From Rhodospirillales bacterium (GTDB lineage Bacteria; Pseudomonadota; Alphaproteobacteria; Micavibrionales; Micavibrionaceae), in contig CP060239.1 of assembly GCA_023898785.1 (NCBI GenBank), positions 1,417,921 to 1,481,920 of the forward strand: DNA of 64,000 bases. The letters run 5' to 3'. The translations under genes and the position numbers were made by a program. Of this stretch, positions 1 through 64,000 are shown one piece after another (position 1 is the first letter of the stretch; the number at the start of each line of letters is the position of its first letter). The notes beneath the pieces are model-generated. The model had not been told where the DNA came from, searched no databases, and was given only the letters and a program-made list of their open reading frames with translations.

Positions 1-2
1 AG

Positions 3-281
3 GAGCGCCGCGGTAAAAAGCTTAAAGGCAAGGATGAAGAGCTGTTTGACGGGAGTTTCTGGAGTGCGAAAACGGCGTTGGAGCTGGGGCTGGTTGACGG
101 GTTTGGCGAGGCGAAAAGATTTGCAAAAACGAAGTTTGGCGAAGAAATTAAATTCGTTGAGCTGGGGCCGGAGAGAAAGCTGGTGTCTTCCTTGCTCGGT
201 TCCGGTATGAAAAGCTCACTGGCGGAAGATGCGATTGAGGCTCTCGAAACCAAAGCCGTTTGGAGCCGGTATGGTTTGTAA
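3..281 (+). CDS. C-terminal fragment of an S49-family (SppA/SohB-like) peptidase; 5' end lies outside the window
   Basis: Frame 3 is open from the window edge. The tail ...SAKTALELGLVDGFGE... resembles the C-terminal region of S49 signal-peptide peptidases. Confidence 0.5.
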   Translation, partial: ERRGKKLKGKDEELFDGSFWSAKTALELGLVDGFGEAKRFAKTKFGEEIKFVELGPERKLVSSLLGSGMKSSLAEDAIEALETKAVWSRYGL

Positions 282-342
282 TTTTTAAATGCAAAGGACA
301 TAAAGTCAGACAAAGACAAACAAGGCCCGTTTTGAAGACTTT

Positions 343-804
343 TTAGCCTTTTGTTTTGGAAGAGTTTTTCCTTCTTTTAAGCCAAAGAATCTTGATCCCA
401 GCAAACATCATAAACACCACCAAGATTATATTTGATGCCAGTAATACAGCTTCCATGTATGTAAACCACGGAGCAGCCATCAAACCAAGCGCTGTTAAAA
501 TGAGCAATTTTTTTACCAAACCGGAAAATCCCGCCCAAAGCATGCTCACAATCAAAGGAATCGTAAACAGCAATACAATATCCATTAAAAGGAATATTGA
601 GGAGAATGATTCACAGACACCATCGCCGCAAAAACCGCCCCATCTATAAAACGGCAAGGGAAACCCATATATAACAGACCCGTCCGCCCCTGGTGCCGAC
701 TTAGTGAAATATGTCGTTAGAAACCACAAAATGACTATGAAAAACGCTGCCCCTGCAAAGGCCCAGCTATTCCATTTGCACTTTTTGAAAAGATTCAGAA
801 ACAT
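343..804 (-). CDS. hypothetical integral membrane protein
   Basis: 153-aa ORF with several long hydrophobic stretches and a basic C-terminus. No family recognised. Confidence 0.45.
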   Translation of the reverse strand: MFLNLFKKCKWNSWAFAGAAFFIVILWFLTTYFTKSAPGADGSVIYGFPLPFYRWGGFCGDGVCESFSSIFLLMDIVLLFTIPLIVSMLWAGFSGLVKKLLILTALGLMAAPWFTYMEAVLLASNIILVVFMMFAGIKILWLKRRKNSSKTKG

Positions 805-839
805 TCGATAGAACCTTTCTAACTTTGCGTCTTAAAACT

Positions 840-2342
840 CTACGCTTTCATCTTCTCGCGCAGATATTCGGCGACCTTATCAAGGTGGATGCGCTCTTGT
901 GCCATGGTGTTGCGCTCACGCACGGTGACGGTTTGATCCTCAAGCGTGTCGTTATCAATCGTGAAGCAATAGGGCGTGCCGATTTCATCCTGACGGGCAT
1001 AGCGCTTACCAATATTTTGCTTGATATCGAGATCGACGGGGAATTCCTCGCGCAGTTCCAGATAGAGTTTCTGTGCAATCGGTACATGCTCTTCCTTCGC
1101 GGTCAGCGGCAAAATGGCGGCCTTTTTCGGGGCCATTGCGGGGGTGAAGTTGAGATAGACGCCGGAAGGGCGATTTTCATCCACTGTGTAAGCCTCGCAT
1201 ATCAGTGCCAGCACTCCGCGCGTTAGGCCGGCAGCCGGTTCGATCACGTGGGGAATATAGCGCTCATTATCGCGGGCGGGATCGAGATATTCCATCTTGA
1301 CGCCGGAGTGTTCCTGATGGGATTTCAGGTCGAAATCGCAGCGGTGGGCAATGCCTTCAAGCTCGCCAAAGCCCGGATCGGTGAAGGGGAACTTATATTC
1401 AATGTCCGAGGTGCCGAGACCTTCCTTGGCATAATGGGCCAATTCATCGGCATCGTGTTTACGCATCTCCATATTGCCTTCGGTGAGGCCAACGGATTTC
1501 CAGAATTTAACGCGCTCATCAAACCAGAATTCCTGCCATTTTTTGGCCTCATCGGGGTGGCAGAACCATTCCATTTCCATTTGCTCGAATTCGCGCGAGC
1601 GGAAGATGAAATTGCGCGGGTTCACCTCGTTGCGATAGGCCTTACCGATTTGAGCAATCCCGAAGGGCATTTTCACGCGCGTTGAATCGAGCACGTTTTT
1701 GTAATTCAGGAAGATGCCTTGGGCGGTTTCAGGGCGCAGATAAACCTTGTTTTCTTCGCTTTGAATCGGCCCGGCATGGGTTTCAAACATCAGGTTGAAG
1801 GCTTTAGGCTCGGTCAGCGTGCCAGGCTCTTTGGTGTCCGGGCCGATAATCTTCGCGTAATCTTCGATCGGCAATTTGGTCAAATTGATCTTTTCAAATA
1901 ATGACAGATCGGAAGGCATGCCAAGCTTTTTGAGCTTTTTCTCCATTTCGGAATCTTCGGTTTCTTCGTGGAATGCGGGCCAGCGGTCGGCCTTTTCCGA
2001 AGTCAGGACGATGAGATGATCCTGCCGGTAGCGTTTCTTGGTTTCCCTACAATCGACCATCGGGTCTGAAAAGCCCCCGACATGGCCCGAAGCCACCCAG
2101 GTTTTAGGGTTTTGGATAATGGCCGAATCGATCCCGACAATATCGACCGGCGCACCATCGGGGCCGAGCGGCGGGGTGATAACCATCGCCTTCCACCAGC
2201 GGTCACGCAGGTTGTTTTTCAGCTCCACGCCCAGCGGGCCGAAATCCCAAAAACCATTCAGGCCGCCATAAATATCACTGGCTGGAAAAATAAATCCACG
2301 GCGTTTACACAGCGCGACGATGTCTTTCATATCAACAGGCAC
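840..2342 (-). CDS. glyQS: glycine--tRNA ligase, single-chain alpha2 (GlyQS) type
   Basis: The N-terminus ...CKRRGFIFPASDIYGGLNGFWDFGPLGVELKNN... is the hallmark of dimeric GlyRS. Proposed start is GTG at 2342, 7 nt after GAGGAG; the track ORF extends to a TTG at 2357. Confidence 0.85.
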   Translation of the reverse strand: MPVDMKDIVALCKRRGFIFPASDIYGGLNGFWDFGPLGVELKNNLRDRWWKAMVITPPLGPDGAPVDIVGIDSAIIQNPKTWVASGHVGGFSDPMVDCRETKKRYRQDHLIVLTSEKADRWPAFHEETEDSEMEKKLKKLGMPSDLSLFEKINLTKLPIEDYAKIIGPDTKEPGTLTEPKAFNLMFETHAGPIQSEENKVYLRPETAQGIFLNYKNVLDSTRVKMPFGIAQIGKAYRNEVNPRNFIFRSREFEQMEMEWFCHPDEAKKWQEFWFDERVKFWKSVGLTEGNMEMRKHDADELAHYAKEGLGTSDIEYKFPFTDPGFGELEGIAHRCDFDLKSHQEHSGVKMEYLDPARDNERYIPHVIEPAAGLTRGVLALICEAYTVDENRPSGVYLNFTPAMAPKKAAILPLTAKEEHVPIAQKLYLELREEFPVDLDIKQNIGKRYARQDEIGTPYCFTIDNDTLEDQTVTVRERNTMAQERIHLDKVAEYLREKMKA

Positions 2343-2692
2343 GAAAAATCTCCTCAAATACCCATATAAATTTTATTACTTTGGTTTTATTCACCATGGA
2401 GGTGCGCAGAGCAGCAATCCTGTGTGAATAATGCCCCACAATGGCCTGATTGCACATCAAAAACAAGCGTTTTTCAACCCGCCCCGCTTGGCAAGCACGG
2501 CGGAAGAATAACTGATTTTATTAAACAGAGCGAAGAAAAAATAACTTAATAAATTTAGTTTTATAAGTTAAATAGTATTAATTTAAAGTATTATTTCTTA
2601 ATAATTCTATTTTGTTTTTGTATATGTATAAATATTGTTTGTTTTTGTATTATATAAATCCTCTGTATATACATATTTATCCCTTATTTTTC

Positions 2693-2720
2693 TTGACTTT
2701 TTATGTTTTTACTGTATTTA
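2693..2720 (+). promoter_or_regulatory. putative sigma70-type promoter (TTGACT, 16 nt spacer, TATTTA) inside an extremely AT-rich tract
   Basis: TTGACT at 2693-2698 and TATTTA at 2715-2720, about 30 nt upstream of a very strong SD (AAAGGAGGAGG) and the ATG at 2749. Confidence 0.35.
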
Positions 2721-2748
2721 TTTACAATAACTGAGAAAGGAGGAGGCT

Positions 2749-3054
2749 ATGTCTAGTATTATGCAACACACGCATGCGCCCTCTTCTGTTGCAGGGTACA
2801 AAGAGGTGACTCCCGACATGCGTGATACCGTCAAAAAGGAGATCACCAGTGGCAACACAAGCGATATGACCGGCGAGCATGTTCATACAGGCGATCCAAT
2901 GATCGAGGCTTTTGAAGACGCTGAGTGGGTAAGCGCTTTTGACTTTGATGTGGGCGTGTTCAATATGGCAGCTAGCAATAATTCGCTCTTTTGGTCTTAT
3001 GAGGAAGAAGAGGAGGAAGGGGAAGAAGAGAGTCTGGAGCCTGAAGCCGCATAA
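2749..3054 (+). CDS. small acidic hypothetical protein with poly-Glu C-terminal tail
   Basis: 101-aa ORF with SD AAAGGAGGAGG 4-5 nt before the ATG. The C-terminus is ...SYEEEEEEGEEESLEPEAA. No family recognised. Confidence 0.6.
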   Translation: MSSIMQHTHAPSSVAGYKEVTPDMRDTVKKEITSGNTSDMTGEHVHTGDPMIEAFEDAEWVSAFDFDVGVFNMAASNNSLFWSYEEEEEEGEEESLEPEAA

Positions 3055-3195
3055 AAATTCCAGGCTCAGAACTTATTGATTATGAATTCACAAGATAGTT
3101 GGTATGCGATTCACTTGTGATGAGGGGGGTATCATCAGTAAATCATATTCCTGACCTGCTGTGAATCGTTAATGTTTATAGGTCCTGAGCCCAAG

Positions 3196-3990
3196 TTAAA
3201 CCCCGCAATTATCAATCAGCCGCGTTTTGCCTAGCCATGCGGCGGTAAGTACGCGCTTCCATTCCGGCCTATAGGCTACATAATCGACCTTATCAAACCC
3301 TGCCTCAACAAGCATCGCCGCCGCTTCTTCCAGAGCTTCATTACTTGGGTTCTCTGCTGCCTTGTAAACCACCTGATTAAGCATTCTGGCAATCTCCAGC
3401 TCGCCTGCGCCCAAATACGCATTGCGCGAGGAGAGCGCCAGGCCGAATTTATCCCGCGCAATCGGTCCGCCAAGGATCTCGATACCCATGTCCTTATCCA
3501 CTACCATCTCGTGGATCACCTGTAATTGCTGAAAATCTTTTTCGCCAAACACCGCCACATCAGGCTCCACGGCTTTAAAAAGCCGGTAAACTACGCTCAC
3601 CACCCCGTCAAAGAAATGCGGGCGGAAATCACTCTCTAAACCCGCTGCCGCCGCACCTGCTTTTTGATCGCTCACCGCGCCCTCAGGATAAAGATCGCCT
3701 TCTGTGGGCGCATAAACCGCATCCACGCCTGCAGACTTCAGCAATTCCACATCGCTTTCCAGATCACGGGGATAGGTATCAAAATCTTCATGCGGGGCAA
3801 ATTGTGTTGGATTAACGAAAATGCTTACAACGACCTTATCGGCTTTCCCGCGCGCTAGCCGCATCAGGCTCAAATGCCCTTCGTGCAACGCCCCCATCGT
3901 CGGCACAAACGCTATGCGTAGGCCTTGCGCTTTCCAGTCTTGTACAAGGACCTGTAAATCTTTCTGGGTATGGTGAACGCTTAAGCTCAT
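3196..3990 (-). CDS. panC: pantoate--beta-alanine ligase
   Basis: Motif ...[15 protein letters not shown]... and overall PanC layout. Overlaps panB by 4 nt. Confidence 0.9.
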
Positions 3991-4814
3991 GAGGCCTTTT
4001 TAACCTTTCCGGCTGCGCTCATGCCATAAAGCTGCGCTTCAGCAGGAAACGCCCGTGCCCGCACATCGGCGGCATAGCGCGCCGCGGCATCTCCAATTAT
4101 CTCGCCAACCTGCGCATATTGTTTGACGAATTTCGGGACATGCCCGCTGGTAATCCCGACCATATCCTCGCTCACCAGAATTTGCCCGTCGCACACAGCC
4201 GAGGCACCAATCCCGATTGTTGGAACGCCCGCAGCCAGCGTAATTTCCGCTGCCACAGACTCAATCGTCGCCTCAATCACAAACGCGCTCACGCCGGCTG
4301 CTTCAATCGCTTTTGCATCAGCCAAAAGCTGCGCCTCGCTGTCAGCCGAACGCCCCTTAACCCTAAAACCTGTCTCTTTAGTCACCGATTGCGGCATCAG
4401 GCCAATATGCCCGATCACCGGAATGCCTGCCTTGACGAGCGTTTTAATCGTCGCGGCCATCTCTACCCCACCCTCCAGCTTTACGCCCTGCGCTCCGGTT
4501 TCATCCATGACCCGCCTTGCATTGTTTAAGGCCTGCGCAGGGGACTCTTCATAACTCCCAAACGGCATATCAACAATCACGCAGGATCGTGTGGAGCCAC
4601 AGGTCACAGCCCGGCCATGATTGATCATCATCTCCAGCGATACGCCCTGCGTAGAGTCCATACCATACAACACCATGCCCATAGAATCGCCGACCAGAAG
4701 CAAGTCGCAATGCGGATCAAGGATCTGCGCAATCCGCGCCGTATAGGCGGTCAGGCACACCAGCGGCTCGGGCTGGTTTTTATGGGATTTGATTTCTTCG
4801 ATCGTTTTTCTCAT
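3987..4814 (-). CDS. panB: 3-methyl-2-oxobutanoate hydroxymethyltransferase
   Basis: ...CLTAYTA...[11 protein letters not shown]... is typical PanB. The ATG at 4814 is preceded by AAGAGG; the track ORF extends to a TTG at 4838. Confidence 0.9.
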
Positions 4815-4837
4815 CTGGCCTCTTGAGATTTTGGACA

Positions 4838-6280
4838 ATGCGCCCTAAATTCCAAATTATGCTTACCAAAGTTTTCGTACTGTTGCTAGCTCTTTGCGCC
4901 GTAAACGTAAACCCTGCGGCGGCGCAAACAAAGCTGTTGCCGCAAAGCCAGCAGCAAATCCAGCTCTCCTTCGCACCGCTGGTTAAACAAACCGCCCCTG
5001 CCGTTGTTAATATATATACAAAACGTACCGTATCACAAAGAAGCGTGCATCCCTTCGCTCGCGATCCCTTCTTTGCACCCTTCTTCCGCGATGACTTTTT
5101 CGGTGGACGCATGCGCAAACAAATCGAAAGTGCGCTCGGCTCCGGTGTGATTCTTGCATCCGACGGTTTGGTGGTCACCAACGCCCATGTTATCCGAGAT
5201 GCCGATGAGATTACGGTCGTGCTCAGTGATGGCCGGGAGTTTGAGGCCCGCCTTGCACTGGCCGATGAGCCATCTGATTTGGCGTTGTTGCGCATTGATG
5301 ATCTTCGCGGCGAATCCTTACCTTATGTATCTCTCAAGCCCAGCGAAACGCTGGAAGTTGGTGATATAGTGCTGGCCATCGGCAACCCGTTCGGTGTCGG
5401 CCAGACGGTCACCAGCGGCATTGTCTCTGCACAAGGGCGCTCTTCGCTCGACATTAACGACTTTAACTTCTTCATCCAGACCGACGCAGCGATTAACCCT
5501 GGCAATTCCGGCGGCGCACTGGTCGCACTGGATGGCGGCGTGGTCGGAATCAACTCTGCGATTTATTCCCGTGATGGCGGCTCGCTGGGCATCGGCTTTG
5601 CGATTCCATCCGAAATGGTCGCCAGCGTAATCGCTGCGGAAAAAGCCGGTCAAAGCGGCGCGCGCGGTGTAATTCGCCCATGGCTTGGTGTTACCTCGCA
5701 AAATCTCAGCGCTGACATTGCTGCCTCACTGGGCCTCAAAACGCCGCACGGCACATTGATCAATGCACTGCACCCGGCCAGCCCGCTCAAAAAAGCCGGG
5801 GTGAAAGTCGGTGATGTTATTCTTTCGCTCAATGATAAGGAAATTCGTGACGCCTCAGAAATGAAATTCCGCATGGCCACCGTGCCCCTGGGCGATAAGG
5901 CTAAGGTCACGCTAATGCGTCAGGACCAGAAGCTGAATGTCTATGTCGAGGCGATGGCTCCGCCTGAGGATCCGCCGCGCGATGAAACATCTTTAAGCGG
6001 CGAGCACGCGCTGAATGGCGCGGTGGTTGGTAACGTCAATCCGGCCGTTGCGCTGGAGCTGGGTCTGAGCAGCGATGCACAAGGGATTGTTGTGCTGAAA
6101 GTTGCGCGCGCCAGCCGCGCCGCGCGGGTGCTCTCACCCGGTGATCTGCTGGTTGAGATCAATGGCCGCAAGATTAACGATGTGAAGGACATCGAAAAAG
6201 CGCTTAACCGTGGAAGCGGGCAGGGACTCTCGCTGGTCATTCAAAGCGGCGGGCGCCTGCAACGCATCGTGATTCGCTAA
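4838..6280 (+). CDS. periplasmic serine endoprotease, DegP/HtrA (Do) family, two PDZ domains
   Basis: Signal-like N-terminus, trypsin-like core with GNSGGAL, and two PDZ-like C-terminal segments. Start is uncertain (TTG 4823, ATG 4838 or ATG 4859). Confidence 0.85.
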
Positions 6281-6286
6281 GGCATT

Positions 6287-6313
6287 AAAAAAGGCGCTTA
6301 TTTAAGCGCCTTT
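6287..6313. terminator. bidirectional hairpin terminator (9-bp stem AAGGCGCTT/AAGCGCCTT, 4-nt loop)
   Basis: Perfect inverted repeat flanked by an A-run upstream and T's downstream. It lies between the convergent degP-like gene and ORF 6335-6562. Confidence 0.55.
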
Positions 6314-6334
6314 CAACCTTGATGTCTATTTAAT

Positions 6335-6562
6335 TCAATGCAGGTCATGTTCAGGCTTGTCTAGCCCTGGTGAAAAGAAAGGTTCTTGTGCAAGGCTCAA
6401 AGTAAGGTAACAAGACCAAAATCTTTCATCTCCTTGTCTTCTAGCATCAACAGTGGCATTTGTAATACCGCGTTGGAACAGGTAGATGGAATTCTGATCA
6501 ACCTTACCATCCGGCCCCTTGACCTGAGAGGGATCATTCATCGGTATAAGTGAAGCACTCAT
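6335..6562 (-). CDS. hypothetical small protein (75 aa)
   Basis: Strong SD (AAGGAGAAG) 6 nt before the ATG, bracketed by two hairpin terminators. No family recognised. Confidence 0.45.
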   Translation of the reverse strand: MSASLIPMNDPSQVKGPDGKVDQNSIYLFQRGITNATVDARRQGDERFWSCYLTLSLAQEPFFSPGLDKPEHDLH

Positions 6563-6743
6563 AATCTTCTCCTTGATTTACGCGCATGGTACCAGAAAAC
6601 GCAAAAAATTGCAAGTTTATATGAAAAAGAGACGCCAGAATTGGGAAGCGCTTAAGGCAAGAGGGACTACCTCCTGTACAACATACCGCCTCCGGGCTCA
6701 TTCATCCACGGCTAAAGCCGTGGTGTTCTGTCTTCGACCACAT

Positions 6744-6775
6744 AAAAAACGGGCCCGTAACGGCCCGCTTTTCTT
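6744..6775 (-). terminator. rho-independent terminator downstream of rplQ
   Basis: GC stem CGGGCC/GGCCCG followed on the minus strand by TTTTTT. Located about 30 nt after the rplQ stop. Confidence 0.6.
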
Positions 6776-6803
6776 TGAATTTATAACGCTTTGACGTTTA
6801 GGT

Positions 6804-7436
6804 TTAGGCGCCGCGCTTAGAGCTTGTTGATTTGTTAGGCGCTTTTTTAGGCGCGGCTTTTTTTGCTCCGGCTTTTTCGCCTTTTTCAGCCTTAGGAGTG
6901 ACTTTCTTTTTCTCGGCTGGTTTTTTCTCGGCTGGTTTTTTCTCGGCTTTAGCTTTTTCGGCTTTTTCTTTATTCTTTGCTACGGTTTCTTTCAATTCTT
7001 CGGACGCTCCCACCGGCATGTCCTCGAAAACAGGACCAGAATCTTTGCCTTTGGCTTCGACGTCACGATCGACCAGCTCGATTACCGCCATCGGCGCGGC
7101 ATCGCCATAGCGGAAACCGGCTTTCAGAACGCGGGTATAACCACCAGAGCGTCCTTCGTAGCGCTCAGCCAGGACATCAAAGATTTTGCTAACCATAGCT
7201 TCGTCACGCATTTTGGAGATGGCCTGACGGCGTTTTCCAAGTGCAGTGGCCGGGTTGGCACTGGCTTGTTTACCCAATGTGATGAGTTTTTCGATATAGG
7301 GCTTGAGTTCCTTGGCTTTGGGCAAGGTCGTAGTGATCTGCTCATGTTTAACCAAGCTTGCCGCCATATTTGCCAGCATTGCCTTACGGTGGCTGGAGTC
7401 ACGGTTTAGTTTACGTTGTTTGATACGATGTTTCAT
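6804..7436 (-). CDS. rplQ: 50S ribosomal protein L17 with long Lys/Ala/Glu/Pro-rich C-terminal extension
   Basis: N-terminus [24 protein letters not shown]... is canonical L17. At 210 aa it is much longer than the usual L17. Confidence 0.95.
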
Positions 7437-7625
7437 CGAATCGTCCTTTCTGCACCACCTTTGGCGCGGCTGCGACTTTAAACGGGTAAAGCCATTTTAC
7501 ATAATGCAAACCCTCTGGGGAGAGATTAGCTGAGAGTATGTTGTTTTCCCGGCCTTGTTCGCATGTGGGGTACTCACCCCTATTTTTAAATGGGGCCCCG
7601 CAATGCCGCAGCCCCACATCAAACC

Positions 7626-8642
7626 CTAGAATTGTTGATCATCCGCCTTTTTGGCCAGATCTTCAATATTTTCCGGCGGCCAGCCTTCAACCTGCATGCC
7701 CAGATGCAAGCCCATGATGGTCAGCACTTCCTTGATCTCGTTCAGAGATTTCCGGCCGAAGTTCGGTGTACGAAGCATGTCGCTTTCGCTTTTCTGAACC
7801 AGATCCCCAATGTAAACGATGTTGTCGTTTTTCAGGCAATTGGCAGAGCGAACAGAAAGTTCAAGCTCTTCAACCTTTTTCAGCAGGTTTTTGTTGAACG
7901 GCAATTCATGCTCTTCTTCTTTCTCGGTGGCCACTTCCGGCTCATCGAAGTTCACAAAGACTTGCAATTGATCCTGCAAGATGCGCGCCGCGAAGGCCAC
8001 AGCATCTTCCGGCGTGATAACGCCGTTTGTTTGCAATGTCAAAGTCAGCTTATCATAGTCGGTGATTTGGCCAACGCGAGTATCTTCGACTTCGTAGGTG
8101 ACTTTGCGGATCGGTGAGAACACGCTGTCGACCGGAATGAGGCCCACAGGGGCTTCTTCCGGGCGGTTTTGTGCAGCCGGACGGTAGCCTTTGCCTGTAT
8201 CCACGGTCATTTCCATGGAGAGCTTGGCACCTTTGTCCAGTGTGCAAATCACCAGATCAGGGTTCATAATTTCAATGTCAGCACCCGCTTCGATTTGTGC
8301 GGCGGTGACTTCGCAAGGGCCTTCTGCGGAAAGGCGCATTTTCTTCGGTCCCTCGGCATGCATGCGCACAGCCAAAGCTTTGATGTTCAGGATGATGTCT
8401 GTGACATCTTCGCGAACGCCTTCTATGGACGAAAATTCGTGCAATACACCATCGATTTGCACAGCTGTAACGGCAGCGCCTTGCAAAGATGAGAGCAGGA
8501 TCCGGCGCAGGGCGTTGCCCAGCGTTAAGCCAAAGCCACGCTCCAAAGGTTCTGCGACGACTTTCCCGGTGTTGGGAACTTCTGAGTGTGAAATATCGAG
8601 TTTGCTTGGCTTAATCAGTTCTTGCCAGTTTTTCTGTATCAT
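7626..8642 (-). CDS. rpoA: DNA-directed RNA polymerase subunit alpha
   Basis: [15 protein letters not shown]... is canonical RpoA. The ATG at 8642 is preceded by GAAGGA; the track ORF starts at an upstream GTG. Confidence 0.95.
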
Positions 8643-8759
8643 TTGGTTTTTCCTTCTCACTTCATCCGGTTCTTAGCCGGCCTCTTAGTTGGGTTAAAAA
8701 ATCTTCTTTGAAGAGGCCCCACCAACTCCTTTTGGTAATCGGGGGGACGTCTTCGGCAA

Positions 8760-9149
8760 TTACACGCGGCGGCGTTTCGGCGGACGGCATCCGTTGTGCG
8801 GAATAGGCGTCACGTCATTGATCTGCTTGATCGTAAAGCCGATGTTTTGCAAAGCCCGCAGTGCGCTTTCGCGGCCTGAGCCAGGGCCTTTGACGCGAAC
8901 GTCAACTTCTTTCATACCGTGTTCCTGCGCCTTGCGGCCAGCATCTTCAGCCGCCATCTGGGCAGCGTAAGGCGTCGATTTACGAGAGCCTTTGAACCCC
9001 ATCATCCCGGCAGAAGACCATGACACAACATTGCCTTGCTTATCGGTAAAGGAGATCAACGTATTGTTGAATGTTGAGTTTACAATCACATCGCCAGAGA
9101 CGATGTTCTTTTTCTCTTTTCTTTTTGCTTTTGTCTTTGGTTTAGCCAT
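8760..9149 (-). CDS. rpsK: 30S ribosomal protein S11
   Basis: Canonical S11 sequence and position between rpsM and rpoA. Confidence 0.95.
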
Positions 9150-9163
9150 TTTTTACGCCCTCC

Positions 9164-9535
9164 TTACTTCTTCTTACCGGCAATCGGTTTTGCAGGGCCT
9201 TTGCGCGTACGGCAATTTGTTTTTGTACGCTGACCGCGAACAGACAAGCCATTACGGTGGCGCAGGCCACGATAGCATTTCATGTCCAACAACCGCTTGA
9301 TGTTCATGGATGTCTCGCGGCGCAGATCCCCTTCGATCATATAGGCGTCGGTGTCGATTTCGGCGCGGATGCGATTGAGTGTATCTTCGTCCAGTTCACC
9401 CATGCGCTTTTGTACATCGATTCCCAATTTGTCACAGATTTTAAAAGCGGTGGTACGGCCAATGCCATGAATATAGGTCAGGGCAATCGGCGTACGTTTT
9501 TTGTCGGGTACGTTAACCCCGGCAATACGTGCCAT
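9164..9535 (-). CDS. rpsM: 30S ribosomal protein S13
   Basis: [10 protein letters not shown]... is canonical S13. Confidence 0.95.
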
Positions 9536-9605
9536 TTCATTTTCCTTTCAATTTCAACTGAACCGTAAATGGCTCCGCGCGTTAAGCTTTCACCAGCCGG
9601 TTCAT

Positions 9606-9640
9606 AAACCAAAACACCCACAATAATGGGATTGTGGGTG
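9606..9640 (-). terminator. rho-independent terminator downstream of adk
   Basis: 10-bp stem CACCCACAAT/ATTGTGGGTG followed on the minus strand by TTTTGGTTT. Confidence 0.65.
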
Positions 9641-9713
9641 CAATATAGGGATTTTGGTCCTCGCGTCAACTAAATAATTCGCACGGTAAAGCCTGACCTT
9701 GCGCAACGAAAGC

Positions 9714-10280
9714 TTATTTTAAAACGGCGTCGATCTGGGCCGTTACGTCCGTGATTGATTGCATACCATCAATATGGCGCAAAATGCCGTGATTTTTGTA
9801 ATATGGCAGCACGGGCGCGGTCTGATCATTATAGACTTTCAACCGGTTTTTGAGGGTTTCGGCATTGTCATCGCTGCGTTGGCCCCCGGTTTCAGCCGCA
9901 CGGGTCTGGATGCGGTCGATCAGGGCCTCTTCATCGACTTCCAGCACAATGACGTGATCGAGCTTGCGGCCCATATGGGACAACATATTATCCAAGACTT
10001 CGGCTTGGTCGACTGTGCGCGGGAAACCGTCAAGGATGAAGCCTTTTTCGCATTCAGGTTCGGAAATGCAGTTGGCGATGATTTCGATGATAATTTCGTC
10101 GGAGACGAGTTCGCCGGAATCCATAATAGACTTGAGGCGTTTGCCCATATTGGAGCCAGAAGCTACCTCCCCGCGCAGCATATCGCCGGTCGAAAGCTGT
10201 TTGATACGGTATTTGTCCTGAATGAGTTTGGCTTGTGTGCCTTTACCGGCACCGGGGGGGCCGAACATAATCAAGTTCAT
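9714..10280 (-). CDS. adk: adenylate kinase (short-LID form)
   Basis: P-loop [10 protein letters not shown] and a short LID segment (...[16 protein letters not shown]...); 188 aa. Confidence 0.93.
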
Positions 10281-10301
10281 TTGTTGTTCCTTTTATTTTT
10301 T

Positions 10302-11663
10302 CTAACGCGTGCCGCGCATCATGCCGCGACGTTTACCCAGCTTGGCTTTCTTCATTAGGCCTTCATATTGGTGCGCGATCAAGTGCGAATGAATTTGTGC
10401 GACCGTATCCATGGTCACACTCACCACAATCAAGAGCGATGTTCCACCGAAATAAAACGGCATATTGTATTGGGAAATCAGAAATTCCGGCAACAGACAA
10501 ATAAACACCAGATAGGCTGCACCCAAGACCGTAATGCGCGTCAGGATATAATCCAGATGATCGGCGGTATGTTTTCCCGGGCGAATGCCGGGAATAAAAC
10601 CGCCATATTTGCGCAAAGTGTCTGCATTTTCTTCGGGGTTGAATACAATCGCAGTGTAGAAAAAGCAGAAGAACATAATCAGTGCTCCATAGAGCGCCAT
10701 ATAGATTGGTTGACCATGGGCAAGATATTGCGAAATTGTAGCGGTGAAATCGCCACCTTCTGCACCGCTGAAACCTACAATTGTCAGGGGCAGGAGCAGC
10801 AAAGACGATGCAAAAATCGGTGGAATCACACCAGCTGTATTCAGCTTAAGCGGAATGTGGTTGGTTTCACCTCCCATCATTTGATTACCTTGCTGGCGTT
10901 TAGGATATTGCACGATAACGCGGCGCTGGGCACGCTCCATAAAGACGATGAAAACAATCACACCCGCGATCATCAAAAATAGAGCCAAAAGTTCTAAACC
11001 GCTGAATGTTCCCTGACGGCCCAACTCGAGCGTTGAAGCGATAGCGCGCGGCAATTCAGCAACAATCCCGGCAAAGATAATCAGCGAAATCCCGTTACCT
11101 ATGCCGCGCGCGGTTATCTGTTCACCCAGCCACATCAGAAAGACGGTGCCACCGACAATGGTGATGACGGTGGAGATACGGAAAAACAGGCCCGGATCAA
11201 TCACGGCGGAACCGGTGGAGCCTTGCATGCTTTCCAGACCAACGGCCAGCCCGTAAGCCTGTACAGTGGCTAACAAAACAGTGAGGTAGCGGGTATATTG
11301 GTTAATTTTCATGCGGCCGGTGCCACCCTCCTTTTTCATCGCTTCGAGCTGCGGCGACATAGCGGTCGCAAGTTGCATGATAATTGAGGCCGAGATGTAT
11401 GGCATGATGTTCAGTGCAAAAATAGTCATCCGCGAAAGCGCACCACCAGAGAACATGTTAAACATGTCCAGAATACCGCCGCCTTTTTGCGTGAAGATTT
11501 CGTTCCACACATGCGGGTCAATACCGGGCACAGGGATGTATGTTCCCAAACGGTAGACGAGCAAGGCCCCCATAACAAAGAGCAAACGGCGTTTTAAATC
11601 TGTAGCTTTGGCCAGAGCGCCCCAATTCGCGTTTTTGGCCAGTTGTTCGACGGCTGAAGCCAT
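10302..11663 (-). CDS. secY: preprotein translocase subunit SecY
   Basis: Canonical multi-TM SecY sequence. SD AAGGA lies 6 nt upstream. Confidence 0.95.
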   Translation of the reverse strand: MASAVEQLAKNANWGALAKATDLKRRLLFVMGALLVYRLGTYIPVPGIDPHVWNEIFTQKGGGILDMFNMFSGGALSRMTIFALNIMPYISASIIMQLATAMSPQLEAMKKEGGTGRMKINQYTRYLTVLLATVQAYGLAVGLESMQGSTGSAVIDPGLFFRISTVITIVGGTVFLMWLGEQITARGIGNGISLIIFAGIVAELPRAIASTLELGRQGTFSGLELLALFLMIAGVIVFIVFMERAQRRVIVQYPKRQQGNQMMGGETNHIPLKLNTAGVIPPIFASSLLLLPLTIVGFSGAEGGDFTATISQYLAHGQPIYMALYGALIMFFCFFYTAIVFNPEENADTLRKYGGFIPGIRPGKHTADHLDYILTRITVLGAAYLVFICLLPEFLISQYNMPFYFGGTSLLIVVSVTMDTVAQIHSHLIAHQYEGLMKKAKLGKRRGMMRGTR

Positions 11664-11791
11664 GGACAGTCCTTTTTTGACTTAAGAATGTTTAAAGACA
11701 CAGTCATAAAGAAAAGTCGGGGAACACACAAGTCCCTTAGACGCTGAAATTATGCTTGATCACAGATGGTTTTGAAAGAAAAACGAAACAG

Positions 11792-12532
11792 CTATTGCGC
11801 CAGTTTCTTGTCCCACTTGCTGCATTTTGAAGCGACGCGAGCATATTCCTGTGGGCTATCATGGGCTTTTTGGCGTTTGCCAAGTATGGGCATTATCTTG
11901 TTTTGATAAGCTTCAAGCTTGGACATGTATTGTTCTTGAATTTTCTTTTGTGCTTCATTAACTTGTGATTTCGGAATTGGGCCTATCGCCGGATCGATTT
12001 TGTACACGTATTTCGACAAGAAAACTTTAACCTTCGGTGAAAATTCACGGACAAATTTACGCAAGATTCGGATATGGCCTTTTTCGTGCGCCATTACGGC
12101 ATTATGTTCGCATGTCGAGCGGTTAAAATTGCTGGCAATATGAATTTCTGGTTTGGCGTAAAATGTAACTTCAAGCTGTTTGAGCTTTACGCAAGCCTTC
12201 CCCCCAGCTTCCGTGATTTCGAATTTGCCTTCCGTTTTGAATCCTATTTCGCCGCCGCCGAGACCGCCAACAGATGAACCTCCTCCTCCGTGAAGTTGTG
12301 TGAGGTCTTTGGAGGATTTGGTCCGAATATATTTCGTGCGTGTGGTCGCCGTTTTTACGGATAAGGACGGCTTTGAGGCTTTGCATGAAAGTTGTTCAGG
12401 TGCGCTTTGCGATGATTTATGGTTGTGTGATTTAGAAGAACTATGTGCAGATGCCTGCGCAGCATAGACCAAAATGCTCAAAAACGCATATAATATCAGT
12501 ATGTTGATTTTGTTTCTTGCCCTGCCCGTCAT
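11792..12532 (-). CDS. secreted hypothetical protein with HExxH motif (possible DUF922-like zinc peptidase)
   Basis: N-terminal signal-like segment (...ILILYAFLSILVYAAQASA), a Gly-rich linker, and ...AVMAHEKGHIRI... (HExxH). Visibly AT-richer than flanking r-protein genes. Confidence 0.55.
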   Translation of the reverse strand: MTGRARNKINILILYAFLSILVYAAQASAHSSSKSHNHKSSQSAPEQLSCKASKPSLSVKTATTRTKYIRTKSSKDLTQLHGGGGSSVGGLGGGEIGFKTEGKFEITEAGGKACVKLKQLEVTFYAKPEIHIASNFNRSTCEHNAVMAHEKGHIRILRKFVREFSPKVKVFLSKYVYKIDPAIGPIPKSQVNEAQKKIQEQYMSKLEAYQNKIMPILGKRQKAHDSPQEYARVASKCSKWDKKLAQ

Positions 12533-12610
12533 GTGTATTTCTGCCCTTTGCGCATATTTTGCTTCCCCATTGTATAGTCAAGAGATTTAAGGATTTGTTA
12601 AATTGATGAA

Positions 12611-12640
12611 CAAAAAACCCCGCACACTTGGCGGGGTTTG
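12611..12640 (-). terminator. strong rho-independent terminator immediately after rplO
   Basis: On the minus strand: CCCCGC-loop-GCGGGG followed by TTTTTTG, about 27 nt after the rplO stop. Confidence 0.7.
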
Positions 12641-12666
12641 ATCTATCCAGCAACATTGGGGTTACA

Positions 12667-13164
12667 TTATTTTTTCTTCTTATTTTCAACCGGCGCGACC
12701 GTTTTTTCGATGATTTCGATCTTACCGCCTGCTTTTTCGACAGCGGCGCGGGCCGTTTTTGTCGCTTTTGAGATTTTCAGTTCAACTTTGGCTTTCAACT
12801 CGCCTTTGGTCAGCAGCTTGACGCCTGCTTTTTTGCGGCTGATGATTTTAGCGGCTACCAGTGTGTCTTCATCGATAGTTTTCTTGGAATCGATTTTCTT
12901 AGCGTCAATGGCAGCCTGAAGTTTTCCTGTTGTCAATTCGACGTAATGGACGCAGAATTTCTTGTTGTTGAAACCGCTTTTGGGCATGCGCATATGGAGC
13001 GGCATTTGGCCGCCTTCGTAGCCATTAATGGCAACGCCGGAGCGAGATTTCTGACCTTTTTGGCCGGAGCCAGAGGTCTTGCCTTTGCCAGAGCCGATAC
13101 CGCGGCCAACGCGAATGCGGGCCTTTTTTGCGCCGTCATTGTTCTTGAGTTCATTGAGTTTCAT
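12667..13164 (-). CDS. rplO: 50S ribosomal protein L15
   Basis: Canonical L15 N-terminus (MKLNELKNNDGAKK...GRGIGSGKGKTSG...). Confidence 0.95.
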   Translation of the reverse strand: MKLNELKNNDGAKKARIRVGRGIGSGKGKTSGSGQKGQKSRSGVAINGYEGGQMPLHMRMPKSGFNNKKFCVHYVELTTGKLQAAIDAKKIDSKKTIDEDTLVAAKIISRKKAGVKLLTKGELKAKVELKISKATKTARAAVEKAGGKIEIIEKTVAPVENKKKK

Positions 13165-13186
13165 GAGCTTGGTCCTTTTAAATCCT

Positions 13187-13597
13187 TTATGCCGCGTCTT
13201 CGACTTTAACCAGATGCTTGACTTTGTTGATCATGCCGCGCACGGAAGGCGTGTCTTCGAGTGTGCGGGTACGGTGCATCTTGTTGAGACCCAGACCGAC
13301 CAATGTTGCACGCTGGTAGGCTTTGCGGCCGATGGGTGAACCTATTTGCGTTACGGTCACTGTCTTACCAGACGATGTTTTCTTAGCGGCAGGCTTTTGG
13401 GCGGGAGCTTTTTTAGGAACGTCCTTTTTAGCCGTCTCTTTTTGGGGAGCTGCTTTTGCTGCTGTTTCCTTCTTCGGATCTGCCTTTTTAGCCTTGGCAG
13501 GTTTCTTAGCGGCAGGCTTTTGGGCTGCCTCTTTTTGGGCAGGCGCTTTCTTAGCTGCAGACTTCTTCGTTTTTATTTCTTTTTCGTCGGCCATCAT
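13187..13597 (-). CDS. rpmD: 50S ribosomal protein L30 with about 75-aa Lys/Ala/Pro-rich N-terminal extension
   Basis: The C-terminal ~60 aa (...[53 protein letters not shown]) is canonical L30. The N-terminus is AKKPA-type low complexity. Confidence 0.9.
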
Positions 13598-13633
13598 CCA
13601 ACTCCTTTAAATTCAATTCTTTATTCTTCGCCC

Positions 13634-14185
13634 TTATTCTTCACCATGGGCTTCTTTGTCACCGCGACCTGAAACGACATCGCCAACTTTTTTATTGCGG
13701 CGAGAGGCTACGTGACGTGGGCTTTGCATCGCCTTAAGCCCTGCAAATGTCGCGTTGACCATGGAATACGGATTGTTTGAGCCAATTGCCTTGGCAACAA
13801 CGTCCTGAATACCTACAGCTTCAAACACAGCGCGCATTGGACCACCAGCGATAATTCCTGTCCCTTGCGGAGCGGAGCGCATAAAGACTTTACCGGCACC
13901 ATGACGGCCTTTTACATCGTGGTGAAGTGTACGACCTTCACGCAACGGTACGCGGATCATATTGCGCTTGGCTTGTTCGGTTGCTTTTTTAATCGCTTCG
14001 GGTACTTCGCGCGCCTTTGCGTGACCGTGGCCGACACGGCCTTTGCCGTCGCCTACAACCATTAAAGCAGCAAAGCCCATACGGCGGCCACCTTTCACGG
14101 TTTTAGCAACACGGTTAATGCCGACCAAACGTTCGGTAAATTCCGGTTCTTCGCGTTCTGCTTCTTGTCCTTGTCCACGAGCCAT
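13634..14185 (-). CDS. rpsE: 30S ribosomal protein S5
   Basis: Canonical S5 core (...[25 protein letters not shown]...). Confidence 0.95.
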
Positions 14186-14215
14186 TTTTTTATTCGTCCT
14201 TTTTTTAACTTATTC

Positions 14216-14602
14216 CTAAAATAACAGTCCACCTTCACGGGCGCCATCAGCCAAGGCCTTCACGCGGCCATGATAGAGAAAACGTCCGCGGTCGAAGACC
14301 ACCTTTTCAACACCGGCTTTTTTCGCGCGCCGGGCAACCAATTTACCAACTTCAGCAGCAGCCTGCGTATTTGCGCCGCCTTTTTTGAGCTTTTCTTTCA
14401 TTTCCAGTTCAAGCGTAGAGGCCGCAGCCAATGTTACACCTTTGATGTCGTCAATCACTTGAGCGTAGATCTGCTTTCCTGAACGAAATATGGACAGGCG
14501 AGGGCGCGTTTCCCGCACACCAACACGGTCGATATTCACACGGCGAATTTTGTTGCGTGTGCGATACGTTCTGCGCTGAGCTGATGTTAATGCTTTTGAC
14601 AT
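14216..14602 (-). CDS. rplR: 50S ribosomal protein L18
   Basis: Canonical L18 (...[20 protein letters not shown]...). Confidence 0.95.
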
Positions 14603-14626
14603 TGTTTTAATCCTTACATCTATGCC

Positions 14627-15205
14627 TTATTTCTTTTTACCTTCTTTGCGGATGACATATTCATCCGCATAGCGAATTCCTTTGCCTTTGTATGGCTCAG
14701 GAGGTTTAAAACCACGGATTTTGGCTGCAACCTGACCGACCTGTTGTTTATCGATCCCGCTAATTTGAATGTCGGTCTGGCTGCCTTTGCCAGCTGCGTC
14801 TTCCATTTTTACGGTCACATATTCAGGAATATCATAACGCACTTCGTGTGAGAACCCCAAAGACAGAACCAGAGTCTTGCCTTGCAGATTTCCACGGTAA
14901 CCAACGCCTTTGATTTCCAGCTTTTTGGTGTAGCCTTCACTGACTCCGACAACGATATTGTTGACCAGTGTGCGCATGGTCGGCCAAATCTGCCGTGCAA
15001 AACGGCTGTTTGACTTGGGTGCCAAGGTCACAACTTTGTCAGTCTTACCATCATCATTGGCGACATCTTCGATCTTGATGGACACTTCGTCGTGTACACG
15101 CAGTTCCAGCTGGCCAAGTTTACCCTTGGCTTTCACATCCTGACCGTTGACGCTGAGTTCAACGCCTTCAGGCAGTGTAATCGGTTGTTTTCCAATACGT
15201 GACAT
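14627..15205 (-). CDS. rplF: 50S ribosomal protein L6
   Basis: MSRIGKQPITLPEGV... is canonical L6. Confidence 0.95.
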   Translation of the reverse strand: MSRIGKQPITLPEGVELSVNGQDVKAKGKLGQLELRVHDEVSIKIEDVANDDGKTDKVVTLAPKSNSRFARQIWPTMRTLVNNIVVGVSEGYTKKLEIKGVGYRGNLQGKTLVLSLGFSHEVRYDIPEYVTVKMEDAAGKGSQTDIQISGIDKQQVGQVAAKIRGFKPPEPYKGKGIRYADEYVIRKEGKKK

Positions 15206-15223
15206 TGCTTTTCGTCCTTATTC

Positions 15224-15622
15224 CTAAAATACCTGACAGAGCACTTCGCCGCCGACATTGGCTGCGCGGGCACCGTGGTCTGTCATAAGCCCTTTGGGGG
15301 TTGAAACAATCAAAACACCCAGACCGTTGTAGTAACGCGGCATATCTTTTGCACCTTTGTAAATACGGCGGCCAGGCTTAGACACGCGAGTGATCTGGCG
15401 AATGACGCCGCGCCCTTCTGCATATTTCAGTTCAATGACCAAAACGGCCTTGTTGTTCTCACGCTCTTCTTTCTTGAACGCACGAATAAAGCCTTCATCC
15501 GCCAGTACCTTACAAACATTTTCGCGCAGTTTTGAATGCGGGCATTCAATTACGGATTTGCTTGCCATTTGCCCGTTACGGATGCGGGCCAGCATATCAC
15601 CGAGAGGATCGCTCATGGACAT
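15224..15622 (-). CDS. rpsH: 30S ribosomal protein S8
   Basis: ...DPLGDMLARIRNG... is canonical S8. Confidence 0.95.
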   Translation of the reverse strand: MSMSDPLGDMLARIRNGQMASKSVIECPHSKLRENVCKVLADEGFIRAFKKEERENNKAVLVIELKYAEGRGVIRQITRVSKPGRRIYKGAKDMPRYYNGLGVLIVSTPKGLMTDHGARAANVGGEVLCQVF

Positions 15623-15637
15623 AGGTCTTTTCTCCTC

Positions 15638-15943
15638 TTACCAACTGGATTTCGTTATGCCTGGCAGCTCACCACGAGAGGCCAGGTCCCGTAATGCAAT
15701 ACGGGAAAGATTTAACTTGCGGTAGTAACCACGCGGACGACCAGTCAGGGCACAGCGGTTACGCTGACGGATCTTCGCAGAGTTGCGCGGCAATTCCGCC
15801 AAAGCCAGAGTTGCCTGAAAACGTTCATCTGCAGGAGCATTCTGATCTTTGATGATTGCCTTAAGCTTGGCGCGTTGGCCTGCGTATTTCTTGACCAAAC
15901 GGCTACGCTTTTTATCGCGCTCTATCATGCAAACTTTTGCCAT
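15638..15943 (-). CDS. rpsN: 30S ribosomal protein S14 (long, 101-aa form)
   Basis: Canonical S14 C-terminus ...[23 protein letters not shown]. Confidence 0.95.
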
Positions 15944-15961
15944 TTCAACGTCGTCCTTTTC

Positions 15962-16519
15962 TTATTTCTTGAATGGGAGTTTAAACAAACGCAGCAACTC
16001 GCGAGCTTCTTCGTCTGTTTTGGCTGTCGTACAAATTACAATATCCATCCCGCGGATTTTATCGACCTTGTCGTAGTCGATCTCGGGAAAGATGATGTGT
16101 TCTTTAATTCCAACGGCGTAGTTGCCACGTCCGTCAAAGCTTTTATCGCTGATCCCGCGGAAGTCACGGACGCGTGGCAACGCGATGGTGACAAAACGGT
16201 CAAGGAATTCAAACATCTTCTGACGGCGCAAAGTGACTTTACAGCCGATTGCCTGACCGTCGCGAATTTTGAAAGATGCATTGGATTGCTTGGCTTTCGT
16301 GATTACAGGCTTTTGACCGGCGATCAGGCTCATGTCATTAGCCGCATTTTCGATGTGCTTGCGGTCCTGGGTCGCTTCACCGACACCCATATTCATGACA
16401 ACTTTTACAAGCTGAGGAATTTCGTGTTTGTTTTTGTACTCGAATTTTTTCTGCATCGCAGGGACCACTTCGGTCTCATAAAATTCTTGCAAACGAGGTT
16501 TATATGCTGCTTTTGCCAT
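15962..16519 (-). CDS. rplE: 50S ribosomal protein L5
   Basis: Canonical L5 sequence and operon position. Confidence 0.95.
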
Positions 16520-16524
16520 TATTC

Positions 16525-16848
16525 CTACTCCACAGTCTCGCCGGATTTTTTCGCGACGCGGACTTTTTTGCCATCTTTCAATGTTTTGTAACCAACGCGG
16601 GTGGCTTTACCGGATTTTGGATCGGCAAGGGCCACGTTTGATACGTGAATAGACAGTTCTTTCGACTGAATGCCGCCAGCAGAAAACTGCGTGGGCTTTG
16701 CATGTTTTTTGACAACATTGACGCCCTGAACAATCACGCGGCGCTCTGTCGGCATGACCTTCAGAACTTCACCTTTGGCGCCTTTGTCTTTGCCGGTGAG
16801 GACAATGACAGAATCGCCTTTTTTGATTTTGAGTTTCGCACTTGCCAT
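16525..16848 (-). CDS. rplX: 50S ribosomal protein L24
   Basis: ...[21 protein letters not shown]... is the KOW motif of L24. Confidence 0.95.
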
Positions 16849-16849
16849 T

Positions 16850-17218
16850 TTAAAGCACCTCGCCAGCCAGAGAGATAATTTTCATGAAGCCCTTGGCGCG
16901 CAGTTCACGCGTTACGGGGCCAAAAATCCGTGTACCGACCGGCTCATTGTTATTATTGATGAGCACGCAGGCATTGGTGTCGAAACTGATTGTTTCGCCA
17001 TAGGCGCGGTTAAGACCTTTTTTGGTACGCACAATGACAGCGCGCTGCACATTACCTTTTTGCACACGTCCACGAGGAATGGCTTCCTTAACGGAAACGA
17101 TCACAATGTCGCCAACACTTGCCGTGCGGCGCTTGGAACCACCGAGGACTTTAATGCACTGCACCTGGCGGGCACCAGAGTTATCGGCTACTTCCATTCT
17201 GGATTGCATCTGAATCAT
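16850..17218 (-). CDS. rplN: 50S ribosomal protein L14
   Basis: [17 protein letters not shown]... is canonical L14. Confidence 0.95.
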
Positions 17219-17220
17219 GA

Positions 17221-17613
17221 CTACTTATCTCCCTCTTTTGGGCCCTTCTTCTTTGCGGTTGTCTTTTTAGCAGCTGGCTTCTTAGCGGCGGGCTTCTTTT
17301 CTGCTTTTTTAGTCTCTTCCTTCTTAGGATCGGCTTTTTTAGAAGCAGGCTTCTTTTCTTCTTTCTTCGGCGCAGCAGCGGCATCGCCGGTGAAAAGTGT
17401 CCAGGTCTTGCGCTTGGAAATCGGGGCACATTCGATGATCTGAACACGATCGCCAACTTTTACAGCGTTGCTTTCATCATGCGCGGCATATTTGTCGGTT
17501 TTTTTAATGTATTTTTTGTAGAGCGGGTGCATGAAACGGCGTTCGACCAAAACCGTAATGGTCTTGTCCATTTTGTCGCTTACTACTTCACCTTCCAGAA
17601 TACGTTTTGGCAT
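17221..17613 (-). CDS. rpsQ: 30S ribosomal protein S17 with about 50-aa Lys/Ala/Pro-rich C-terminal extension
   Basis: Canonical S17 core (...[29 protein letters not shown]...) followed by ...[38 protein letters not shown].... Confidence 0.93.
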
Positions 17614-17627
17614 TTTCTTCGTTTCCT

Positions 17628-17882
17628 TTATGCGGCTTTTTCTTTAGACGCTTTTGCCTTCTTTTTGGCGGATGCCTTTTGGGCGGCGGCCTTTTCTTCG
17701 GGCTTTGCGTTCATAAATGTTTTGATCCGCGCAATTGTGCGGCGGGTCTTACGGATCTCGGATGTGTTTTCAAAAGCGCCGTTGGCTTTTTGAAAGCGCT
17801 GGTTGAACTGCGCTTTCTTATTTTCCAGCAAGAGCTTTTTCAGCTCATCTGGCGTTTTTGTTTTCAGGTCTTCAGCTTTCAT
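17628..17882 (-). CDS. rpmC: 50S ribosomal protein L29 with Lys/Ala-rich C-terminal tail
   Basis: Canonical L29 core (...[19 protein letters not shown]...) plus tail ...[26 protein letters not shown]. Confidence 0.93.
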
Positions 17883-17883
17883 C

Positions 17884-18312
17884 TTATGCGGCCTCCTGGT
17901 TTACACCCACGCGGGTGATGAATTTTGTTTTCACAGGCAGCTTCATTGCGGCCAAAGCCAGAGCCTCACGCGCAACATCTTGCGTCACACCGTCAAGTTC
18001 AAACATAATGCGCCCAGGCTTAACACGCGCAGCCCAGTATTCAGGAGAGCCTTTACCTTTACCCTGACGAACCTCGAGAGGTTTTGCTGTTACGGGCACA
18101 TCGGGGAAGATACGAATCCATACTTTTCCCTGACGTTTCATATGACGGGTAATTGCACGGCGCGCTGCTTCGATCTGGCGGGCCGTTATGCGATCGGGTG
18201 ACAGGGCCTTCAAACCGTAGGCGCCGAATGCCAATGAATATCCACCTTTAGCATCTCCATGAATGCGGCCTTTGTGCTGCTTGCGGTGTTTAAACTTTTT
18301 AGGTGAGAGCAT
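17884..18312 (-). CDS. rplP: 50S ribosomal protein L16
   Basis: [16 protein letters not shown]... is canonical L16. Confidence 0.95.
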
Positions 18313-18499
18313 CGCTCTGGTTCCTTATTTTCTTAGGCAAAACACGCAAAAAGATCAATCACATGGACTTTTCTTACTTCGTAAGAGAGTTCCCATATGG
18401 ACGCTTTATCTTTCGGCGTTTTCGCAGCGTTCAATTAGATTCTGGCGCTTTATATCCTGCCTACCATCAAGTTGCAAGAAAAAACTTGCCAAAACAAAG

Positions 18500-19183
18500 T
18501 TAGTTTCTCGGCGCACCGCCCTGAGCTTCAAGACGCTTGTCGCGGCCCATTGGATCGTGTTCCATGATATCGCCTTTATAGAGCCAGATTTTTACGCCGA
18601 TAATTCCATAGGTTGTCAGCGCCTCGGCTGTTCCATAATCCAGATCAGCGCGCAGTGTGTGCAGCGGCACACGGCCTTCGCGATACCATTCGGTCCGGGC
18701 AATGTCAGCGCCGCCGAGGCGACCGGATACGTTAATGCGGATACCGCCTGCGCCCAAACGCATGGCGCTTTGGACAGCGCGCTTCATGGCGCGGCGGAAG
18801 GATACGCGGCGCTCAAGCTGCTGGGCAACGCCTTCGGCGGCCAGTTGTGCATCGAGCTCGGGCTTGCGTACTTCAACGATGTTCAAGGACACGTCGCCGC
18901 CTGCGCGAGCAGCGAGTTGGCTGCGCAGTTTTTCAATGTCCGCACCTTTTTTGCCGATAATCACGCCGGGGCGCGCCGTGTGAACGGTTACTTTGGTGTT
19001 TTTTGCCGCGCGCTCGACAATCACTTTCGAGATCCCGGCGGCCTTGAGATGCTCAAGGATGTATTCGCGGAGTTTAAGATCCTCAACCAGCTTTTCGGCA
19101 TAGTCGCGGTTCGCATACCAGCGGCTGTCCCATGTGCGGTTTATCCCTACGCGCAGTCCAATTGGATTAACTTTCTGTCCCAT
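18500..19183 (-). CDS. rpsC: 30S ribosomal protein S3
   Basis: [24 protein letters not shown]... is canonical S3. Its own SD AGGAGAA is retained in the 19-nt gap upstream. Confidence 0.95.
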
Positions 19184-19202
19184 GTTTTCTCCTATATCGC
19201 TA

Positions 19203-19499
19203 TTATAATTCCGTGCCCGCAGGCTGTTGTTCTACTCTTATAAAATTACCGTCTTTGTTCTGTATCATATGACCGTTCACGCCATTTAAAATTTCTTCGC
19301 TGGTTGCCAAAACTTCGCTTCCGTCTATGAGAGAAACGGGAGCGGAGCTTGCAACAAGTTTCCAGACATCACCGTACACCCTCTCTTTTGTTTCAGCCTC
19401 TCCTAACCTTATAAGTTCGTCAATTCCCGCAACAGGGATGTCTACGAAGAATTCGTCCGATTTTCCATGTTTTCGAAATGAAATTTTTAACTCAGACAT
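19203..19499 (-). CDS. orphan small protein (98 aa) inserted between rplV and rpsC
   Basis: Same strand as the operon, SD AAGGAG 6-7 nt before the ATG, AT-richer than neighbours. No family recognised. Confidence 0.5.
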
Positions 19500-19537
19500 T
19501 CTTTACTCCTTGTTACGCAGTTTAACCCCTTTTAAGT

Positions 19538-19915
19538 CTATGCCTCTTCTGTTTCGCGCACGACAATCATCATGTTTGAGAATTTTTTCTCAATGCGTGC
19601 GGCGCGGCCACGGGCGCGGGCGCGGAAACGCTTCATTTTCAGTGTTTTACCGACGCTGGCTTCGGCTACGACCAGACGATCAACATCCAGACCGTGGTTG
19701 TTTTCCGCATTGGCGATTGCCGATTGCAACAGCTTGCGCACGTCGCCAGCCATGCGGCGATTGGAAAATTCCAGATCGATCAAAGCGCGACCGGCATTCT
19801 TGCCACGGATGGTTTGTGCAATCAGGTTGAGCTTTTGCGGCGAAGTCTGAAAATACTTCCCGTAAGCCATCGCTTCATTATCTTTAACGCGGCGTGCGTT
19901 TTTATCCTGTCCCAT
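19538..19915 (-). CDS. rplV: 50S ribosomal protein L22
   Basis: Canonical L22 (...[27 protein letters not shown]...). Confidence 0.95.
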
Positions 19916-19920
19916 TGTCC

Positions 19921-20199
19921 TTAACCTTTCTTGGCTTTCTTGTCTGCGCCGTGACCGTGATATGTACGGGTCGGTGCGAATTCACCCAATTTATGACCGA
20001 TCATCTGGTCGCTGATCACAACCGGAATGAACTTTTTGCCGTTGTGAACGCCGAATGTCAGGCCGACAAAGTTCGGCAAAATTGTGCTGCGGCGTGACCA
20101 AGTTTTGATCACCGTGTTTTTGCCGGCATTGCGAGCTTCCTCGACTTTTTTGAGGATGCTTTTTTCAACAAACGGGCCTTTCCATACACTGCGTGCCAT
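19921..20199 (-). CDS. rpsS: 30S ribosomal protein S19
   Basis: [11 protein letters not shown]... is canonical S19. Confidence 0.95.
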
Positions 20200-20212
20200 G
20201 TCCTAGTTCTCC

Positions 20213-21037
20213 TTATTTCTTACGTCGGCGGATAATGTATTTATCCGTCGCTTTGTTCTTGCGTGTTTTATACCCTTTGGTCGGTACGCCCCACGGCGTC
20301 ACAGGGTGACGACCACCGGATGTGCGGCCTTCACCACCACCATGCGGGTGATCAACCGGGTTCATCACAACGCCGCGAACATGCGGGCGTTTGCCTTTCC
20401 AGCGCTGACGACCGGCTTTACCGTCGTTGGTGTTCATATGATCGGGGTTGGATACAGCGCCAACAACGGCGATACAGTCGCCACGAACCACGCGCAGTTC
20501 GCCGGAGGAAAGTTTTACCTGCGCATAGCCCTGATCACGCCCGACGAGCTGGGCGAATGTTCCGGCAGAGCGGATCATCTGTGCACCTTTGCCGGGCTTC
20601 ATTTCGATGTTGTGAATGATGGTTCCCACAGGCATGCGGCGCAAGGGCATCGCATTGCCGGGTTTTACATCCACTTTTTCACCGGCGATGATTTTATCAC
20701 CGACATTGAGACGCTGTGGAGCAACGATGTAGCGTTTTTCCCCATCTGCATATGTGATCAGAGCGATAAAGGCTGTGCGGTTCGGGTCATATTCGAGGCG
20801 CTCGACTGTACCTTCGATGTCCCATTTGTCGCGCTTCCAGTCGATCATGCGGTAGCGGCGCTTGTGGCCTCCGCCGATGTGGCGGGAGGTAATGCGGCCT
20901 GCATTGTTGCGCCCGCCGGTCTTGGTCAAACCTTCGGTGAGGGTCTTTTCCGGCTTGCCCTTATACAGATCCTTGCGGTCAATTTGCACCAACTGGCGCT
21001 GACCTGGCGATGTGGGGTTATACTTCTTTAATGCCAT
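20213..21037 (-). CDS. rplB: 50S ribosomal protein L2
   Basis: Canonical L2 (...[14 protein letters not shown]...). Confidence 0.95.
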
Positions 21038-21100
21038 TTTCTTCTTCCTTTATTCACCCGTTCTCGGCGGGCCACCATAGTTAAAATTCCTTATCAGAGG

Positions 21101-21307
21101 CTAAAGCCCAAAATGACTTTCGTAGTCTTGTTGTACCTCTCCTAAAAGACAGCACTCTACCGGACCCTCACCTTGCCGCGCATCTCTCGTAGCGGCAGCT
21201 ACAAGACTGTCTGTAATGCCGAGTCCTTCACCACGCGCCGCATCATTTTGGATATCTCTCAATGCCAGCTGTTCTGCTGTTTTTCTTGCTGCTTTAACAA
21301 AACTCAT
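21101..21307 (-). CDS. orphan small protein (68 aa) inserted between rplW and rplB
   Basis: Same strand, SD AAAGGAGAA about 6 nt before the ATG. No family recognised. Confidence 0.45.
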   Translation of the reverse strand: MSFVKAARKTAEQLALRDIQNDAARGEGLGITDSLVAAATRDARQGEGPVECCLLGEVQQDYESHFGL

Positions 21308-21328
21308 CTTTTTTCTCCTTTACTCAGT

Positions 21329-21643
21329 TTAAACTCCGGTGCCTGTATCAATTGTCTGGCCATCTTCCAAGGTTACAATCGCTTTTTTGAAATCGGAGCG
21401 CTTGCCCATGATGCCTTTAAAGCGTTTGGTCTTACCCTTTTGAATGAGCGTATTGACAGCCTTGACCTTGACATCGAAGAGGGCTTCGACCGCTTCTTTG
21501 ATTTCAGGCTTGGTTGCGTCTTTGGCGACTTTAAATGTCACCTGACCGTGCTCGGAACCCATTGTCGCTTTTTCCGTGATATGCGGCGCGATAACGGTGT
21601 TGTAGTTCTTGACGGTCGCTTCTTGTTTTTTTGCTTTTGCCAT
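21329..21643 (-). CDS. rplW: 50S ribosomal protein L23
   Basis: Canonical L23 core (...[32 protein letters not shown]...). Confidence 0.95.
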
Positions 21644-21647
21644 GGCC

Positions 21648-22271
21648 TTAACCTTTCAATTTCTCTGTGATGTCCTTGACGGCATCTTTTGTCAGCACCA
21701 GAACATCGCGGCGCAGGATGTCGTAAACATTTGCACCAGCGCTTGGCAATACATCTATGCGCGGCAGGTTGGCGGTGGCGCGGGCGAAATTGACGTCCAC
21801 TTCCTTGCCGCCAACGATCAAGGCGTTGTCCAGTTCGAGCTTTTTCAGTGCTGCAGCCATCGGCTTGGTTTTGTGATCCTTGGCTTTGGCTTCATCCAGG
21901 ATGATCAGCTTGCCTTGGGCAGCCTTGCTTGAAAGTGCTGATTTCATTGCCAATTGACGAATTTTCTTCGGCAATTGGATCGCGTGTGAGCGAACAACCG
22001 GACCATGGACAACAGCGCCGCCACGGTCGATATTGCGCTTCAGGTCGCCTGCGCGGGCACGGCCTGTGCCTTTTTGGCTCCAGGGTTTTTTACCGGTGCC
22101 GGACACTTCACAACGTGTTTTGGCTTTGTGATTGCCAGAGCGGCGCGCCGCCAGTTGGTAATTCACCATCTGGTGCAAAATGTCCTGACGGACTTCGGCG
22201 CCAAAGATGTCTTTATCAAGCGTAATTTCGCCTGAAGCTTTACCATCCAATGTTTTGACTGCGATTTTCAT
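21648..22271 (-). CDS. rplD: 50S ribosomal protein L4
   Basis: Canonical L4 (...[18 protein letters not shown]...). Confidence 0.95.
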
Positions 22272-22274
22272 CTC

Positions 22275-23045
22275 TTAGTCTTCCTTCTTTTCTGAAGTTT
22301 CTTCAGTTTTTGTTTCTTCAGCCGGAGCTTCTTCTTTAGCAGCTTGAGGCTTGGCAGTTTCTTTCAAACCGGCGGGAAACGGTGCGTCTTTATGCGCAGG
22401 CTTCTTAACCGCATCATTGATCAGAACCCATCCCTGTTTTGCGCCGGGGACTGCGCCCTTAACCAAAATCAAACCGTCTTCTTCATCAACAGCAACGATT
22501 TGCAGATTTTGTGTTGTCACGCGTTCATCGCCAAGGTGACCGGCCATTTTCTTGCCTTTAAAGACCCGGCCCGGTTCCTGACACTGGCCGGTTGAGCCGT
22601 GCGCACGGTGGGAAACCGACACGCCGTGCGAAGCCCGCAGACCGCCGAAGTTGTGGCGCTTCATCCCGCCGGCGAAGCCTTTACCCTTGGACGTTGCCGT
22701 GACATCAACAAACTGACCGGAGACAAAGTGGTTCACGCTGAGCTGCGCGCCGATTTCGAGGAGGTTCTCATTGGCAACGCGGAATTCCACGACTTTTTTC
22801 TTTGGCTCGATTTTTGCCTTGGCAAACACACCACGATTGGCCTTGGATGTCCGCTTGATCTTGGCTTTACCCGCACCGAGCGCGACAGCGCTATAGCCGT
22901 CTTTTTCTTCGGTGCGCACGCCTACAACCTGACACTCATCGAGCTTTAATACTGTTACAGGCACATGACGGCCATCCTCGTCAAAAATGCGAGTCATGCC
23001 TTCCTTACGTGCAATCAGTCCTGTTCTTTGTCTTTCAACACTCAT
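22275..23045 (-). CDS. rplC: 50S ribosomal protein L3 with acidic/Lys-rich C-terminal tail
   Basis: Canonical L3 core (...[17 protein letters not shown]...) plus tail ...[26 protein letters not shown]. Confidence 0.95.
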
Positions 23046-23108
23046 TTTCTTTTCCTTCCCAGAGGTTGGCCTTAAGTAACCAACGTAGAGTCAAAACAAT
23101 CCATTATT

Positions 23109-23435
23109 TTAAGCGGCTTGCATCTGGCCAATCTTGATTTCAACGTCCACGCCTGCGGGCAAATCAAGCTTCATCAAAGCGTCGATTGTCTGCGGAGTGG
23201 GGTCAATTACATCTAAAAGTCTTTTGTGAGTCCGCATTTCGAACTGCTCTTGCGAGTTTTTGTTCACGTGCGGAGAGCGAATGACAGAAAACTTTGTAAT
23301 ACGGTTGGGCAAAGGCACCGGACCACGTACAGAAGCGCCGGTGCGCTTTGCGGTGTTCAGGATCTCGCTGCTGGCGGTATCCAGAATGCGATGATCAAAT
23401 GCCTTTAATGTGATCCGAATGCTTTGCGCGTCCAT
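23109..23435 (-). CDS. rpsJ: 30S ribosomal protein S10
   Basis: ...[14 protein letters not shown]... is canonical S10. Confidence 0.95.
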
Positions 23436-23465
23436 AACTTTGTTTCCTTCTTACGCTTTAATCAC

Positions 23466-24644
23466 TTACTCGACGATTTTGGAGACGACGCCGGCACCGA
23501 CGGTGCGGCCGCCTTCGCGGATTGCAAAGCGCAGACCTTCGCTCATCGCGACAGGCGCGATCAGCTCGACTTCCATACCGTTGATGTTATCGCCGGGCAT
23601 CACCATCTCGGTGCCGCTTGGCAACGTCACTTCACCGGTCACGTCCGTCGTTCTGAAGTAGAACTGCGGGCGATACTTCGTAAAGAATGGTGTGTGACGA
23701 CCGCCTTCATCCTTCGACAGAATGTAGGCTTCGGCCATGAATTTCTTGTGCGGCGTGATCGAGCCGGGCTTACACAAAACCTGACCGCGCTCAACTTCCT
23801 CACGCTTGGTCCCGCGCAGCAAGACACCAACATTGTCACCGGCTTCGCCGCGATCAAGCAGCTTGCGGAACATTTCAACGCCCGTGCAGACAGTCTTTTG
23901 CGTGTCGCGGATACCAACGATTTCAATCTCGTCGTTCACATTGATCACGCCTTGCTCAATACGACCCGTAACAACCGTTCCACGGCCGGAAATCGAGAAT
24001 ACGTCTTCAACAGGCATCAGGAAGTCTTTGTCAATTTCACGCGCAGGTGTCGGAATATATTCATCGACAGCCTTGAGCAGCTCAACAATCGAATTCTCAC
24101 CAATCTCAGGATCGCGCCCTTCCACAGCAGCCAAAGCCGAGCCTTTGATAATCGGAATTTCATCGCCGGGGAATTCATAGGAAGAGAGCAATTCACGCAC
24201 TTCCATCTCAACCAGCTCCAGCAATTCTTCATCGTCAACCTGGTCGACCTTGTTCAGGTACACCACCAGAGCAGGAACGCCCACCTGACGCGCCAGCAAG
24301 ATGTGCTCACGGGTCTGCGGCATCGGACCGTCAGCCGCGTTCACAACCAAAATCGCACCGTCCATCTGCGCCGCACCCGTGATCATGTTCTTCACATAGT
24401 CCGCGTGGCCCGGGCAGTCCACATGCGCATAGTGGCGCTTGTCCGTCTCGTACTCAACATGAGCCGTCGAAATCGTGATCCCGCGCGCTTTTTCCTCAGG
24501 CGCCTTGTCGATCTTGTCAACGCTCTCACCATTGCCATACTTCTTCGCAATCGCCGCCGTCAGCGTCGTCTTACCATGGTCAACGTGACCAATCGTACCA
24601 ATATTCGCATGCGGCTTGTTTCTTTCAAATTTTTCCTTGCTCAT
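23466..24644 (-). CDS. tuf: translation elongation factor Tu
   Basis: ...[14 protein letters not shown]...DCPGHADY...NKVD... are the canonical EF-Tu G-motifs. Confidence 0.97.
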
Positions 24645-24713
24645 TTTTCAATGCTCCTTTTTAAAAACTATTAAATTCTTATAGGTTCCCGCTTTCTCGG
24701 GAATTTACTCGCT

Positions 24714-26822
24714 CTAAGCTCCTAAACTTTCTTTCACTTCCGCCGCCACATTTGCCGGAACCGGTTCGTAGTGGTCGAACTGCATCGTATATTGCGCGCG
24801 GCCTTGCGACATTGAGCGCAATGTATTGATATAGCCGAACATGTTGGCCAGCGGCACGTGCGCGTCGATGACTTTTGCGTTTCCGCGATCACCCATGCCC
24901 GCCACCTGACCGCGGCGAGAGTTCAAGTCGCCGATAATGTCGCCCATATATTCTTCAGGGGTCACCACTTCAACCTTCATCATGGGCTCAAGCAATTGCG
25001 GGCCGGCCTTTTGCATCGCTTCTTTAAACGCGGCTTTGGCGGCAATTTCAAAGGCCATGACAGAGGAGTCAACATCGTGATAGGCACCGTCCACCAGCGT
25101 GGCTTTGAAGTCGACAACCGGGAAGCCCGCGATAATGCCGGTTTCCTTGGCCATTTGCAGACCTTTTTCAACGCCGGGAATGTATTCTTTCGGTACGTTT
25201 CCGCCAACGACCTTGCTTTCGAATGAGAAGCCTTCGCCAGCTTCGGCAGGTTCAAAAACCATGTCGATTTTCGCGAACTGACCGGAGCCACCCGTTTGTT
25301 TTTTGTGGGTGTAGGACAGTTCGGTGACTTTGGTGATTGTCTCACGATAGGCTACTTGCGGCGCACCGATATTCGCTTCGACTTTAAATTCGCGCTTCAT
25401 GCGGTCGACAAGAATGTCGAGGTGCAGTTCACCCATACCGGCAATGATGGTTTGACCGGATTCATGGTCAACCTTGACGCGGAAGGACGGGTCTTCTGCG
25501 GCCAAACGTTGCAGGGCTTGTGACATTTTTTCCTGGTCAGCCTTGGTTTTTGGCTCGACGGCAATTTCGATCACCGGCTCAGGGAATTCCATGCGCTCAA
25601 GCACAACCGGCTTATCTTTATCGCAAAGTGTGTCACCGGTCGTTGTATCTTTCATGCCCACGAACGCTACGATGTCACCGGCATGGGCGATAGAAAGCTC
25701 TTCGCGGTTATTTGAGTGCATCAAGAGCATCCGGCCCACACGTTCGCGCTTGTCTTTTACAGAGTTCATGACGTAGGAACCGGATTCGATGGTCCCGGAA
25801 TATATACGCGCAAATGTCAAAGAGCCGACAAACGGGTCGTTCATGATTTTAAAGGCCAGCGCAGAGAATGGCGCAGCGTCATCAGGCGCACGGGTTTCCG
25901 GTTCGTCAGAGTCAACCTTATGCCCCTTTACCGCGCCGATGTCCAACGGAGACGGCAAATATTCGACAACAGCATCGAGCATCGGCTGAACGCCTTTGTT
26001 CTTGAACGCCGTTCCGCACATGACAGGAACGAATGCGCCCGCGATCGTGCCTTTACGGATGCATTTTTTCAAGGTTTCCTCATCGGGTTCATTGCCTTCG
26101 AGGTAGGCTTCCATGGCCGCATCATCTTGTTCAACAGCCAGTTCAACCAGCTTTTCGCGGTACTCAGCAGCTTTGTCAGCCAGATCGGCCGGGATATCTT
26201 CGTAAGCATATGTCGCGCCCAGCGCCTCGCCGTCCCAGACAACGGCCTTCATGCGCACAAGATCCACATGGCCGACATAATTGTTTTCGGCACCGATCGG
26301 AAGCTGGATTACGCAAGGCACAGCGCCGAGGCGATCAATGATCATATCAACTGTGTTGTAAAAATCTGCGCCGATTTTATCCATTTTGTTCACGAAACAC
26401 ATGCGCGGCACATGGTATTTATCAGCCTGACGCCACACGGTTTCGGTTTGCGGCTCAACGCCGGCGTTCGCATCAAACACGGCAATCGCGCCGTCAAGCA
26501 CGCGCAAGGAGCGCTCAACCTCAATTGTGAAGTCCACGTGGCCCGGCGTGTCGATAATATTCAGGCGAAAACGCTGACCAGAGAACGGACCGTCCTTCGG
26601 CGCGTCCCAGAAGGTGGTGGTCGCAGCAGAGGTAATCGTGATGCCACGTTCCTGCTCCTGCTCCATCCAGTCCATGGTGGCCGCACCATCATGCACTTCA
26701 CCAATTTTGTGGGACTTACCGGAATAAAACAAAATACGCTCGGTCGTTGTGGTTTTACCCGCATCGATGTGCGCCATAATGCCGAAGTTCCGGTAGTTCT
26801 CAATTGCGTGTTCGCGTGTCAT
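24714..26822 (-). CDS. fusA: translation elongation factor G
   Basis: ...[20 protein letters not shown]... is canonical EF-G. Confidence 0.97.
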
Positions 26823-26858
26823 TTTCAGTTTCCAGTTAGCGGTTAATCAGTTAGCGGT

Positions 26859-27401
<543 letters not shown>

Positions 27402-27405
27402 CTAT

Positions 27406-27600
27406 CTATTTAATTCCACAAATATCTGGACCATAAATTTCTAAATACTCTCGCACTGCTGCCGTATAATTCTCATGGCGAGGCGCATAAACACTATCCA
27501 ACTCCAAGCGTTGTTCTGCATTAAGCCCCCCGAGAGCCACAGCCGCCGTGTGCTGCGCCACAATATCCATACCCTGTTCAAAATGTTTGTACTCAGACAT
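27406..27600 (-). CDS. orphan small protein (64 aa) inserted between rpsL and rpsG
   Basis: Same strand, with 15-nt and 13-nt gaps to its neighbours. AGGAG overlaps the rpsL stop about 12 nt upstream of the ATG. AT-richer than flanks. Confidence 0.4.
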   Translation of the reverse strand: MSEYKHFEQGMDIVAQHTAAVALGGLNAEQRLELDSVYAPRHENYTAAVREYLEIYGPDICGIK

Positions 27601-27615
27601 CTTTAAAAACCACTC

Positions 27616-27987
27616 CTATTTCGGACGTTTCGCGCCGTAGCGTGAACGGGCCTGTTTACGATCTTTAACGCCTTGGGTATCGAGCGTTCCACGAATAATG
27701 GTGTAGCGCACACCGGGCAAGTCTTTCACACGACCGCCACGCACAAGAACAACGGAGTGCTCCTGCAAATTGTGACCTTCACCGGGAATGTAGCAAATCA
27801 CTTCCAAGCCTGTCGTCAAACGCACCTTGGCGACCTTACGCAAAGCGGAGTTCGGTTTCTTCGGCGTTGTTGTATAAACGCGGGTGCAGACGCCGCGGCG
27901 TTGCGGGTTGCTTTTCAGCGCCCGGTTTTTCTTTGCTTTTACAACTTTTTGTCTCGGCTTGCGCACGAGCTGTTGAATAGTTGGCAT
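27616..27987 (-). CDS. rpsL: 30S ribosomal protein S12
   Basis: [12 protein letters not shown]... is canonical S12. Confidence 0.97.
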
Positions 27988-28171
27988 ATTTCTAAAGCCT
28001 CTTTTTAAATCTCATTTTTAAGGATGGCTGCATATAGCGTCAGAAAGACACGCAAGTCCAGAACTTTTTTTCACAAAGTGAAAAGGACTTTTTATTGCAG
28101 AGCATCCTGTTTCTTTCAGGATGTTGCACCAAACGGGTTCAAACCCTTAAGGCCCAACAGATTCTGGCGGG

Positions 28172-28200
28172 AATATAGGAGGAATCGATTCCGGCGTCAA
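28172..28200 (-). promoter_or_regulatory. putative sigma70 promoter of the rpsL (str) operon: TTGACG, 17 nt spacer, TATATT
   Basis: The minus strand reads cccTTGACGccggaatcgattcctccTATATTccc, about 185 nt upstream of the rpsL ATG. Confidence 0.55.
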
Positions 28201-28216
28201 GGGTTTATTTTACGAA

Positions 28217-28801
28217 TCATCGGGGCTGATCTGGTTCAGTGTTTTTGGACAAATCAACTGGCCATGTATTTGAGGTTTTAGGCCTCGTCACATGCATGTT
28301 TTCAACCTCGTATAAAGCTCCGATTTTCCATGCATCTAAGCACCTGTGGGAAGCCAGTGGTGCAATGGCACTTCCTTGCGGGTCGACCGCTTCTATAAAA
28401 TCTTTTGCCGCATCATAGGACTTAAAGCACATAAAACCGGCGGCGGCGCTTGTAAATTCAGCGCTTATGCGCGGGATGTTAAAGCTGTGCGTCTCTGTCT
28501 CCACTTGCCCCGCTCCATTCGGAAGAACTTCAAATATATACGGCTTTACCGTCACCTCAAGGCCCAGATAGAGGGCCTGCGGCAGTTTTTTTTCCTGTTC
28601 CTGTGCGGTGCGAACAAGAGCCTTGATCTTTGAAAGCACCGGCAGAACAAAGTTATTTTCCGCGCCGGATTGCTGCGCTATCCCTTCAAAGAAGGAAAAA
28701 CCCATATGTTCGACCAAAGAGGCAAAATCTGGAATGTCTATTGAGAGTTGTTCCGGATCTGCGCTTATTTCCTTTAAGGTTTTTTCATTGAGGATGCTCA
28801 T
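28217..28801 (-). CDS. orphan hypothetical protein (194 aa) between the rpoC terminator and the rpsL promoter
   Basis: ATG at 28801 (MSILNEKTLKEIS...). The longer track ORF (TTG at 28888) would include the rpoC terminator hairpin, so the internal ATG is preferred. No family recognised. Confidence 0.5.
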   Translation of the reverse strand: MSILNEKTLKEISADPEQLSIDIPDFASLVEHMGFSFFEGIAQQSGAENNFVLPVLSKIKALVRTAQEQEKKLPQALYLGLEVTVKPYIFEVLPNGAGQVETETHSFNIPRISAEFTSAAAGFMCFKSYDAAKDFIEAVDPQGSAIAPLASHRCLDAWKIGALYEVENMHVTRPKTSNTWPVDLSKNTEPDQPR

Positions 28802-28870
28802 TAACGGCCCTTTTTGTGTGCTGTAGGAATGCGCGTTTTTAGTAGCTCCATTGTTATATGTCAATAAATA

Positions 28871-28898
28871 AACAAAAAGGGGCTGCAAAGCCCCTTTT
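28871..28898 (-). terminator. rho-independent terminator downstream of rpoC
   Basis: Stem GGGGCT/AGCCCC with a 4-nt loop, followed on the minus strand by TTTTTGTTTATTT. Confidence 0.7.
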
Positions 28899-28927
28899 CT
28901 TATATTTTTACGATTGACCGGTTTGGT

Positions 28928-31900
28928 TTAACCGTTGGCGGCTTCTTTGGCCTCTTCTTCGGGCGCGGACGTATCAGCGGCGGAAAGCGCGGCGGCGTCA
29001 TTGGCACCTTCGAGGATTTCCTCTTCAGGCTGGGGCTGGCTATCCAGGATCACCTGATCCCGCTCGGCCGCGATGCGTTTAACGCCCGCAGTATAAGCAC
29101 CTGTCCCAGCCGGGATGAGGCGGCCAACAATGACGTTTTCTTTCAGTCCAAACAGCTTGTCGACCTTGCCTTGTACGGCAGCTTCGGTCAGAACGCGTGT
29201 TGTTTCCTGGAAGGACGCGGCCGAGATAAAGCTGCGCGTTTGCAGAGATGCTTTGGTGATCCCCTGCAGAACGGGCTTGCCAACCGGCGGGCGCTTACCT
29301 TCAGATTCGTATTTGGCGGTGATCTCGTCGAATTCACTGCGCTCGACATGTTCTCCGACAAGGAATGTCGAGTCGCCGACTTCGGTGATTTCAACCTTTT
29401 GCATCATCTGGCGTACAATCACCTCGATATGCTTGTCGTTGATTTTCACCCCTTGCAGGCGATAAACATCCTGCACTTCATTGGTGAGGTAGTCTGCCAA
29501 GGCTTCCACGCCCATAACATCGAGGATGTCGTGCGGCACCAGAGCCCCGTCGAGGATCGGGTCGCCTTTGCGGACGAAGTCACCTTCATGCACGGCCAGG
29601 TGACGCCCCTTCGGCACAAGATATTCGCGCGGTTCGCCATCATCGGTGTTGGCCGGCTTCACAGCGATGCGGCGCTTGGACTTATAGTCTTTTCCGAATT
29701 CAACGTAACCATCGATCTCGGAAATGACGGCGAAGTCTTTGGGCATGCGGGCTTCGAACAGCTCGGCCACGCGCGGCAGACCGCCGGTAATGTCACGGGT
29801 TTTCGATGTCTCACGCGGAATACGTGCGATGATGTCACCCGCTTTGACTTCCTGCTCATTTTCGGCACTCAAAATCGTATCCACAGACAGATAGTAGTTC
29901 GCAGGCAAGCCGTTTGGCAGGTTAATCACTTTACCTTTCTTATCGAGCAGGCTGATGCGTGGTTTCAGATCGCCGCCTTTTGGCTGGGAACGCCAGTCGA
30001 TAATTTTCTTGGATGTAATCCCTGTTGCTTCATCAACATCGTCAGTGACGGAAACGCCGTCAACGAGATCGAAATAGTGGGCCACACCGTCTTTTTCGGT
30101 GATGACAGGCAATGTGTATGGGTCCCATTCGGCCATTTTGTCGCCGGCTTTGACCTTTTTGCCATCCTCGACCAGAAGTTTTGCACCGTATGGAACGCGG
30201 TGCGTGGCTTTTTCGTGGCCTTTTTTGTCTTTCAGGACAATTTCGGTATTGCGGCCCATGACGATGGTGAGCCCTTCCGAGTTTTTTACAACGTTTTGAT
30301 TGCGCACTTCGATGGTGGCATCGATGTTGGCATCAACATGAGAACGCTCGGCACCTTTTTGCGCCGCACCGCCAATGTGGAAAGTTCGCATTGTCAGCTG
30401 CGTACCAGGCTCGCCGATAGATTGCGCCGCCATAACGCCGATCGCTTCGCCGATATTGACCTCGGTGCCGCGGGCCAAATCCCGGCCGTAACATTTGGCG
30501 CAGATGCCGTTATGTTCGCCTTCACAGGTCAGGACAGAGCGAACGAGCACTTCATCAATTCCGGCGGTTTCGATTGCTTCGGTATTGTTTTCATCAAACA
30601 TTTCGGCGGCTTTAACGATTGTATTACCGTCAAGCGGGTTGATGACATCGACAGAGGCGCAACGGCCCATGATACGTTCGGACAAGGATACTACCACGTC
30701 AGCACCGTTCATGACTGCGCGCATAGAAATGCCTTTTTCCGTGCCGCAATCTTCTTCGGTAACGATGGCATCCTGGGCCACGTCAACAAGGCGGCGGGTC
30801 AGGTAACCGGAGTTGGCTGTTTTCAGAGCCGTATCGGCCAGACCTTTACGCGCACCGTGCGTGGAGTTGAAGTATTCCAGCACGGACAGACCTTCTTTAA
30901 AGTTTGAGATAATCGGCGTTTCGATAATCTCACCAGACGGCTTGGCCATCAAGCCGCGCATCCCGGCGAGCTGGCGGATCTGCGCTGCAGATCCCCGTGC
31001 TCCGGAGTGAGCCATCATGTAAACGGCATTGAGGTTGCCGCTTTCTATATTAGAGATTTTGCTCATCATCGCGTCGGCTACGTCATCGGTACATTTCGAC
31101 CAGATATCAACGACCTTGTTGTATTTCTCACCTTTGGTGATCAGACCGTCTTGATATTGCTGCTCAAATTCCTTGACCTTGTCATTGGCTTCACCAACCA
31201 GTTTCTGCTTCTCATCGGGGATGATGAGGTCGTCTTTACCGAAGGAAATCCCAGCGATACACGCATAGCGGAAGCCGAGCTTCATCAAACGGTCAGCGAA
31301 GATCACAGTGTCTTTCTGGCCGCAGTGACGATAGGATTCCTCGATCACACAGGAGAGTTCTTTTTTGGTCAGAACCTGGTTGATCATGGAAAACGGAAGT
31401 TCCGGATGGCGCGGCAAGAGATCAGAGATTAAAATCCGACCCGGAGTCGATTCAACGATTTCTGTTTTCGGGTCACCATTTTCGTCAACTGTGTGATAAC
31501 GGCACTTAATTTTTGCGTGCAGGGAGAGTACTTTTTGTTCCAAGGCATGGGTAATTTCACCTGCGCCGCGGAAGATCATACCTTCGCCGGGTTCGCCATC
31601 GCGCGCCAATGACAAATAATACAGACCCAGAATAATATCCTGCGTCGGCACAATCACGGGTTTGCCGTTTGCGGGCGAAAGGATGTTGTTGGTTGCCATC
31701 ATCAAGCAGCGCGCTTCAAGCTGGGCTTCAATGGATAGCGGCACGTGAACGGCCATCTGGTCACCGTCAAAGTCGGCGTTGAAGGCGGTACATACCAGCG
31801 GATGTAAGTTGATCGCCTTACCTTCGATCAGTACAGGTTCGAAGGCCTGGATTCCAAGTCGGTGGAGCGTTGGCGCGCGGTTAAGCATCACCGGGTGTTC

Positions 31901-33154
31901 GCGGATGACTTCTTCGAGGATATCCCAAACTTCGGGGCGCTCTTTTTCAACCATTTTTTTGGCAGCCTTGACCGTGGAGGCCATGCCGTAAAGTTCAAGT
32001 TTGTGGTAGATGAAGGGCTTGAACAGCTCGAGCGCCATTTTCTTCGGAATACCGCACTGGTGCAGTTTCAGCTCAGGACCGACCACGATGACGGAACGGC
32101 CAGAATAGTCGACGCGTTTTCCGAGCAAGTTCTGGCGGAAACGGCCCTGTTTCCCTTTGAGCATGTCAGAAAGAGATTTCAACGGGCGTTTGTTGGCGCC
32201 GGTAATGACGCGGCCACGGCGACCGTTATCGAAGAGTGCATCCACGGATTCCTGGAGCATGCGTTTTTCGTTCCGGACGATAATGTCGGGGGCGCGCAGT
32301 TCGATCAGGCGTTTCAGGCGGTTGTTGCGGTTGATAACGCGACGATACAGATCGTTCAAATCAGACGTTGCAAAACGGCCACCATCCAAAGGCACCAGCG
32401 GGCGTAGTTCGGGCGGCAGCACGGGAATGATATCGAGGATCATCCATTCAGGGCGCGCGCCGGATTCGAGGAAGCTGTCGAGCAGTTTCAGGCGCTTGAC
32501 GAGTTTCTTGCGTTTGGCTTCGGAGCCGGTTTCGCGTAGATCTTCTTCGACCTGCACCTTGATTTCTTCCAGATCGAGACTGGAGAGAATTTCCTTCATG
32601 GCCTCGGCGCCGATACCGGCGCGGAAATTATCTTCGCCGTATTCGTCCTGCGCGGCGTAGTATTCTTCTTCGTTCAAAAGCTGGTATTGCTTGAGCGGGG
32701 TCATGCCCGGTTCGACGACAATGAAGTTTTCGAAATACAATACGCGCTCAAGGTCCTTAAGTGTCATGTCCATAATCAAGCCGATGCGCGATGGCAAGGA
32801 TTTCAAGAACCAGATGTGAGCGACCGGGCTGGCCAGGTCGATGTGGCCCATGCGCTCGCGGCGGACTTTGGTCAGGGTGACTTCAACGCCACATTTTTCG
32901 CAGATGATGCCTTTATATTTCATACGCTTGTATTTGCCGCACAGACATTCGTAATCCTTGATTGGGCCAAAGATGCGCGCGCAGAACAGACCGTCTTTTT
33001 CCGGCTTGAAGGTCCGATAGTTAATCGTCTCAGGCTTTTTGACCTCACCGAACGACCAGCTGCGGATTTGCTCCGGGCTTGCAATCGAAATACGGATGGA
33101 GTCAAAAGACTGCGGCCCTGTCGGCTGGCCAAAGAGGTTCATGAGTTCGTTCAT
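28928..33154 (-). CDS. rpoC: DNA-directed RNA polymerase subunit beta'
   Basis: Canonical RpoC, including the NADFDGDQM catalytic motif. SD AAGGAG is upstream. Confidence 0.97.
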
Positions 33155-33191
33155 TTTTCGTGCTCCTTAATTTGGGCTAATTTTTATATCT

Positions 33192-33380
33192 TTACTCGTG
33201 GCAAATGACAGTCAGATTACCTGCTGCCTGAAGTGCATTAACTTGTTCTGGCGAACCGCGCCCTGAATAAACAGCTTGCTCACCATCAAAATTAGTCATA
33301 TGCAACTCAGATATATTTTCCAATAGCGTTGCCGCTTCTTCATCATCTGGTCTTGCTATTACGCTAAAAACTTGTTGCAT
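33192..33380 (-). CDS. orphan small protein (62 aa) inserted between rpoB and rpoC
   Basis: ATG at 33378-33380, only 2 nt after the rpoB TAG stop. GGGAG lies 6 nt upstream, inside the rpoB 3' end. AT-richer than both flanks. The track's longer version overlaps rpoB. Confidence 0.45.
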   Translation of the reverse strand: MQQVFSVIARPDDEEAATLLENISELHMTNFDGEQAVYSGRGSPEQVNALQAAGNLTVICHE

Positions 33381-33382
33381 TA

Positions 33383-36300
33383 CTAGCTCCCGCTTGACTG
33401 TTTCAAATCGACATTGAGGCATAGGGCCTTCAATTCCTTGGTCAGAACGTTGAAGGATTCCGGAATACCGATTTCGAAGTTGTCTTCGCCGCGGACGATG
33501 GACTCGTAAACTTTGGAGCGACCGGCCACGTCATCGGACTTGACGGTGAGCATTTCCTGCAAGGTGTAAGCCGCGCCGTAAGCCTGCAGAGCCCAAACCT
33601 CCATCTCTCCGAAGCGCTGACCCCCGAACTGGGCTTTACCGCCCAGCGGTTGTTGCGTGACCAGAGAGTACGGCCCGATGGAGCGGGCGTGGATTTTATC
33701 ATCCACCAAGTGGTGCAGTTTAAGCATGTACATGTAGCCCACGGTCACATCGCGGTGGAAGTAATCTCCGGTGCGGCCATCGATCAGGCGGACCTGACCG
33801 GAGGTTTTGAGACCGGCTTTTTCGAGCAGCTCGGAGATGTCGGCATCGTGCGCCCCGTCAAAGACAGGCGTGGCCATCGGCACGCCTTCGCGCAAATTGC
33901 CTGCCATTTCGACGAGTTCCTTATCATCAAGCTTGGAGACCTTGCCTTTGTACTCGCTGTCACCGTAAGCGTCTTCGAGCTTGGCTGTGAGTTTTTTCTT
34001 CTCGGCGTCGCTCATTTTCTTATTGGACTGGAAGGCATCGATGATTTCACCGATCTGGCGGCCCATAGAAGCCGCAGCCCAGCCAAGGTGGGTTTCAAGG
34101 ATCTGCCCCACATTCATCCGTGAAGGCACGCCAAGCGGGTTGAGCACGATGTCAACGGGCGTTCCGTCTTCGGTGTAGGGCATGTCTTCTTGCGGGATCA
34201 CTTTCGAGACCACCCCTTTGTTTCCGTGACGACCGGCCATTTTGTCACCGGGCTGCATTTTACGTTTCACAGCCACGAAGACCTTGACCATCTTCATTAC
34301 ACCCGGAGGCAGTTCGTCACCCCGCTGGAGTTTTTCGACTTTATTCTCGAAACGCTCCTTGATGTTGTCAACCGCATCGTCAAACGTTCTGGACATGGCT
34401 TCGATTTCTTCCATGCGTTTTTCGTTTTCAATGGCGATCTGACGCCACAGACCGCGTTTCTCGATAGCGTCGATGTCAGCGGCAGTAAGCTTCGTGCCTT
34501 TTTTCAGTTTGGCATCTTTCGGCGCGCTTGCGACCGTGTTGCCAATCAGGATGTCGCGCAGACGGCCATAGAAGCCGTCTTCCAGAATACGGCGTTCGTC
34601 GTCGCGGTCTTTGGCGAGGCGTTCGATTTCCTGCGCCTCGATGGACAAGGCGCGAGCATCTTTATCGACGCCACGGCGGTTAAATACGCGCACATCGACG
34701 ATGGTGCCAACAGCGCCGGGTGGCAGACGTAGAGATGTATCCTTCACATCGGCGGCTTTTTCACCAAAGATGGCGCGCAGGAGTTTTTCTTCCGGCGTCA
34801 TCGGGCTTTCGCCTTTTGGCGTAACCTTACCGACGAGAATATCACCGGGGCCGACTTCAGCGCCGATATGCACGATCCCGGCTTCGTCAAGGTGGCGTAG
34901 AGCCTCTTCCCCGACATTCGGGATGTCACGGGTGATTTCTTCGGTGCCCAGCTTGGTGTCGCGGGCCATGACTTCGAATTCCTCAAGGTGGATTGAGGTG
35001 TAAACGTCATCACGCACGATGCGCTCGGATACGAGGATGGAATCTTCGTAGTTGTAGCCATTCCAGGGCATGAAGGCGACGAGGATGTTTTTCCCCAGCG
35101 CCAGTTCACCCATATCGGTTGACGGACCATCGGCGATGATGTCACCAGCCTTCACCTTATCACCTACCTTCACCAGAGGTTTCTGGTTGATACAGGTGCT
35201 TTGGTTTGAACGCTGGAATTTCGCGAGCTTGTAAATGTCCACAACCGGTTCATCCGCGTGCAGTTCTTCCGTGGCCTGAACCACGATCCGCGTGGCATCA
35301 ACCTTGGTCACCACACCAGCGCGGCGTGCAGAGACAGCAGCGCCAGAATCACGAGCCACAGTGCCCTCCATGCCTGTTCCGACGATCGGGGCAGAAGATT
35401 TGAGCAACGGCACAGCCTGGCGCATCATGTTGGAGCCCATCAGCGCACGGTTGGCATCATCGTTTTCCAAGAACGGGATAAGGGATGCGGCCACAGACAC
35501 CATTTGCTTCGGCGACACGTCGATAAATTCGATTTGGTCAGGCGGAGTCATTTCGTTTTCACCGGCGCGGCGACATGATACGAGGTCGTTGAGAAACTTG
35601 CCGGATTTATCGAGTTGTGAGTTGGCCTGAGCGATTGTCCATTTTGCCTCTTCCATCGCAGACATGTAGACCACTTCGTCGGTGACTTTGCCATTTTCAA
35701 CGCGACGATAGGGGCTTTCGATGAAACCATACTGGTTGACGCGGGCAAAGGTGGCCAGAGAGTTGATCAAACCGATGTTCGGACCTTCGGGCGTTTCAAT
35801 CGGGCAAATGCGGCCATAGTGAGTCGGGTGCACGTCGCGGACTTCAAAGCCTGCGCGTTCGCGGGTCAGACCGCCGGGACCGAGTGCTGAAAGGCGGCGT
35901 TTGTGCGTAATTTCCGAGAGCGGGTTGGTCTGGTCCATGAACTGGGAGAGCTGGGATGAGCCAAAGAACTCACGCACAGCGGCTTGCGCCGGTTTAGAGT
36001 TGATCAGATCGTGCGGCATGTAGGTGTCGATTTCAACGGAAGACATACGCTCACGAATTGCGCGCTCCATACGCAGCAGGCCGATGCGGATCTGGTTTTC
36101 CATCAATTCACCAACAGAGCGTACGCGGCGGTTACCGAGGTTGTCAATGTCATCGACTTCGCCCTGACCGTCTTTCAATCCGTGGAGATATTTTAGAATG
36201 GCGAGAATGTCGGCTTTTTCAAGTACGCGGAACTGGTCGTCCGCTTCGAGATCGAGGCGCGCATTCATTTTGACACGGCCAACCGGCGAGAGGTCATAAC

Positions 36301-37645
36301 GTTCAGGATCAAAGAAGAGTGACTGGAACAGCGCATCGGCAGATTCAACCGTTGGCGGCTCACCGGGGCGCATGACACGATAAATATCGATGAGCGCTTC
36401 TTCACGTGTATCGCATTTATCAATCAGCATTGTATTGCGGATATAAGGCCCGACATTGAGGTGGTCGATTGCCAAAATCGGCAATTCCTTGATTCCGGCT
36501 TCATTGATGGCGGCCAAATCTTCTTCGGTGATTTCGTGGCCGGCTTCATGGGTAACCTGACCGGTTTTGGCGTCAAACAGGTCGGCGGCCAAATACTGAC
36601 CGACCAATTGCTCTGCAGAAACCAGAATATCTTTCAGACCATCTTCAACAAGCTTTTTTGCTTTACGTGGTGTGATTTTATCACCCTCTTCGGCGACGAC
36701 CTTGCCGGTTTTAGCATCAATAAGATCCGCCACCAATTTTACGCCGCGCATTGCTTCTGGATTGAATGATGTTTTCCAGCCCTTTTTATCTTTGTTATAG
36801 ATGCGCGTTTCATAAAATGTGCTCAAGATTTCTTCATTGGCCATGCCTTGAATCATCAACGGATCCACCTGCTCATCATTTTCTTCACATTGCTGACGGT
36901 AGGTGGCTGTTTCCACACCATCAAGAGCACGTAAAAGCGTTGTGACCGGCAATTTACGACGGCGGTCAATGCGCACATACATGTGGTCCTTGGCATCGAA
37001 CTCGAAGTCTAGCCAAGACCCACGGTAGGGAATAACGCGCGCTGCAAACAGATATTTACCAGAGGTGTGGGTTTTGCCGCCATCATGGTCGAAAAACACG
37101 CCCGGAGAGCGGTGCATTTGAGAAACGATGACGCGCTCCGTACCGTTGACCACAAATGTACCGTTTTGGGTCATCAGCGGCATATCAACGAGATAGACAT
37201 CTTGTTCTTTAATGTCGCGGATAGAGCGCAGGCCGGTATCTTCATCAACATCGAAGACAGACAAGCGAAGCGTAACGCGCAGCGGCGCAGCATAAGTCAT
37301 GCCGCGAGTCTGGCATTCTTCGACATCGTATTTTGGCGCTTCGAGTTCATATTTCACAAAGTCGACTTCCGCTTTATCGGAGAAGTCCTTGATCGGGAAA
37401 ACTGTGGCGAGAACTTCCTGCAGACCTTGCAGCGTACGGTCTTCGGCGGGGATACCATCTTGTAGGAACAATTCATAAGAATGGCGCTGAACTTCAATCA
37501 GATTCGGCATTTCAGCAACTTCATTAATGCGGCCATAACTGCGGCGAACGCGCTTGCGGCCGGTAAAGCTTTCAATATTGTTTGCCGGTGGAATTTTAGC
37601 TGATGATTGTTTGTTTGTTTTAGTCGTGGTTTTTGCTGCGCTCAT
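33383..37645 (-). CDS. rpoB: DNA-directed RNA polymerase subunit beta
   Basis: Canonical RpoB blocks throughout (1420 aa). Confidence 0.97.
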
Positions 37646-37924
37646 GATCGATCCCGTCTTTCAATCTTTTAAAAATCTTTACAAGTGCTTTAAGCTTTTT
37701 GTCTGCAATGCGCTGGGCAAAAGGCAAAAATCCAAAGCATAAACCCACCAGCATCCTTTCCCTTTAAGCAGAAAGGCTGAAAGTGGTTAAAACTTACCGC
37801 AAGCCCAAGGCTAAAGCGGAAATCCCAAAATATTCAAACTGGGTTTTCAATGTCATTCCCGAAAGTTTGATGGATATATGGCCTACACGAACCGCCTTGT
37901 CAAGCGCCGAATAGCAAAAAAGCA

Positions 37925-37966
37925 TTCCCCGCTAAAAAGTGCGGGAAATGCTTTTGATGTAAATAA
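37925..37966 (-). terminator. rplL-rpoB intergenic attenuator/terminator hairpin
   Basis: 12-bp stem (AGCATTTCCCGC/GCGGGGAATGCT, one G-U pair) followed by TTTTTG on the minus strand, just after the rplL stop. This is the classic attenuator position. Confidence 0.65.
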
Positions 37967-37973
37967 GGCGTCC

Positions 37974-38354
37974 TTATTTAAGAGCGACGCTTGCGCCAGC
38001 TTCTTCAAGTTTTTTCTTGATTTCTTCGGCTTCGTCTTTTTTCGCACCTTCTTTGATGTTACCACCAGCTTCAACAAGGTCTTTAGCTTCTTTCAAGCCA
38101 AGGCCTGTGATTGCGCGGACTTCTTTGATCACAGCGATTTTGTTACCACCAGCCGATTCAAGAACAACATCAAATGAGTCTTTTTCTTCTGCGGCGCCAG
38201 CGGCATCACCGCCAGCAACGGCAGCGACAGCAACGGGCGCTGCAGCAGCGGCTGTTACACCCCACTTGTCTTCAAGCAATTTTGAGAGTTCAGCAGCTTC
38301 CAAAACAGACAGTTCTGAGAGTTGTTCAACAATTTTTTCCAGATTAGCAGCCAT
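37974..38354 (-). CDS. rplL: 50S ribosomal protein L7/L12
   Basis: Canonical L7/L12 with Ala-rich hinge and ...[17 protein letters not shown].... Confidence 0.97.
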
Positions 38355-38391
38355 AATTTTTCTCCTTATATATAGCTAAAATTTAAAATTC

Positions 38392-38910
38392 CTACTCGCC
38401 TTTTTCTCCATAGGCTTTCGTAACACCAACAAGCTCGCGTGCCGGCGCCTGCATCAGTCCAGCCAGTTTCGTGGCCGGGGCCTGCAACAGACCAACAAGC
38501 TTGGAGCGAACTTCATCAAGGCTTGGCAATTTCGCCAACGCCTCAATCCCTGCGGCATCCAGGACCAGCTCACCCAGAGCCCCTCCGAGGATGATCAATT
38601 TATCATTGCCCTTGGCAAATTTATAAGCGGCTTTCGCGGCAGCTACAAAGTCCTGAGACGTCGCAACGCCGGTCGGTCCTGTGAACATGTCGCTGATCGC
38701 TTCAAATTTTGTGCCTTTAAGCGCAATTTTTGCCAATGTGTTCTTGGTGACTTTAAACGAAGCACCTTCGCTGCGCAGACCGGCGCGCAGGTCAGCCATT
38801 TCTTTAACAGTCAGGCCGGAATAATGTGTCACAACAACCAATTCATCATTGGCGAAACGCTCATTCAGAGACTGTATTTCTGTTTTTTTCTGTGCGCGAC
38901 TCATGCCCAT
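38392..38910 (-). CDS. rplJ: 50S ribosomal protein L10
   Basis: Canonical L10 sequence and position. Confidence 0.95.
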   Translation of the reverse strand: MGMSRAQKKTEIQSLNERFANDELVVVTHYSGLTVKEMADLRAGLRSEGASFKVTKNTLAKIALKGTKFEAISDMFTGPTGVATSQDFVAAAKAAYKFAKGNDKLIILGGALGELVLDAAGIEALAKLPSLDEVRSKLVGLLQAPATKLAGLMQAPARELVGVTKAYGEKGE

Positions 38911-39170
38911 CGCTTTTCTCCTTAAATTCCAGATCCCCGCTGTTTAAGCTCACTTTGTTCGCCGCAGGGATAACGGCGTGTGAGAATAAAAAAGTGGCCC
39001 CTTTGATTTCCAAAGAGCCACCCATCCGAATAAATGAAATAATAAATCTGCAACGCAGACCAGTGTTTTTCACTCTATCTATGCAGGACTTATAGATGCC
39101 TACAATCTCGGACAGGTTGTATATCGGGGCCGACAATTAAAGCTTTATCATCGGCCCGTCAAGATATTTT
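38911..39170 (-). promoter_or_regulatory. long rplJ 5' leader (expected position of the L10(L12)4 autoregulatory leader and rplJ promoter)
   Basis: A 260-nt non-coding gap between rplA and rplJ. Assigned by position only; the structure was not verified. Confidence 0.3.
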
Positions 39171-39875
39171 TTATGCCGCTGCGGACAAGCTGGCCGTGTC
39201 GATCTTTAGGCCCGGACCCATTGTGGAAGTCAAAGAGACTTTCTTCACGTAGGTGCCTTTTGCGCCTGATGGCTTGGCTTTGATAATTGCGGCGTAGAAA
39301 GCACGGATATTTTCAGCCAGCTTCTTGTCATCGAATGAAGCCTTACCAACGCCCGCATGAACCACGCCTGCTTTTTCAGCGCGGAATTCAATCGCGCCGC
39401 CTTTAGCATCTTTCACGGCCTTTTCAACATCAGGTGTCACGGTGCCAAGTTTCGGGTTCGGCATCAGGCCTTTCGGACCCAAAACTTTACCAAGCTGACC
39501 GACAATCACCATCATGTCCGGCGTGGCGATGCAGCGATCGAAGTCCATTTCACCGGCTTTGATTTTCTCAGCCAGATCTTCAGCGCCGACGATATCCGCA
39601 CCGGCAGCTTTCGCGGCCTTGGCTTTGTCGTCTTTAGCAAAAACCGCAACGCGCACGGACGAGCCTGTGCCGTTGGGCAGGGAAATCATGCCGCGCACAG
39701 CCTGATCGGCGTGGCGTGGATCAACGTTGAGGTTGATGGCGATTTCGAATGTTTCATCGAAGTTGCGAGCTTTGGCCGCACTCTTCAATGCTTTGACAGC
39801 ATCTTCGAGTGTATATTCCTTGTTACGGTCTACACCTTCCAAAGCCGCTTTCATTTTTTTCGTTTGTTTAGGCAT
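39171..39875 (-). CDS. rplA: 50S ribosomal protein L1
   Basis: Canonical L1 sequence. Confidence 0.95.
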
Positions 39876-39878
39876 TGT

Positions 39879-40307
39879 CTAGTCCTCCACCACGTCGATG
39901 CCCATAGAGCGGGCGCTGCCAGCGATAATTTTGATGGCGGCGTCAATGTCATTGGCATTGAGATCTTCCATCTTTTTCTCAGCGATTTCTTTCAATTGTG
40001 ACGTGCGGATTGTTCCGATAATGTCACGCCCCGGTGCACCAGATCCTTTTTTCTGCTTGGTGGCCTGCTTGATGAAATAGCTGGCTGGCGGTGTTTTGGT
40101 GATGAAATCAAAAGAGCGATCTTCAAAAACCGTGATCACCACAGGTATCGGAATGCCTTTTGAGTCTTCTGTCTTGGCGTTAAAGGCCTTGCAGAATTCC
40201 ATGATATTGACGCCGTGCTGACCCAAAGCGGGCCCCACCGGCGGGGATGGGTTGGCTGCGCCACCCGTAATTGTCAGGTTGATGTAACCTGAGACTTTCT
40301 TTGCCAT
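39879..40307 (-). CDS. rplK: 50S ribosomal protein L11
   Basis: MAKKVSGYI... with SD AAGGAG upstream of the ATG at 40307. The track ORF begins further upstream. Confidence 0.95.
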
Positions 40308-40427
40308 TGTATTTCTCCTTATTAACAAAGAGTTTTGTGGTACGGCTCATCCATGGACTTGACGGATGAAAGCCTCCCACATATTTAGTGCTGCGCTTTA
40401 TAGCCCAGCATCACTTTATAAATCAAG

Positions 40428-40964
40428 TTAAACTTTCTCAACCTGCCCGTATTCGAGTTCCACCGGCGTGGCACGGCCAAAGATAGAAACAGAGACTTTG
40501 AGTTTTTGTTTTTCTTCGTCGATTTCCTCGACAATGCCGCTGAAGGACGCGAACGGACCGTCAGTGACCTTGATTTCCTCACCAATATCGTAGACGACGG
40601 ATGGACGCGGACGGTCAATGCCTTCCTGAACCTGCTGGATCAAGCGATTGGCTTCGGCCTCGGTGATCGGCACTGGCTTATTGCCCCCCGCTCCTAAAAA
40701 GCCACTGACTTTCGGTGTATCTTTGATCAAATGCCAGACATTGTCGTTCATATCGAGTTTGGCCAGCACATAGCCGGGGAAGAATTTGCGCTCGGCATTT
40801 ACACGCTGGCCGCGTTTGACTTCCACGACTTCTTCGGTCGGGACCATGATTTCTTCAACATGGCTTTCGAGGCCCTGCTTGCGGGCTTTTTCCTTGATGG
40901 CTTCGGCGACTTTTTGTTCAAAGCCGGAATAAACGTGAAGAACGTACCATTTTGCTGCAGACAT
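40428..40964 (-). CDS. nusG: transcription termination/antitermination protein NusG
   Basis: ...KWYVLHVYSGFEQKV... plus a C-terminal KOW motif. Confidence 0.95.
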   Translation of the reverse strand: MSAAKWYVLHVYSGFEQKVAEAIKEKARKQGLESHVEEIMVPTEEVVEVKRGQRVNAERKFFPGYVLAKLDMNDNVWHLIKDTPKVSGFLGAGGNKPVPITEAEANRLIQQVQEGIDRPRPSVVYDIGEEIKVTDGPFASFSGIVEEIDEEKQKLKVSVSIFGRATPVELEYGQVEKV

Positions 40965-40989
40965 TGTTTTTCTCTCTTTTTAAAAATTA

Positions 40990-41181
40990 TTATAGACCAA
41001 AACCCATGATCAAACGCACAATCCATGCAATGATCTGATCTGAAAAATACAGAAACACCGAGGCAATAAAGACCATGATGAACACAGCGATTGTGCTGAC
41101 GGTTGTTTCATGGCGTGAAGGCCAAGTGACCTTTTTGGCTTCGGAGCGGACCTGTTTAAAAAATTCGACGGGGCTGGCCAT
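40990..41181 (-). CDS. secE: preprotein translocase subunit SecE
   Basis: ...FFKQVRSEAKKVTWPSRHET... followed by a single TM segment. Confidence 0.9.
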   Translation of the reverse strand: MASPVEFFKQVRSEAKKVTWPSRHETTVSTIAVFIMVFIASVFLYFSDQIIAWIVRLIMGFGL

Positions 41182-41490
41182 GTTCTAAAAATCCTTTTTG
41201 TTTGCTCCGAGACACAATTCGTAGAGCGCTTTGGCGCTTTTGTTGATCTCCACCGTGTCAGGGAATGAGACTGTTTAACGTATACGGATTGAAAAAGAAA
41301 GCAAAAAGTGCTAGATTGTGCTCATGTTATCTGCAATTTTTAAATTATCCGGTCTGAATGAAGTTCTTGAAGCCAGTCAAGAGGCTGTTTTGCCTTACCT
41401 GACGCGCTCGCATGATATAACTGGTGTGGACGGAAAAAAAGACAGCTCCGGCAGCGGCCCCACCCTTGACATTGGCGCTGGCAGTGGCGA

Positions 41491-43032
41491 CTAATTTTTC
41501 CATCTTAAAACCGGATTGCGGGCAGCCTTAACTTCGTCGAGGCGGCGGCGCGGTGTGGAATGCGGGAAACTATGGAAGTGGTCTTCGGCATCACTGCGTT
41601 GCTCCGCCTCGCCAGCGATATCCTTCATCGCGGTTATAAAGCGGTCGAGGCTGTCCTTGCTTTCCGTATCGGTCGGTTCAATCAGCATCGTGCCGGGGAC
41701 GACGAGCGGGAAATACACGGTCATCGGGTGGAAACCTTTTTCGATCAGCGCCTTGGCGATATCGAGGGTCTGGACGCCACATTCTTTTTGCTTTTTATCG
41801 GTCAGGAGCGCTTCGTGCATGCATGGGCCTTGGGCAGAAAAGGGCGCATGGTAGTCGCCTTCGAGGCTGCGCAGGATATAATTGGCATTCAATACCGCGT
41901 CTTCGGAGACCTGTTTTAGCCCGTCGGCGCCGTGGGAAAGCATATAGGCCAGCGCGCGGACATGCATGCCGAACTGGCCATGGAAGCCTTTGAGTCGGCC
42001 ACAGTTTGTCAGGCGGTCGATTTCGGTTTCCAATCGATAGGTTTCACCCTCTTTCAACACAGTGGGTACGGGCATGTAAGCGCCAAGTTCTTCGGTGCAG
42101 CAGATCGGGCCGGAGCCGGGTCCGCCGCCGCCATGGGGCGTTGAAAAGGTTTTGTGCAAATTGATGTGCATGACATCGACACCGAAATCGCCGGGGCGGA
42201 TTTTACCGACCAGCGCATTAAAGTTTGCGCCGTCCATATAGAAGTACCCGCCGGCCTTATGCAGAAGATTGGCAATTTCGAGAATATCTTTTTCGAACAG
42301 GCCGCAAGTGTTGGGATTGGTGACCATCATCCCGGCAATATCACCGCCAGCCGGATCGGTTTTATAGAGCGCTTTTTTAAAGGCTTCTACGGTAAGCATC
42401 CCGGTGTCTTTGGTTGGGATGTTGCGGACCTCATAGCCGCAGGTGGTGGCGGTGGCCGGATTGGTGCCGTGGGCGGAATCGGGGGTCAGTACAATCTTGC
42501 GCTTTTTCCCGTCGCCTTTTTGTTCGTGGGCGCGGCGGATGGTCATCATCCCGGCCAGCTCGCCATGCGCTCCAGCGGCGGGCGACAGGCACACGCCGGA
42601 CAGATTGGTGAGCTCGGCCAGCCATTGTTGAAGTTCATACATCAGGGCGAGCGCGCCTTGGGTGGTGGATTCGGGCTGCAGCGGATGCAAATGCGCAAAA
42701 CCGGGCAGGCGCGCGAGTTTTTCATTCAGGCGCGGGTTGTGTTTCATCGTGCAGGAGCCGAGCGGGAAGAAGCCGTGATCGATGGAATAGTTCCATGTGC
42801 TCATGCGGACAAAGTGACGCAGGGCCTGAGGTTCGCTGACCTGTGGCAGGCCGATATTCTCGCGCGCCTGTTGGCCGGTGCGTAATGGCATGCCCGCGGG
42901 GGCTGGCAAATCCACGCCGGGGTGATCGGAACGTTCCTTTTCCCAGAGCAGGTTTTCTTCGTAATGCAGGCCGCGGTTATCGTCGTTCATTTTTGTGTCC
43001 ATAGTTTCTACAATTTTGTTTTCCGCGCTCAT
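41491..43032 (-). CDS. gcvPB: glycine dehydrogenase (aminomethyl-transferring) subunit 2
   Basis: Typical GcvPB, including ...[18 protein letters not shown]... (PLP-lysine region). Confidence 0.93.
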
Positions 43033-44309
43033 GCTAATGCCTCTTTCATAGCCGTGGTCAGGGCAGCAATGTCTTCATCCGTGGTCATTTCGGTGGCGGC
43101 GATGAGGAGCTGATTTTCATCGAGATCGTACCCAGCAATGATGCCCTGCCCGGCAAGAGCTTTGACGATGCCTTTTGAGGCCCGCGGCAATTCCAGTGTG
43201 AATTCGTTGAAGAAGTTCTCGGTGAGGAGCTTCACACCAGGGATTTGAGTCAGCGCGTCGGCGGTACGGCAGGCCGCTTCGTGGTTGAGGCGCGCAAGAC
43301 GTTTAAAGCCATCTTCACCCAGCAGGCTCATATGCACGGTAAAGGCGAGCGCGCACAGGCCCTGGTTGGTGCAGATGTTAGAGGTGGCCTTGTCGCGGCG
43401 GATATGCTGCTCGCGGGTGGAAAGCGTGAGGACAAAGCCGCGCTTTCCATCGGCATCTTCGGTCATGCCGCACAGGCGTCCGGGCATCTGGCGCAAGTAT
43501 TTTTCCTTACAGGCGAAAAACCCAAGATATGGCCCGCCATAGCTGAGCGGAATACCGATGGATTGGGCTTCGCCGCAAACGATGTCGGCTTCGGCGGGAG
43601 CAGGCAGCAGGCCAAGGGAGACGATTTCTGTGACGACGACGATCAGCAGAGCACCGGTTTCATCGCAGGATTTGCGCAGGGCATCATATTTATGCGGCGC
43701 GCCGTAGAAATCGGGTGACTGAATAATGACGCAGGCAGTCTGCTCATCGGGCGCGCCGTCGGTGATTTTAACATCGCCATCGAGATTCCACATGTAGGAT
43801 TTGAGCACACCGCGATAATCAGGATGCAGAGCGTTTCCAATAACGATCTTTTTGCGCTTGGTCACGCGCAAGGCCATAAGTGCGGCTTCGGTAGTGGCGG
43901 TCGCACCGTCATACATGCTGGCGTTGGCGACGTCCTGGCCGGTAAGCTGGGCGATGAAGGTCTGGAATTCGAAAATCGCCTGCAATGTGCCTTGGGCGAT
44001 TTCGGGTTGGTAGGGCGTGTAGGCGGTGAGGAATTCGCTGCGCTGGATGATGTAATCAACGCTAGCCGGAATGTGGTGGTAATACGCCCCGGCGCCGAGG
44101 AAAAACGGCCCGGCGCTGGCGGCGTGATTTTGGTTTGCATAGGCGTTTAAATGACGCTCAACGTCAAGCTCGCCTTGATGATCAGGCAGGTTGAATTTGT
44201 GGCCCATCTCAGTAGCCGGAACGTCAACATAAAGATCATCAATACTGCCCACGCCGATGGTTTTAAGCATCGCCGCGCGCGCATTTTGGGTCTGGGGGAG
44301 GTAACGCAT
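43029..44309 (-). CDS. gcvPA: glycine dehydrogenase (aminomethyl-transferring) subunit 1
   Basis: MRYLPQT... is the typical GcvPA N-terminus, with a 4-nt overlap with gcvPB. The track ORF starts 45 nt further upstream, inside the repeat element. Confidence 0.92.
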
Positions 44310-44324
44310 GTTTTCTTTCTCTCT

Positions 44325-44399
44325 GTCATTGCGAGGAGCGCAGTGACGAAGCAATCTATAAATCGGAAAACTGGATTGCTTCGCTGCGCTCGCAATGAC
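44325..44399. repeat. palindromic repeat element (imperfect ~26-32-nt arms GTCATTGCGAG...GAAGCAATC / GATTGCTTCGCTGCGCTCGCAATGAC)
   Basis: Inverted repeat read directly in the gcvH-gcvPA spacer. A second related copy lies at 47592-47673. Confidence 0.8.
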
Positions 44400-44408
44400 G
44401 TCTTCATT

Positions 44409-44786
44409 TTAATCCAAAGTCTTCAAATAATCCTTATACGTGGCCTCATCCATCAGGTCGCCCAGCTGCGCCGGATCGGTGATTTTGATTTTGGCGATCC
44501 AGCCGCCGTCGGCCAGCGGCTTGGCGATCAGTTCTAGATCATCTGGCATATTGTCGTTGGCCTCAACGACTTCGCCATCGATGGGGGAATACACTTCGGC
44601 AGCGGTTTTGACCGATTCGACGACGGCGAATTCATCACCCTTGCTCACCTGTTTGCCTATTTCAGGCAATTCGACAAAGACCAGATCGCCCAGCGCTTCG
44701 CGCGCATATTCTGTGATACCCACCCATGCGAGATCACCATCAACATATATCGCTTCGTGATCGGTGGTAAATTTTAACTCAGCCAT
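44409..44786 (-). CDS. gcvH: glycine cleavage system protein H
   Basis: ...VESVKTAAEVYSPIDGEV... is the lipoyl-lysine motif. Confidence 0.95.
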   Translation of the reverse strand: MAELKFTTDHEAIYVDGDLAWVGITEYAREALGDLVFVELPEIGKQVSKGDEFAVVESVKTAAEVYSPIDGEVVEANDNMPDDLELIAKPLADGGWIAKIKITDPAQLGDLMDEATYKDYLKTLD

Positions 44787-46152
44787 TGCTTGCCTCGTCC
44801 TTATATTTTGGTTGTGATTTATCTATAAAGTCGTGGACTTTTTCCAGACGCGAGTCAATGTAGCCCGGTACTTTATCCATATTAGAGACGACAACTATGG
44901 CATAGAGACTGAAAAATATCAGCACAAAGAGCGTTGCTTTTCTTTTGCGACTCAACGGCTTTTTAAGAACGCGTTCGATGGTTTGCGTCAAAAAGTGGCC
45001 GCCATCCATATAGGGAAGCGGCAAAAGGTTTACCAAAGCAATTATGACGCAGGTCAATGCAAAGAGGTGCATGTATTTGTAAAATACATTGAGGGCGCGT
45101 GTATCTTCGTGCATCACTTCACTGGAATCTTTGAGCTTGTAAGGATCGATAGGCAATAATTGAAACGGTGTTCCTGCAACATTCTTGATCATTGTCGCGC
45201 TTTTGCGCAGTGCTTCTATGGCATATTCAAAGGCCGGGCGATCAAGATAGATATTGCCGCGCGTTTGGCCAAAAAACACGCGTTCATAGTCGTCATGATC
45301 GGGGTTATCGAGATTGACGTTCTGCGCGGTAGAGAGTATTACGCGGGCCGGTTTTTCTTTTCCATCAGGGCCTTCAAAGCCGACGATTATTTCCTTGCCC
45401 ATGTTTTTGAGCAGTAACCTGCGCGCTTTGTCTTCATCGTCTTCGGTGTTTTGCCCTTTGACGCTCATCACCGCACTGAGCTTAAGGGGAGAATGTTGCC
45501 AGGTGACACCGAAGCGGGCATTTTTGCGCTCAATGCCATCTTCGTCTTTATATTCCGTCCAGCCCGGCGTGAAAGGTATATCAAAAATTTTATCGCCGCG
45601 CTGGATCGTATAGATGCTTTGAACCGCGCCTTTGGAATAGGCAACGCGCCAGATGTCCTGAAAATTTGCGACGGGTTTCCCATCAACGGCGAGGAAACGA
45701 TCGCCGACCTGCATGCCGGCTTTATCAGCAGCCAGCCCCGGTTCAATACCGACCAAAACCGGCGGCGTTGAGGGTTGACCGACCAATATATAGAAAGCGA
45801 AAAACAGGAATGGCAGGATTGCAAGATTTGCCAAGGGGCCGGCGAGGATGGTTACGGTGCGTTGCCAAAAAGGCCGAGCGGCGAAAGAACCGCCCTCGGA
45901 CAGGCCCTCCAACCCTTGAAGATGCACATGAGCGCCGAGCGGCCAACGGCGAAACGACCAGCGTGTACCGTGGTGATCACCCCAATGTCTGAGGGTACGA
46001 CCGCGGCCAATGACAACGGAATCGACAGGCATTTTGAACAGGCGCGCGGCCCAGTAATGACCCAGTTCATGTAAGATCAATGCGATAAAAATCAGCAGCA
46101 AAAAAACCGGCGGGCCGATCAGATATTCGATTTTAAACCAGTCTTCTTCCAT
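44779..46152 (-). CDS. M50-family site-2 protease (RseP-like) with PDZ region
   Basis: HELGHYWAA (HExxH in the first TM), a PDZ-like segment (...GLAADKAGMQVGDRFLAVDG...), and a C-terminal NLLPLPYMDGGH motif. Overlaps the gcvH start by 8 nt. Confidence 0.8.
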   Translation of the reverse strand: MEEDWFKIEYLIGPPVFLLLIFIALILHELGHYWAARLFKMPVDSVVIGRGRTLRHWGDHHGTRWSFRRWPLGAHVHLQGLEGLSEGGSFAARPFWQRTVTILAGPLANLAILPFLFFAFYILVGQPSTPPVLVGIEPGLAADKAGMQVGDRFLAVDGKPVANFQDIWRVAYSKGAVQSIYTIQRGDKIFDIPFTPGWTEYKDEDGIERKNARFGVTWQHSPLKLSAVMSVKGQNTEDDEDKARRLLLKNMGKEIIVGFEGPDGKEKPARVILSTAQNVNLDNPDHDDYERVFFGQTRGNIYLDRPAFEYAIEALRKSATMIKNVAGTPFQLLPIDPYKLKDSSEVMHEDTRALNVFYKYMHLFALTCVIIALVNLLPLPYMDGGHFLTQTIERVLKKPLSRKRKATLFVLIFFSLYAIVVVSNMDKVPGYIDSRLEKVHDFIDKSQPKYKDEASNG

Positions 46153-46185
46153 TTTATTGTGTTTACTTTCCTGATGCTGGGCCCT

Positions 46186-47286
46186 TTAGGCTGCAGCCTT
46201 TTTCATTGATTTGGTTTTGGCCGGAACGAAGGGCAGTTTGGCCACGACAGCCGCAATATTTCGCCCACGTACATTGATGAATATTTTTTGACCAACATTG
46301 GCCAAGTCACTGTTTATATACCCCATTCCGATTGATTCTTTGAGTGTGGGGGAATGACCGCCGGAAGTTAGAACACCGATAACTTCATCGGCTTCATCCC
46401 GGATTTCAGCCCCTTCACGGGCAACGCCTTTATCGGTGAGTTTGATCCCGACGAGCTTGCGGGCAGTGCCCTGAGCCAATTCTTTTTGGATGCGATCATA
46501 GCCAAAATAGCCGCTGGCGTTTTTGCCTATCACCCAACTCAATCCTGCCTCAACAGGCGAGGTTTCGGCGGTTATTTCATGACCATAAAGCGCATAGCCC
46601 ATTTCCATACGCAGCGAATCGCGCGCGGCTAGGCCGATGGGTTTGACCGCATCGTGGGCGAGGAATTTTTCTGCCAGCGCTGCGGCGTCCGCGTTCGGCA
46701 CGGCTATCTCAAAACCATCTTCGCCCGTGTAACCGAGACGGCTAATAAACATCTTATGATCGTCTTTAGCCCATAGCCCCATATAGGGTAAATCTGACAG
46801 ATCCGTGCCCAGAATCTTGCAGATAACGCTTTCCGATTCGGGGCCTTGCAGGGCCAAAAGAGCCCAGTCATCGAAGTGGGTAAATTCGAGATTCGGGGTT
46901 AAATGCTGTTTCATCCAGGCGATGTCTTTGTCTTTGCATCCGGCATTGATGACAAAATGGAAAGCATTCTCGCCGGTTTTTGTGATCATCAGATCGTCGA
47001 TAATGCCGCCCTCCTCGTTTAGCAGCACGGTGTATTTGGTACGCATATTCCCAAGCTTTTCAAAAGATGAGGGGGTTAGTTTTTGGACAAACTCCAGTGC
47101 GTCTGCTCCTTGCACCATTGCCTGGCCCATGTGGGAAACGTCGAACAAACCGCAGGATTCACGCACCCACTCATGCTCTTTGATTACGCCTTCGCCGTAA
47201 TAAAGCGGCATATCATAACCTGCAAACTCCCCCATTTTAGCGCCCAGCTTCGTATGCAAATCATGTAAGGCGGTGTGTTTGAGCAT
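46186..47286 (-). CDS. gcvT: glycine cleavage system aminomethyltransferase T
   Basis: MLKHTALHDLH... with SD AGGAGA 6 nt upstream of the ATG at 47286. Typical GcvT throughout. Confidence 0.93.
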   Translation of the reverse strand: MLKHTALHDLHTKLGAKMGEFAGYDMPLYYGEGVIKEHEWVRESCGLFDVSHMGQAMVQGADALEFVQKLTPSSFEKLGNMRTKYTVLLNEEGGIIDDLMITKTGENAFHFVINAGCKDKDIAWMKQHLTPNLEFTHFDDWALLALQGPESESVICKILGTDLSDLPYMGLWAKDDHKMFISRLGYTGEDGFEIAVPNADAAALAEKFLAHDAVKPIGLAARDSLRMEMGYALYGHEITAETSPVEAGLSWVIGKNASGYFGYDRIQKELAQGTARKLVGIKLTDKGVAREGAEIRDEADEVIGVLTSGGHSPTLKESIGMGYINSDLANVGQKIFINVRGRNIAAVVAKLPFVPAKTKSMKKAAA

Positions 47287-47363
47287 GAGCGTTCTCCTGT
47301 TTATCTGTTCAGTACCAAACATTAATGTGATCGGCAGAATTGTAAAGTCATGCTATTTGGTTA

Positions 47364-48125
47364 TTAAAATGGACAAGTATCGGTGAAGGTGGTGAGCGTG
47401 CCGTCTTTGGGGTGGTGAAGCGTGATGCTTTCAGCATGGAGTTGGAGGCGGTCTGCGGCATTGAGTGCGCGTTCATGAGCATAAAAGCGATCACCCAGAA
47501 TGGGATGGCCCAGCGCCGCCATATGCACGCGGAGTTGGTGAGAACGGCCGGTGAGGGGCTTGAGTTCAACGCGGGATATTTTGAATATTTCGTCATTGCG
47601 AGAAGGGTCATCAGACCCGACGCGGCCATCCATACCGGGACATTCTGGATTGCTTCGCTGCGCTCGTAATAACGGAGAGGCGCTATGCTCGATTATCCGC
47701 CAGTCGGTTTGAGAAAGGCGCCCATGTTCGTGACAGACCATCTGTAGCGGGCGGTTTTCCCAATTGCAGCGCAGGGGAAGATCGACGCAGCCTTCGCGCT
47801 CCTCCGGCACGCCCCAAACGCGGGCGATATAGGTTTTTTGCACTTTTCGGCGTTCGAACTGTTTGCCGAGATTGGCCTGAGCAGCCTTATTCATCGCCAT
47901 AACGAATATGCCGGAAGTATCCATATCGAGGCGGTGGACCAGCAGGCTTCCGGGGAATTGTTCTTTGGCGCGTGTTTCAAGGCAATCGGCATGTTCCGGC
48001 GCTTTGCCCGGAACGCTGAGCAGCCCGGCGGGTTTAGAGAGCACCAGCACGTCTCCATCTTGATGGAGAATATTGAGCGCCTCTTGCGAGGGCGCGTAAA
48101 TGAAAGAGCTAGCTCGCAAAGACAA
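47364..48125 (-). CDS. RluA-family pseudouridine synthase carrying an in-frame repeat-derived insertion
   Basis: ...VLSKPAGLLSVPG...LVHRLDMDTSG...PLTGRSHQLRVHMAALGHPILGD... are RluA-family motifs. Only TTG starts are available (48125 or 48119). Confidence 0.85.
   Translation of the reverse strand: MSLRASSFIYAPSQEALNILHQDGDVLVLSKPAGLLSVPGKAPEHADCLETRAKEQFPGSLLVHRLDMDTSGIFVMAMNKAAQANLGKQFERRKVQKTYIARVWGVPEEREGCVDLPLRCNWENRPLQMVCHEHGRLSQTDWRIIEHSASPLLRAQRSNPECPGMDGRVGSDDPSRNDEIFKISRVELKPLTGRSHQLRVHMAALGHPILGDRFYAHERALNAADRLQLHAESITLHHPKDGTLTTFTDTCPF
47592..47673. repeat. second copy of the palindromic repeat element, embedded in frame in the RluA-like CDS
   Basis: GTCATTGCGAG... at 47592 and GGATTGCTTCGCTGCGCTCGTAATAAC at 47647-47673 match the arms of the 44325-44399 element. 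It translates as ...[11 protein letters not shown]...PSRNDE.... Confidence 0.7.
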
Positions 48126-48354
48126 CTTTCACGCCGCGCTTTTTGAAATAGCTTTGCATCATTTTCCGGCCTGCGCGGTTATTCTGACTTAAACGATCAG
48201 GCGCAAAGACCGCTTCCTTTTCACCAGCAGCGTTCATGGCAGCCTTGAGATTGGCTATATGCAGATCTATGTCCTCATTGTCGTTGGTCAGCGAGGTGTA
48301 AATGGCTTCTTTGGCCTGTTCGAGTGAAAGGGTTTCGACAAGGGGGGCGCTCAT
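48109..48354 (-). CDS. hypothetical small protein (81 aa), translationally coupled to the RluA-like gene
   Basis: SD AAGGA about 8 nt before the ATG. The 3' end overlaps the RluA-like TTG start. No family recognised. Confidence 0.45.
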   Translation of the reverse strand: MSAPLVETLSLEQAKEAIYTSLTNDNEDIDLHIANLKAAMNAAGEKEAVFAPDRLSQNNRAGRKMMQSYFKKRGVKVVFAS

Positions 48355-48403
48355 GCGTAATCATCCTTTATTTGTTCTTTCAAATGATTTATCAAACAGC
48401 GCT

Positions 48404-48529
48404 ATGAGCACGCAAGATAAAGATCTCGAAAAAGAAGATATTAAGCCGCTAACCGGAGTGCATATTGCGCCGAAGGGGCATGGAGCGGGATGCGCGTGCT
48501 GCATGCCGGAGGAAGAGAATGACCAATAA
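48404..48529 (+). CDS. possible small Cys-rich peptide (41 aa; alternative start at 48353 gives 58 aa)
   Basis: The ORF ends ...APKGHGAGCACCMPEEENDQ. AGGGGGG precedes the 48353 ATG. Below the usual size threshold and weakly supported. Confidence 0.2.
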   Translation: MSTQDKDLEKEDIKPLTGVHIAPKGHGAGCACCMPEEENDQ

Positions 48530-48538
48530 ACTCAAAGT

Positions 48539-49198
48539 CTATGCTACTAATGAGTAATCGGGGTCTTTATCTTTGTAGAGCTTATGCTCGGCAATGTAGG
48601 TTGCCAATTCTTCTGGAAGAACCCCAGGCGTACTTCCTGCGGCAAATTGCTGCCTGATTTCACTTGAAGATGTCAGTGTGCTTCGGCCTGTTGTTAGTAT
48701 GGGTGTTCTTAAAATATCTGATGCTTTTTCCAAACGTTTGCTAGCATTAATGACCACTCCCCAGTTTATTTTTTTACCCGCACTCACAACATTGCTCATT
48801 GCAGCAGCAATGTGGAGCATACGCGCGGCCCATAACAATCTTTTGGCAAAGTCTTCTCCACCCACAATATATAAATCGGTGTCCAGATTTTTTTCTGATA
48901 TGTCTTCAATTGTTCTTTTGTATGATTGTAACTGTCCAATCAGGCCGCTTCCGTGATCACGATACGCCGTTGAAACTTTAAGCCACTGAGAATGCGGCAT
49001 GGCTATAATCTTGCACATTTGAACTTTTTGATTAAATTCAGCCTGTAAGCTCCGTTTTGTCGTAGATTGTGTGATTGGCAACAACCAAATCTCAGAAAGT
49101 CTGTGTTGATCTCTGACTTTCTGTGCTGTATCAACGTGACCAGGATGAACTGGATTATAGGATCCCGGCATGATGCCTATCGACTTATTATCAGTCAT
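48539..49198 (-). CDS. nicotinate-nucleotide adenylyltransferase-like (NadD/cytidylyltransferase superfamily) protein
   Basis: N-terminal GSYNPVHPGH (the (H/T)xGH nucleotidyltransferase motif), ...IVGGEDFAKRLLW..., and a C-terminal ...TSSSEIRQ... (ISSTxIR-like). Divergent middle region and AT-richer than the surroundings. Confidence 0.6.
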   Translation of the reverse strand: MTDNKSIGIMPGSYNPVHPGHVDTAQKVRDQHRLSEIWLLPITQSTTKRSLQAEFNQKVQMCKIIAMPHSQWLKVSTAYRDHGSGLIGQLQSYKRTIEDISEKNLDTDLYIVGGEDFAKRLLWAARMLHIAAAMSNVVSAGKKINWGVVINASKRLEKASDILRTPILTTGRSTLTSSSEIRQQFAAGSTPGVLPEELATYIAEHKLYKDKDPDYSLVA

Positions 49199-49298
49199 GG
49201 CCTTAACTCAGGTTTTAAACGGTATTTTATTGTAGTATCGAGCTTGTAAAACCAAAAAGACAAAATGTCAATATTTTCATAATTTTATAGGTTTGTTT

Positions 49299-50354
49299 AT
49301 GAGCGCGATAATTCCCAAAATTGATGGACCTTTTTTAAAGGGCATGGGGATGGTGGTTATGCTGGCAGCCTGCGCGGGTGCTTTGACCGCCCTGCCTGTT
49401 CTTAAGACGCTGCATATCCACGGCCTGATCATCGCGATGGTCTTGGGCATGGTTTACGCGAATTCCGCTCGCAAATACATACCGGAGAGCTGGATCAGCG
49501 GGATTGATTATGCGGCGCGGCGGGTTTTGCGGCTGGCAATTGTGCTCTACGGGTTTCGCCTGACCTTTCAGGACATTGCAGCCATAGGCGTTTCCGGGGT
49601 TGTGATCAGCGCACTGATGGTGGGGCTGACCTTCCTGATTGGTTATGTGGTTGGGGTAAAGCTGCTCAAGATTGATAGGGAGGTTACTATTCTCACGGCT
49701 GCGGGGGCGGCGATTTGTGGCGCGGCGGCGGTGCTGGCGACCGAGGCTGTTATCAAAGCCAAGCCCTATAAGAGCATGGTCGCCGTGGCAACGGTTGTCA
49801 TCTTTGGAACTCTGGCTATGTTTTTGTATCCCGCCGCATACCGTCTTGAGCTAGTGCCCATGAATCTGGATGAAATGGGCGTGTATATTGGTGGATCGGT
49901 CCACGAAGTCGCCCATGTGGTCGCGGCCAGCGCAGCGGTGGATCCAGCCACTTCAGATGCGGCGGTGATTGTAAAAATGGTGCGGGTAATGATGCTGGCG
50001 CCATTCCTGATCTTGCTGGGTTTATGGTTCTGGCGCGGGGCCGAGAATATTGCACAAAAAAATGAGGAAGGGCAAAAGCCTGCTCTGATTCCATGGTTCG
50101 CAATATATTTTATTGCGGTGGCCGGATTTAACTCCTTGCATTTGTTGCCTGCGCAGATGGTCAGCAGCCTCATCAGCTTTGATACGTTTTTGCTGACCAT
50201 GGCGATGGGTGCGCTGGGCATGGAAACCAGCATTACGAAATTCAAAGGCGTAGGCCTTAAGCCCGTCTATCTGGCCTTGCTCCTATTCATCTGGCTGATT
50301 TTTGGCGGATTTTTTATTACCAAAATCGTCATGGGCGCGCTGGGTGGTATTTAG
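49299..50354 (+). CDS. YeiH/UPF0324-family integral membrane protein (putative exporter)
   Basis: About 10 hydrophobic segments, and length and pattern consistent with the UPF0324 family. ATG at 49299 (track start is TTG 49293). Confidence 0.55.
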   Translation: MSAIIPKIDGPFLKGMGMVVMLAACAGALTALPVLKTLHIHGLIIAMVLGMVYANSARKYIPESWISGIDYAARRVLRLAIVLYGFRLTFQDIAAIGVSGVVISALMVGLTFLIGYVVGVKLLKIDREVTILTAAGAAICGAAAVLATEAVIKAKPYKSMVAVATVVIFGTLAMFLYPAAYRLELVPMNLDEMGVYIGGSVHEVAHVVAASAAVDPATSDAAVIVKMVRVMMLAPFLILLGLWFWRGAENIAQKNEEGQKPALIPWFAIYFIAVAGFNSLHLLPAQMVSSLISFDTFLLTMAMGALGMETSITKFKGVGLKPVYLALLLFIWLIFGGFFITKIVMGALGGI

Positions 50355-50369
50355 ACACGATAGACTCTT

Positions 50370-50397
50370 TGCATTTACGCCATAGATATGTATAAAT
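50370..50397 (+). promoter_or_regulatory. putative sigma70 promoter for pdxS (TTGCAT, 16 nt spacer, TATAAA)
   Basis: Both hexamers were read directly, about 58 nt upstream of the pdxS ATG. Confidence 0.35.
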
Positions 50398-50454
50398 AGC
50401 GCTCTTTCGTAGATTTAAGTGCCGGAGCGCACACAATATAAGGATTGTATAGTC

Positions 50455-51354
50455 ATGGGCAAAACGAGCGGCTCTAACACCGTAATCAATATAAAGACCG
50501 GCCTGGCCGAGATGCTGAAAGGCGGCGTCATTATGGACGTTGTAACGGCAGAGCAAGCCAAGGTGGCCGAGGATGCTGGCGCGGTGGCTGTTATGGCTTT
50601 GGAACGCGTTCCTTCGGATATTCGCAAGGCTGGTGGCGTTGCGCGGATGAGTCCGCCGGAAGTTATCGAGCAGGTGATGGCGGCGGTGTCGATCCCCGTA
50701 ATGGCCAAGTGCCGGATCGGGCATTTTGCCGAAGCTCAAATTCTTGAGGCCATGGGCGTTGACTTTATCGACGAGAGCGAAGTTCTAACGCCTGCGGATG
50801 AGGAATATCATATCAACAAGCATGATTTTAAAGTGCCGTTTGTCTGTGGCGCGAAGGATCTGGGAGAAGCATGCCGCCGGATTGGCGAGGGTGCGGCGCT
50901 GATGCGCACCAAGGGTGAGCCGGGCACTGGCAATATTGTTGAAGCTGTGCGCCACATGCGCAAAATTAACGCGCAGATTTCCCGCGTGACCAACATGGAT
51001 GAATCTGAGCTGATGAGCTATGCGCGGGATCTGGGCGCGCCGTATGAAATTTTGAAAATGGTGCGGGCCGAAGGTAAATTACCGGTGCCGAACTTTGCGG
51101 CAGGCGGCGTAGCTACACCAGCAGATGCAGCGCTGTGTATGCAACTTGGCGCAGAAACCGTGTTTGTCGGTTCCGGGATTTTCAAATCCGATAACCCTGA
51201 AAAATTCGCGCGTGCCATCGTGAAAGCGACCGCGCATTTCGATGATCCGGCGGTTGTACTGGAAGCATCGAAAGAGCTGGAAGGTGTGGCAATGCGCGGC
51301 ACGGAAATTTCCGAGATTGAAGAGCCGATGAAAATGGCCAACAGAGGGTGGTAA
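50455..51354 (+). CDS. pdxS: pyridoxal 5'-phosphate synthase lyase subunit PdxS
   Basis: ...[42 protein letters not shown]... is canonical PdxS. SD AAGGAT precedes the ATG at 50455. Confidence 0.93.
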
Positions 51355-51360
51355 AGCGCT

Positions 51361-52227
51361 ATGAAAAGCGCCATCAAAAAGCTTTTGCCTCAGTCTGTTA
51401 TAAACGCAGCGCGTGCCTTACGCGATGGGCATGCTGTTAACACGCTGGCTCCGCTTAATTTTACGGCAGAAAATTTAAAACCTGCCAATAGCCTTGAGTT
51501 TTCATCCATTTGGGCAGACAAAGATATTGCCACATGCTGGCAAAAAGACTGCGACGAAATTTCCAGTGTATTTCCTGAAAGTGACAAATGGGGCGGCATT
51601 AATCCCGGTGATCGGCGTGCGCTTTATTATCTGATCAGCGCGTTAAAACCGCAAAATGTGCTGGAGGTTGGCACGCATATCGGGGCTTCCAGCGTCTATA
51701 TCGCCAAAGCGATGTCTCGCTATGCGCAAGAAGAAGCAAGCCTGACAACCGTGGATATTCTGGACGTTAACGACCCGCAAACAGGCGCTTGGGCCGGCCT
51801 AGGGATGGAGCGTTCTCCGCAGGGAAACCTGGAAGCGCTGGACTGCGGGGAATTGTGCAATTTTGTTGTCAATTCGGCGCAAGACTATATGGCGGCGCTA
51901 GCTGATGACGACGGAAAACGTTTTGATTTTATTTTCCTTGATGGCGATCATACGGCCAAGGGCGTTTATCATGAAATGGCGCTGGCGCTGAAAATTTTAA
52001 AGCCCGGCGGGGTGGTTTTGTTGCATGATTATTATCCGGGCGGGCAAGCCTTGTTTCAGGACGGCAATATAATATATGGGCCGTTCAAGGCTCTGGAGCG
52101 CATTCAAAAACAATCACCCCATGCGGTTGTTGAGCCATTGGGGGCGCTTGCCTGGCCGACGAAGCAAGGCTCAAACCAGACTTCTTTGGCGTTGGTGATG
52201 CAAAGCGCAGGGGAAGATAGTGAATAG
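51361..52227 (+). CDS. class I SAM-dependent methyltransferase (O-methyltransferase/Methyltransf_24-like)
   Basis: ...VLEVGTHIGASSVYIA... (motif I) and ...FDFIFLDGDH...GGVVLLHDY.... Starts 6 nt after the pdxS stop. Confidence 0.7.
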   Translation: MKSAIKKLLPQSVINAARALRDGHAVNTLAPLNFTAENLKPANSLEFSSIWADKDIATCWQKDCDEISSVFPESDKWGGINPGDRRALYYLISALKPQNVLEVGTHIGASSVYIAKAMSRYAQEEASLTTVDILDVNDPQTGAWAGLGMERSPQGNLEALDCGELCNFVVNSAQDYMAALADDDGKRFDFIFLDGDHTAKGVYHEMALALKILKPGGVVLLHDYYPGGQALFQDGNIIYGPFKALERIQKQSPHAVVEPLGALAWPTKQGSNQTSLALVMQSAGEDSE

Positions 52228-52305
52228 GGGCCAACAAAATATTGTTGACATAATATTTAACTTTGTTCGTATTGCCTCAAACTTATACGAGAAAAAGGAA
52301 GAACT

Positions 52306-52530
52306 ATGCCTACAAGCCCAAAAACAGATCAGTTTTCTGGTATTGAAAGAATTAAGGACGCTTTTTATGTTCACTGGACGCATGCAGTAGATGAAACAGG
52401 GGAAGGCTATCTGGAACCAGCAGGTATGTTTGAAGACCAAGCTCATAAAATGAGATCAAAAGGTCAAGAACTCCCAGCAGGGATGAAGAAGGCAGAGCAA
52501 GAACTTGATAGATATTACAGATATCTTTAA
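52306..52530 (+). CDS. hypothetical small protein (74 aa)
   Basis: SD AAGGAAG 5 nt before the ATG, followed by a clear terminator. No family recognised. Confidence 0.5.
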   Translation: MPTSPKTDQFSGIERIKDAFYVHWTHAVDETGEGYLEPAGMFEDQAHKMRSKGQELPAGMKKAEQELDRYYRYL

Positions 52531-52554
52531 GAAAAACCTTTTAGTTTAAGAATT

Positions 52555-52586
52555 AAATCCTCGCACTTGCGGGGATTTTTATTTTC
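52555..52586 (+). terminator. rho-independent terminator between ORF 52306-52530 and pdxT
   Basis: Stem AATCCTCGC/GCGGGGATT (one G-U pair), 4-nt loop, followed by TTTTTATTTT. Confidence 0.65.
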
Positions 52587-52601
52587 TGTATAAGGGCGTT
52601 C

Positions 52602-53186
52602 ATGATTCAACAAAAACCCATCATTGGTTGTCTGGCCCTGCAAGGGGCGGTGGAGTTGCACCGGCCACATATTGAGGCCTGCGGGGCGGAATTTCGCGCG
52701 GTTAAAACCCCGGCGCAGTTTGAAGAGGTGGATGGATTTATCCTGCCCGGCGGGGAAAGCACAACGATGCTCAAGCTGATTGAGCGGTTTGATCTGTGGG
52801 ACGTTTTGGCCGGGCAATTTGCGAAGAACCCGGTGTGGGGGATTTGCGCGGGATCAATTTTGATTGCCGAAAAAGTTGAAAATCCAAACCAGAAATCCTT
52901 TGGTCTGCTCCCCATCACGGTGCAGCGCAACGGCTATGGGCGGCAGATTGACAGCCATCACGCGGTCATTGAAGGGTATGAAGTTTCGTTGATCCGCGCG
53001 CCGGTGATTGCAGCCGTTGATGAGAGCGTGGAGGTTCTGGCCCGTCATGAAGATACACCGGTCTGGGTTAAACGCGGGCAATATATGGCCAGTACTTTTC
53101 ACCCGGAATTGACGCAGGATTTTCCTTCACCGATGCACCGCACGTTTGTGGAGATTGTCAGCAAGCAAATGCAGAAAGCAGCTTAA
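52602..53186 (+). CDS. pdxT: pyridoxal 5'-phosphate synthase glutaminase subunit PdxT
   Basis: ...IGCLALQGAVELH...GICAGSILIA... (class I glutamine amidotransferase Cys) ...FHPELT.... Confidence 0.92.
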   Translation: MIQQKPIIGCLALQGAVELHRPHIEACGAEFRAVKTPAQFEEVDGFILPGGESTTMLKLIERFDLWDVLAGQFAKNPVWGICAGSILIAEKVENPNQKSFGLLPITVQRNGYGRQIDSHHAVIEGYEVSLIRAPVIAAVDESVEVLARHEDTPVWVKRGQYMASTFHPELTQDFPSPMHRTFVEIVSKQMQKAA

Positions 53187-54097
53187 GGCTTGGTTAGTGG
53201 GAGTGTCTGTATGGCTTGGGGTTGGCTGGGATTATTCGCAGCAACAGGATTTTGTGCCCATTCCGGCATGTTATGATCAAGTTCCTGACCAAATAGATCT
53301 TCGGCCAGCGATGGCGGTTCCAGATTTTCTATCAATTCGGGGGATTGTTTGAAAAACTCCGGATATGCCGCAACGAAATTTGCGTAATATTCCTGAACTT
53401 CGACTTCGCGGCCAATGATTGAAACGTCCAAATTGGCCTGTAACTGGCGCGCCTTGAGTACACCTTCATAATGATTCAGAGCATTTTCGGGCAATTTTCC
53501 ATCAGCAACAGCTTCATAGGCCTTTTCACGCAAATCGGCGGCTTCGGCGCGGGCGATCATGAATGTTGCTGCCGTCCCGGCGAGGGGGATGAATTTAAAT
53601 GTACGCCCTAATACCCTCGGCGCCACATCTATCGCCACATCAAAAGCTTGGCCCAGCCGTGCCAAAGGCCCGATTTTCATGACATGGCCAAATTTTTCTG
53701 TGAAAGCTTCTTGTAGGGCCGGTAGCCCGCCGGACTTCACCTCAAGAAAATTATCGCCCAATTGCGCCTTCCATGAAGCAAGCTTGTTATCAAAATAATC
53801 AGGATATTTTTTGAGATCGGGCCGGTGAATCGTTCCGCCGGATTTGGGTTCTATCGCGATAAAGACATTATCACGGTCATTGTAAAAAGAGATATGGCTT
53901 CCATCTTTACTTGTTATGAAAGCCCGCGTTTCAGGATCATTAAGAGTTGCATGAATAAAATCTCGAAGTTGATCCGCATTTTCCACACCAAATTCGGCAA
54001 ATTCGTTATAACCGTTTCGCGTACCGAGCACATGCCCCTCATGTGCATGATCTAAAAAGCGTTCAACCGCTTGTTCTATCGTGGTTTTTTCACTCAT
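53183..54097 (-). CDS. orphan hypothetical protein (304 aa), last gene of a three-gene orphan operon
   Basis: The ATG at 54097 (MSEKTTIEQAV...) is preferred over TTG 54112. The N-terminal ~110 aa are alpha/beta-like (...HAHEGHVLG...FYNDRDNVFIAIEPKSGGTIHRP...). The C-terminal part is helical with one hydrophobic segment and a Pro/Gln-rich tail. Confidence 0.5.
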   Translation of the reverse strand: MSEKTTIEQAVERFLDHAHEGHVLGTRNGYNEFAEFGVENADQLRDFIHATLNDPETRAFITSKDGSHISFYNDRDNVFIAIEPKSGGTIHRPDLKKYPDYFDNKLASWKAQLGDNFLEVKSGGLPALQEAFTEKFGHVMKIGPLARLGQAFDVAIDVAPRVLGRTFKFIPLAGTAATFMIARAEAADLREKAYEAVADGKLPENALNHYEGVLKARQLQANLDVSIIGREVEVQEYYANFVAAYPEFFKQSPELIENLEPPSLAEDLFGQELDHNMPEWAQNPVAANNPSQPQAIQTLPLTKP

Positions 54098-54141
54098 TAC
54101 ATACCCTGCCAATAGTATAGGGCAGGGGCGTAAAGAAAGTT

Positions 54142-54492
54142 TTAAGATTTTCGAGCTAAATCATAGGCTTGATCGATATCATGCTCTATTTTTTCAAGCT
54201 CTTCACGGGTAAAAGTTTTTTGACAAAATCTATTAAATCGTTCAATACCCATCCCGCGAATGGCCAAATTTAAAATATTACGTATGTAAAACAGCTCCAT
54301 ATCGTGAAACACCCAGCTGTTTTCTTCGGTCTTTTCAAAACGTTCGGCCAAGGCGAGTAAATGCTCCGAATCCATCTCGCATAATACAAAATCAAATTCG
54401 TGGCACGCCCGCATAATCGCCGCGAGCTTTTTCAGTTCTTCAGGCGTTGTGTTGACCAAAATCATATCGGCGTCTTTGTTAACAAATTCCAT
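54142..54492 (-). CDS. orphan acidic small protein, tandem paralogue 1 (116 aa)
   Basis: MEFVNKDADMILVNTTPEELKKLAAIMRACH.... The start was chosen by homology with paralogue 2, and both are then 351 nt long. The track ORF extends to a TTG at 54537. Confidence 0.5.
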   Translation of the reverse strand: MEFVNKDADMILVNTTPEELKKLAAIMRACHEFDFVLCEMDSEHLLALAERFEKTEENSWVFHDMELFYIRNILNLAIRGMGIERFNRFCQKTFTREELEKIEHDIDQAYDLARKS

Positions 54493-54546
54493 GGATTCTG
54501 ATCTTTGTATGTTCTTATGCGATAAACTATCAGACAAACTGCAAAG

Positions 54547-54897
54547 CTATGCAAGATGCCTGAGTTCATCAATTTTTTTTAATTGTGCCCACATGTACAC
54601 TATATCTTGCTCTGTAACATTATTAAAATAATGGGATGAAGAACGACACTCGTCTCCAAGGCTGCGGGCAAATATAAGAATATTATAGAGATAGAGTATC
54701 TCTAAATCATGAAAAACCCAGCTATCCTGTTCTGCCTTATCAAGACGATCTGCGAGATCTAACAGATCGTCACTGTCCATTTCACACAAAACAGGGTCAT
54801 AGGAATGACACGCCCGCATAATCGCCGCGAGCTTTTTCAGTTCTTCGGGCGTTGTGTTTACCAAAACCATATCAGCGTCTTTGTTAACGAATTCCAT
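54547..54897 (-). CDS. orphan acidic small protein, tandem paralogue 2 (116 aa)
   Basis: MEFVNKDADMVLVNTTPEELKKLAAIMRACH.... The first ~90 nt are nearly identical to paralogue 1 at the DNA level, and the C-terminal ~45 aa are diverged. Confidence 0.55.
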   Translation of the reverse strand: MEFVNKDADMVLVNTTPEELKKLAAIMRACHSYDPVLCEMDSDDLLDLADRLDKAEQDSWVFHDLEILYLYNILIFARSLGDECRSSSHYFNNVTEQDIVYMWAQLKKIDELRHLA

Positions 54898-54983
54898 GGA
54901 TGCCAGCCTTTATTTATTCTCTGCAGTATAGCGTAATCGCATGTGATTGACACCCTATATGAAACCCCTTACAAACTGCCTTT

Positions 54984-56393
54984 ATGATTAATTATATTTC
55001 CACGCGCGGGGGCGGCGAGCCGAGAGACTTTGAACAAGCTTTACTGAGTGGGCTGGCGCCTGATGGCGGCTTGTATGTGCCGGAAAGCTGGCCGCGCCTT
55101 GATCTGGATGCACTTAAAGGTAAACCGTATATCGATGTTGCCATAGAGGTGATGTATCCGTTTGTGGAAGGGTCTTTGGACCGCGATGAATTTGCGACGA
55201 TTGTGCGTGAGACCTATGGGCCGGAATTTTTCCGTCACAAAGATGTCGTGCCACTACACCCTCTTAAAGACAATCACTATATTTTGGAGCAGTTCCACGG
55301 GCCGACGATTGCGTTTAAGGATGTGGCGTTGCAATTGTTAGGGCGATTGTTTGACCATGTTTTGAAAAAGCGCGGTGAGCATATCACGATTGTCGGCGCG
55401 ACCTCGGGCGATACGGGCAGCGCGGCGATTGAAGGGTGCAAGGTTTCCGATCAGCTGGATATTTTTATCCTGCACCCGAAGGGGCGCGTTTCAGATGTGC
55501 AGCGTAGGCAGATGACCACCGTAGAGGGCGAGAATGTGCATAACATCGCGCTGGAGGGATCGTTTGATGATTGCCAGAACATGGTTAAGGCGATGTTTAA
55601 TGATGCGGAGTTTCGTAAAGAGATGAATCTGGCTGCCGTGAACTCTATCAACTGGGCGCGGGTGATGGCGCAGATTGTTTATTATGTGACCAGCGCTTTG
55701 GAACTGGGCGCGCCGGACAAACAGGTGACTTATGTTGTGCCGACGGGCAATTACGGCAATGTGTTTGCGGCGTATTGCGCGCGTAAGATGGGCCTTCCAA
55801 TCAAGCTGGTCGTGGCGACGAATGAGAATGACATCCTGACGCGATTTTTTGAAAGCGGACAGATGAAGGCTGCGGGGTGCGTGGCGACGATTACGCCGTC
55901 GATGGATATTGAGATTTCGAGCAATTTTGAGCGTTATCTCTTTGATCTTCTGGATAGGGATGAGGATGCGTTGGCCGCGATGATGCGCCGCTTTAAGGAC
56001 ACCGGGCATTTTGAAGTATCGCCTGAACAACTGGCGCGGGCGCGTGAAGATTTCGCGGCCGGACGCACGGATCAAAGCGAGACGCTGGCGACAATTAAAC
56101 AGGTCTATGAGGACACTGATTATATTCTCGATCCGCATACGGCGGTGGCGATGAAGGTGGCGCTGGACGTTGCGCCTGAAGTTGACGGGCCGGTGGTGAC
56201 GCTGGCCACGGCGCATCCGGCGAAGTTTCCTGATGCGGTGGAAAAAGCAATTGGTCTGCGCCCTGCCCTGCCTGAGCATCTGGCGGATTTGTTTGACCGC
56301 GCCGAGCGGCTTGAAGAATTGCCAAATGACATTAAAGTCGTGCAGGATTTTGTGCGCGAGCATTCACATATATCCAAACAAAATGCGGCTTAA
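54984..56393 (+). CDS. thrC: threonine synthase
   Basis: MINYISTRGGG... and ...FHGPTIAFKDVALQ... (PLP-lysine region). Confidence 0.93.
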   Translation: MINYISTRGGGEPRDFEQALLSGLAPDGGLYVPESWPRLDLDALKGKPYIDVAIEVMYPFVEGSLDRDEFATIVRETYGPEFFRHKDVVPLHPLKDNHYILEQFHGPTIAFKDVALQLLGRLFDHVLKKRGEHITIVGATSGDTGSAAIEGCKVSDQLDIFILHPKGRVSDVQRRQMTTVEGENVHNIALEGSFDDCQNMVKAMFNDAEFRKEMNLAAVNSINWARVMAQIVYYVTSALELGAPDKQVTYVVPTGNYGNVFAAYCARKMGLPIKLVVATNENDILTRFFESGQMKAAGCVATITPSMDIEISSNFERYLFDLLDRDEDALAAMMRRFKDTGHFEVSPEQLARAREDFAAGRTDQSETLATIKQVYEDTDYILDPHTAVAMKVALDVAPEVDGPVVTLATAHPAKFPDAVEKAIGLRPALPEHLADLFDRAERLEELPNDIKVVQDFVREHSHISKQNAA

Positions 56394-56398
56394 CCTCT

Positions 56399-57661
56399 AT
56401 GAGTAATATTCAAACGACAACTCTTCCCAACGGCCTGCGGGTTATTACCGACCATGTGCCGAGTATGCATTCGGTGGCGCTCGGCATCTGGGCTGGTGTG
56501 GGTACGCGGCATGAAAACCTCGCGCAAAACGGCGTGGCGCATATGGTGGAACATATGCTGTTTAAAGGCACGGAGATGCGCGATGCGCTCCAGATTGCCG
56601 AAGAGCTGGAGAATGTTGGCGGATCTATGAATGCGTATACAGGGCGTGAAGTGACCAGCTATCACGTGCATTTACTGGCCGAAGACATGCGGTTGGGGCT
56701 GGATGTGATGTGCGATATGTATCTGAACTCGACGCTGCCTGAAGATGAGATCGAGCGCGAGCGCGAAGTGATTTTGCAGGAAATCGGGATGTGTAATGAT
56801 ACACCCGATGATCTGGTGTTTGATGTTTTTTCTGAAACGGCTTATCCGGATCAGGCTTTGGGCGCGCCGATTTTAGGCCGGGCGCATAATATTGAAGCCA
56901 TGAGTCAGGACCATCTGCGCGATTATATCGATCGGTTTTACACGCCCGCCAACACGGTGGTTTCAGCGGCGGGCGCGGTTGATCATGATGCATTTGTGGC
57001 GCAGGCGGAGGATGCCTTTGCCGATAAAGCGGCTTCGAGAGCCTGCACTTATGAAGCAGCGGCCTATAAAGGCGGAGAAACGCGGCTGAATAAGGATCTT
57101 GAGCAGAGCCATTTCATTCTTGGTTTTCAGGGGCTTGGCCGTCATGAAGACGATTATTATGCAGCACAAGCGCTTTCGACGGTGCTGGGGTCGGGCATGT
57201 CTTCGCACCTGTTTCAGGAAGTGCGGGAAAAACGCGGGCTGGTCTATTCGATTTTTTCCTATCACAGCGGTTATCAGGATAATGGCACATTCGGGATTTA
57301 TGCCGGAACCGGGCCGGACAAACTGGATGAGATTATTCCAATTGTTTGCGATGAGGTGCTGAAGGTTGGCAGCGATGTGATGGAGGAAGAACTGGCCCGA
57401 GCGAAATCACAACTTAAAGCGGGACTGTTGATGGGAAGGGAATCGATGATGACCCGCGCCGATCAACAAGCTAAATGTCTATTGTTCCGCAATAAGGTTT
57501 TTGATTTGGAAAGTTTGACGGGAGCTATTGAGAAAATTGACAGGGCGGCGATTGCGCGCGTTGCCGAAAAAATATTTTCTACAAAACCAACGCTAGCAGC
57601 GCTCGGCCCGCTTGAAAAGCTTGAAGCATTTGAGCAAGTTCGGAAACGATTGGCCGCCTAA
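56399..57661 (+). CDS. M16-family zinc peptidase (pitrilysin/processing-peptidase-like)
   Basis: The inverted zinc motif HMVEHMLFKGT (HxxEH). Confidence 0.85.
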   Translation: MSNIQTTTLPNGLRVITDHVPSMHSVALGIWAGVGTRHENLAQNGVAHMVEHMLFKGTEMRDALQIAEELENVGGSMNAYTGREVTSYHVHLLAEDMRLGLDVMCDMYLNSTLPEDEIEREREVILQEIGMCNDTPDDLVFDVFSETAYPDQALGAPILGRAHNIEAMSQDHLRDYIDRFYTPANTVVSAAGAVDHDAFVAQAEDAFADKAASRACTYEAAAYKGGETRLNKDLEQSHFILGFQGLGRHEDDYYAAQALSTVLGSGMSSHLFQEVREKRGLVYSIFSYHSGYQDNGTFGIYAGTGPDKLDEIIPIVCDEVLKVGSDVMEEELARAKSQLKAGLLMGRESMMTRADQQAKCLLFRNKVFDLESLTGAIEKIDRAAIARVAEKIFSTKPTLAALGPLEKLEAFEQVRKRLAA

Positions 57662-57664
57662 AAG

Positions 57665-58270
57665 ATGTTGCTCGGTTTTAAAAAACAAGATTCTGAGTTT
57701 CCCGATATTTCACTGCAATGCGCGCGCGTTTTGATGCGCCCGCCGACTTTGACCGACTGGCCGGAATGGGTAAAAGTGCGCGCGGTCAATCAAGATCATA
57801 TTCAGCCTTTTGAGCCGCTATGGCCGAGCGAACCGTTTACCCAAGACCTTTTTAAACGCCGTCTGGCGCGTCAGATTCGCGAATGGGAATTGGGGCATGC
57901 AAATGCATTTTTGATTTTTAAGCGCGACAATGGCCAATTGATCGGCGGGATGAATATCAACAATATCTGCCGCGGCGCGGCGCAGTATGCTTCTTTGGGT
58001 TACTGGATTGATTGGAATCATGAAGGCCGGGGCTATATGGCAGAAAGCCTTGCACTTACTTTGCGTTATTGTTTTGAAACGCTGGGACTGCACCGGGTGA
58101 ATGCGTCGTGTTTGGCGCACAATACGCGCAGCCGCAATGTGCTGGTAAAGGCTGGGTTTCAGGAAGAGGGCATGGCGGAGAAATATCTACAAATCAACGG
58201 GGAATGGCAGGACCATATTTTATTCGGTCTGCCGATTGAGCATTGGAAAGAGGTTGAGGGTGGCGATTAA
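57665..58270 (+). CDS. GNAT-family N-acetyltransferase (RimJ/RimL-like)
   Basis: ...LGYWIDWNHEGRGYMAESLALTLRYCFETLGLHRVNASCLAHNTRSRNVLVKAGFQEEG... is a typical RimJ-like GNAT core. Confidence 0.8.
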   Translation: MLLGFKKQDSEFPDISLQCARVLMRPPTLTDWPEWVKVRAVNQDHIQPFEPLWPSEPFTQDLFKRRLARQIREWELGHANAFLIFKRDNGQLIGGMNINNICRGAAQYASLGYWIDWNHEGRGYMAESLALTLRYCFETLGLHRVNASCLAHNTRSRNVLVKAGFQEEGMAEKYLQINGEWQDHILFGLPIEHWKEVEGGD

Positions 58271-58854
58271 GCGCGGCCCATTTCACCCGAGAGCAACGCA
58301 GGATCAAAACCAAGCTTGTGCACAGCGTGTTCCCATTTTTCTTCGGCTTTATCTGTAAAGATCAGCGCCGGGTCTGGCTGTGAAACAAGCCAGGCATTTT
58401 GCTGTAATTCCGCTTCAAGCTGGCCGGGCGTCCATCCGGCATAGCCTAAAATAAAGAGCGCCTGGTCCGGGCCTTCGCCTTTGGCCACGGCCTTAAGCGC
58501 ATCGGTGGTGCCGGTGATGCTGAAATCTTCATCGACCTGCACGGTGTCATCTTGTTTGAATTCGGTTGAATGGAGCAAAAATCCACGTGCCGTTTCGACA
58601 GGTCCGCCGTTTAAGACAGGTAGGTTCAAGTCTTTGGCCTTGATTTCAATATCCGATTCAATGCCGAGTTGTTTGAGCAGATCGTCAAATTTTAATGCAG
58701 GTACAGGAGCATTGATCACCAGCCCCATAGCGCCGTTTTCATCATGGGCGCATAGATAAATCACAGCGCGGTGAAAACGTGGATCACCGATCGTCGGCAT
58801 GGCCAAGAGCAGCTTTCCGGTTAGATAACCCGTCTTTGTTTCTGTCATCGTCAC
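58267..58854 (-). CDS. yqgE: YqgE/AlgH-family (UPF0301) protein
   Basis: ...LTGKLLLAMPTIGDPRFHRAVIYLCAHDENGAMGLVIN... is canonical UPF0301. Confidence 0.85.
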   Translation of the reverse strand: MTMTETKTGYLTGKLLLAMPTIGDPRFHRAVIYLCAHDENGAMGLVINAPVPALKFDDLLKQLGIESDIEIKAKDLNLPVLNGGPVETARGFLLHSTEFKQDDTVQVDEDFSITGTTDALKAVAKGEGPDQALFILGYAGWTPGQLEAELQQNAWLVSQPDPALIFTDKAEEKWEHAVHKLGFDPALLSGEMGRA

Positions 58855-58930
58855 CTCTTCGTTTGCCTCGCATGTGCAAAAAGATTATCCTTAAAAGAGG
58901 CGGTTCACATTAACAGGAATGAGCGGTTAG

Positions 58931-59392
58931 ATGTCAAAGTTTTTTATTTTTCTAATTGTCTTTGCTTTTGCAATGCCTGCATGGGCTTCGGATTGGGTGG
59001 ATGGCGAGCATGTGCGCGCACGTCTGGCCGCTGTGCCTGATGCTGGAAATAAAATGGCTGTTTTGGAAGTTGAATTGGAGGACGGTTGGCATAGCTATGG
59101 GCAAGATCCAGGTGATGCGGGTTTGCCGCCGCGCTTTGAGTGGGAAGGCTCAAGCAATCTTGAGCGCGCCCAGATCAGTTGGCCGGAGACGTTTGAAAAA
59201 CGTGAAATGGATATGTTCACGGTGAATGCATATGAAGGCGCCATTCAGTTTCCATTGACGATTATACCCGTTGATGTGCAGGGCGATGTTGCGCTTAAAC
59301 TGGGCTTGAAGCTGATGGTATGCAAGGATATTTGCATTCCGAGCACATTGGATCTGGCGCTGGATTTGAAACCTGCTTGGCCAGCCCCTTAA
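58931..59392 (+). CDS. secreted DsbD N-terminal-domain-like (thiol:disulfide interchange/DsbC_N family) protein
   Basis: Signal peptide, ...GWHSYGQDPGDAGLPP... and ...LMVCKDICIP..., which are typical of the DsbD alpha-domain family. Confidence 0.6.
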   Translation: MSKFFIFLIVFAFAMPAWASDWVDGEHVRARLAAVPDAGNKMAVLEVELEDGWHSYGQDPGDAGLPPRFEWEGSSNLERAQISWPETFEKREMDMFTVNAYEGAIQFPLTIIPVDVQGDVALKLGLKLMVCKDICIPSTLDLALDLKPAWPAP

Positions 59393-60504
59393 GCTTTAGA
59401 AATTTCCTCGTAAATTTTCAGTGTGTGTGCAACGACACTTTCGACGTCAAAGTTACGTGCGGCCAGATCATGGCTGGCACGGCCCATTGCTTCTAAGCAA
59501 GGGCGGTCTTCAAGCAGCACCCGCATCGCATCAGCCGTGGCCAGCGGGTCTTTGACCGGCACCAATAGACCATTCACTTCATGCTCGACCGCCTCGCGGC
59601 AGCCCGGGTGATCGGTTGTGACAATCGCGCGGCCTGTGGCGGCGGCTTCCAGTAAAACTTTCGGCACACCTTCGCCATACCAGGATGGGTAGCAAATCAG
59701 GCTGGCGGATTGGTAAAGTGCAGGCATATCGGCGACTTTGCCAAGCCATTCCACCTCACTTTCAGCCAGCATCGTTTCCATTTCTTCTTTTGAAATTGCG
59801 CTGGGGGTTGTGGCACTCAATCCTCCGGCAATTTTAAACCGTGCATTTATTCCACGTTTTTTGAGAATATTGGCCGCCTTGATAAACACCGCGACGCCTT
59901 TTTCATGGATAAGGCGTGTGGGCATGAGCACGATTGGGCGCTTGTCTTCCGGCAGCGGCATCAACGGATATTGCGTTAAATCAACGCCCGAACCGCGAAT
60001 AAGTGTACAGCGTTCGGGAACGGCAAATCTACGGCGGATCATCAGTGCCATATCATCGGGGTTTTGAAAGATCAGATGCGTGCGTTTTTGTTTGAGGGCT
60101 AATTTTAGGAACGGGCCAATCGCTATACGCAAAATTTGCGGCTTTGCACCTTCGCCGGAAAACAGATAACCCAGTCCGGCCAGCGTATGGACGACCCGAA
60201 CGTCTTTATAAAGCCTTGCGGCGAGACCGGCGAAAAATGCATATTTCAGTGTGATGGCATGGATGATCGCCGGATGTTCGCGCTTAATAATTTTGTAGAT
60301 AGCCCAGATGATTTTGGCCGGGCCGGATGCGGGGAGTTCATGTCCTGTGAAATGTTGCGGGGCGAGGTCGGGATCGCTATCCGCGCCGGTCACAGCAACG
60401 CTGACGTCCCAGCCTTTAACTTGCGCGCCTTTGGCCAGCGGTAGACGATGCGACCAAAACCAGTCAATGTGATTGATAACGAGAAGAAGTTTTTTGGCTG
60501 CCAT
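59389..60504 (-). CDS. glycosyltransferase, family 4 (GT-B fold)
   Basis: C-terminal ...PSWYGEGVPKVLLEAAATGRAIVTTDHPGCREAVEHEVNGLLVP... (EX7E-type motif). Confidence 0.85.
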   Translation of the reverse strand: MAAKKLLLVINHIDWFWSHRLPLAKGAQVKGWDVSVAVTGADSDPDLAPQHFTGHELPASGPAKIIWAIYKIIKREHPAIIHAITLKYAFFAGLAARLYKDVRVVHTLAGLGYLFSGEGAKPQILRIAIGPFLKLALKQKRTHLIFQNPDDMALMIRRRFAVPERCTLIRGSGVDLTQYPLMPLPEDKRPIVLMPTRLIHEKGVAVFIKAANILKKRGINARFKIAGGLSATTPSAISKEEMETMLAESEVEWLGKVADMPALYQSASLICYPSWYGEGVPKVLLEAAATGRAIVTTDHPGCREAVEHEVNGLLVPVKDPLATADAMRVLLEDRPCLEAMGRASHDLAARNFDVESVVAHTLKIYEEISKA

Positions 60505-61500
60505 TTATGCAGCCCTTTTATGATCTTGTTTTTTATCCTGAAATTCGCATTCAATCATTTCTTCCAGCCCGTCATGAAGGGAATAAGGCGCTTTAAAACC
60601 GGTTTCTTCTTTGAGCTTATCGGCATTTACAATCGTATCGGCGCAGAATTTTTTGATACGGATAATGCTGATTGGAAATTTTTTGCCAGTGACTTTCGCC
60701 GCGACATCAAACACGCTGCCGCCGAGTAGACCCAGCGCATAAGACATTTGCGGGCCGAGGCCCCTATAGCCCAGAGCTTTGCGGATGGAAGCAACAAAAT
60801 CGCGCATATTTATATCCGGCTTATCGGCGTAGTTATAAAGATGCGCACCCGCTTTAAAGCCCAAAGCATGGTGAAGGAAGGCTGCGACATTGCCAACATA
60901 GGCGATGGATTTACAGTTCTTTCCATCGCCGATCATAATGAATTTGCCGCTGGCGATCTGATTTATCAGGGTAAAGATGTTGCCGCGATTGCCGGGGCCA
61001 AAGGTGGCGACAAGGCGGATGATGGTCAGACTGCGGGCCGGGTCTTGGGAGGCCCAATATTCGAAGGTCTTTTCGCTGTCACATTTCGATTGCCCGTATG
61101 GGTTAAAGGGGGCGGGCGGATGCTCTTCGGAGGAGCCTTTTTTTAGATCGGCCGGAACGAGTGGATAGACCGCGACCGAGCTGGTGAAGATAATTTTTTT
61201 AATGCCATTAGCCTTGGCAGCCTCGATCACGTTTTGGCCGCCGGTAACATTGACATCGGTGTAGAGAGAAAGCGGAGTCACGTCATCGCGGTGCTCGGCG
61301 GCAAGGTGGTAGATGGCGTCTGCACCTTCCAAGGCTTTAGTGAGGGTGTCTAAATCCCGAATATCGGCAATGATGCTATCATCCGGAAAACTTTCCGATT
61401 TTTTGAGGTCGATCAAAACCAATTCATGGCCGTCACTTTTCAGTAGCTTTGCCAGTTGCGTCCCGATAAACCCCGCCCCACCTGTAATTGCTATTTTCAT
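60505..61500 (-). CDS. NAD-dependent sugar epimerase/dehydratase
   Basis: MKIAITGGAGFIGTQLA... Rossmann motif with extended-SDR layout. Confidence 0.85.
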   Translation of the reverse strand: MKIAITGGAGFIGTQLAKLLKSDGHELVLIDLKKSESFPDDSIIADIRDLDTLTKALEGADAIYHLAAEHRDDVTPLSLYTDVNVTGGQNVIEAAKANGIKKIIFTSSVAVYPLVPADLKKGSSEEHPPAPFNPYGQSKCDSEKTFEYWASQDPARSLTIIRLVATFGPGNRGNIFTLINQIASGKFIMIGDGKNCKSIAYVGNVAAFLHHALGFKAGAHLYNYADKPDINMRDFVASIRKALGYRGLGPQMSYALGLLGGSVFDVAAKVTGKKFPISIIRIKKFCADTIVNADKLKEETGFKAPYSLHDGLEEMIECEFQDKKQDHKRAA

Positions 61501-61515
61501 GGCCTCTGTTCTACC

Positions 61516-63420
61516 TCACATCCAGCGTTTATGCCAGGCCTGAAACATTAAAATACACCAAAGCGCTTCGCCATGCGCACCCTGCGCGCCCAGATGCGAC
61601 TGCCAGAGTTTCCGCGTTTTTTGTACATCAAGCAGCCCTTCTTCGCGCAGATGTTTTTCATCGAGCAGGCTTTCGGCCCAATCGCGTAAATCACCGCGCA
61701 GCCAATCACCGACCGGCATGTTAAAACCCTGCTTGGGGCGCTGAAAAAGTTTTTCAGGAACGTGCCGTTTTAGAACCTGGCGCAACAGCCATTTGCCCTG
61801 CCCGCCTCGAATTTTGATATTTTCCGGCAAGGACCAGACATAATCGAAGATCCGTGTATCGAGCAACGGCGCGCGCGCTTCCAGACCATAGGCCATGGAT
61901 GCCCGGTCAACTTTGGTAAGGATGTCGTGTGGCAAATAGCCGGTCGTGTCCCAGAACATCATTTTTTCGGCAAAGGAGAGTTCGACGCCAGGCAGGCTGA
62001 GTTCTTTTTGGTAGTACCCTTGCGCGCCTTTACCAATCAGGCGGCGATAGATGTCTTCTTGTGAGCTCAGCGAGAGAATGTCTGCGACTTTGTGGAGTTT
62101 AACGCCTAATTGCGGGTGTTTGCGGTTTAGCTGGTCCAGTGAATTGACCGGCATGCGAGTGATTATATTGGATAAGCCGATGCGCAAAATACGGGGCATT
62201 TTGTGCATGTTTTTCCAGATTTGGGGCCCCTGAACATGGCGGCTATAACCACCCAGCATTTCATCGCCGCCGTCACCGGAAAGCGCTACGCTCACGCTTT
62301 CGCGGGCAAAGCGGCTGACCAGCAAGGTGGGAATAGCTGAAATATCGGCGAAGGGTTCGTCGTAAATTTCCGGCAAGCGCGGGATGAGATCCAGCGCATC
62401 CTTTTGTGTGCAGAAATGTTCGTGGTGATCGGTGCCCAGATGCGCGGCGATTTTTGCGGCAAAAGGTGCTTCGTTATAGCCTGCATCTTCGAAACCGATG
62501 GCATAGGTCTTCACGGGCTGGCTCGCATGTTTTTGCATCAGCGCAACAATTGATGAGCTGTCGATGCCGCCCGAGAGAAACGCGCCGAGTGGAACATCAG
62601 AGATCATACGATCGCTGACGCACTGGCTGAGCAGCGATTCGAATTCGTCGATGAGCGCATTTTCGTTTAAGGGATTAGGCCGGGTTTTGGCTTGCTCCAA
62701 CGCGCTAGAGGCCTGCCAATAGGGTTTCATCTGCGCGGGCAGATTTTCTCCGGGCCTGAGCGCTGTTAAATCAAGCGTAAGACGGTGGCCGGGTGGAAGC
62801 TGCCAGATTTGCTCATAAATTGACAACGGCGCTTCGACATAACCGAGCGTCAGAAATGCTTGCAGCGCTTCGGGATTCAGGGCCGGGATGAAATCCGGAT
62901 GCGTGCGCAGGGCTTCGAGTTGCGAGCCGAAGATGAGATTGGCCCCGGCCCAGCCGATATAGAGTGGTTTTTTCCCCAGCCGGTCGCGGGCAAAGCTGAG
63001 CGTGCGGTCTTTGCGATCCCACAAGGCGAAGGCAAACATGCCGCTCAGTTTTTGCAGCGCGAGGCTGAGACCCCATGCTTCAATGGCGGCGAGAATGACT
63101 TCAGTATCGCTGCGGCCCTTAAAAGTATGGCCATGCTTTTCGAGATCCTTTTTCAGGGTACGGAAATTATAAATTTCGCCGTTGAATACTGTGACGTAGC
63201 GCTCACTCGCGGAGATCATCGGCTGCGCGCCGTCTTCGCTCAGATCTATGATTGACAGGCGGCGGTGACCTAACACCAGCGGCAAGTCCGGGTCTTGCCA
63301 GAGCCCGCCTGCGTCGGGGCCGCGATGGCTCAACGCATCGGCCATATTTTTGCCGATGACGTGCAACTCGGTGCGAGGCCGGTCTGCTTTAAATGTATAA
63401 AAACCTGTTATACCACACAT
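61516..63420 (-). CDS. asnB: asparagine synthase (glutamine-hydrolysing) family amidotransferase
   Basis: MCGITGFY... (N-terminal nucleophile Cys2) and ...SGGIDSS... (PP-loop). It sits in a sugar-modification context. Confidence 0.88.
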   Translation of the reverse strand: MCGITGFYTFKADRPRTELHVIGKNMADALSHRGPDAGGLWQDPDLPLVLGHRRLSIIDLSEDGAQPMISASERYVTVFNGEIYNFRTLKKDLEKHGHTFKGRSDTEVILAAIEAWGLSLALQKLSGMFAFALWDRKDRTLSFARDRLGKKPLYIGWAGANLIFGSQLEALRTHPDFIPALNPEALQAFLTLGYVEAPLSIYEQIWQLPPGHRLTLDLTALRPGENLPAQMKPYWQASSALEQAKTRPNPLNENALIDEFESLLSQCVSDRMISDVPLGAFLSGGIDSSSIVALMQKHASQPVKTYAIGFEDAGYNEAPFAAKIAAHLGTDHHEHFCTQKDALDLIPRLPEIYDEPFADISAIPTLLVSRFARESVSVALSGDGGDEMLGGYSRHVQGPQIWKNMHKMPRILRIGLSNIITRMPVNSLDQLNRKHPQLGVKLHKVADILSLSSQEDIYRRLIGKGAQGYYQKELSLPGVELSFAEKMMFWDTTGYLPHDILTKVDRASMAYGLEARAPLLDTRIFDYVWSLPENIKIRGGQGKWLLRQVLKRHVPEKLFQRPKQGFNMPVGDWLRGDLRDWAESLLDEKHLREEGLLDVQKTRKLWQSHLGAQGAHGEALWCILMFQAWHKRWM

Positions 63421-63494
63421 AAATTCACTGTTTCTCGTCAGGCTGAATATCTGATAAAATGAATTATACTATACGCAGAGGGTTAAACAATCTC

Positions 63495-64000
63495 ATGAAT
63501 ATTGATCTTCTTTTTACGGCCGCGGGAGAAGCGGGTCTGATTTCCAGTGAAAACCTGGTGAAGAAGGTTGCTGGCGTTGTGTTCGACATTGCTACAGGGA
63601 CTTTGACGTTTGAATATGTCGATATGGATTTTCTGGAATTGAATATCCCGGTGGAAAAGGAATTTAACGCAGCGTTGGATGTGTGCCCGCAAATTCATAT
63701 CGGCGCAATTAAAGACGGTAATATTGCCCAGGCTTATCAGGTGCCGTTTATGTTTCTGGATGATCCGTATCGTGGTGAGGCCTTTCAAGGCCTCGCCCCG
63801 CCGTCTCAGCCGCTGGAAGCTTTTGACTATTTCGTGAAATCCACCGTGTTTGGGCAGCCCGTTCACCGCGAGGATTTGGGCGATGAAAGCGCGATGGGCT
63901 GCGTTCTAGGCGATGCGGTGCCCAGCGCTTTGCAATTTGCGCCGCATCTGGCACGGCGGCATCAGATGGAAATCGCGCCAAAATCTGCGCCGAATGCACC
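63495..64000 (+). CDS. hypothetical protein, 5' part only (runs off the window end; not in the supplied ORF track)
   Basis: From the ATG at 63495 the frame stays open to the window edge (MNIDLLFTAAGEAGLISSENLVKKVAGVVFD...), with protein-like composition. The two minus-strand track ORFs here are Arg/His-rich and look like shadows. Confidence 0.45.
   Translation, partial: MNIDLLFTAAGEAGLISSENLVKKVAGVVFDIATGTLTFEYVDMDFLELNIPVEKEFNAALDVCPQIHIGAIKDGNIAQAYQVPFMFLDDPYRGEAFQGLAPPSQPLEAFDYFVKSTVFGQPVHREDLGDESAMGCVLGDAVPSALQFAPHLARRHQMEIAPKSAPNA

Follow-up and report, generated by a model that had tools for sequence, protein, structure and literature searches.

Taxonomically restricted orphan open reading frames at junctions within the rpoBC, str, and S10 operons of an uncultured alphaproteobacterial genus

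Here, we report four taxonomically restricted orphan open reading frames (ORFs; o1 to o4) of one uncultured alphaproteobacterial genus, lodged between neighboring ribosomal protein (r-protein) or RNA polymerase (RNAP) genes in a 64,000-nt stretch of DNA (the window). Judged from sequence comparisons, they are probably promoterless genes captured serially in core operons and expressed by read-through, and not dedicated ribosome or RNAP subunits. Ultraconserved operons appear to serve in this genus as places where new genes land and are expressed, because four orphans were inserted singly and relatives carry others at other junctions.

The rplV-rpsC, rplW-rplB, rpsL-rpsG, and rpoB-rpoC junctions hold same-strand ORFs of 98, 68, 64, and 62 amino acids (aa), each with its own Shine-Dalgarno (SD) sequence, as follows.

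o1, 19203..19499, minus strand: 98 aa, acidic (pI 4.7); rplV-rpsC; gaps of 38 and 19 nt; SD AAGGAG at 19506-19511
o2, 21101..21307, minus strand: 68 aa, acidic (pI 4.7); rplW-rplB; gaps of 21 and 63 nt; SD AAGGAG at 21315-21320
o3, 27406..27600, minus strand: 64 aa, acidic (pI 4.9); rpsL-rpsG; gaps of 15 and 13 nt; TAGGAG at 27613-27618
o4, 33192..33380, minus strand: 62 aa, acidic (pI 4.3); rpoB-rpoC; gaps of 2 and 37 nt; SD GGGAG at 33387-33391

An earlier, sequence-only reading of the window had placed four 62- to 98-aa ORFs at these junctions, with their own SDs (AAGGAG, AAGGAG, AGGAG, and GGGAG) and gaps of 2 to 63 nt to their neighbors; coordinates and anatomy bear this out, as they do its remark that the ORFs are poorer in G+C than their surroundings (0.42 to 0.48 versus 0.47 to 0.58 in flanking genes). 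Their GC3 (0.29 to 0.40) is the lowest of the window (flanking genes, 0.48 to 0.64), and their CAI, computed with the r-protein and RNAP genes of the window as reference, lies at its low end (0.45 to 0.56; reference genes, 0.61 to 0.81; ordinary genes, 0.51 to 0.77). All junction ORFs are acidic (pI 4.1 to 5.2), and the adjoining r-proteins are very basic. ATG-initiated ORFs of the observed length arose 3, 228, 36, and 64 times (o1, o2, o3, and o4, respectively) in 20,000 shuffles of each junction; such ORFs being this rare, the four are longer than chance allows. At the four junctions, the coding strand showed no terminator-like sites, and promoter-like matches nearby were weak (9/12; e.g., in the 3' end of rplV). 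Each insert is a bare cassette of ribosome-binding site and ORF and brings no strong promoter-like or terminator-like site with it.

No relatives of o1 to o4 were found in Pfam, NCBIfam, PHROG, PADLOC, or PDB or among phages and plasmids, and the four show no mutual similarity (all pairwise z < 2.5), in agreement with the earlier impression that they resemble neither each other nor a recognized family; ORFs without a known family are also common elsewhere in the window. An exhaustive HMMER search (phmmer; 1.84 billion protein representatives) returned one cluster per ORF (for o1, one 50% cluster), and among 5.8 billion proteins o1 formed a single 90% cluster. The exact proteins are present on 21 to 28 contigs (NCBI, JGI, ENA, and Logan) that represent independent assemblies. 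All sequence data are metagenome-assembled genomes (MAGs) and metagenome contigs, the assembly of one relative (L099) being indel ridden, and the closest named relatives fetched include a Micavibrio sp. MAG; the source itself is listed at NCBI as a "Rhodospirillales bacterium" MAG.

Among the window, L099, and the congener L100, core proteins are 92.0% (window-L099), 90.7% (window-L100), and 90.1% (L099-L100) identical. In L100, the o1, o2, and o3 junctions are empty (11 to 51 nt). On the phylogeny, the gains form a nested series: o2, o3, and a further insert, x223, postdate the divergence of the L100 lineage; o1 came later and is confined to the species of the window; and a second rplV-rpsC orphan, o0, varies in presence within that species complex. 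No homologs of o1 to o4 were found in 80 other alphaproteobacterial species, where the junctions are short (rplW-rplB, 5 to 51 nt; rplV-rpsC, 2 to 173 nt; rpoB-rpoC, 46 to 190 nt). The description of the host junctions as almost invariably contiguous overstates the case for rpsL-rpsG, which in some sphingomonads extends to 295 nt but contains no convincing ORFs.

Diverged homologs of o2, o3, and o4 sit at the same junctions in relatives, intact at 53 to 73% identity with dN/dS of 0.21 to 0.27, a third-position excess, and no frame-disrupting indels, length and frame being kept at dS of 0.5 to 2; their dN is about 10 times that of flanking genes. On these substitution patterns, o2 to o4 are demonstrably protein-coding genes under purifying selection. 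Since sister genomes keep them intact and under such selection, the frameshifted or unconserved junctions expected of noncoding spacers were not what we found for these three; for o1, no purifying selection was detected.

For o2, both L092 and L099 (the latter with a mosaic allele) have homologs of 72 to 76% identity at this junction, and dN/dS is 0.27 versus 0.05 in the flanks (Fisher p = 9e-4). The insertion point can be placed immediately 3' of the rplW stop codon, because in the empty junctions of L100 (51 nt), L108, and L004 an ancestral spacer element directly follows that codon; in the window, the element is retained downstream of o2.

Ancestral rplW-rplB spacer element, 21061..21080, minus strand: CTATGGYGGC..CGCCGA, a small GC hairpin

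The AGGAG of o3 overlaps the rpsL stop codon, at a rather long distance (12 nt) from the ATG, and the TAGGAG that o3 uses serves rpsG in empty-site genomes; the junction is empty (11 to 14 nt) in L100, L107, and L108. In L091 a homolog (53% identity) directly follows rpsL, L099 has a homolog of about 85% identity, the C-terminal YGPxICGIK is conserved, and dN/dS is 0.27 versus 0.02 in the flanks (Fisher p = 4e-4). For o4, a homolog of 56% identity is present at the same junction on 13 contigs (including L093 to L098), with dN/dS of 0.21 versus 0.03 to 0.04 in the flanks (Fisher p = 1e-5). Its GGGAG lies within the final rpoB codons and is retained though the flanking Ser codon has changed from AGC to TCA; the alignment thus shows the putative translation signal to be conserved despite saturated dS. 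The AF2 model of o4, built from two sequences (pLDDT 89, pTM 0.72, β-α-β-β-α-β topology), predicts with confidence a compact ferredoxin-like βαββαβ domain, for which Foldseek returned only generic PII/ACT/RRM-type matches (E >= 5e-3).

AF2 modeled o1 poorly (pLDDT 49). The ORF is missing in L099 and L100 (junctions of 12 to 14 nt), and its three alleles differ by 11 nonsynonymous changes and 1 synonymous change, a dN/dS above 1 that by itself is not significantly different from neutrality (p = 0.23). Between strains whose flanks differ at 3/1812 nt, 8 differences are clustered in o1 (Poisson p 5e-8), a cluster that could be an imported allele. This ORF is young, species specific, and putatively protein coding; it may be a very recent gene that evolves under diversifying selection, or it may not be constrained yet. 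Upstream of it, L112, L114, L117, and L125 (sampled r-proteins 93 to 100% identical to the window's, mostly 100%) carry the second orphan, o0 (106 aa).

Other junctions are occupied in relatives by unrelated ORFs: 57 aa in fusA-tuf (L099), 86 aa in rplB-rpsS (L108), 85 aa in rpsJ-rplC together with a 240-aa SIMPL gene in rpoB-rpoC (L120 to L123), and, in rpoB-rpoC of L107, an ORF with a signal-peptide-like N-terminus. Across the wider clade, at least 7 junctions are hit by at least 10 unrelated ORFs, two of them stacked at one site.

The sequence-only reading had offered two interpretations, one of them that the products are made in stoichiometry with the ribosome or RNAP. If so, o1 to o3 would serve the ribosome, and o4 RNAP, as accessory subunits or assembly factors peculiar to the lineage, encoded for synthesis in step with their partners. 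Such a role would suit ORFs inside operons with their own SDs and without terminators, the purifying selection on o2 to o4, and the confidently predicted fold of o4; small size and acidity beside very basic r-proteins could hint at a shared ribosome-related role, and small acidic binders of RNAP or of basic r-proteins are known (e.g., δ and ε of Firmicute RNAP and Gp2 of phage T7). We nevertheless regard it as unlikely: a congener whose core proteins are about 91% identical lacks o1 to o3, L099 lacks o1, the families are unrelated and each limited to one genus or species, low CAI is unexpected for proteins made at r-protein levels, and dN is about 10 times that of flanking genes. Dispensability in the congener, poor codon adaptation, and fast evolution thus argue against stoichiometric partners. 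The rpoB-rpoC junction of relatives, moreover, holds a SIMPL-domain gene or a gene with a signal-peptide-like N-terminus; position is therefore no guide to function. Orphan immunity, antitoxin, or decoy-type proteins of an arms race (e.g., neutralizing basic translation or transcription toxins), constitutively highly expressed and built up like cassettes, would account for small, acidic, fast-evolving ORFs that vary from strain to strain and stack at one junction, as well as for the 11 to 1 ratio and the substitution cluster (Poisson p 5e-8) in o1. That ratio is not distinct from neutrality (p = 0.23), however, the cluster could be an imported allele, and o2 to o4 look purifying, not diversifying; with no PADLOC, Pfam, or PHROG match and no toxin partner nearby, we hold this to be quite improbable.

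It is very improbable that the inserts are footprints or cargo of a small junction-targeting mobile element (MITE/REP-like, integron-type cassette, or free-standing homing gene), even though the promoterless cassettes all share one orientation, the same junctions are repeatedly occupied in different lineages, and palindromic REP-like elements occur at rpoB-rpoC (L002) and rplA-rplJ (L110 and L111). The four inserts share no repeats or ends and have no terminal inverted repeats, attC-like palindromes, or target-site duplications in common; they contain no nuclease or recombinase domain, and no donor or mobility gene was found; the rest of the window and 125 loci contain no further copies, and no phage, plasmid, or IMG/VR relatives were detected. 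Least credible is that the inserts are noncoding spacers, regulatory or junk, with open frames that arose by chance. Poor codon usage in all four, and the species-specific, poorly modeled o1 without purifying selection, would be expected of such spacers, and o1, alone among the four, may be noncoding. The observed lengths are rare in shuffles, though, o2 to o4 have kept length and frame at dS of 0.5 to 2 with dN/dS of about 0.2 to 0.3, the two-sequence model predicts a fold for o4 (pLDDT 89), and no Rfam family was matched.

Serial capture of promoterless orphans fits better, as does the other interpretation of the sequence-only reading, that these are tiny hitchhiking genes which exploit highly transcribed operons: they are unrelated, genus or species restricted, variable in presence, and stackable, and relatives carry quite different genes, whether at these junctions or at others (e.g., SIMPL in rpoB-rpoC). 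Contrary to that interpretation, neither sequence nor mobility makes them a class. The ORFs would have entered spacers between cistrons of the rpoBC, str, and S10 operons one by one and be translated from the polycistronic mRNA of the host as additional cistrons, using the cell's strongest constitutive promoters. What they have in common would be the landing site, not function, since a promoterless newcomer would be expressed there at once. The conserved flanking genes may serve as homology arms, through which homologous recombination between related strains could pass on an occupied junction or exchange its alleles. We infer that the products act in the cytosol as small acidic accessory proteins with unrelated functions, dispensable and with fast turnover of their genes.

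The present case is a variant of a known pattern in which native operons acquire orphan genes. ORFans are overrepresented among new operon pairs, where they are thought to be inserted to use the native promoter; insertions inside preexisting operons are much rarer than additions at the ends, and a phage origin has been suggested for ORFans (Price, Arkin and Alm 2006, "The Life-Cycle of Operons," PMC1480536). Like the ORFans described there, the inserts occur only in close relatives, share the strand of the native genes near which they lie, downstream of a native promoter (from which they are probably expressed), are as old as their junctions, and evolve fast yet under purifying selection; unlike them, all four are internal, in the most conserved operons known, and recurrent (at least 7 junctions, at least 10 unrelated ORFs, one site stacked), and a phage origin finds no support.

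Integron cassettes and recombinase-associated orphan immunity arrays are likewise made of small, promoterless, single-orientation ORFs that rely on an upstream promoter and are stackable, strain variable, and of unrelated families, but the inserts have no attC-like inverted repeats, common boundaries, integrase, or recombinase and lie at scattered housekeeping-operon junctions, not in one array. With Firmicute RNAP δ/ε, Thermus Thx, and T7 Gp2 they share small size and, in several cases, acidity; those proteins are associated with the core machinery of transcription or translation, are lineage conserved, and had their association shown biochemically, whereas the ORFs are absent from congeners, and the predicted ferredoxin-like fold of o4 has generic structural matches only. 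REP/MITE and Rickettsia palindromic elements also form small insertions in otherwise conserved gene arrays, and REP/MITE-type palindromes are present in relatives' junctions (L002 and L110), but the four inserts are single copy, nonpalindromic, and mutually unrelated, and no fewer than three are protein-coding genes under selection.

Further inserts and spacers of the window are as follows.

x223, 28217..28801, minus strand: ORF of about 195 aa without a family
rpoC terminator, 28874-28899: clear terminator
Promoter-like site upstream of rpsL, 28172-28200
rpsC-rplP spacer, 18347..18400, minus strand: conserved noncoding hairpin and U-run
x246, 11792..12532, minus strand: 246-aa ORF at rplO-secY

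Lying between the rpoC terminator and the promoter-like site, x223 was inserted between operons and not inside one; it has a homolog in L099 (69% identity) and is absent from the sister contig L091 (322-nt gap) and from L100 (308 nt). The rpsC-rplP spacer, which had been suggested to belong to the same process, does not: it is a conserved RNA hairpin followed by a U-run, not an ORF insertion, and aligns across six lineages (RNAalifold, 14 pairs, 7 with compensatory changes), with no Rfam match to the hairpin. At rpoA-rplQ, the sole same-strand ORF listed is a 68-aa GTG-start frame that overlaps the rplQ start. The suspected rplO-secY insertion proved to be a real gene conserved in the genus, x246, with homologs of 63 to 68% identity at the same junction in L099 and L100, weak YxzE and DUF922 matches only, and a hydrophobic, signal-peptide-like N-terminus (judged from the sequence by eye); in L100, this junction also holds a second ORF.

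The minus strand of the window carries the alphaproteobacterial array secE-nusG-rplKAJL-rpoBC-(terminator)-rpsL-rpsG-fusA-tuf-S10/spc/alpha operons. As the sequence-only reading had claimed, with positions that proved exact, four of its junctions hold a small same-strand open reading frame (ORF):

19203-19499, minus strand: o1, 98 aa, rplV/rpsC junction
21101-21307, minus strand: o2, 68 aa, rplW/rplB junction
27406-27600, minus strand: o3, 64 aa, rpsL/rpsG junction
33192-33380, minus strand: o4, 62 aa, rpoB/rpoC junction

The ORFs lie 2 to 63 nt from their neighbors, and the Shine-Dalgarno sequences (SDs) and AT-richer composition described in that reading were present: each ORF is preceded by a purine-rich SD, and GC3 is 0.29 to 0.40 (neighbors, 0.48 to 0.64). 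CAI (reference, the window's r-protein and RNAP genes) is 0.45 to 0.56, at the bottom of the window range. ATG-initiated ORFs of at least the real length arose by chance 3, 228, 36, and 64 times at the o1 to o4 junctions, respectively (20,000 shuffles each). The exact proteins are held in public collections as "hypothetical protein" in a 2.24-Mb Rhodospirillales bacterium metagenome-assembled genome (MAG; USO049xx) and two other MAGs. All sequence evidence comes from MAGs and metagenome contigs; since each exact protein was seen on 21 to 28 independent contigs, o1 to o4 are not assembly artifacts.

Pairwise shuffles and family searches bore out the further claim that the four ORFs resemble neither each other nor a recognized family. 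No Pfam/NCBIfam family was found at E values up to 1, no PHROG or PADLOC family matched, a PDB sequence search gave nothing meaningful, and IMG/VR held no relatives. Searches with tblastn against 50,697 phage and 72,556 plasmid records returned no match, and a source of the inserts in phages, plasmids, or IMG/VR was rejected on the lack of matches in those collections. Neighboring DNA was likewise rejected as a source, by local duplication or de novo, as no similarity was detected. Exhaustive phmmer against 1.84 billion cluster representatives gave one cluster (50%) per ORF (identity: o1, 96%; o2, 72%; o3, 53%; o4, 56%), and word-index protein searches with o1 and o4 singly retrieved their own 90% cluster and nothing else. 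Five further junction-associated ORFs, including 57-aa and 86-aa ORFs of relatives, a 75-aa ORF after rplQ, and o0 (a 106-aa ORF upstream of o1 in a sister strain), are acidic like o1 to o4 (pI 4.1 to 5.2), and no pair among all of these was more similar than shuffles. A resemblance of o4 to the 57-aa ORF of the congener L099 (S-x-EQ..L..AG) was rejected as no better than shuffles (z = 0.6).

That the ORFs are genes was supported for o2 to o4 by homolog search and dN/dS estimation, with the same junctions occupied in sister contigs, frames intact, and dN/dS at 0.21 to 0.27. Homologs of o2 lie within rplW/rplB (L099 and the related contig L092), that of o3 lies immediately 3' of rpsL (contig L091), and those of o4 lie on 13 contigs, all within rpoB/rpoC. 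Frame and near-full length were kept throughout, the sole length changes being one codon (o2) and a terminal Glu (o4).

Constraint on o2 to o4 and their flanking genes (Fisher test; differences at codon positions 1/2/3)
o2: dN/dS 0.27; p = 9e-4; 9/12/17
o3: dN/dS 0.27; p = 4e-4; 17/19/32
o4: dN/dS 0.21; p = 1e-5; 22/16/37
Flanking genes: dN/dS 0.02-0.05

The o4 SD (GGGAG, inside rpoB) is preserved although the adjacent Ser codon changes from AGC to TCA. The AlphaFold2 model of o4 (pLDDT, 89; pTM, 0.72; two input sequences only) is a β-α-β-β-α-β domain, for which Foldseek returned generic ferredoxin-like matches (PII, ACT, RRM, and de novo designs; best E values, 5e-3 to 0.07; TM, 0.5 to 0.7) across many superfamilies, with no Pfam match. 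From codon-level comparison and modeling, we conclude that o2 to o4 are in all probability real, fast-evolving protein genes. Their C termini include a conserved YGP[DE]ICGIK in o3 (27406-27420), with Cys at -4 (CaaX-like), and a conserved LTVICH in o4 (33192-33209).

Of the four, only o1 may still be non-coding. A search of 5.8 billion proteins gave it just one 90% cluster, so it is species specific. Its AF2 model was poor (pLDDT, 49). Three o1 alleles differ by 11 nonsynonymous changes versus 1 synonymous change, which rejects a dN/dS of 0.25 (P = 0.002) and leaves neutrality standing (P = 0.23). Between the contigs L125 and L112, 8 of 297 nt differ in o1, grouped in codons 51 to 77, compared with 3 of 1,812 nt across rplV, o0, rpsC, and rplP (Poisson P = 5e-8 for the o1 excess); this cluster may reflect either diversifying selection or an imported diverged allele. 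Contigs L112, L114, L117, and L125, whose sampled r-proteins are 93 to 100% (mostly 100%) identical to those of the window, carry two ORFs at rplV/rpsC, the acidic, unrelated o0 and then o1:

L112 826-1146 (also in L114, L117, and L125): o0, 106 aa, upstream of o1, replacing the window's 38-nt leader

Scanning metagenomes with the start of rpsC as anchor yielded five loci, only one of them from the present lineage.

Across 80 other alphaproteobacterial species (S7 identity, ≤73%), the junctions were short and tblastn found no homologs of o1 to o4. Among the congeners, core proteins are 92.0% identical between the window's genome and L099, 90.7% between it and L100, and 90.1% between L099 and L100. 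L100 and the independent contigs L101 and L102 are empty at the o1, o2, and o3 sites (14, 51, and 11 nt, respectively); L099 has o2 and o3, with rplV/rpsC empty (12 nt). The gains are nested, because L100 is empty at all three sites and L099 holds o2 and o3 without o1. Insertion of o2, o3, and x223 (a family-less ORF of about 195 aa between operons, 28217-28801, minus strand) followed the split from L100, and that of o1 came later. Apparent pseudogenes of o3 and x223 in L099 were rejected as assembly errors, since 1- to 2-nt indels occur there even in rpsL.

The ancestral rplW/rplB spacer element (CTATGGYGGC..CGCCGA), also found in L100 and the related loci L108 and L004, is kept downstream of o2, which places the o2 insertion point directly 3' of the rplW stop codon. 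In L099, the o2 allele is mosaic, with ends like those of L092 and a middle like that of the window, and therefore points to recombination among alleles. At rpsL/rpsG, TAGGAG, the rpsG SD in empty-site genomes, was taken over by o3; the rpsG SD is weaker in o3-bearing genomes (window positions 27393-27405; rpsG start, 27378-27392), and rpsG codons 2 to 5 read AGC AGA AGA CGC only in these genomes and TCA CGT CGY CAT otherwise. The 5' end of rpsG seems to have been rebuilt by the o3 insertion. Spacers downstream of the inserts (13 to 63 nt) are mutually unrelated. No terminator-like site flanks o1 to o4 on the coding strand, and promoter-like matches near their junctions, for example, at the rplV 3' end, were all weak (9 of 12); this is indirect evidence for cotranscription with the native genes. 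By contrast, x223 is bracketed, with the rpoC terminator (28874-28899) on one side and, upstream of rpsL, a promoter-like site (28172-28200) on the other. An Rfam scan of 6000-41500 gave Alpha_RBS (9503-9607) and three weak sRNA matches, probably due to chance, none overlapping o1 to o4.

Related lineages carry inserts of their own:

L099 5089-5262: 57-aa ORF, fusA/tuf junction
L107/L108 lineage: 86-aa ORF, rplB/rpsS junction
L107/L108 lineage: ORF with a signal-peptide-like N terminus and DxDxDG repeats, 455-nt rpoB/rpoC junction
L120-L123 lineage: 85-aa ORF, rpsJ/rplC junction
L120-L123 lineage: 240-aa SIMPL-domain gene, rpoB/rpoC junction

With o0 to o4, the tally reaches at least 10 unrelated inserts, distributed over seven junctions internal to operons; core-protein identity within the clade concerned is 76 to 92%. 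Position does not predict function, because rpoB/rpoC hosts three unrelated genes (one with a SIMPL domain) in three lineages. Sporadic junction ORFs also occur outside this clade, given that the 292-nt rpsG/fusA spacer of a Novosphingobium MAG (L009) is filled by a 71-aa ORF whose C-terminal tail is hydrophobic. Junctions of relatives also show palindromic REP/MITE-like elements, at rplA/rplJ (L110 9181-10000 and L111; spacer of 820 nt, versus 260 nt in the window) and at rpoB/rpoC (L002).

The data best support serial capture, in which orphan genes lacking promoters of their own entered core operons one after another. Read-through from the host operon would give a captured gene immediate expression, and through homologous recombination the conserved flanks would favor its spread and the exchange of its alleles. 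ORFans are reported to insert beside native genes and thereby use native promoters, insertion inside preexisting operons being a rare subtype (PMC1480536). The four ORFs fit this pattern, in that rare subtype: their homologs are confined to closely related genomes (ORFans sensu Price et al. 2006), and they lie on the same strand, closely spaced, between native genes that are adjacent in outgroups (empty junctions of 11 to 51 nt in L100, L108, L103, L004, and others). Insertion as mobile elements is an explanation for which no supporting feature was found. Free-standing homing endonuclease genes encode a nuclease domain, whereas o1 to o4, at 62 to 98 aa, are very small for a nuclease and have no HNH, GIY-YIG, LAGLIDADG, or similar domain (no Pfam domain at E values up to 1). 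Integron cassettes have a 3' attC, an imperfect inverted repeat, and an adjacent intI/attI, neither of which was found at the o1 to o4 junctions; no integrase-like gene adjoins any junction within the 64-kb window. MITE, REP, and RPE elements recur in similar copies that carry terminal inverted repeats, unlike these inserts, which share no similarity and have no copies elsewhere in the window or the compared loci. Searches of the insert ends for terminal repeats, target duplications, attC-like palindromes, and shared motifs found none. A literature search on insertions in r-protein operons found nothing relevant.

That o1 to o4 are dedicated ribosome or RNAP subunits has a low probability. The acidity of all junction ORFs and the predicted compact fold of o4 would suit such a role, but codon adaptation is poor, evolution is fast, and the inserts are heterogeneous. 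R-proteins and RNAP subunits are present lineage-wide, whereas junctions are empty in both congeners (o1 to o3 missing from L100 and o1 from L099) despite 90 to 92% core-protein identity. An arms-race function of the junction ORFs, in immunity or as decoys, is suggested by the o1 substitution pattern, its sole hint. Serial capture and an arms race could be joined, although we think this improbable: in this uncultured clade, the scattered junctions of the core operons would then together form a platform that captures genes with no recombinase involved and that goes on acquiring, stacking, and exchanging promoterless small acidic proteins, at least some of which (e.g., o1) would diversify as immunity or decoy factors shielding the ribosome or RNAP from toxins of interbacterial conflict. 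The window also has family-less ORFs away from the r-protein and RNAP operons.

Gene order fixed by selection has its textbook example in the str, S10, spc, and rpoBC clusters; in the present lineage, their internal junctions tolerate and repeatedly fix brand-new genes. This bears on the route by which orphan genes acquire expression, on the real strength of polarity and stoichiometry constraints in core operons, and on conserved flanks as an aid to the recombinational spread of new genes. In the nested series, gene gain could be followed through naturally occurring stages (an unoccupied junction, a single orphan, a stacked pair), and the series takes in both older genes under constraint and a young one showing no purifying selection. 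Any junction protein that turned out to bind the ribosome or RNAP would count as a new accessory factor.

Other features of the window were recorded alongside the four ORFs. A 75-aa low-GC3 orphan (6335-6562, minus strand; only a near-identical cluster known) lies directly 3' of rplQ at the alpha-operon end and may belong with the junction inserts as an operon-end addition. At 54142-54897 and 53183-54112 (minus strand), two tandem paralogous family-less ORFs of 131 and 116 aa, which share the N terminus MEFVNKDADM.LVNTTPEELKKLAAIMRACH, adjoin a 309-aa family-less ORF; GC3 of the three is low (0.39 to 0.42), and the trio looks like a separate orphan-gene island.

In the rpsC/rplP spacer (18313-18499; core, 18347-18400, minus strand), a conserved hairpin precedes a U-run; this arrangement is common to six lineages, with S7 identity as low as 66%, and missing from L004. 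Compensatory changes affect 7 of 14 predicted pairs and Rfam gave no match; the hairpin resembles a cis element of the attenuator or terminator type within the S10 operon. The 189-nt rpoA/rplQ spacer (7437-7625, minus strand) contains GC-rich inverted repeats (ATGTGGGG...CCCCACAT), and its sole listed same-strand ORF (68 aa, GTG start, 7411-7617) overlaps the rplQ start. Lys/Ala/Pro-rich, histone-H1-like extensions occur in L17 (rplQ, 6804-7436), L30 (rpmD, 13187-13597), S17 (rpsQ, 17221-17613), and L29 (rpmC, 17628-17882); they form direct-repeat families D1 to D3, with a weak Pfam HC2 match in L30, and their lengths vary between close relatives.

Follow-up and report, generated by a model that had tools for sequence, protein, structure and literature searches.

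In the alphaproteobacterial order studied here, the junction between rpoB and rpoC is a hotspot that has repeatedly acquired and exchanged unrelated small genes. One of the inserts found there is a 62-codon ORF, hereafter ORF62, which lies in the 64,000-nucleotide stretch of DNA that we analyzed (the window) and which, on comparative grounds, is a genuine protein gene under purifying selection on its amino acid sequence. Together with a single homologue, P0004, its predicted product makes up a new two-member family of small proteins. We consider it probable that ORF62 is accessory cargo of this lineage-specific hotspot and that its job is unrelated to RNA polymerase. The window comes from an alphaproteobacterium with a closed genome of 2.24 Mb and 49.5% GC (G000).

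All features of the locus are on the minus strand. rpoB (RNA polymerase beta, 1420 aa; 33383-37645) was recognized from the ORF list and from Pfam Rpb2 domains 1-7, with E values down to 5e-141, and rpoC (RNA polymerase beta', 1408 aa; 28928-33154) from the ORF list and Pfam Rpb1 domains 1-5. The 3' end of rpoB reads AGC GGG AGC TAG, with the TAG stop at 33385-33383, and two bases (33382-33381) separate this stop from the ATG of ORF62 (33380-33378). A Shine-Dalgarno-like GGGAG (33387-33391) is thus located inside rpoB, 6 nt upstream of that ATG. ORF62 itself (33192-33380), which we recognized from its translation, its one full-length homologue, and its AlphaFold fold, ends with a TAA stop at 33194-33192. 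It is followed by a 37-nt spacer (33155-33191) that carries the rpoC Shine-Dalgarno sequence AAGGAG at 33168-33163 and leads to the rpoC ATG at 33154. These coordinates agree with a sequence-only reading of the locus, which had placed the ATG 2 nt past the rpoB stop, with GGGAG in the last rpoB codons. The 62-residue translation quoted in that reading was reproduced exactly, and the distance of 37 nt to an rpoC ATG with an AAGGAG of its own is likewise borne out by the sequence.

The insert had also been described as AT-richer than both subunit genes, and its composition bears this out. Its GC content is 0.41-0.44, compared with 0.52-0.62 in the flanks, and GC at third codon positions (GC3) is 0.28 in ORF62 and 0.33 in P0004 versus 0.64-0.70 in the flanks. 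Across the long ORFs of G000, GC3 averages 0.54 (sd 0.08); values of 0.29 or less occur in just 0.08% of these ORFs.

The minus strand between 32900 and 33700 contains no promoter-like or terminator-like site. Since its strand offers no promoter or terminator of its own, we infer that ORF62 is part of the rpoBC transcription unit, so that read-through from rpoB would transcribe it. The sole signal of its own that we found is the Shine-Dalgarno sequence embedded in rpoB. Ribosomes ending at the rpoB stop would most likely reinitiate 2 nt downstream, aided by GGGAG; alternatively, translation of ORF62 might depend on fresh initiation at that motif, while rpoC would initiate separately from its own strong AAGGAG. 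In the relatives, this motif reads AAGGAAG, which departs further from the consensus than the AAGGAG of the two lineages with the ORF. A structured RNA in the ORF62 region was also considered and rejected (no Rfam match; unremarkable RNA fold z-score of -0.54).

A HMMER search of 1.84 billion representative proteins, performed without a length filter, recovered a single true homologue of ORF62. This protein, P0004 (61 aa), aligns over its full length without gaps at 56% identity (E 6.5e-11). The three remaining HMMER matches are long repetitive giant proteins and were judged spurious. The possibility that ORF62 is a fragment of a larger gene was rejected, given that the search without a length filter yielded only the 61-aa homologue. 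A profile built from the two alleles found no further member among 5.8 billion proteins, 320 genomes of the order, IMG/VR, and JGI metagenome contigs, and a scan of genome contigs using ORF62 uncovered no additional allele. The initial description of ORF62 as an orphan is therefore nearly right, yet one other allele exists among about 15 billion predicted proteins.

The host of P0004 is an unbinned sister lineage. At least 10 short metagenome contigs from it carry the gene, and the slot is the same on every one of them. On the 10 contigs inspected, the upstream gene stops 2 nt before the ATG and the downstream gene starts 33 nt past the stop; contig L073 confirmed these neighbors as rpoB and rpoC. 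The junction on L073 reads TCA GGG AGT TAA CA ATG, with GGGAG again 6 nt from the ATG. The stop/start arrangement is thus TAG-TA-ATG in G000 versus TAA-CA-ATG in the sister lineage, and GGGAG is conserved though the stop and serine codons differ. The termination-reinitiation geometry proposed from the window therefore gains support, as both the stop/start spacing and GGGAG are kept in the sole homologue. GGGAG does not occur in the rpoB tails of relatives without the ORF. The spacer between ORF62 and rpoC is also largely conserved in the sister lineage (ATTAGCCC.AATT.AAGGAGCA).

As a side observation, RpoB proteins of the genus are hypervariable in their final 4-6 residues (SSGS, SGSNN, SGSNS, SGK, SGGSN, SGGN, and others). 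The tail that contains GGGAG (window 33383-33400, minus strand) is seen only in the two ORF-bearing lineages, which encode it via entirely different serine codons.

ORF62 and P0004 are 59% identical at the nucleotide level (41% divergence), and the frame has stayed open with no indels. The differences number 22, 16, and 37 at codon positions 1, 2, and 3, corresponding to identities of 64, 74, and 39% (chi-square p = 0.009). The Nei-Gojobori method gave dN 0.43, pS 0.70, a saturated dS of about 2, and dN/dS 0.21, values obtained from one pairwise comparison of 61 codons in which synonymous sites are saturated. The remaining two frames of the minus strand are full of stops in both lineages, and by a rough estimate a 62-codon open frame would arise by chance at the composition of the insert with a probability of ~2% per frame. 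A chance frame, or a spacer that is merely open, was rejected in view of the homologue, the codon-position pattern, and the shared predicted fold. Given the homologue, the dN/dS, the open-frame pattern, and the AlphaFold folds, ORF62 appears to be a translated gene under purifying selection.

A related explanation is that the open frame serves solely to have the inserted spacer covered by ribosomes, protecting rpoC against Rho-dependent polarity and maintaining coupling, with the peptide itself having no function. Given Rho polarity, an untranslated stretch of 230 nt in an essential operon would be a liability; moreover, ORF62 takes up nearly the whole insert, leaving 2 nt on its 5' side and 37 nt on its 3' side. 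Selection on ribosome cover alone, however, sits poorly with second codon positions that are 74% conserved when third positions are 39% conserved, with a dN/dS of 0.21, and with separate predictions that give both alleles the same compact fold. In addition, most relatives with spacers of 80-130 nt do without an ORF. We regard this explanation as very improbable.

Comparison of the 3'-terminal 1020 nt of rpoB and the 5'-terminal 558 nt of rpoC groups G000 with the P0004 host as sisters and leaves G005, the closest reference genome, outside them (informative sites 95/20/34 for rpoB and 38/26/24 for rpoC). G005 shares 87-88% nucleotide identity with G000 in the tail of the polymerase gene, and it holds no trace of the ORF62 family. 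Indeed, the family is missing from 40 relatives, including 20 of the 20 sampled congeners (G005 among them), as well as from the 320 genomes of the order, and it occurs only in the species of G000 and in one sister lineage. No second copy of the insert was found in G000 by protein search or short-word blastn. Contigs that encode the exact ORF62 protein number at least 23 and stem from several sample series; two NCBI MAGs encode it as well, and ten aligned contigs are 100% identical over 1201 nt. Among the P0004 contigs, 7 of 10 were aligned and are identical over 401 nt; one A9V variant exists. In the contigs sampled, both lineages are thus clonal. The simplest history would be a single gain in the ancestor of the sister lineages, or else an older gain followed by replacement in G005.

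The usual contiguity of rpoB and rpoC was checked outside the order as well. Measured from the rpoB tail to the rpoC start, which is our own metric, the median distance in 94 other alphaproteobacterial families (one genome each) is 89 nt, and only 3 of the 94 reach the 249 nt of G000. Within the order, the spacer was measured in 35 genomes and was at most 60 nt in 15, 80-130 nt in 9, and at least 230 nt in 11. Occupancy of the junction thus amounts to 31% (11/35) in the order, compared with 3/94 in the other families (Fisher p = 3e-5). The sequence-only reading had proposed a survey of this spacer in relatives, and had counted a variable spacer without a preserved ORF among the findings that would together speak against its proposal. 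Relatives do differ greatly in this spacer, but in the one sister lineage that shares the insert, purifying selection has retained the ORF.

The contents of the long spacers in the 10 other genomes of the order are unrelated. G005 carries a 188-aa ORF and a 95-aa GIY-YIG protein together with palindromic repeats. In G006, the slot holds a FliL-like protein of 134 aa with a signal peptide, which starts 8 nt past the rpoB stop (L057 2537-2941). A DUF5678-like ORF of 72 aa is found in G012, an 83-aa ORF in G035, and a 134-aa ORF in G040. G021 has a putative toxin-antitoxin pair, in which a nucleotidyltransferase gene precedes an unscanned ORF of HEPN-like appearance by eye (L058 2340-2973). The insert of G028 is a 108-aa ORF, YciI-like by sequence reading and likewise unscanned, 4 nt past the rpoB stop (L063 453-779), whereas G032 harbors a 122-aa ORF along with an ORF that resembles cytidine deaminases by our reading of its HAE...PCGHC motif (L062 195-979). 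Finally, G001 contains repeats only. About 320 nt downstream of rpoB in G015 (G015:C109, about 7680-8125) is an rpoC start that is cut short to residues 1-42. When ORF62 was compared with the slot occupants of G012, G035, and G005 by hhalign, no relation was detected (probabilities of 0.3% or less).

Some of these inserts have features of their own. A second copy of the rpoC ribosome-binding site and of the first 17-32 coding bases is located beside the inserts of G001 and G005. The duplicated start in G005 reads AAAAAGGAAGCGCAAAATGAACGAACTGATGAA (L056 1-1445, minus strand), and in G001 (L055 2460-3000) the two copies of the rpoC start differ at four synonymous positions. The insert of G015 possibly also has a duplicated rpoC 5' end. 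The element with the duplicated start carries the GIY-YIG gene (95 aa) in G005 and palindromic repeats alone in G001. Palindromic repeats of the GTCATCCC..GGGATC type lie directly 3' of the rpoB stop in both G001 (L055 2460-2530) and G005 (L056 1380-1440, minus strand). From these arrangements, the elements in G001 and G005 seem to have entered within the rpoC start, bringing or recreating a replacement 5' end.

Regarding the origin of ORF62, the flanking genes of G000 and the sister lineage provide a yardstick. The last 340 codons of rpoB are 94.2% identical at the nucleotide level (dS 0.27) and the first 186 codons of rpoC are 90.1% identical (dS 0.60). The proportion of synonymous differences (pS) is 0.70 for the ORF62 alleles versus 0.23-0.41 for the flanks, and beta and beta' are 99% identical between the lineages versus 56% for the ORF62 protein. 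Because the pS of the ORF exceeds that of the flanks and because GC3 is ~0.3 in both alleles, the comparison suggests that the two alleles predate the split of their hosts and have not undergone amelioration in place. The AT-richness and the excess synonymous divergence in turn suggest import from outside, or allele exchange via the very conserved flanks, given that rpoB and rpoC would offer recombination anchors on either side. Part of this excess may stem from constraint on codon usage in rpoB and rpoC, which can lower their dS. Another AT-rich orphan of G000, located between rplW and rplB, has a dS of only 0.41 despite the more distant pair compared (G000 and G005).

A foreign origin of ORF62 is suggested by composition and divergence; searches of IMG/VR, JGI metagenome contigs, and G000 itself (short-word blastn) found no donor, mobile-element scar, or flanking repeat. 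Of the three relatives, G000 is the one that deviates over the final ~50 nt of rpoB. This deviation is only a hint of a breakpoint, because the rpoB tail is hypervariable across the genus.

The same observations can be read as birth in place, with ORF62 arising de novo, rather than by import, when an AT-rich spacer between rpoB and rpoC had expanded in the shared ancestor of both lineages. In favor of this reading, no other homologue was found among 1.8 or 5.8 billion proteins or in the viral and metagenome contigs. The AT-rich composition resembles intergenic DNA, mobile-element scars do not flank ORF62, and the site was already transcribed and visited by ribosomes. A very young gene would, however, rarely be predicted with confidence to have an idealized ferredoxin-like fold. 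Moreover, the pS of 0.70 between the alleles is far above that of the flanks (0.23-0.41) and of the other junction orphan (0.32), GC3 is still ~0.3 in both alleles despite their divergence, and the junction demonstrably takes foreign genes in relatives. We therefore consider a de novo origin unlikely.

The ORF62 product has a calculated mass of 6.7 kDa, a pI of 4.3, and a net charge of about -8, and the pI of the two alleles spans 4.1-4.3. AlphaFold2, supplied with the two-sequence alignment, predicted a beta-alpha-beta-beta-alpha-beta arrangement (pLDDT 89, pTM 0.72) with the elements E3-9, H14-20, E24-31, E35-42, H44-52, and E57-61. P0004, submitted as a lone single sequence, gave the same topology with a pLDDT of 82. 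Both proteins are thus confidently predicted to adopt a ferredoxin-like alpha/beta fold, and the compact alpha/beta mini-protein that had been anticipated from the translation is what structure prediction returned for both alleles. The residues conserved between them are located mostly on beta1, beta3, and beta4 and in the G-x-G-S turn preceding helix 2. In the model, this conserved face of the beta-sheet suggests a binding or oligomerizing module of the ACT/PII kind.

Foldseek searches of the PDB and BFVD with the ORF62 model returned generic ferredoxin folds, including ACT, PII-like, and RRM domains, the NikR C-domain, and designed ferredoxin folds. The best E value was 5e-3, with no match at or below 0.001, and TM-scores were 0.55-0.76 overall and 0.55-0.69 for the ACT/PII domains. 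This result fixes the predicted fold class of ORF62 and nothing more. Compared with stand-alone ACT/PII-like domains (PDB 1zpv, 3ibw, 1hwu, 2f1f; TM 0.55-0.69), the model matches in topology and size, but ORF62 has no sequence or profile similarity to them (no Pfam ACT, ACT_4, or P-II match). In addition, the ligand loop of ACT domains lies between beta1 and alpha1, whereas the Gly-rich loop of the ORF62 model lies between beta3 and alpha2, and no gene for a partner enzyme or transporter is located near ORF62. At E values up to 1, Pfam gave ORF62 only a spurious Rbsn match (0.21), NCBIfam gave none at E up to 10, and neither ORF62 nor P0004 had a credible match in Pfam, NCBIfam, PHROGs, or PADLOC.

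G000 also harbors acidic orphans at three junctions between ribosomal-protein genes, all on the minus strand. The one between rplW and rplB (21101-21307) is intact in the same slot of G005, with 78% identity, dN/dS 0.30, and dS 0.41 (pS 0.32). The one between rpsL and rpsG (27406-27600) appears frameshifted in G005, and the one between rplV and rpsC (19203-19499) is unique to G000. All three have a pI of 4.7-4.9, and none has a Pfam, PHROGs, or PADLOC match. They are unrelated to ORF62 (hhalign probabilities of 0.3% or less).

The sequence-only reading hinted, from the position of ORF62, at an RNA polymerase subunit, and small proteins that associate with the polymerase are known, among them omega/RpoZ, the Firmicutes delta/RpoE and epsilon/RpoY, and phage T7 Gp2. 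ORF62 is likewise small, acidic, and encoded such that it would be co-produced with the core subunits. One may suppose that it is a lineage-specific accessory subunit or regulator whose output would match that of beta and beta' in a fixed ratio through translational coupling, and which would bind the core enzyme. Its exact position between rpoB and rpoC, with a coupling geometry kept in two lineages, would fit such a role, as would its small size and strong acidity (pI 4.1-4.3), its confident predicted fold, the purifying selection, and the clustering of conserved residues on beta-strands that might form an interaction face.

Several lines of evidence speak against this supposition. True RNA polymerase subunits are conserved across phyla, whereas ORF62 is limited to two sister lineages and lacks sequence or fold homology to the small polymerase-associated proteins. 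None of the 20 congeners has it, not even G005 with a polymerase tail that matches that of G000 at 87-88% of nucleotides, and the slot is occupied by unrelated content in 10 other genomes of the order. Unrelated acidic orphans are also found in the ribosomal-protein junctions of G000, and ORF62 evolves fast (56% identity) relative to beta and beta' (99%). No Pfam or NCBIfam match links it to polymerase subunit families, and its top 50 Foldseek PDB matches are generic ACT/PII/RRM-like domains, with no polymerase-binding protein among them. Because the junction takes unrelated genes in this order, position in the slot is weak evidence for a polymerase function. The absence from 20 congeners, the unrelated slot contents elsewhere, and the similar orphans at ribosomal junctions argue that position does not imply a subunit, and a polymerase factor appears improbable to us. 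We give about as little credence to the idea that ORF62 is a fast-evolving, clade-limited modulator of the core enzyme, made one-for-one with it, and that the slot is a dedicated swap site for modulators or selfish genes.

The reading that we prefer, accessory cargo whose job is unrelated to the polymerase, would have ORF62 enter the junction no later than in the last ancestor that the two sister lineages share. The phenomenon matches known gene-exchange hotspots flanked by core genes and is unusual in that it occurs inside an essential co-translated operon. Hotspots of horizontal gene transfer between conserved core genes were reportedly described by Oliveira, Touchon and Rocha in 2017. The rpoB-rpoC slot resembles them in that its bounding genes are conserved while its content differs between close relatives, in that its cargo includes toxin-antitoxin and nuclease genes, and in that spread by recombination through conserved flanks is plausible here too. 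Unlike those hotspots, this slot is located between the genes for the two largest polymerase subunits. Its inserts are also tiny, being mostly 1-2 genes (60-190 aa), all of them on the operon strand and promoterless, and the rpoC ribosome-binding site and 5' end were duplicated with the insert in G001 and G005 (possibly also in G015).

A further parallel is offered by phage morons and free-standing homing endonucleases, which are selfish genes wedged between conserved phage genes. They too are small, AT-rich, precisely inserted, and expressed from the host operon, and a GIY-YIG gene occupies the slot in G005. ORF62 differs from them in having no nuclease motif or PHROG match and in residing on a bacterial chromosome.

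A full-text literature search turned up no description of genes inserted at the rpoB-rpoC junction. Our data indicate that genes can be gained even at this junction, which joins the two largest RNA polymerase genes and ranks among the most conserved gene adjacencies of bacteria, and that it is occupied in about a third of the sampled genomes of the order. The junction may thus serve as a natural test bed for how inserted genes are expressed in essential operons (by coupling or from their own ribosome-binding site), how inserts spread (by flank recombination or through elements causing a duplication of the rpoC 5' end), and whether such genes are ever recruited to the surrounding machinery. Should ORF62 prove to bind RNA polymerase, its genomic position alone would have revealed a new lineage-specific transcription factor.

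Two observations concern the contigs of the sister lineage. Approximately the first 160 positions of L073 are not rpoB; they read in frame like a different protein and join rpoB abruptly, and the scaffold is therefore probably chimeric. In addition, the sister-lineage contigs are all under 2 kb, and the same sample series yield long contigs of the G000 species, which suggests assembly collapse between two co-occurring close relatives.

What the first reader, a model, noticed from the sequence alone, without database searches (positions are those of the whole stretch)
47592..47673. Palindromic repeat element apparently inserted in frame inside an RluA-family pseudouridine synthase gene
The arms of the intergenic palindrome at 44325-44399 recur within the CDS at 47364-48125: GTCATTGCGAG... 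and GGATTGCTTCGCTGCGCTCG.... The reading frame passes through them and yields ...[37 protein letters not shown].... This extra peptide lies between two conserved RluA blocks (...SQTDWRII... and ...SRVELKPLTGRSHQLRVH...), which are normally separated by only a few residues. That is the behaviour known for Rickettsia palindromic elements, which insert in frame into coding genes, but here it involves a different repeat family.
Basis: partly seen in the sequence, partly recalled or inferred. Interest (0 to 1): 0.6.

Follow-up and report, generated by a model that had tools for sequence, protein, structure and literature searches.

The report
In-frame REP repeat inside rluA
An 84-base palindromic repeat of a known, widespread family (CGTC-tagged REP) sits in frame in a surface loop of an intact RluA pseudouridine synthase gene, adding about 28 floppy residues; it is real, but it is a new example of a phenomenon described in 2013.

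Summary
Window 47591-47674 is a full two-armed copy (84 nt with its end tags) of a repeat with 159 units genome-wide and none in a shuffled genome. It is read in frame inside an intact RluA gene (47364-48119/48125, minus strand).

- **Lineage-specific:** 18 of 19 orthologues from related genomes, and 113 of 119 best database homologues, have a short loop here (most often 7 residues).
- **Position:** E. coli RluA (2I82) has a 2-residue turn here. The AlphaFold model keeps the RluA fold (TM 0.93) and extrudes the insert as a low-confidence loop at a beta-hairpin tip.
- **Not a pseudogene:** dN/dS is about 0.18 and all 45 invariant family residues are present.
- **Other genes:** at least 10 (xerC-like, priA, dxs, pdhB, pdhC, uvrA, recN, bioF-like, cusA-like, a deaminase) also carry in-frame copies. 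Nine of 11 intragenic dimers have a frame-preserving length, against 13 of 48 intergenic (p = 0.001).

The repeat is not a new family. It fits the CGTC-tagged REPs of Di Nocera et al. 2013, which include Rickettsia RPE-4 and RPE-6 and known intragenic copies. It also resembles the Ssn-related motifs of Chenal et al. 2025, and Ssn-like GIY-YIG genes here are bracketed by it.

The modestly new point is that this loop was hit independently in at least 5 RluA lineages.

The parts
47364..48125 (-). RluA-family pseudouridine synthase CDS (253 aa from TTG 48125; the database gene call starts at TTG 48119, 251 aa). It is intact and hosts the element.
   Evidence: ORF. Pfam PF00849 at 2e-29. E. coli RluA 2I82 at E 7e-67. 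AF2 mean pLDDT 91 and Foldseek TM 0.93 to 2I82. All 45 invariant family residues are present. dN/dS is 0.18-0.19.
47591..47674 (-). Complete CGTC-tagged REP dimer (84 nt, 28 codons), read in frame as [28 protein letters not shown].
   Evidence: Sequence. Aligned with orthologue CDSs. It matches the genome-wide unit architecture.
47645..47674 (-). First unit on the coding strand: CGTTATTACGAGCGCAGCGAAGCAATCCAG, the short 'A-type' unit. It has 2 mismatches in 27 to the copy at 44373-44399.
47633..47644 (-). 12-nt spacer between the two inverted units.
47591..47632 (-). Second unit on the coding strand: TGGATGGCCGCGTCGGGTCTGATGACCCTTCTCGCAATGACG, the long 'B-type' unit with an inner GGGTC/GACCC stem.
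   Evidence: Compare the B-type units listed.
44324..44400 (.). Intergenic dimer of the same family, in the gcvH-gcvPA spacer.
   Evidence: It folds at -38.8 to -41.5 kcal/mol, z about -8.

Best explanation
An 84-nt head-to-head dimer of a CGTC-tagged REP (also describable as an Ssn-related hairpin motif) entered the rluA gene of this lineage. It landed at the codons for the tip of a beta-hairpin.

The copy survived for three reasons:
- Its length including both tag bases is a multiple of three.
- The frame in use (SLRAxRSNP...PRND) has no stop codon.
- The extra 28 residues hang off the protein surface as a disordered loop, away from the conserved core.

So the gene still encodes a folded RluA that is probably active. 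The insert is best read as a tolerated selfish passenger, not a functional module. It has since decayed: its termini carry mismatches and its mRNA hairpin is much weaker than that of intergenic copies.

Shown here: the identity of the element, its absence from orthologues, the integrity of the gene, the loop position in a model, and the genome-wide pattern of in-frame copies.

Inferred: how the element moves. The only genes bracketed by its arms are small single-domain GIY-YIG nucleases resembling the published Ssn ssDNA nucleases, so a hairpin or ssDNA-based process involving them is the leading candidate. Enzyme activity of this RluA is also inferred.
For: **The element**
- 159 units genome-wide against 0 in a shuffled genome, arranged as 59 dimers and 41 singles.
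- The base before GTCATTGCGAG is C in 116 and T in 39 of 159 units, which is the CGTC/TGTC tag; nothing is conserved further out.

**Absence from orthologues**
- In 18 of 19 orthologues from related genomes, the match splits at query residues about 148 and 184, a few codons apart.
- 113 of 119 best homologues have loops of 7-20 residues, most often 7.

**Position in the protein**
- E. coli RluA 2I82 aligns at 4-145 and 148-213, on either side of the insert.
- In the AF2 model, strands 137-149 and 178-188 flank residues 150-177, which have pLDDT about 53 while the rest exceeds 95.
- Foldseek's best hit is 2I82, with TM 0.93.

**Gene integrity**
- All 45 invariant residues are present, including the HRLD catalytic motif.
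- dN/dS is 0.18-0.19, similar to 0.16 between two relatives.
- The same allele is on record in other assemblies (P0001: 3 member sequences on 2 contigs).

**Genome-wide pattern**
- In-frame copies lie in at least 10 other genes with Pfam domains on both sides.
- Nine of 11 intragenic dimers have length = 1 mod 3 without tags, against 13 of 48 intergenic dimers (Fisher p = 0.0013).
- The xerC-like and bioF-like inserts are absent from most relatives but shared with REP-rich ones, for example G005 at 87% identity.

**Decay**
- The mRNA-strand fold is -27.7 kcal/mol (z -1.1), against -38.8 (z -8.4) for the intergenic copy.

**Mobilisation lead**
- Two GIY-YIG genes are bracketed by inverted units of this repeat, and a third by a sister repeat.
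- Across 41 genomes, repeat presence tracks GIY-YIG presence: 18 have both, 3 only the repeat, 3 only the gene, 17 neither (Fisher p = 7e-6).
- Literature: PMC3733652 and PMC11893778.
Against: - There is no transcript or protein evidence that the insert is retained.
- Enzyme activity was not tested.
- The model's coordinates could not be read, so the loop's distance from the active site and the RNA surface was not measured.
- The filled alleles exceed their empty sisters by 9-12 nt more than the element itself. The insertion was therefore not a clean cut-and-paste, or the loop changed afterwards.
- No target-site duplication was seen.
- The GIY-YIG link is a correlation without phylogenetic correction. 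Membership of those genes in cd10448 (Ssn) could not be tested with the libraries at hand: NCBIfam gave only a weak sub-threshold hit and the PDB only UPF0213 at E 6e-4.
Confidence: 0.88

Rival explanations
1. The extra segment is an ancestral loop of this RluA clade that happens to resemble the repeat, and other lineages lost it.
For: The nearest relative G019 also has extra sequence at this loop, and its left flank resembles that of the target.
Against: The DNA is a full two-unit copy of a 159-unit repeat family. 113 of 119 homologues have short loops. The six insert-bearing proteins are scattered on the tree, and four are strongly supported sisters (97-99 SH-aLRT) of insert-free proteins. 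The G019 extra sequence is itself a single unit of the same repeat.
Confidence: 0.02
2. The gene is a decaying pseudogene that the repeat has disabled, and the open frame is a coincidence.
For: Roughly half of all reading frames through such elements are open (153 of 354), so an open frame alone is weak evidence.
Against: - The full-length ORF has all 45 invariant residues.
- dN/dS is 0.18-0.19, like that of insert-free relatives.
- The model has a confident RluA fold.
- The frame-preserving length bias across 11 genes (p = 0.0013) indicates selection for intact products.
- A comparable insert in the xerC-like gene is conserved in frame between species at 87% identity.
Confidence: 0.04
3. The insert has been co-opted. 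Either the added loop or the mRNA hairpin now serves a function, such as a new RNA or protein contact or translational control. That would explain why the same RluA loop carries such inserts in several lineages.
For: At least five independent occurrences at the same loop and none elsewhere in RluA. The SLRAxRSNP...PRND frame recurs in many host genes.
Against: - The peptide is predicted to be disordered.
- The insert sequences differ in spacer, second-unit type and length.
- Sister species do without it.
- The hairpin on the mRNA strand is decaying rather than conserved.
- The same peptide frame occurs in unrelated proteins, which argues against a function specific to RluA.
- A permissive-site filter explains the recurrence more simply.
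Confidence: 0.06
4. The recurrence at this loop reflects a real insertional preference of the repeat's mobilising machinery for the DNA at this position, not merely survival of tolerated hits.
For: All REP-derived inserts seen in 119 RluA homologues are at this one loop, and they require at least 5 independent events. In all four full dimers whose DNA was read (the target, P0006, P0008, P0029), the short A-type unit comes first on the coding strand.
Against: No shared motif is evident in the four empty sister sites, and no sequence is conserved outside the tag in 159 units. The loop is also the most length-variable part of the protein (7-20 residues without any repeat), as expected of a permissive site.
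Confidence: 0.15

Closest known systems
CGTC-tagged REPs, CGTC-1-like (Di Nocera, De Gregorio and Rocco 2013, BMC Genomics 14:522, PMC3733652)
   Same: - Stem-loop units of 28-41 nt with a CGTC/TGTC tag at one end and an AATCCA tail at the other.
- Mostly head-to-head dimers, about 100 loci per genome, patchy among relatives.
- No flanking tyrosine transposase.
- Intragenic dimers encode 20-30 residues, often in DNA repair genes (uvrA, recN and priA here).
- The family is reported in Micavibrio, Bradyrhizobium and sphingomonads, the same taxa that hold the exact 27-mer.
   Different: The stem sequence here (ATTGCGAG...GAAGCAAT) differs from the M. aeruginosavorus copy listed in that paper (the SIPAKAGIQ...DSRLRGN type). 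That other type is present in this genome only as a sister repeat. This rluA insert and the count of at least 11 host genes in a 2.2-Mb genome are not in the paper.
Ssn-related motifs (NTS/SRM) and Ssn GIY-YIG ssDNA nucleases (Chenal et al. 2025, Nat Commun 16:2388, PMC11893778)
   Same: The motif has the same shape: CGTCATT, then a hairpin, then AATCCAG. Compare NTS, CGTCATTCCCGCGMAVGCGGGAATCYRG. Small single-domain GIY-YIG genes are bracketed by inverted copies (repeat-gene-repeat), and gene and repeat co-occur across genomes.
   Different: The stem sequence differs. Nuclease activity and cd10448 membership of the local genes were not tested. That paper does not deal with in-frame copies in genes.
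Rickettsia palindromic elements (RPEs)
   Same: Palindromic repeats inserted in frame in housekeeping genes, adding surface peptides without destroying the protein. PMC3733652 assigns RPE-4 and RPE-6 to the CGTC REP superfamily.
   Different: The host is not a Rickettsia; the best synteny among named loci is to a Micavibrio MAG. The classic in-frame RPE-1 is a longer palindromic element (PMC3733652). No alignment to RPE consensus sequences was made here.
REPIN/RAYT systems (GTAG-tagged REPs)
   Same: Two inverted REP units with a short spacer that fold into a long hairpin, present in many copies together with singlets.
   Different: The tag is CGTC rather than GTAG. The genome's Y1 transposase genes are ordinary multi-copy IS200-like elements with their own hairpins and are not flanked by this repeat.
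Coxiella burnetii MITEs in coding genes (Wachter et al. 2018, PMC5896051)
   Same: Judging by its title and abstract, another report linking small palindromic elements to protein evolution outside Rickettsia.
   Different: Only the title and abstract line were seen here, so the relation of those elements to this repeat was not examined.

Membership tests
CGTC-tagged REP (PMC3733652) | Short palindromic stem-loop unit (20-40 bp) in high copy number | tested here: met
   159 units of 28-47 nt (plus one 58-nt outlier), most often 28 and 36 nt, against 0 in a shuffled genome.
CGTC-tagged REP (PMC3733652) | Unpaired CGTC (or TGTC) tag at one end | tested here: met
   The base before GTC is C in 116 and T in 39 of 159 units, with no conservation further out. 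The rluA copy has CGTC at 47591-47594; the far end is degraded to CGTT on the coding strand (47674-47671).
CGTC-tagged REP (PMC3733652) | Stem starting with A-T pairs, and a short CCA-like tail at the other end | tested here: met
   Units read GTC-ATTGC...GCAAT-CCA or -CTA.
CGTC-tagged REP (PMC3733652) | Mainly head-to-head dimers | tested here: met
   59 dimers (118 units) and 41 single units.
CGTC-tagged REP (PMC3733652) | No associated tyrosine transposase | tested here: met
   13 PF01797 matches. None is bracketed by the repeat apart from one chance neighbour, and they are identical multi-copy IS200-like genes.
Ssn-related motif / Ssn system (PMC11893778) | Hairpin repeat flanking a small single-domain GIY-YIG gene on both sides | tested here: met
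   G000 317256-317561 and 1100865-1101195 are bracketed by inverted units of this repeat; 1171420-1171710 is bracketed by a sister repeat.
Ssn-related motif / Ssn system (PMC11893778) | Gene and repeat co-occur across genomes | tested here: met
   41 genomes: both 18, repeat only 3, gene only 3, neither 17; Fisher p = 7e-6, not corrected for phylogeny.
Ssn-related motif / Ssn system (PMC11893778) | The GIY-YIG protein belongs to cd10448 and cuts the motif as ssDNA | not testable with these tools
   No CDD library is available. Pfam GIY-YIG is met. NCBIfam gave only a sub-threshold hit and the PDB only UPF0213 1ZG2 at E 6e-4.
Ssn-related motif / Ssn system (PMC11893778) | Match to the authors' degenerate SRM search motif | tested here: inconclusive
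   The ends CGTCATT and AATCCAG are shared with the NTS consensus quoted in the paper. The degenerate SRM string itself was not retrieved.
Rickettsia palindromic elements | In-frame insertion into conserved genes with the host protein kept | tested here: met
Rickettsia palindromic elements | Sequence homology to an RPE consensus (RPE-1 to RPE-8) | not tested
   No RPE sequences were fetched. The link to RPE-4/RPE-6 rests on PMC3733652.
Rickettsia palindromic elements | Resident in the genus Rickettsia | tested here: not met
   Genome of 2.2 Mb with 49.5% G+C. The best synteny among named loci is to Micavibrio sp. DHS20C02 at 65-71% nucleotide identity.
REPIN/RAYT | GTAG tag, and a single-copy RAYT gene flanked by the REPs | tested here: not met
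   The tag is CGTC, and no RAYT is flanked by the repeat.
Classical MITE | Terminal inverted repeats plus a target-site duplication, derived from an IS with a matching transposase | tested here: inconclusive
   The ends are inverted repeats, but no duplication is visible at the rluA site or in filled-versus-empty pairs. The only gene carried between such ends is a GIY-YIG nuclease.
RluA (dual-specificity psi746/psi32 synthase) | PseudoU_synth_2 domain with the HRLD catalytic Asp, and closest to E. coli RluA | tested here: met
   PF00849 at 2e-29. 2I82 at E 7e-67 with 47% identity and TM 0.93. H62-R63-L64-D65 are invariant. Substrate specificity was not tested.

The most novel reading that the evidence does not exclude
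The RluA beta-hairpin tip is a genuine insertional hot spot for CGTC REP/SRM dimers. It was hit independently at least five times, with the same unit order in the four full dimers whose DNA was read, because the still-unknown mobilising machinery (perhaps the Ssn-like GIY-YIG nuclease acting on ssDNA) prefers something in the DNA there. If so, filled and empty rluA alleles in sister species would be a natural data set for working out how CGTC REPs move, a question PMC3733652 left open with the remark that they 'apparently lack a dedicated transposase'.
Probability: 0.15. Interest if true: 0.6.

Novelty: new member of a known kind. Interest (0 to 1): 0.33.

Why it matters
This is a clean, well-controlled example of a selfish palindromic repeat living inside essential genes without killing them. 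The evidence includes a frame-length signature of selection, a structural explanation (a beta-hairpin tip) and natural filled and empty alleles.

It extends the known catalogue of intragenic CGTC REPs to rluA and to at least ten other genes of one small genome. It also ties that catalogue to the recently described Ssn nuclease-repeat pairs.

The recurrent use of one loop in several lineages could help separate target preference from tolerance. That bears on the open question of how these repeats spread. For annotation, such inserts explain odd low-complexity segments and spurious ORFs such as '...LLRCARND...'.

Tried and rejected
- **Rfam.** A scan of 44000-48500 at E up to 1 gave no match.
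- **Literature by sequence string.** A full-text search for GTCATTGCGAG returned only unrelated primer hits.
- **RAYT/REPIN idea.** The genome has 13 Y1_Tnp matches, but they are two multi-copy IS200-like families with their own hairpins. Only one lies near the repeat, and that is by chance. Rejected.
- **Target-site duplication or clean insertion boundaries.** Comparing four filled-versus-empty sister pairs showed no duplication and 9-12 extra nt beyond the element. Unresolved.
- **Conserved flank beyond the tag.** None was found in 159 units.
- **Promoter and terminator scan of the gene.** Nothing lies within the element.
- **Family assignment of the GIY-YIG proteins.** NCBIfam and PDB sequence searches gave only weak hits.
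- **First attempt to align proteins from genome-search loci.** It failed because I supplied the wrong coordinates. I replaced it with database homologues.

Full report
**1. What is in the sequence**

The minus-strand ORF 47364-48125 (253 aa from a TTG) reads straight through the region. It contains ...[64 protein letters not shown]... and matches Pfam PseudoU_synth_2 at 2e-29.

On the plus strand, GTCATTGCGAG begins at 47592. GGATTGCTTCGCTGCGCTCGTAATAAC occupies 47647-47673. The latter differs at 2 of 27 positions from the right arm of the intergenic palindrome at 44373-44399, and no shuffle of the window gave any match with up to 3 mismatches.

On the coding strand, 47674-47591 reads:

CGTTATTACGAGCGCAGCGAAGCAATCCAG - aatgtcccggta - TGGATGGCCGCGTCGGGTCTGATGACCCTTCTCGCAATGACG

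That is a short unit, a 12-nt spacer and a long inverted unit with its own inner stem, 84 nt in all.

**2. The repeat family in this genome**

The window lies in a single-contig genome of 2,235,479 bp with 49.5% G+C.

- A pattern for one unit (GTCATTGCGAG, 6-45 nt, GCAATCCA-like) finds 159 units, and none in a shuffled genome.
- They form 59 inverted dimers of 61-109 nt and 41 single units.
- The base just outside each unit is C in 116 and T in 39 of 159 cases. Nothing further out is conserved.
- The unit is therefore (C/T)GTC-ATTGC...GCAAT-CCA.
- Rfam has no family for it.

**3. The insert is lineage-specific**

The protein was searched in 40 related genomes. In nearly all orthologues the match breaks at about residue 148 and resumes at about residue 184, only a few codons later. 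An alignment of 20 orthologues shows a loop of 6-12 residues where the target has 39.

The one exception is G019. It carries a single 40-nt unit of the same repeat at the same loop, GTCATTGCGAGGAGGCCGTGGGGCCGACGCGGCAATCCAT.

Among the 119 best database homologues the loop is most often 7 residues long (68 proteins). Only six carry repeat-derived inserts.

**4. The gene is alive and the insert sits at a hairpin tip**

- E. coli RluA (2I82) aligns at E 7e-67. Residues 4-145 match query 10-150 and residues 148-213 match query 184-249, so the insert replaces a two-residue turn.
- An AlphaFold2 model built from 66 homologues has mean pLDDT 91. Strands 137-149 and 178-188 flank residues 150-177, which score about 53 while the rest is above 95.
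- Foldseek returns 2I82 first, with TM 0.93 normalised to the target.
- All 45 invariant columns of the family are kept, including H62-R63-L64-D65.
- Outside the loop, dN/dS against the two nearest relatives is 0.18 and 0.19. The figure between those two relatives is 0.16.
- The same allele is on record in other assemblies. A second contig carries it with a downstream frameshift.

I could not read the model's coordinates. That the loop is far from the active site is therefore an inference from its position at a hairpin tip and from its natural length variability.

**5. It is not an isolated case**

Of about 100 repeat loci, 21 lie in an open frame that extends at least 40 codons on both sides. 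Pfam confirms real genes with domains on both sides of the insert for ten of them:

- an xerC/xerD-like recombinase
- priA
- dxs (a single unit)
- pdhB and pdhC (in the lipoyl linkers)
- uvrA
- recN
- a bioF-like aminotransferase
- a cusA-like RND pump
- a deaminase-domain protein

Most use the same frame, giving SSLRAxRSNP...PRND.

Nine of the 11 intragenic dimers have a length of 1 mod 3, which becomes a multiple of three once the two tag bases are counted. Only 13 of 48 intergenic dimers do (Fisher p = 0.0013). This is a direct signature of selection for frame preservation. It also suggests that the inserted unit includes both tag bases.

The bioF-like and xerC-like inserts are absent from most relatives. 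They are shared, in frame, with the repeat-rich species G005, G001 and G003, with the xerC-like protein 87% identical in G005. Such inserts can therefore persist across speciation.

**6. What the repeat is, according to the literature**

The exact 27-mer GTCATTGCGAGCGNAGCGAAGCAATCC occurs in Bradyrhizobium, sphingomonads, Legionellales, Coxiellaceae, Rickettsiales, Bacteroidota, Fibrobacter, a Calothrix and a Micavibrio MAG.

Di Nocera et al. 2013 (PMC3733652) defined CGTC-tagged REPs with just these features:
- a CGTC or TGTC tag;
- A-T pairs at the base of the stem;
- a CCA tail;
- head-to-head dimers;
- predominance in alphaproteobacteria, including Micavibrio aeruginosavorus.

They also assigned R. 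conorii RPE-4 and RPE-6 to this superfamily. They listed intragenic copies encoding 20-30 residues, many in repair genes and some in pseudouridine synthase genes. [quoted passage not shown]

Chenal et al. 2025 (PMC11893778) later showed that hairpin repeats of the form CGTCATT...AATCYRG (NTS/SRM) flank genes for small GIY-YIG ssDNA nucleases (Ssn) across phyla.

**7. Tests of those links in this genome**

- The 13 Y1-transposase matches are two multi-copy IS200-like families with their own hairpins. They are not flanked by the repeat.
- Of four small GIY-YIG genes, two are bracketed by inverted units of this repeat. One of those two is a pseudogene sitting between fliQ- and fliR-like genes. 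A third is bracketed by a sister repeat, GTCATGCCCGC...GCGGGCATCCGGA.
- Across 41 genomes of the order, repeat counts range from 0 to 157 and track the presence of the GIY-YIG homologue: 18 have both, 3 only the repeat, 3 only the gene, 17 neither (p = 7e-6, uncorrected for phylogeny).
- All seven repeat-free species of the genus lack the gene.

This agrees with the published association. It does not show that the nuclease moves the repeat.

**8. The one result that goes beyond the literature I read**

On a tree built without the loop columns, the six insert-bearing RluA proteins are scattered. The label needs six changes, and strongly supported branches force at least five. Four of the six are sisters (97-99 SH-aLRT) of insert-free proteins.

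DNA fetched for three of them shows canonical or decayed CGTC REP dimers with different spacers and second-unit types. In every one, the short unit comes first on the coding strand. No repeat-derived insert occurs anywhere else in the 119 proteins.

Either this loop is the only place where RluA tolerates 25-35 extra residues, or the insertion process prefers it. The first is simpler, for three reasons: the loop already varies from 7 to 20 residues without any repeat, no common motif appears in the empty sister sites, and none appears outside the tag.

The filled alleles are 9-12 nt longer than element plus empty site, and no target duplication is seen. The boundaries therefore remain unexplained.

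**9. State of the rluA copy**

Relative to the consensus, the copy has several substitutions at its ends: CGTTATTACGAG for CGTCATTGCGAG, and GGATGGCC for GGATTGCC. Its mRNA-strand fold is -27.7 kcal/mol (z -1.1), against -38.8 kcal/mol (z -8.4) for the intergenic copy at 44324-44400. This fits an old insertion that is drifting, or one selected against a strong hairpin in the message.

**10. Verdict**

The correction is that the repeat belongs to a described superfamily that already includes some RPEs and known intragenic copies. This is a new member of a known kind, and interest is moderate to low. The recurrent use of one loop and the frame-length signature are useful additions.

Noticed in passing
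G000:C1:1100865-1101195 (outside the window): A small GIY-YIG gene with an internal stop is bracketed exactly by inverted units of the repeat: GTCATTGCGAGGGAAGCAATCCAG-ATG...TAG...CTGGATTGCTTCGCTCCGCTCGCAATGAC. It is wedged between the end of a fliQ-like gene and the start of a fliR-like gene. It looks like a whole repeat-nuclease-repeat unit inserted into an operon.
   Followed up: partly
G000:C1:1171420-1171710 (outside the window): Another small GIY-YIG gene (52% identical to the one at 317256-317543) is bracketed by a different hairpin repeat, GTCATGCCCGC..GCGGGCATCCGGA. This suggests matched nuclease-repeat pairs within one genome.
   Followed up: no
G000:C1:567006-567099 and 568899-568998 (outside the window): The lipoyl-domain linkers of pdhB (E1 beta) and pdhC (E2) each carry an in-frame dimer with the same spacer, giving AIQSKGQADEEGGLPC in both. 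The likely cause is duplication or gene conversion of the lipoyl-linker segment together with its repeat.
   Followed up: no
G000:C1:318655-320763 (outside the window): The dxs gene has a single in-frame unit (VIATPDLIRGKQSI) at the start of its C-terminal transketolase domain. A dimer lies just upstream of its likely start. An IS200-like copy and a repeat-flanked GIY-YIG gene lie next to it.
   Followed up: partly
G000:C1, for example 315040-315492, 803638-804090, 914713-915165, 1636447-1636920, 2104819-2105295: Two families of IS200-like Y1 transposase genes are present in identical multiple copies, plus three frameshifted copies. They have their own CCCACGGGTAAACCCGTGG hairpins, unrelated to the repeat.
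   Followed up: partly
window 48109-48125: The rluA start is more likely the TTG at 48119 than the one at 48125. That gives the 11-nt overlap with the upstream 76-81-aa gene that is conserved in four orthologous loci (L146-L148, L145), and it is where the database gene call starts.
   Followed up: partly
window 43029-44407: The intergenic dimer at 44324-44400 creates spurious ORFs and ORF extensions in mechanical ORF lists: [10 protein letters not shown]... ahead of the gcvPA start, and ...LLRCARND... on the other strand. Repeats of this kind may be a general source of junk 'hypothetical proteins'.
   Followed up: no
P0002 (another assembly of the same gene): A 99% identical copy of this rluA allele, insert included, carries a frameshift after ...ELKPLT. 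I could not tell whether this is an assembly error or a real variant.
   Followed up: no
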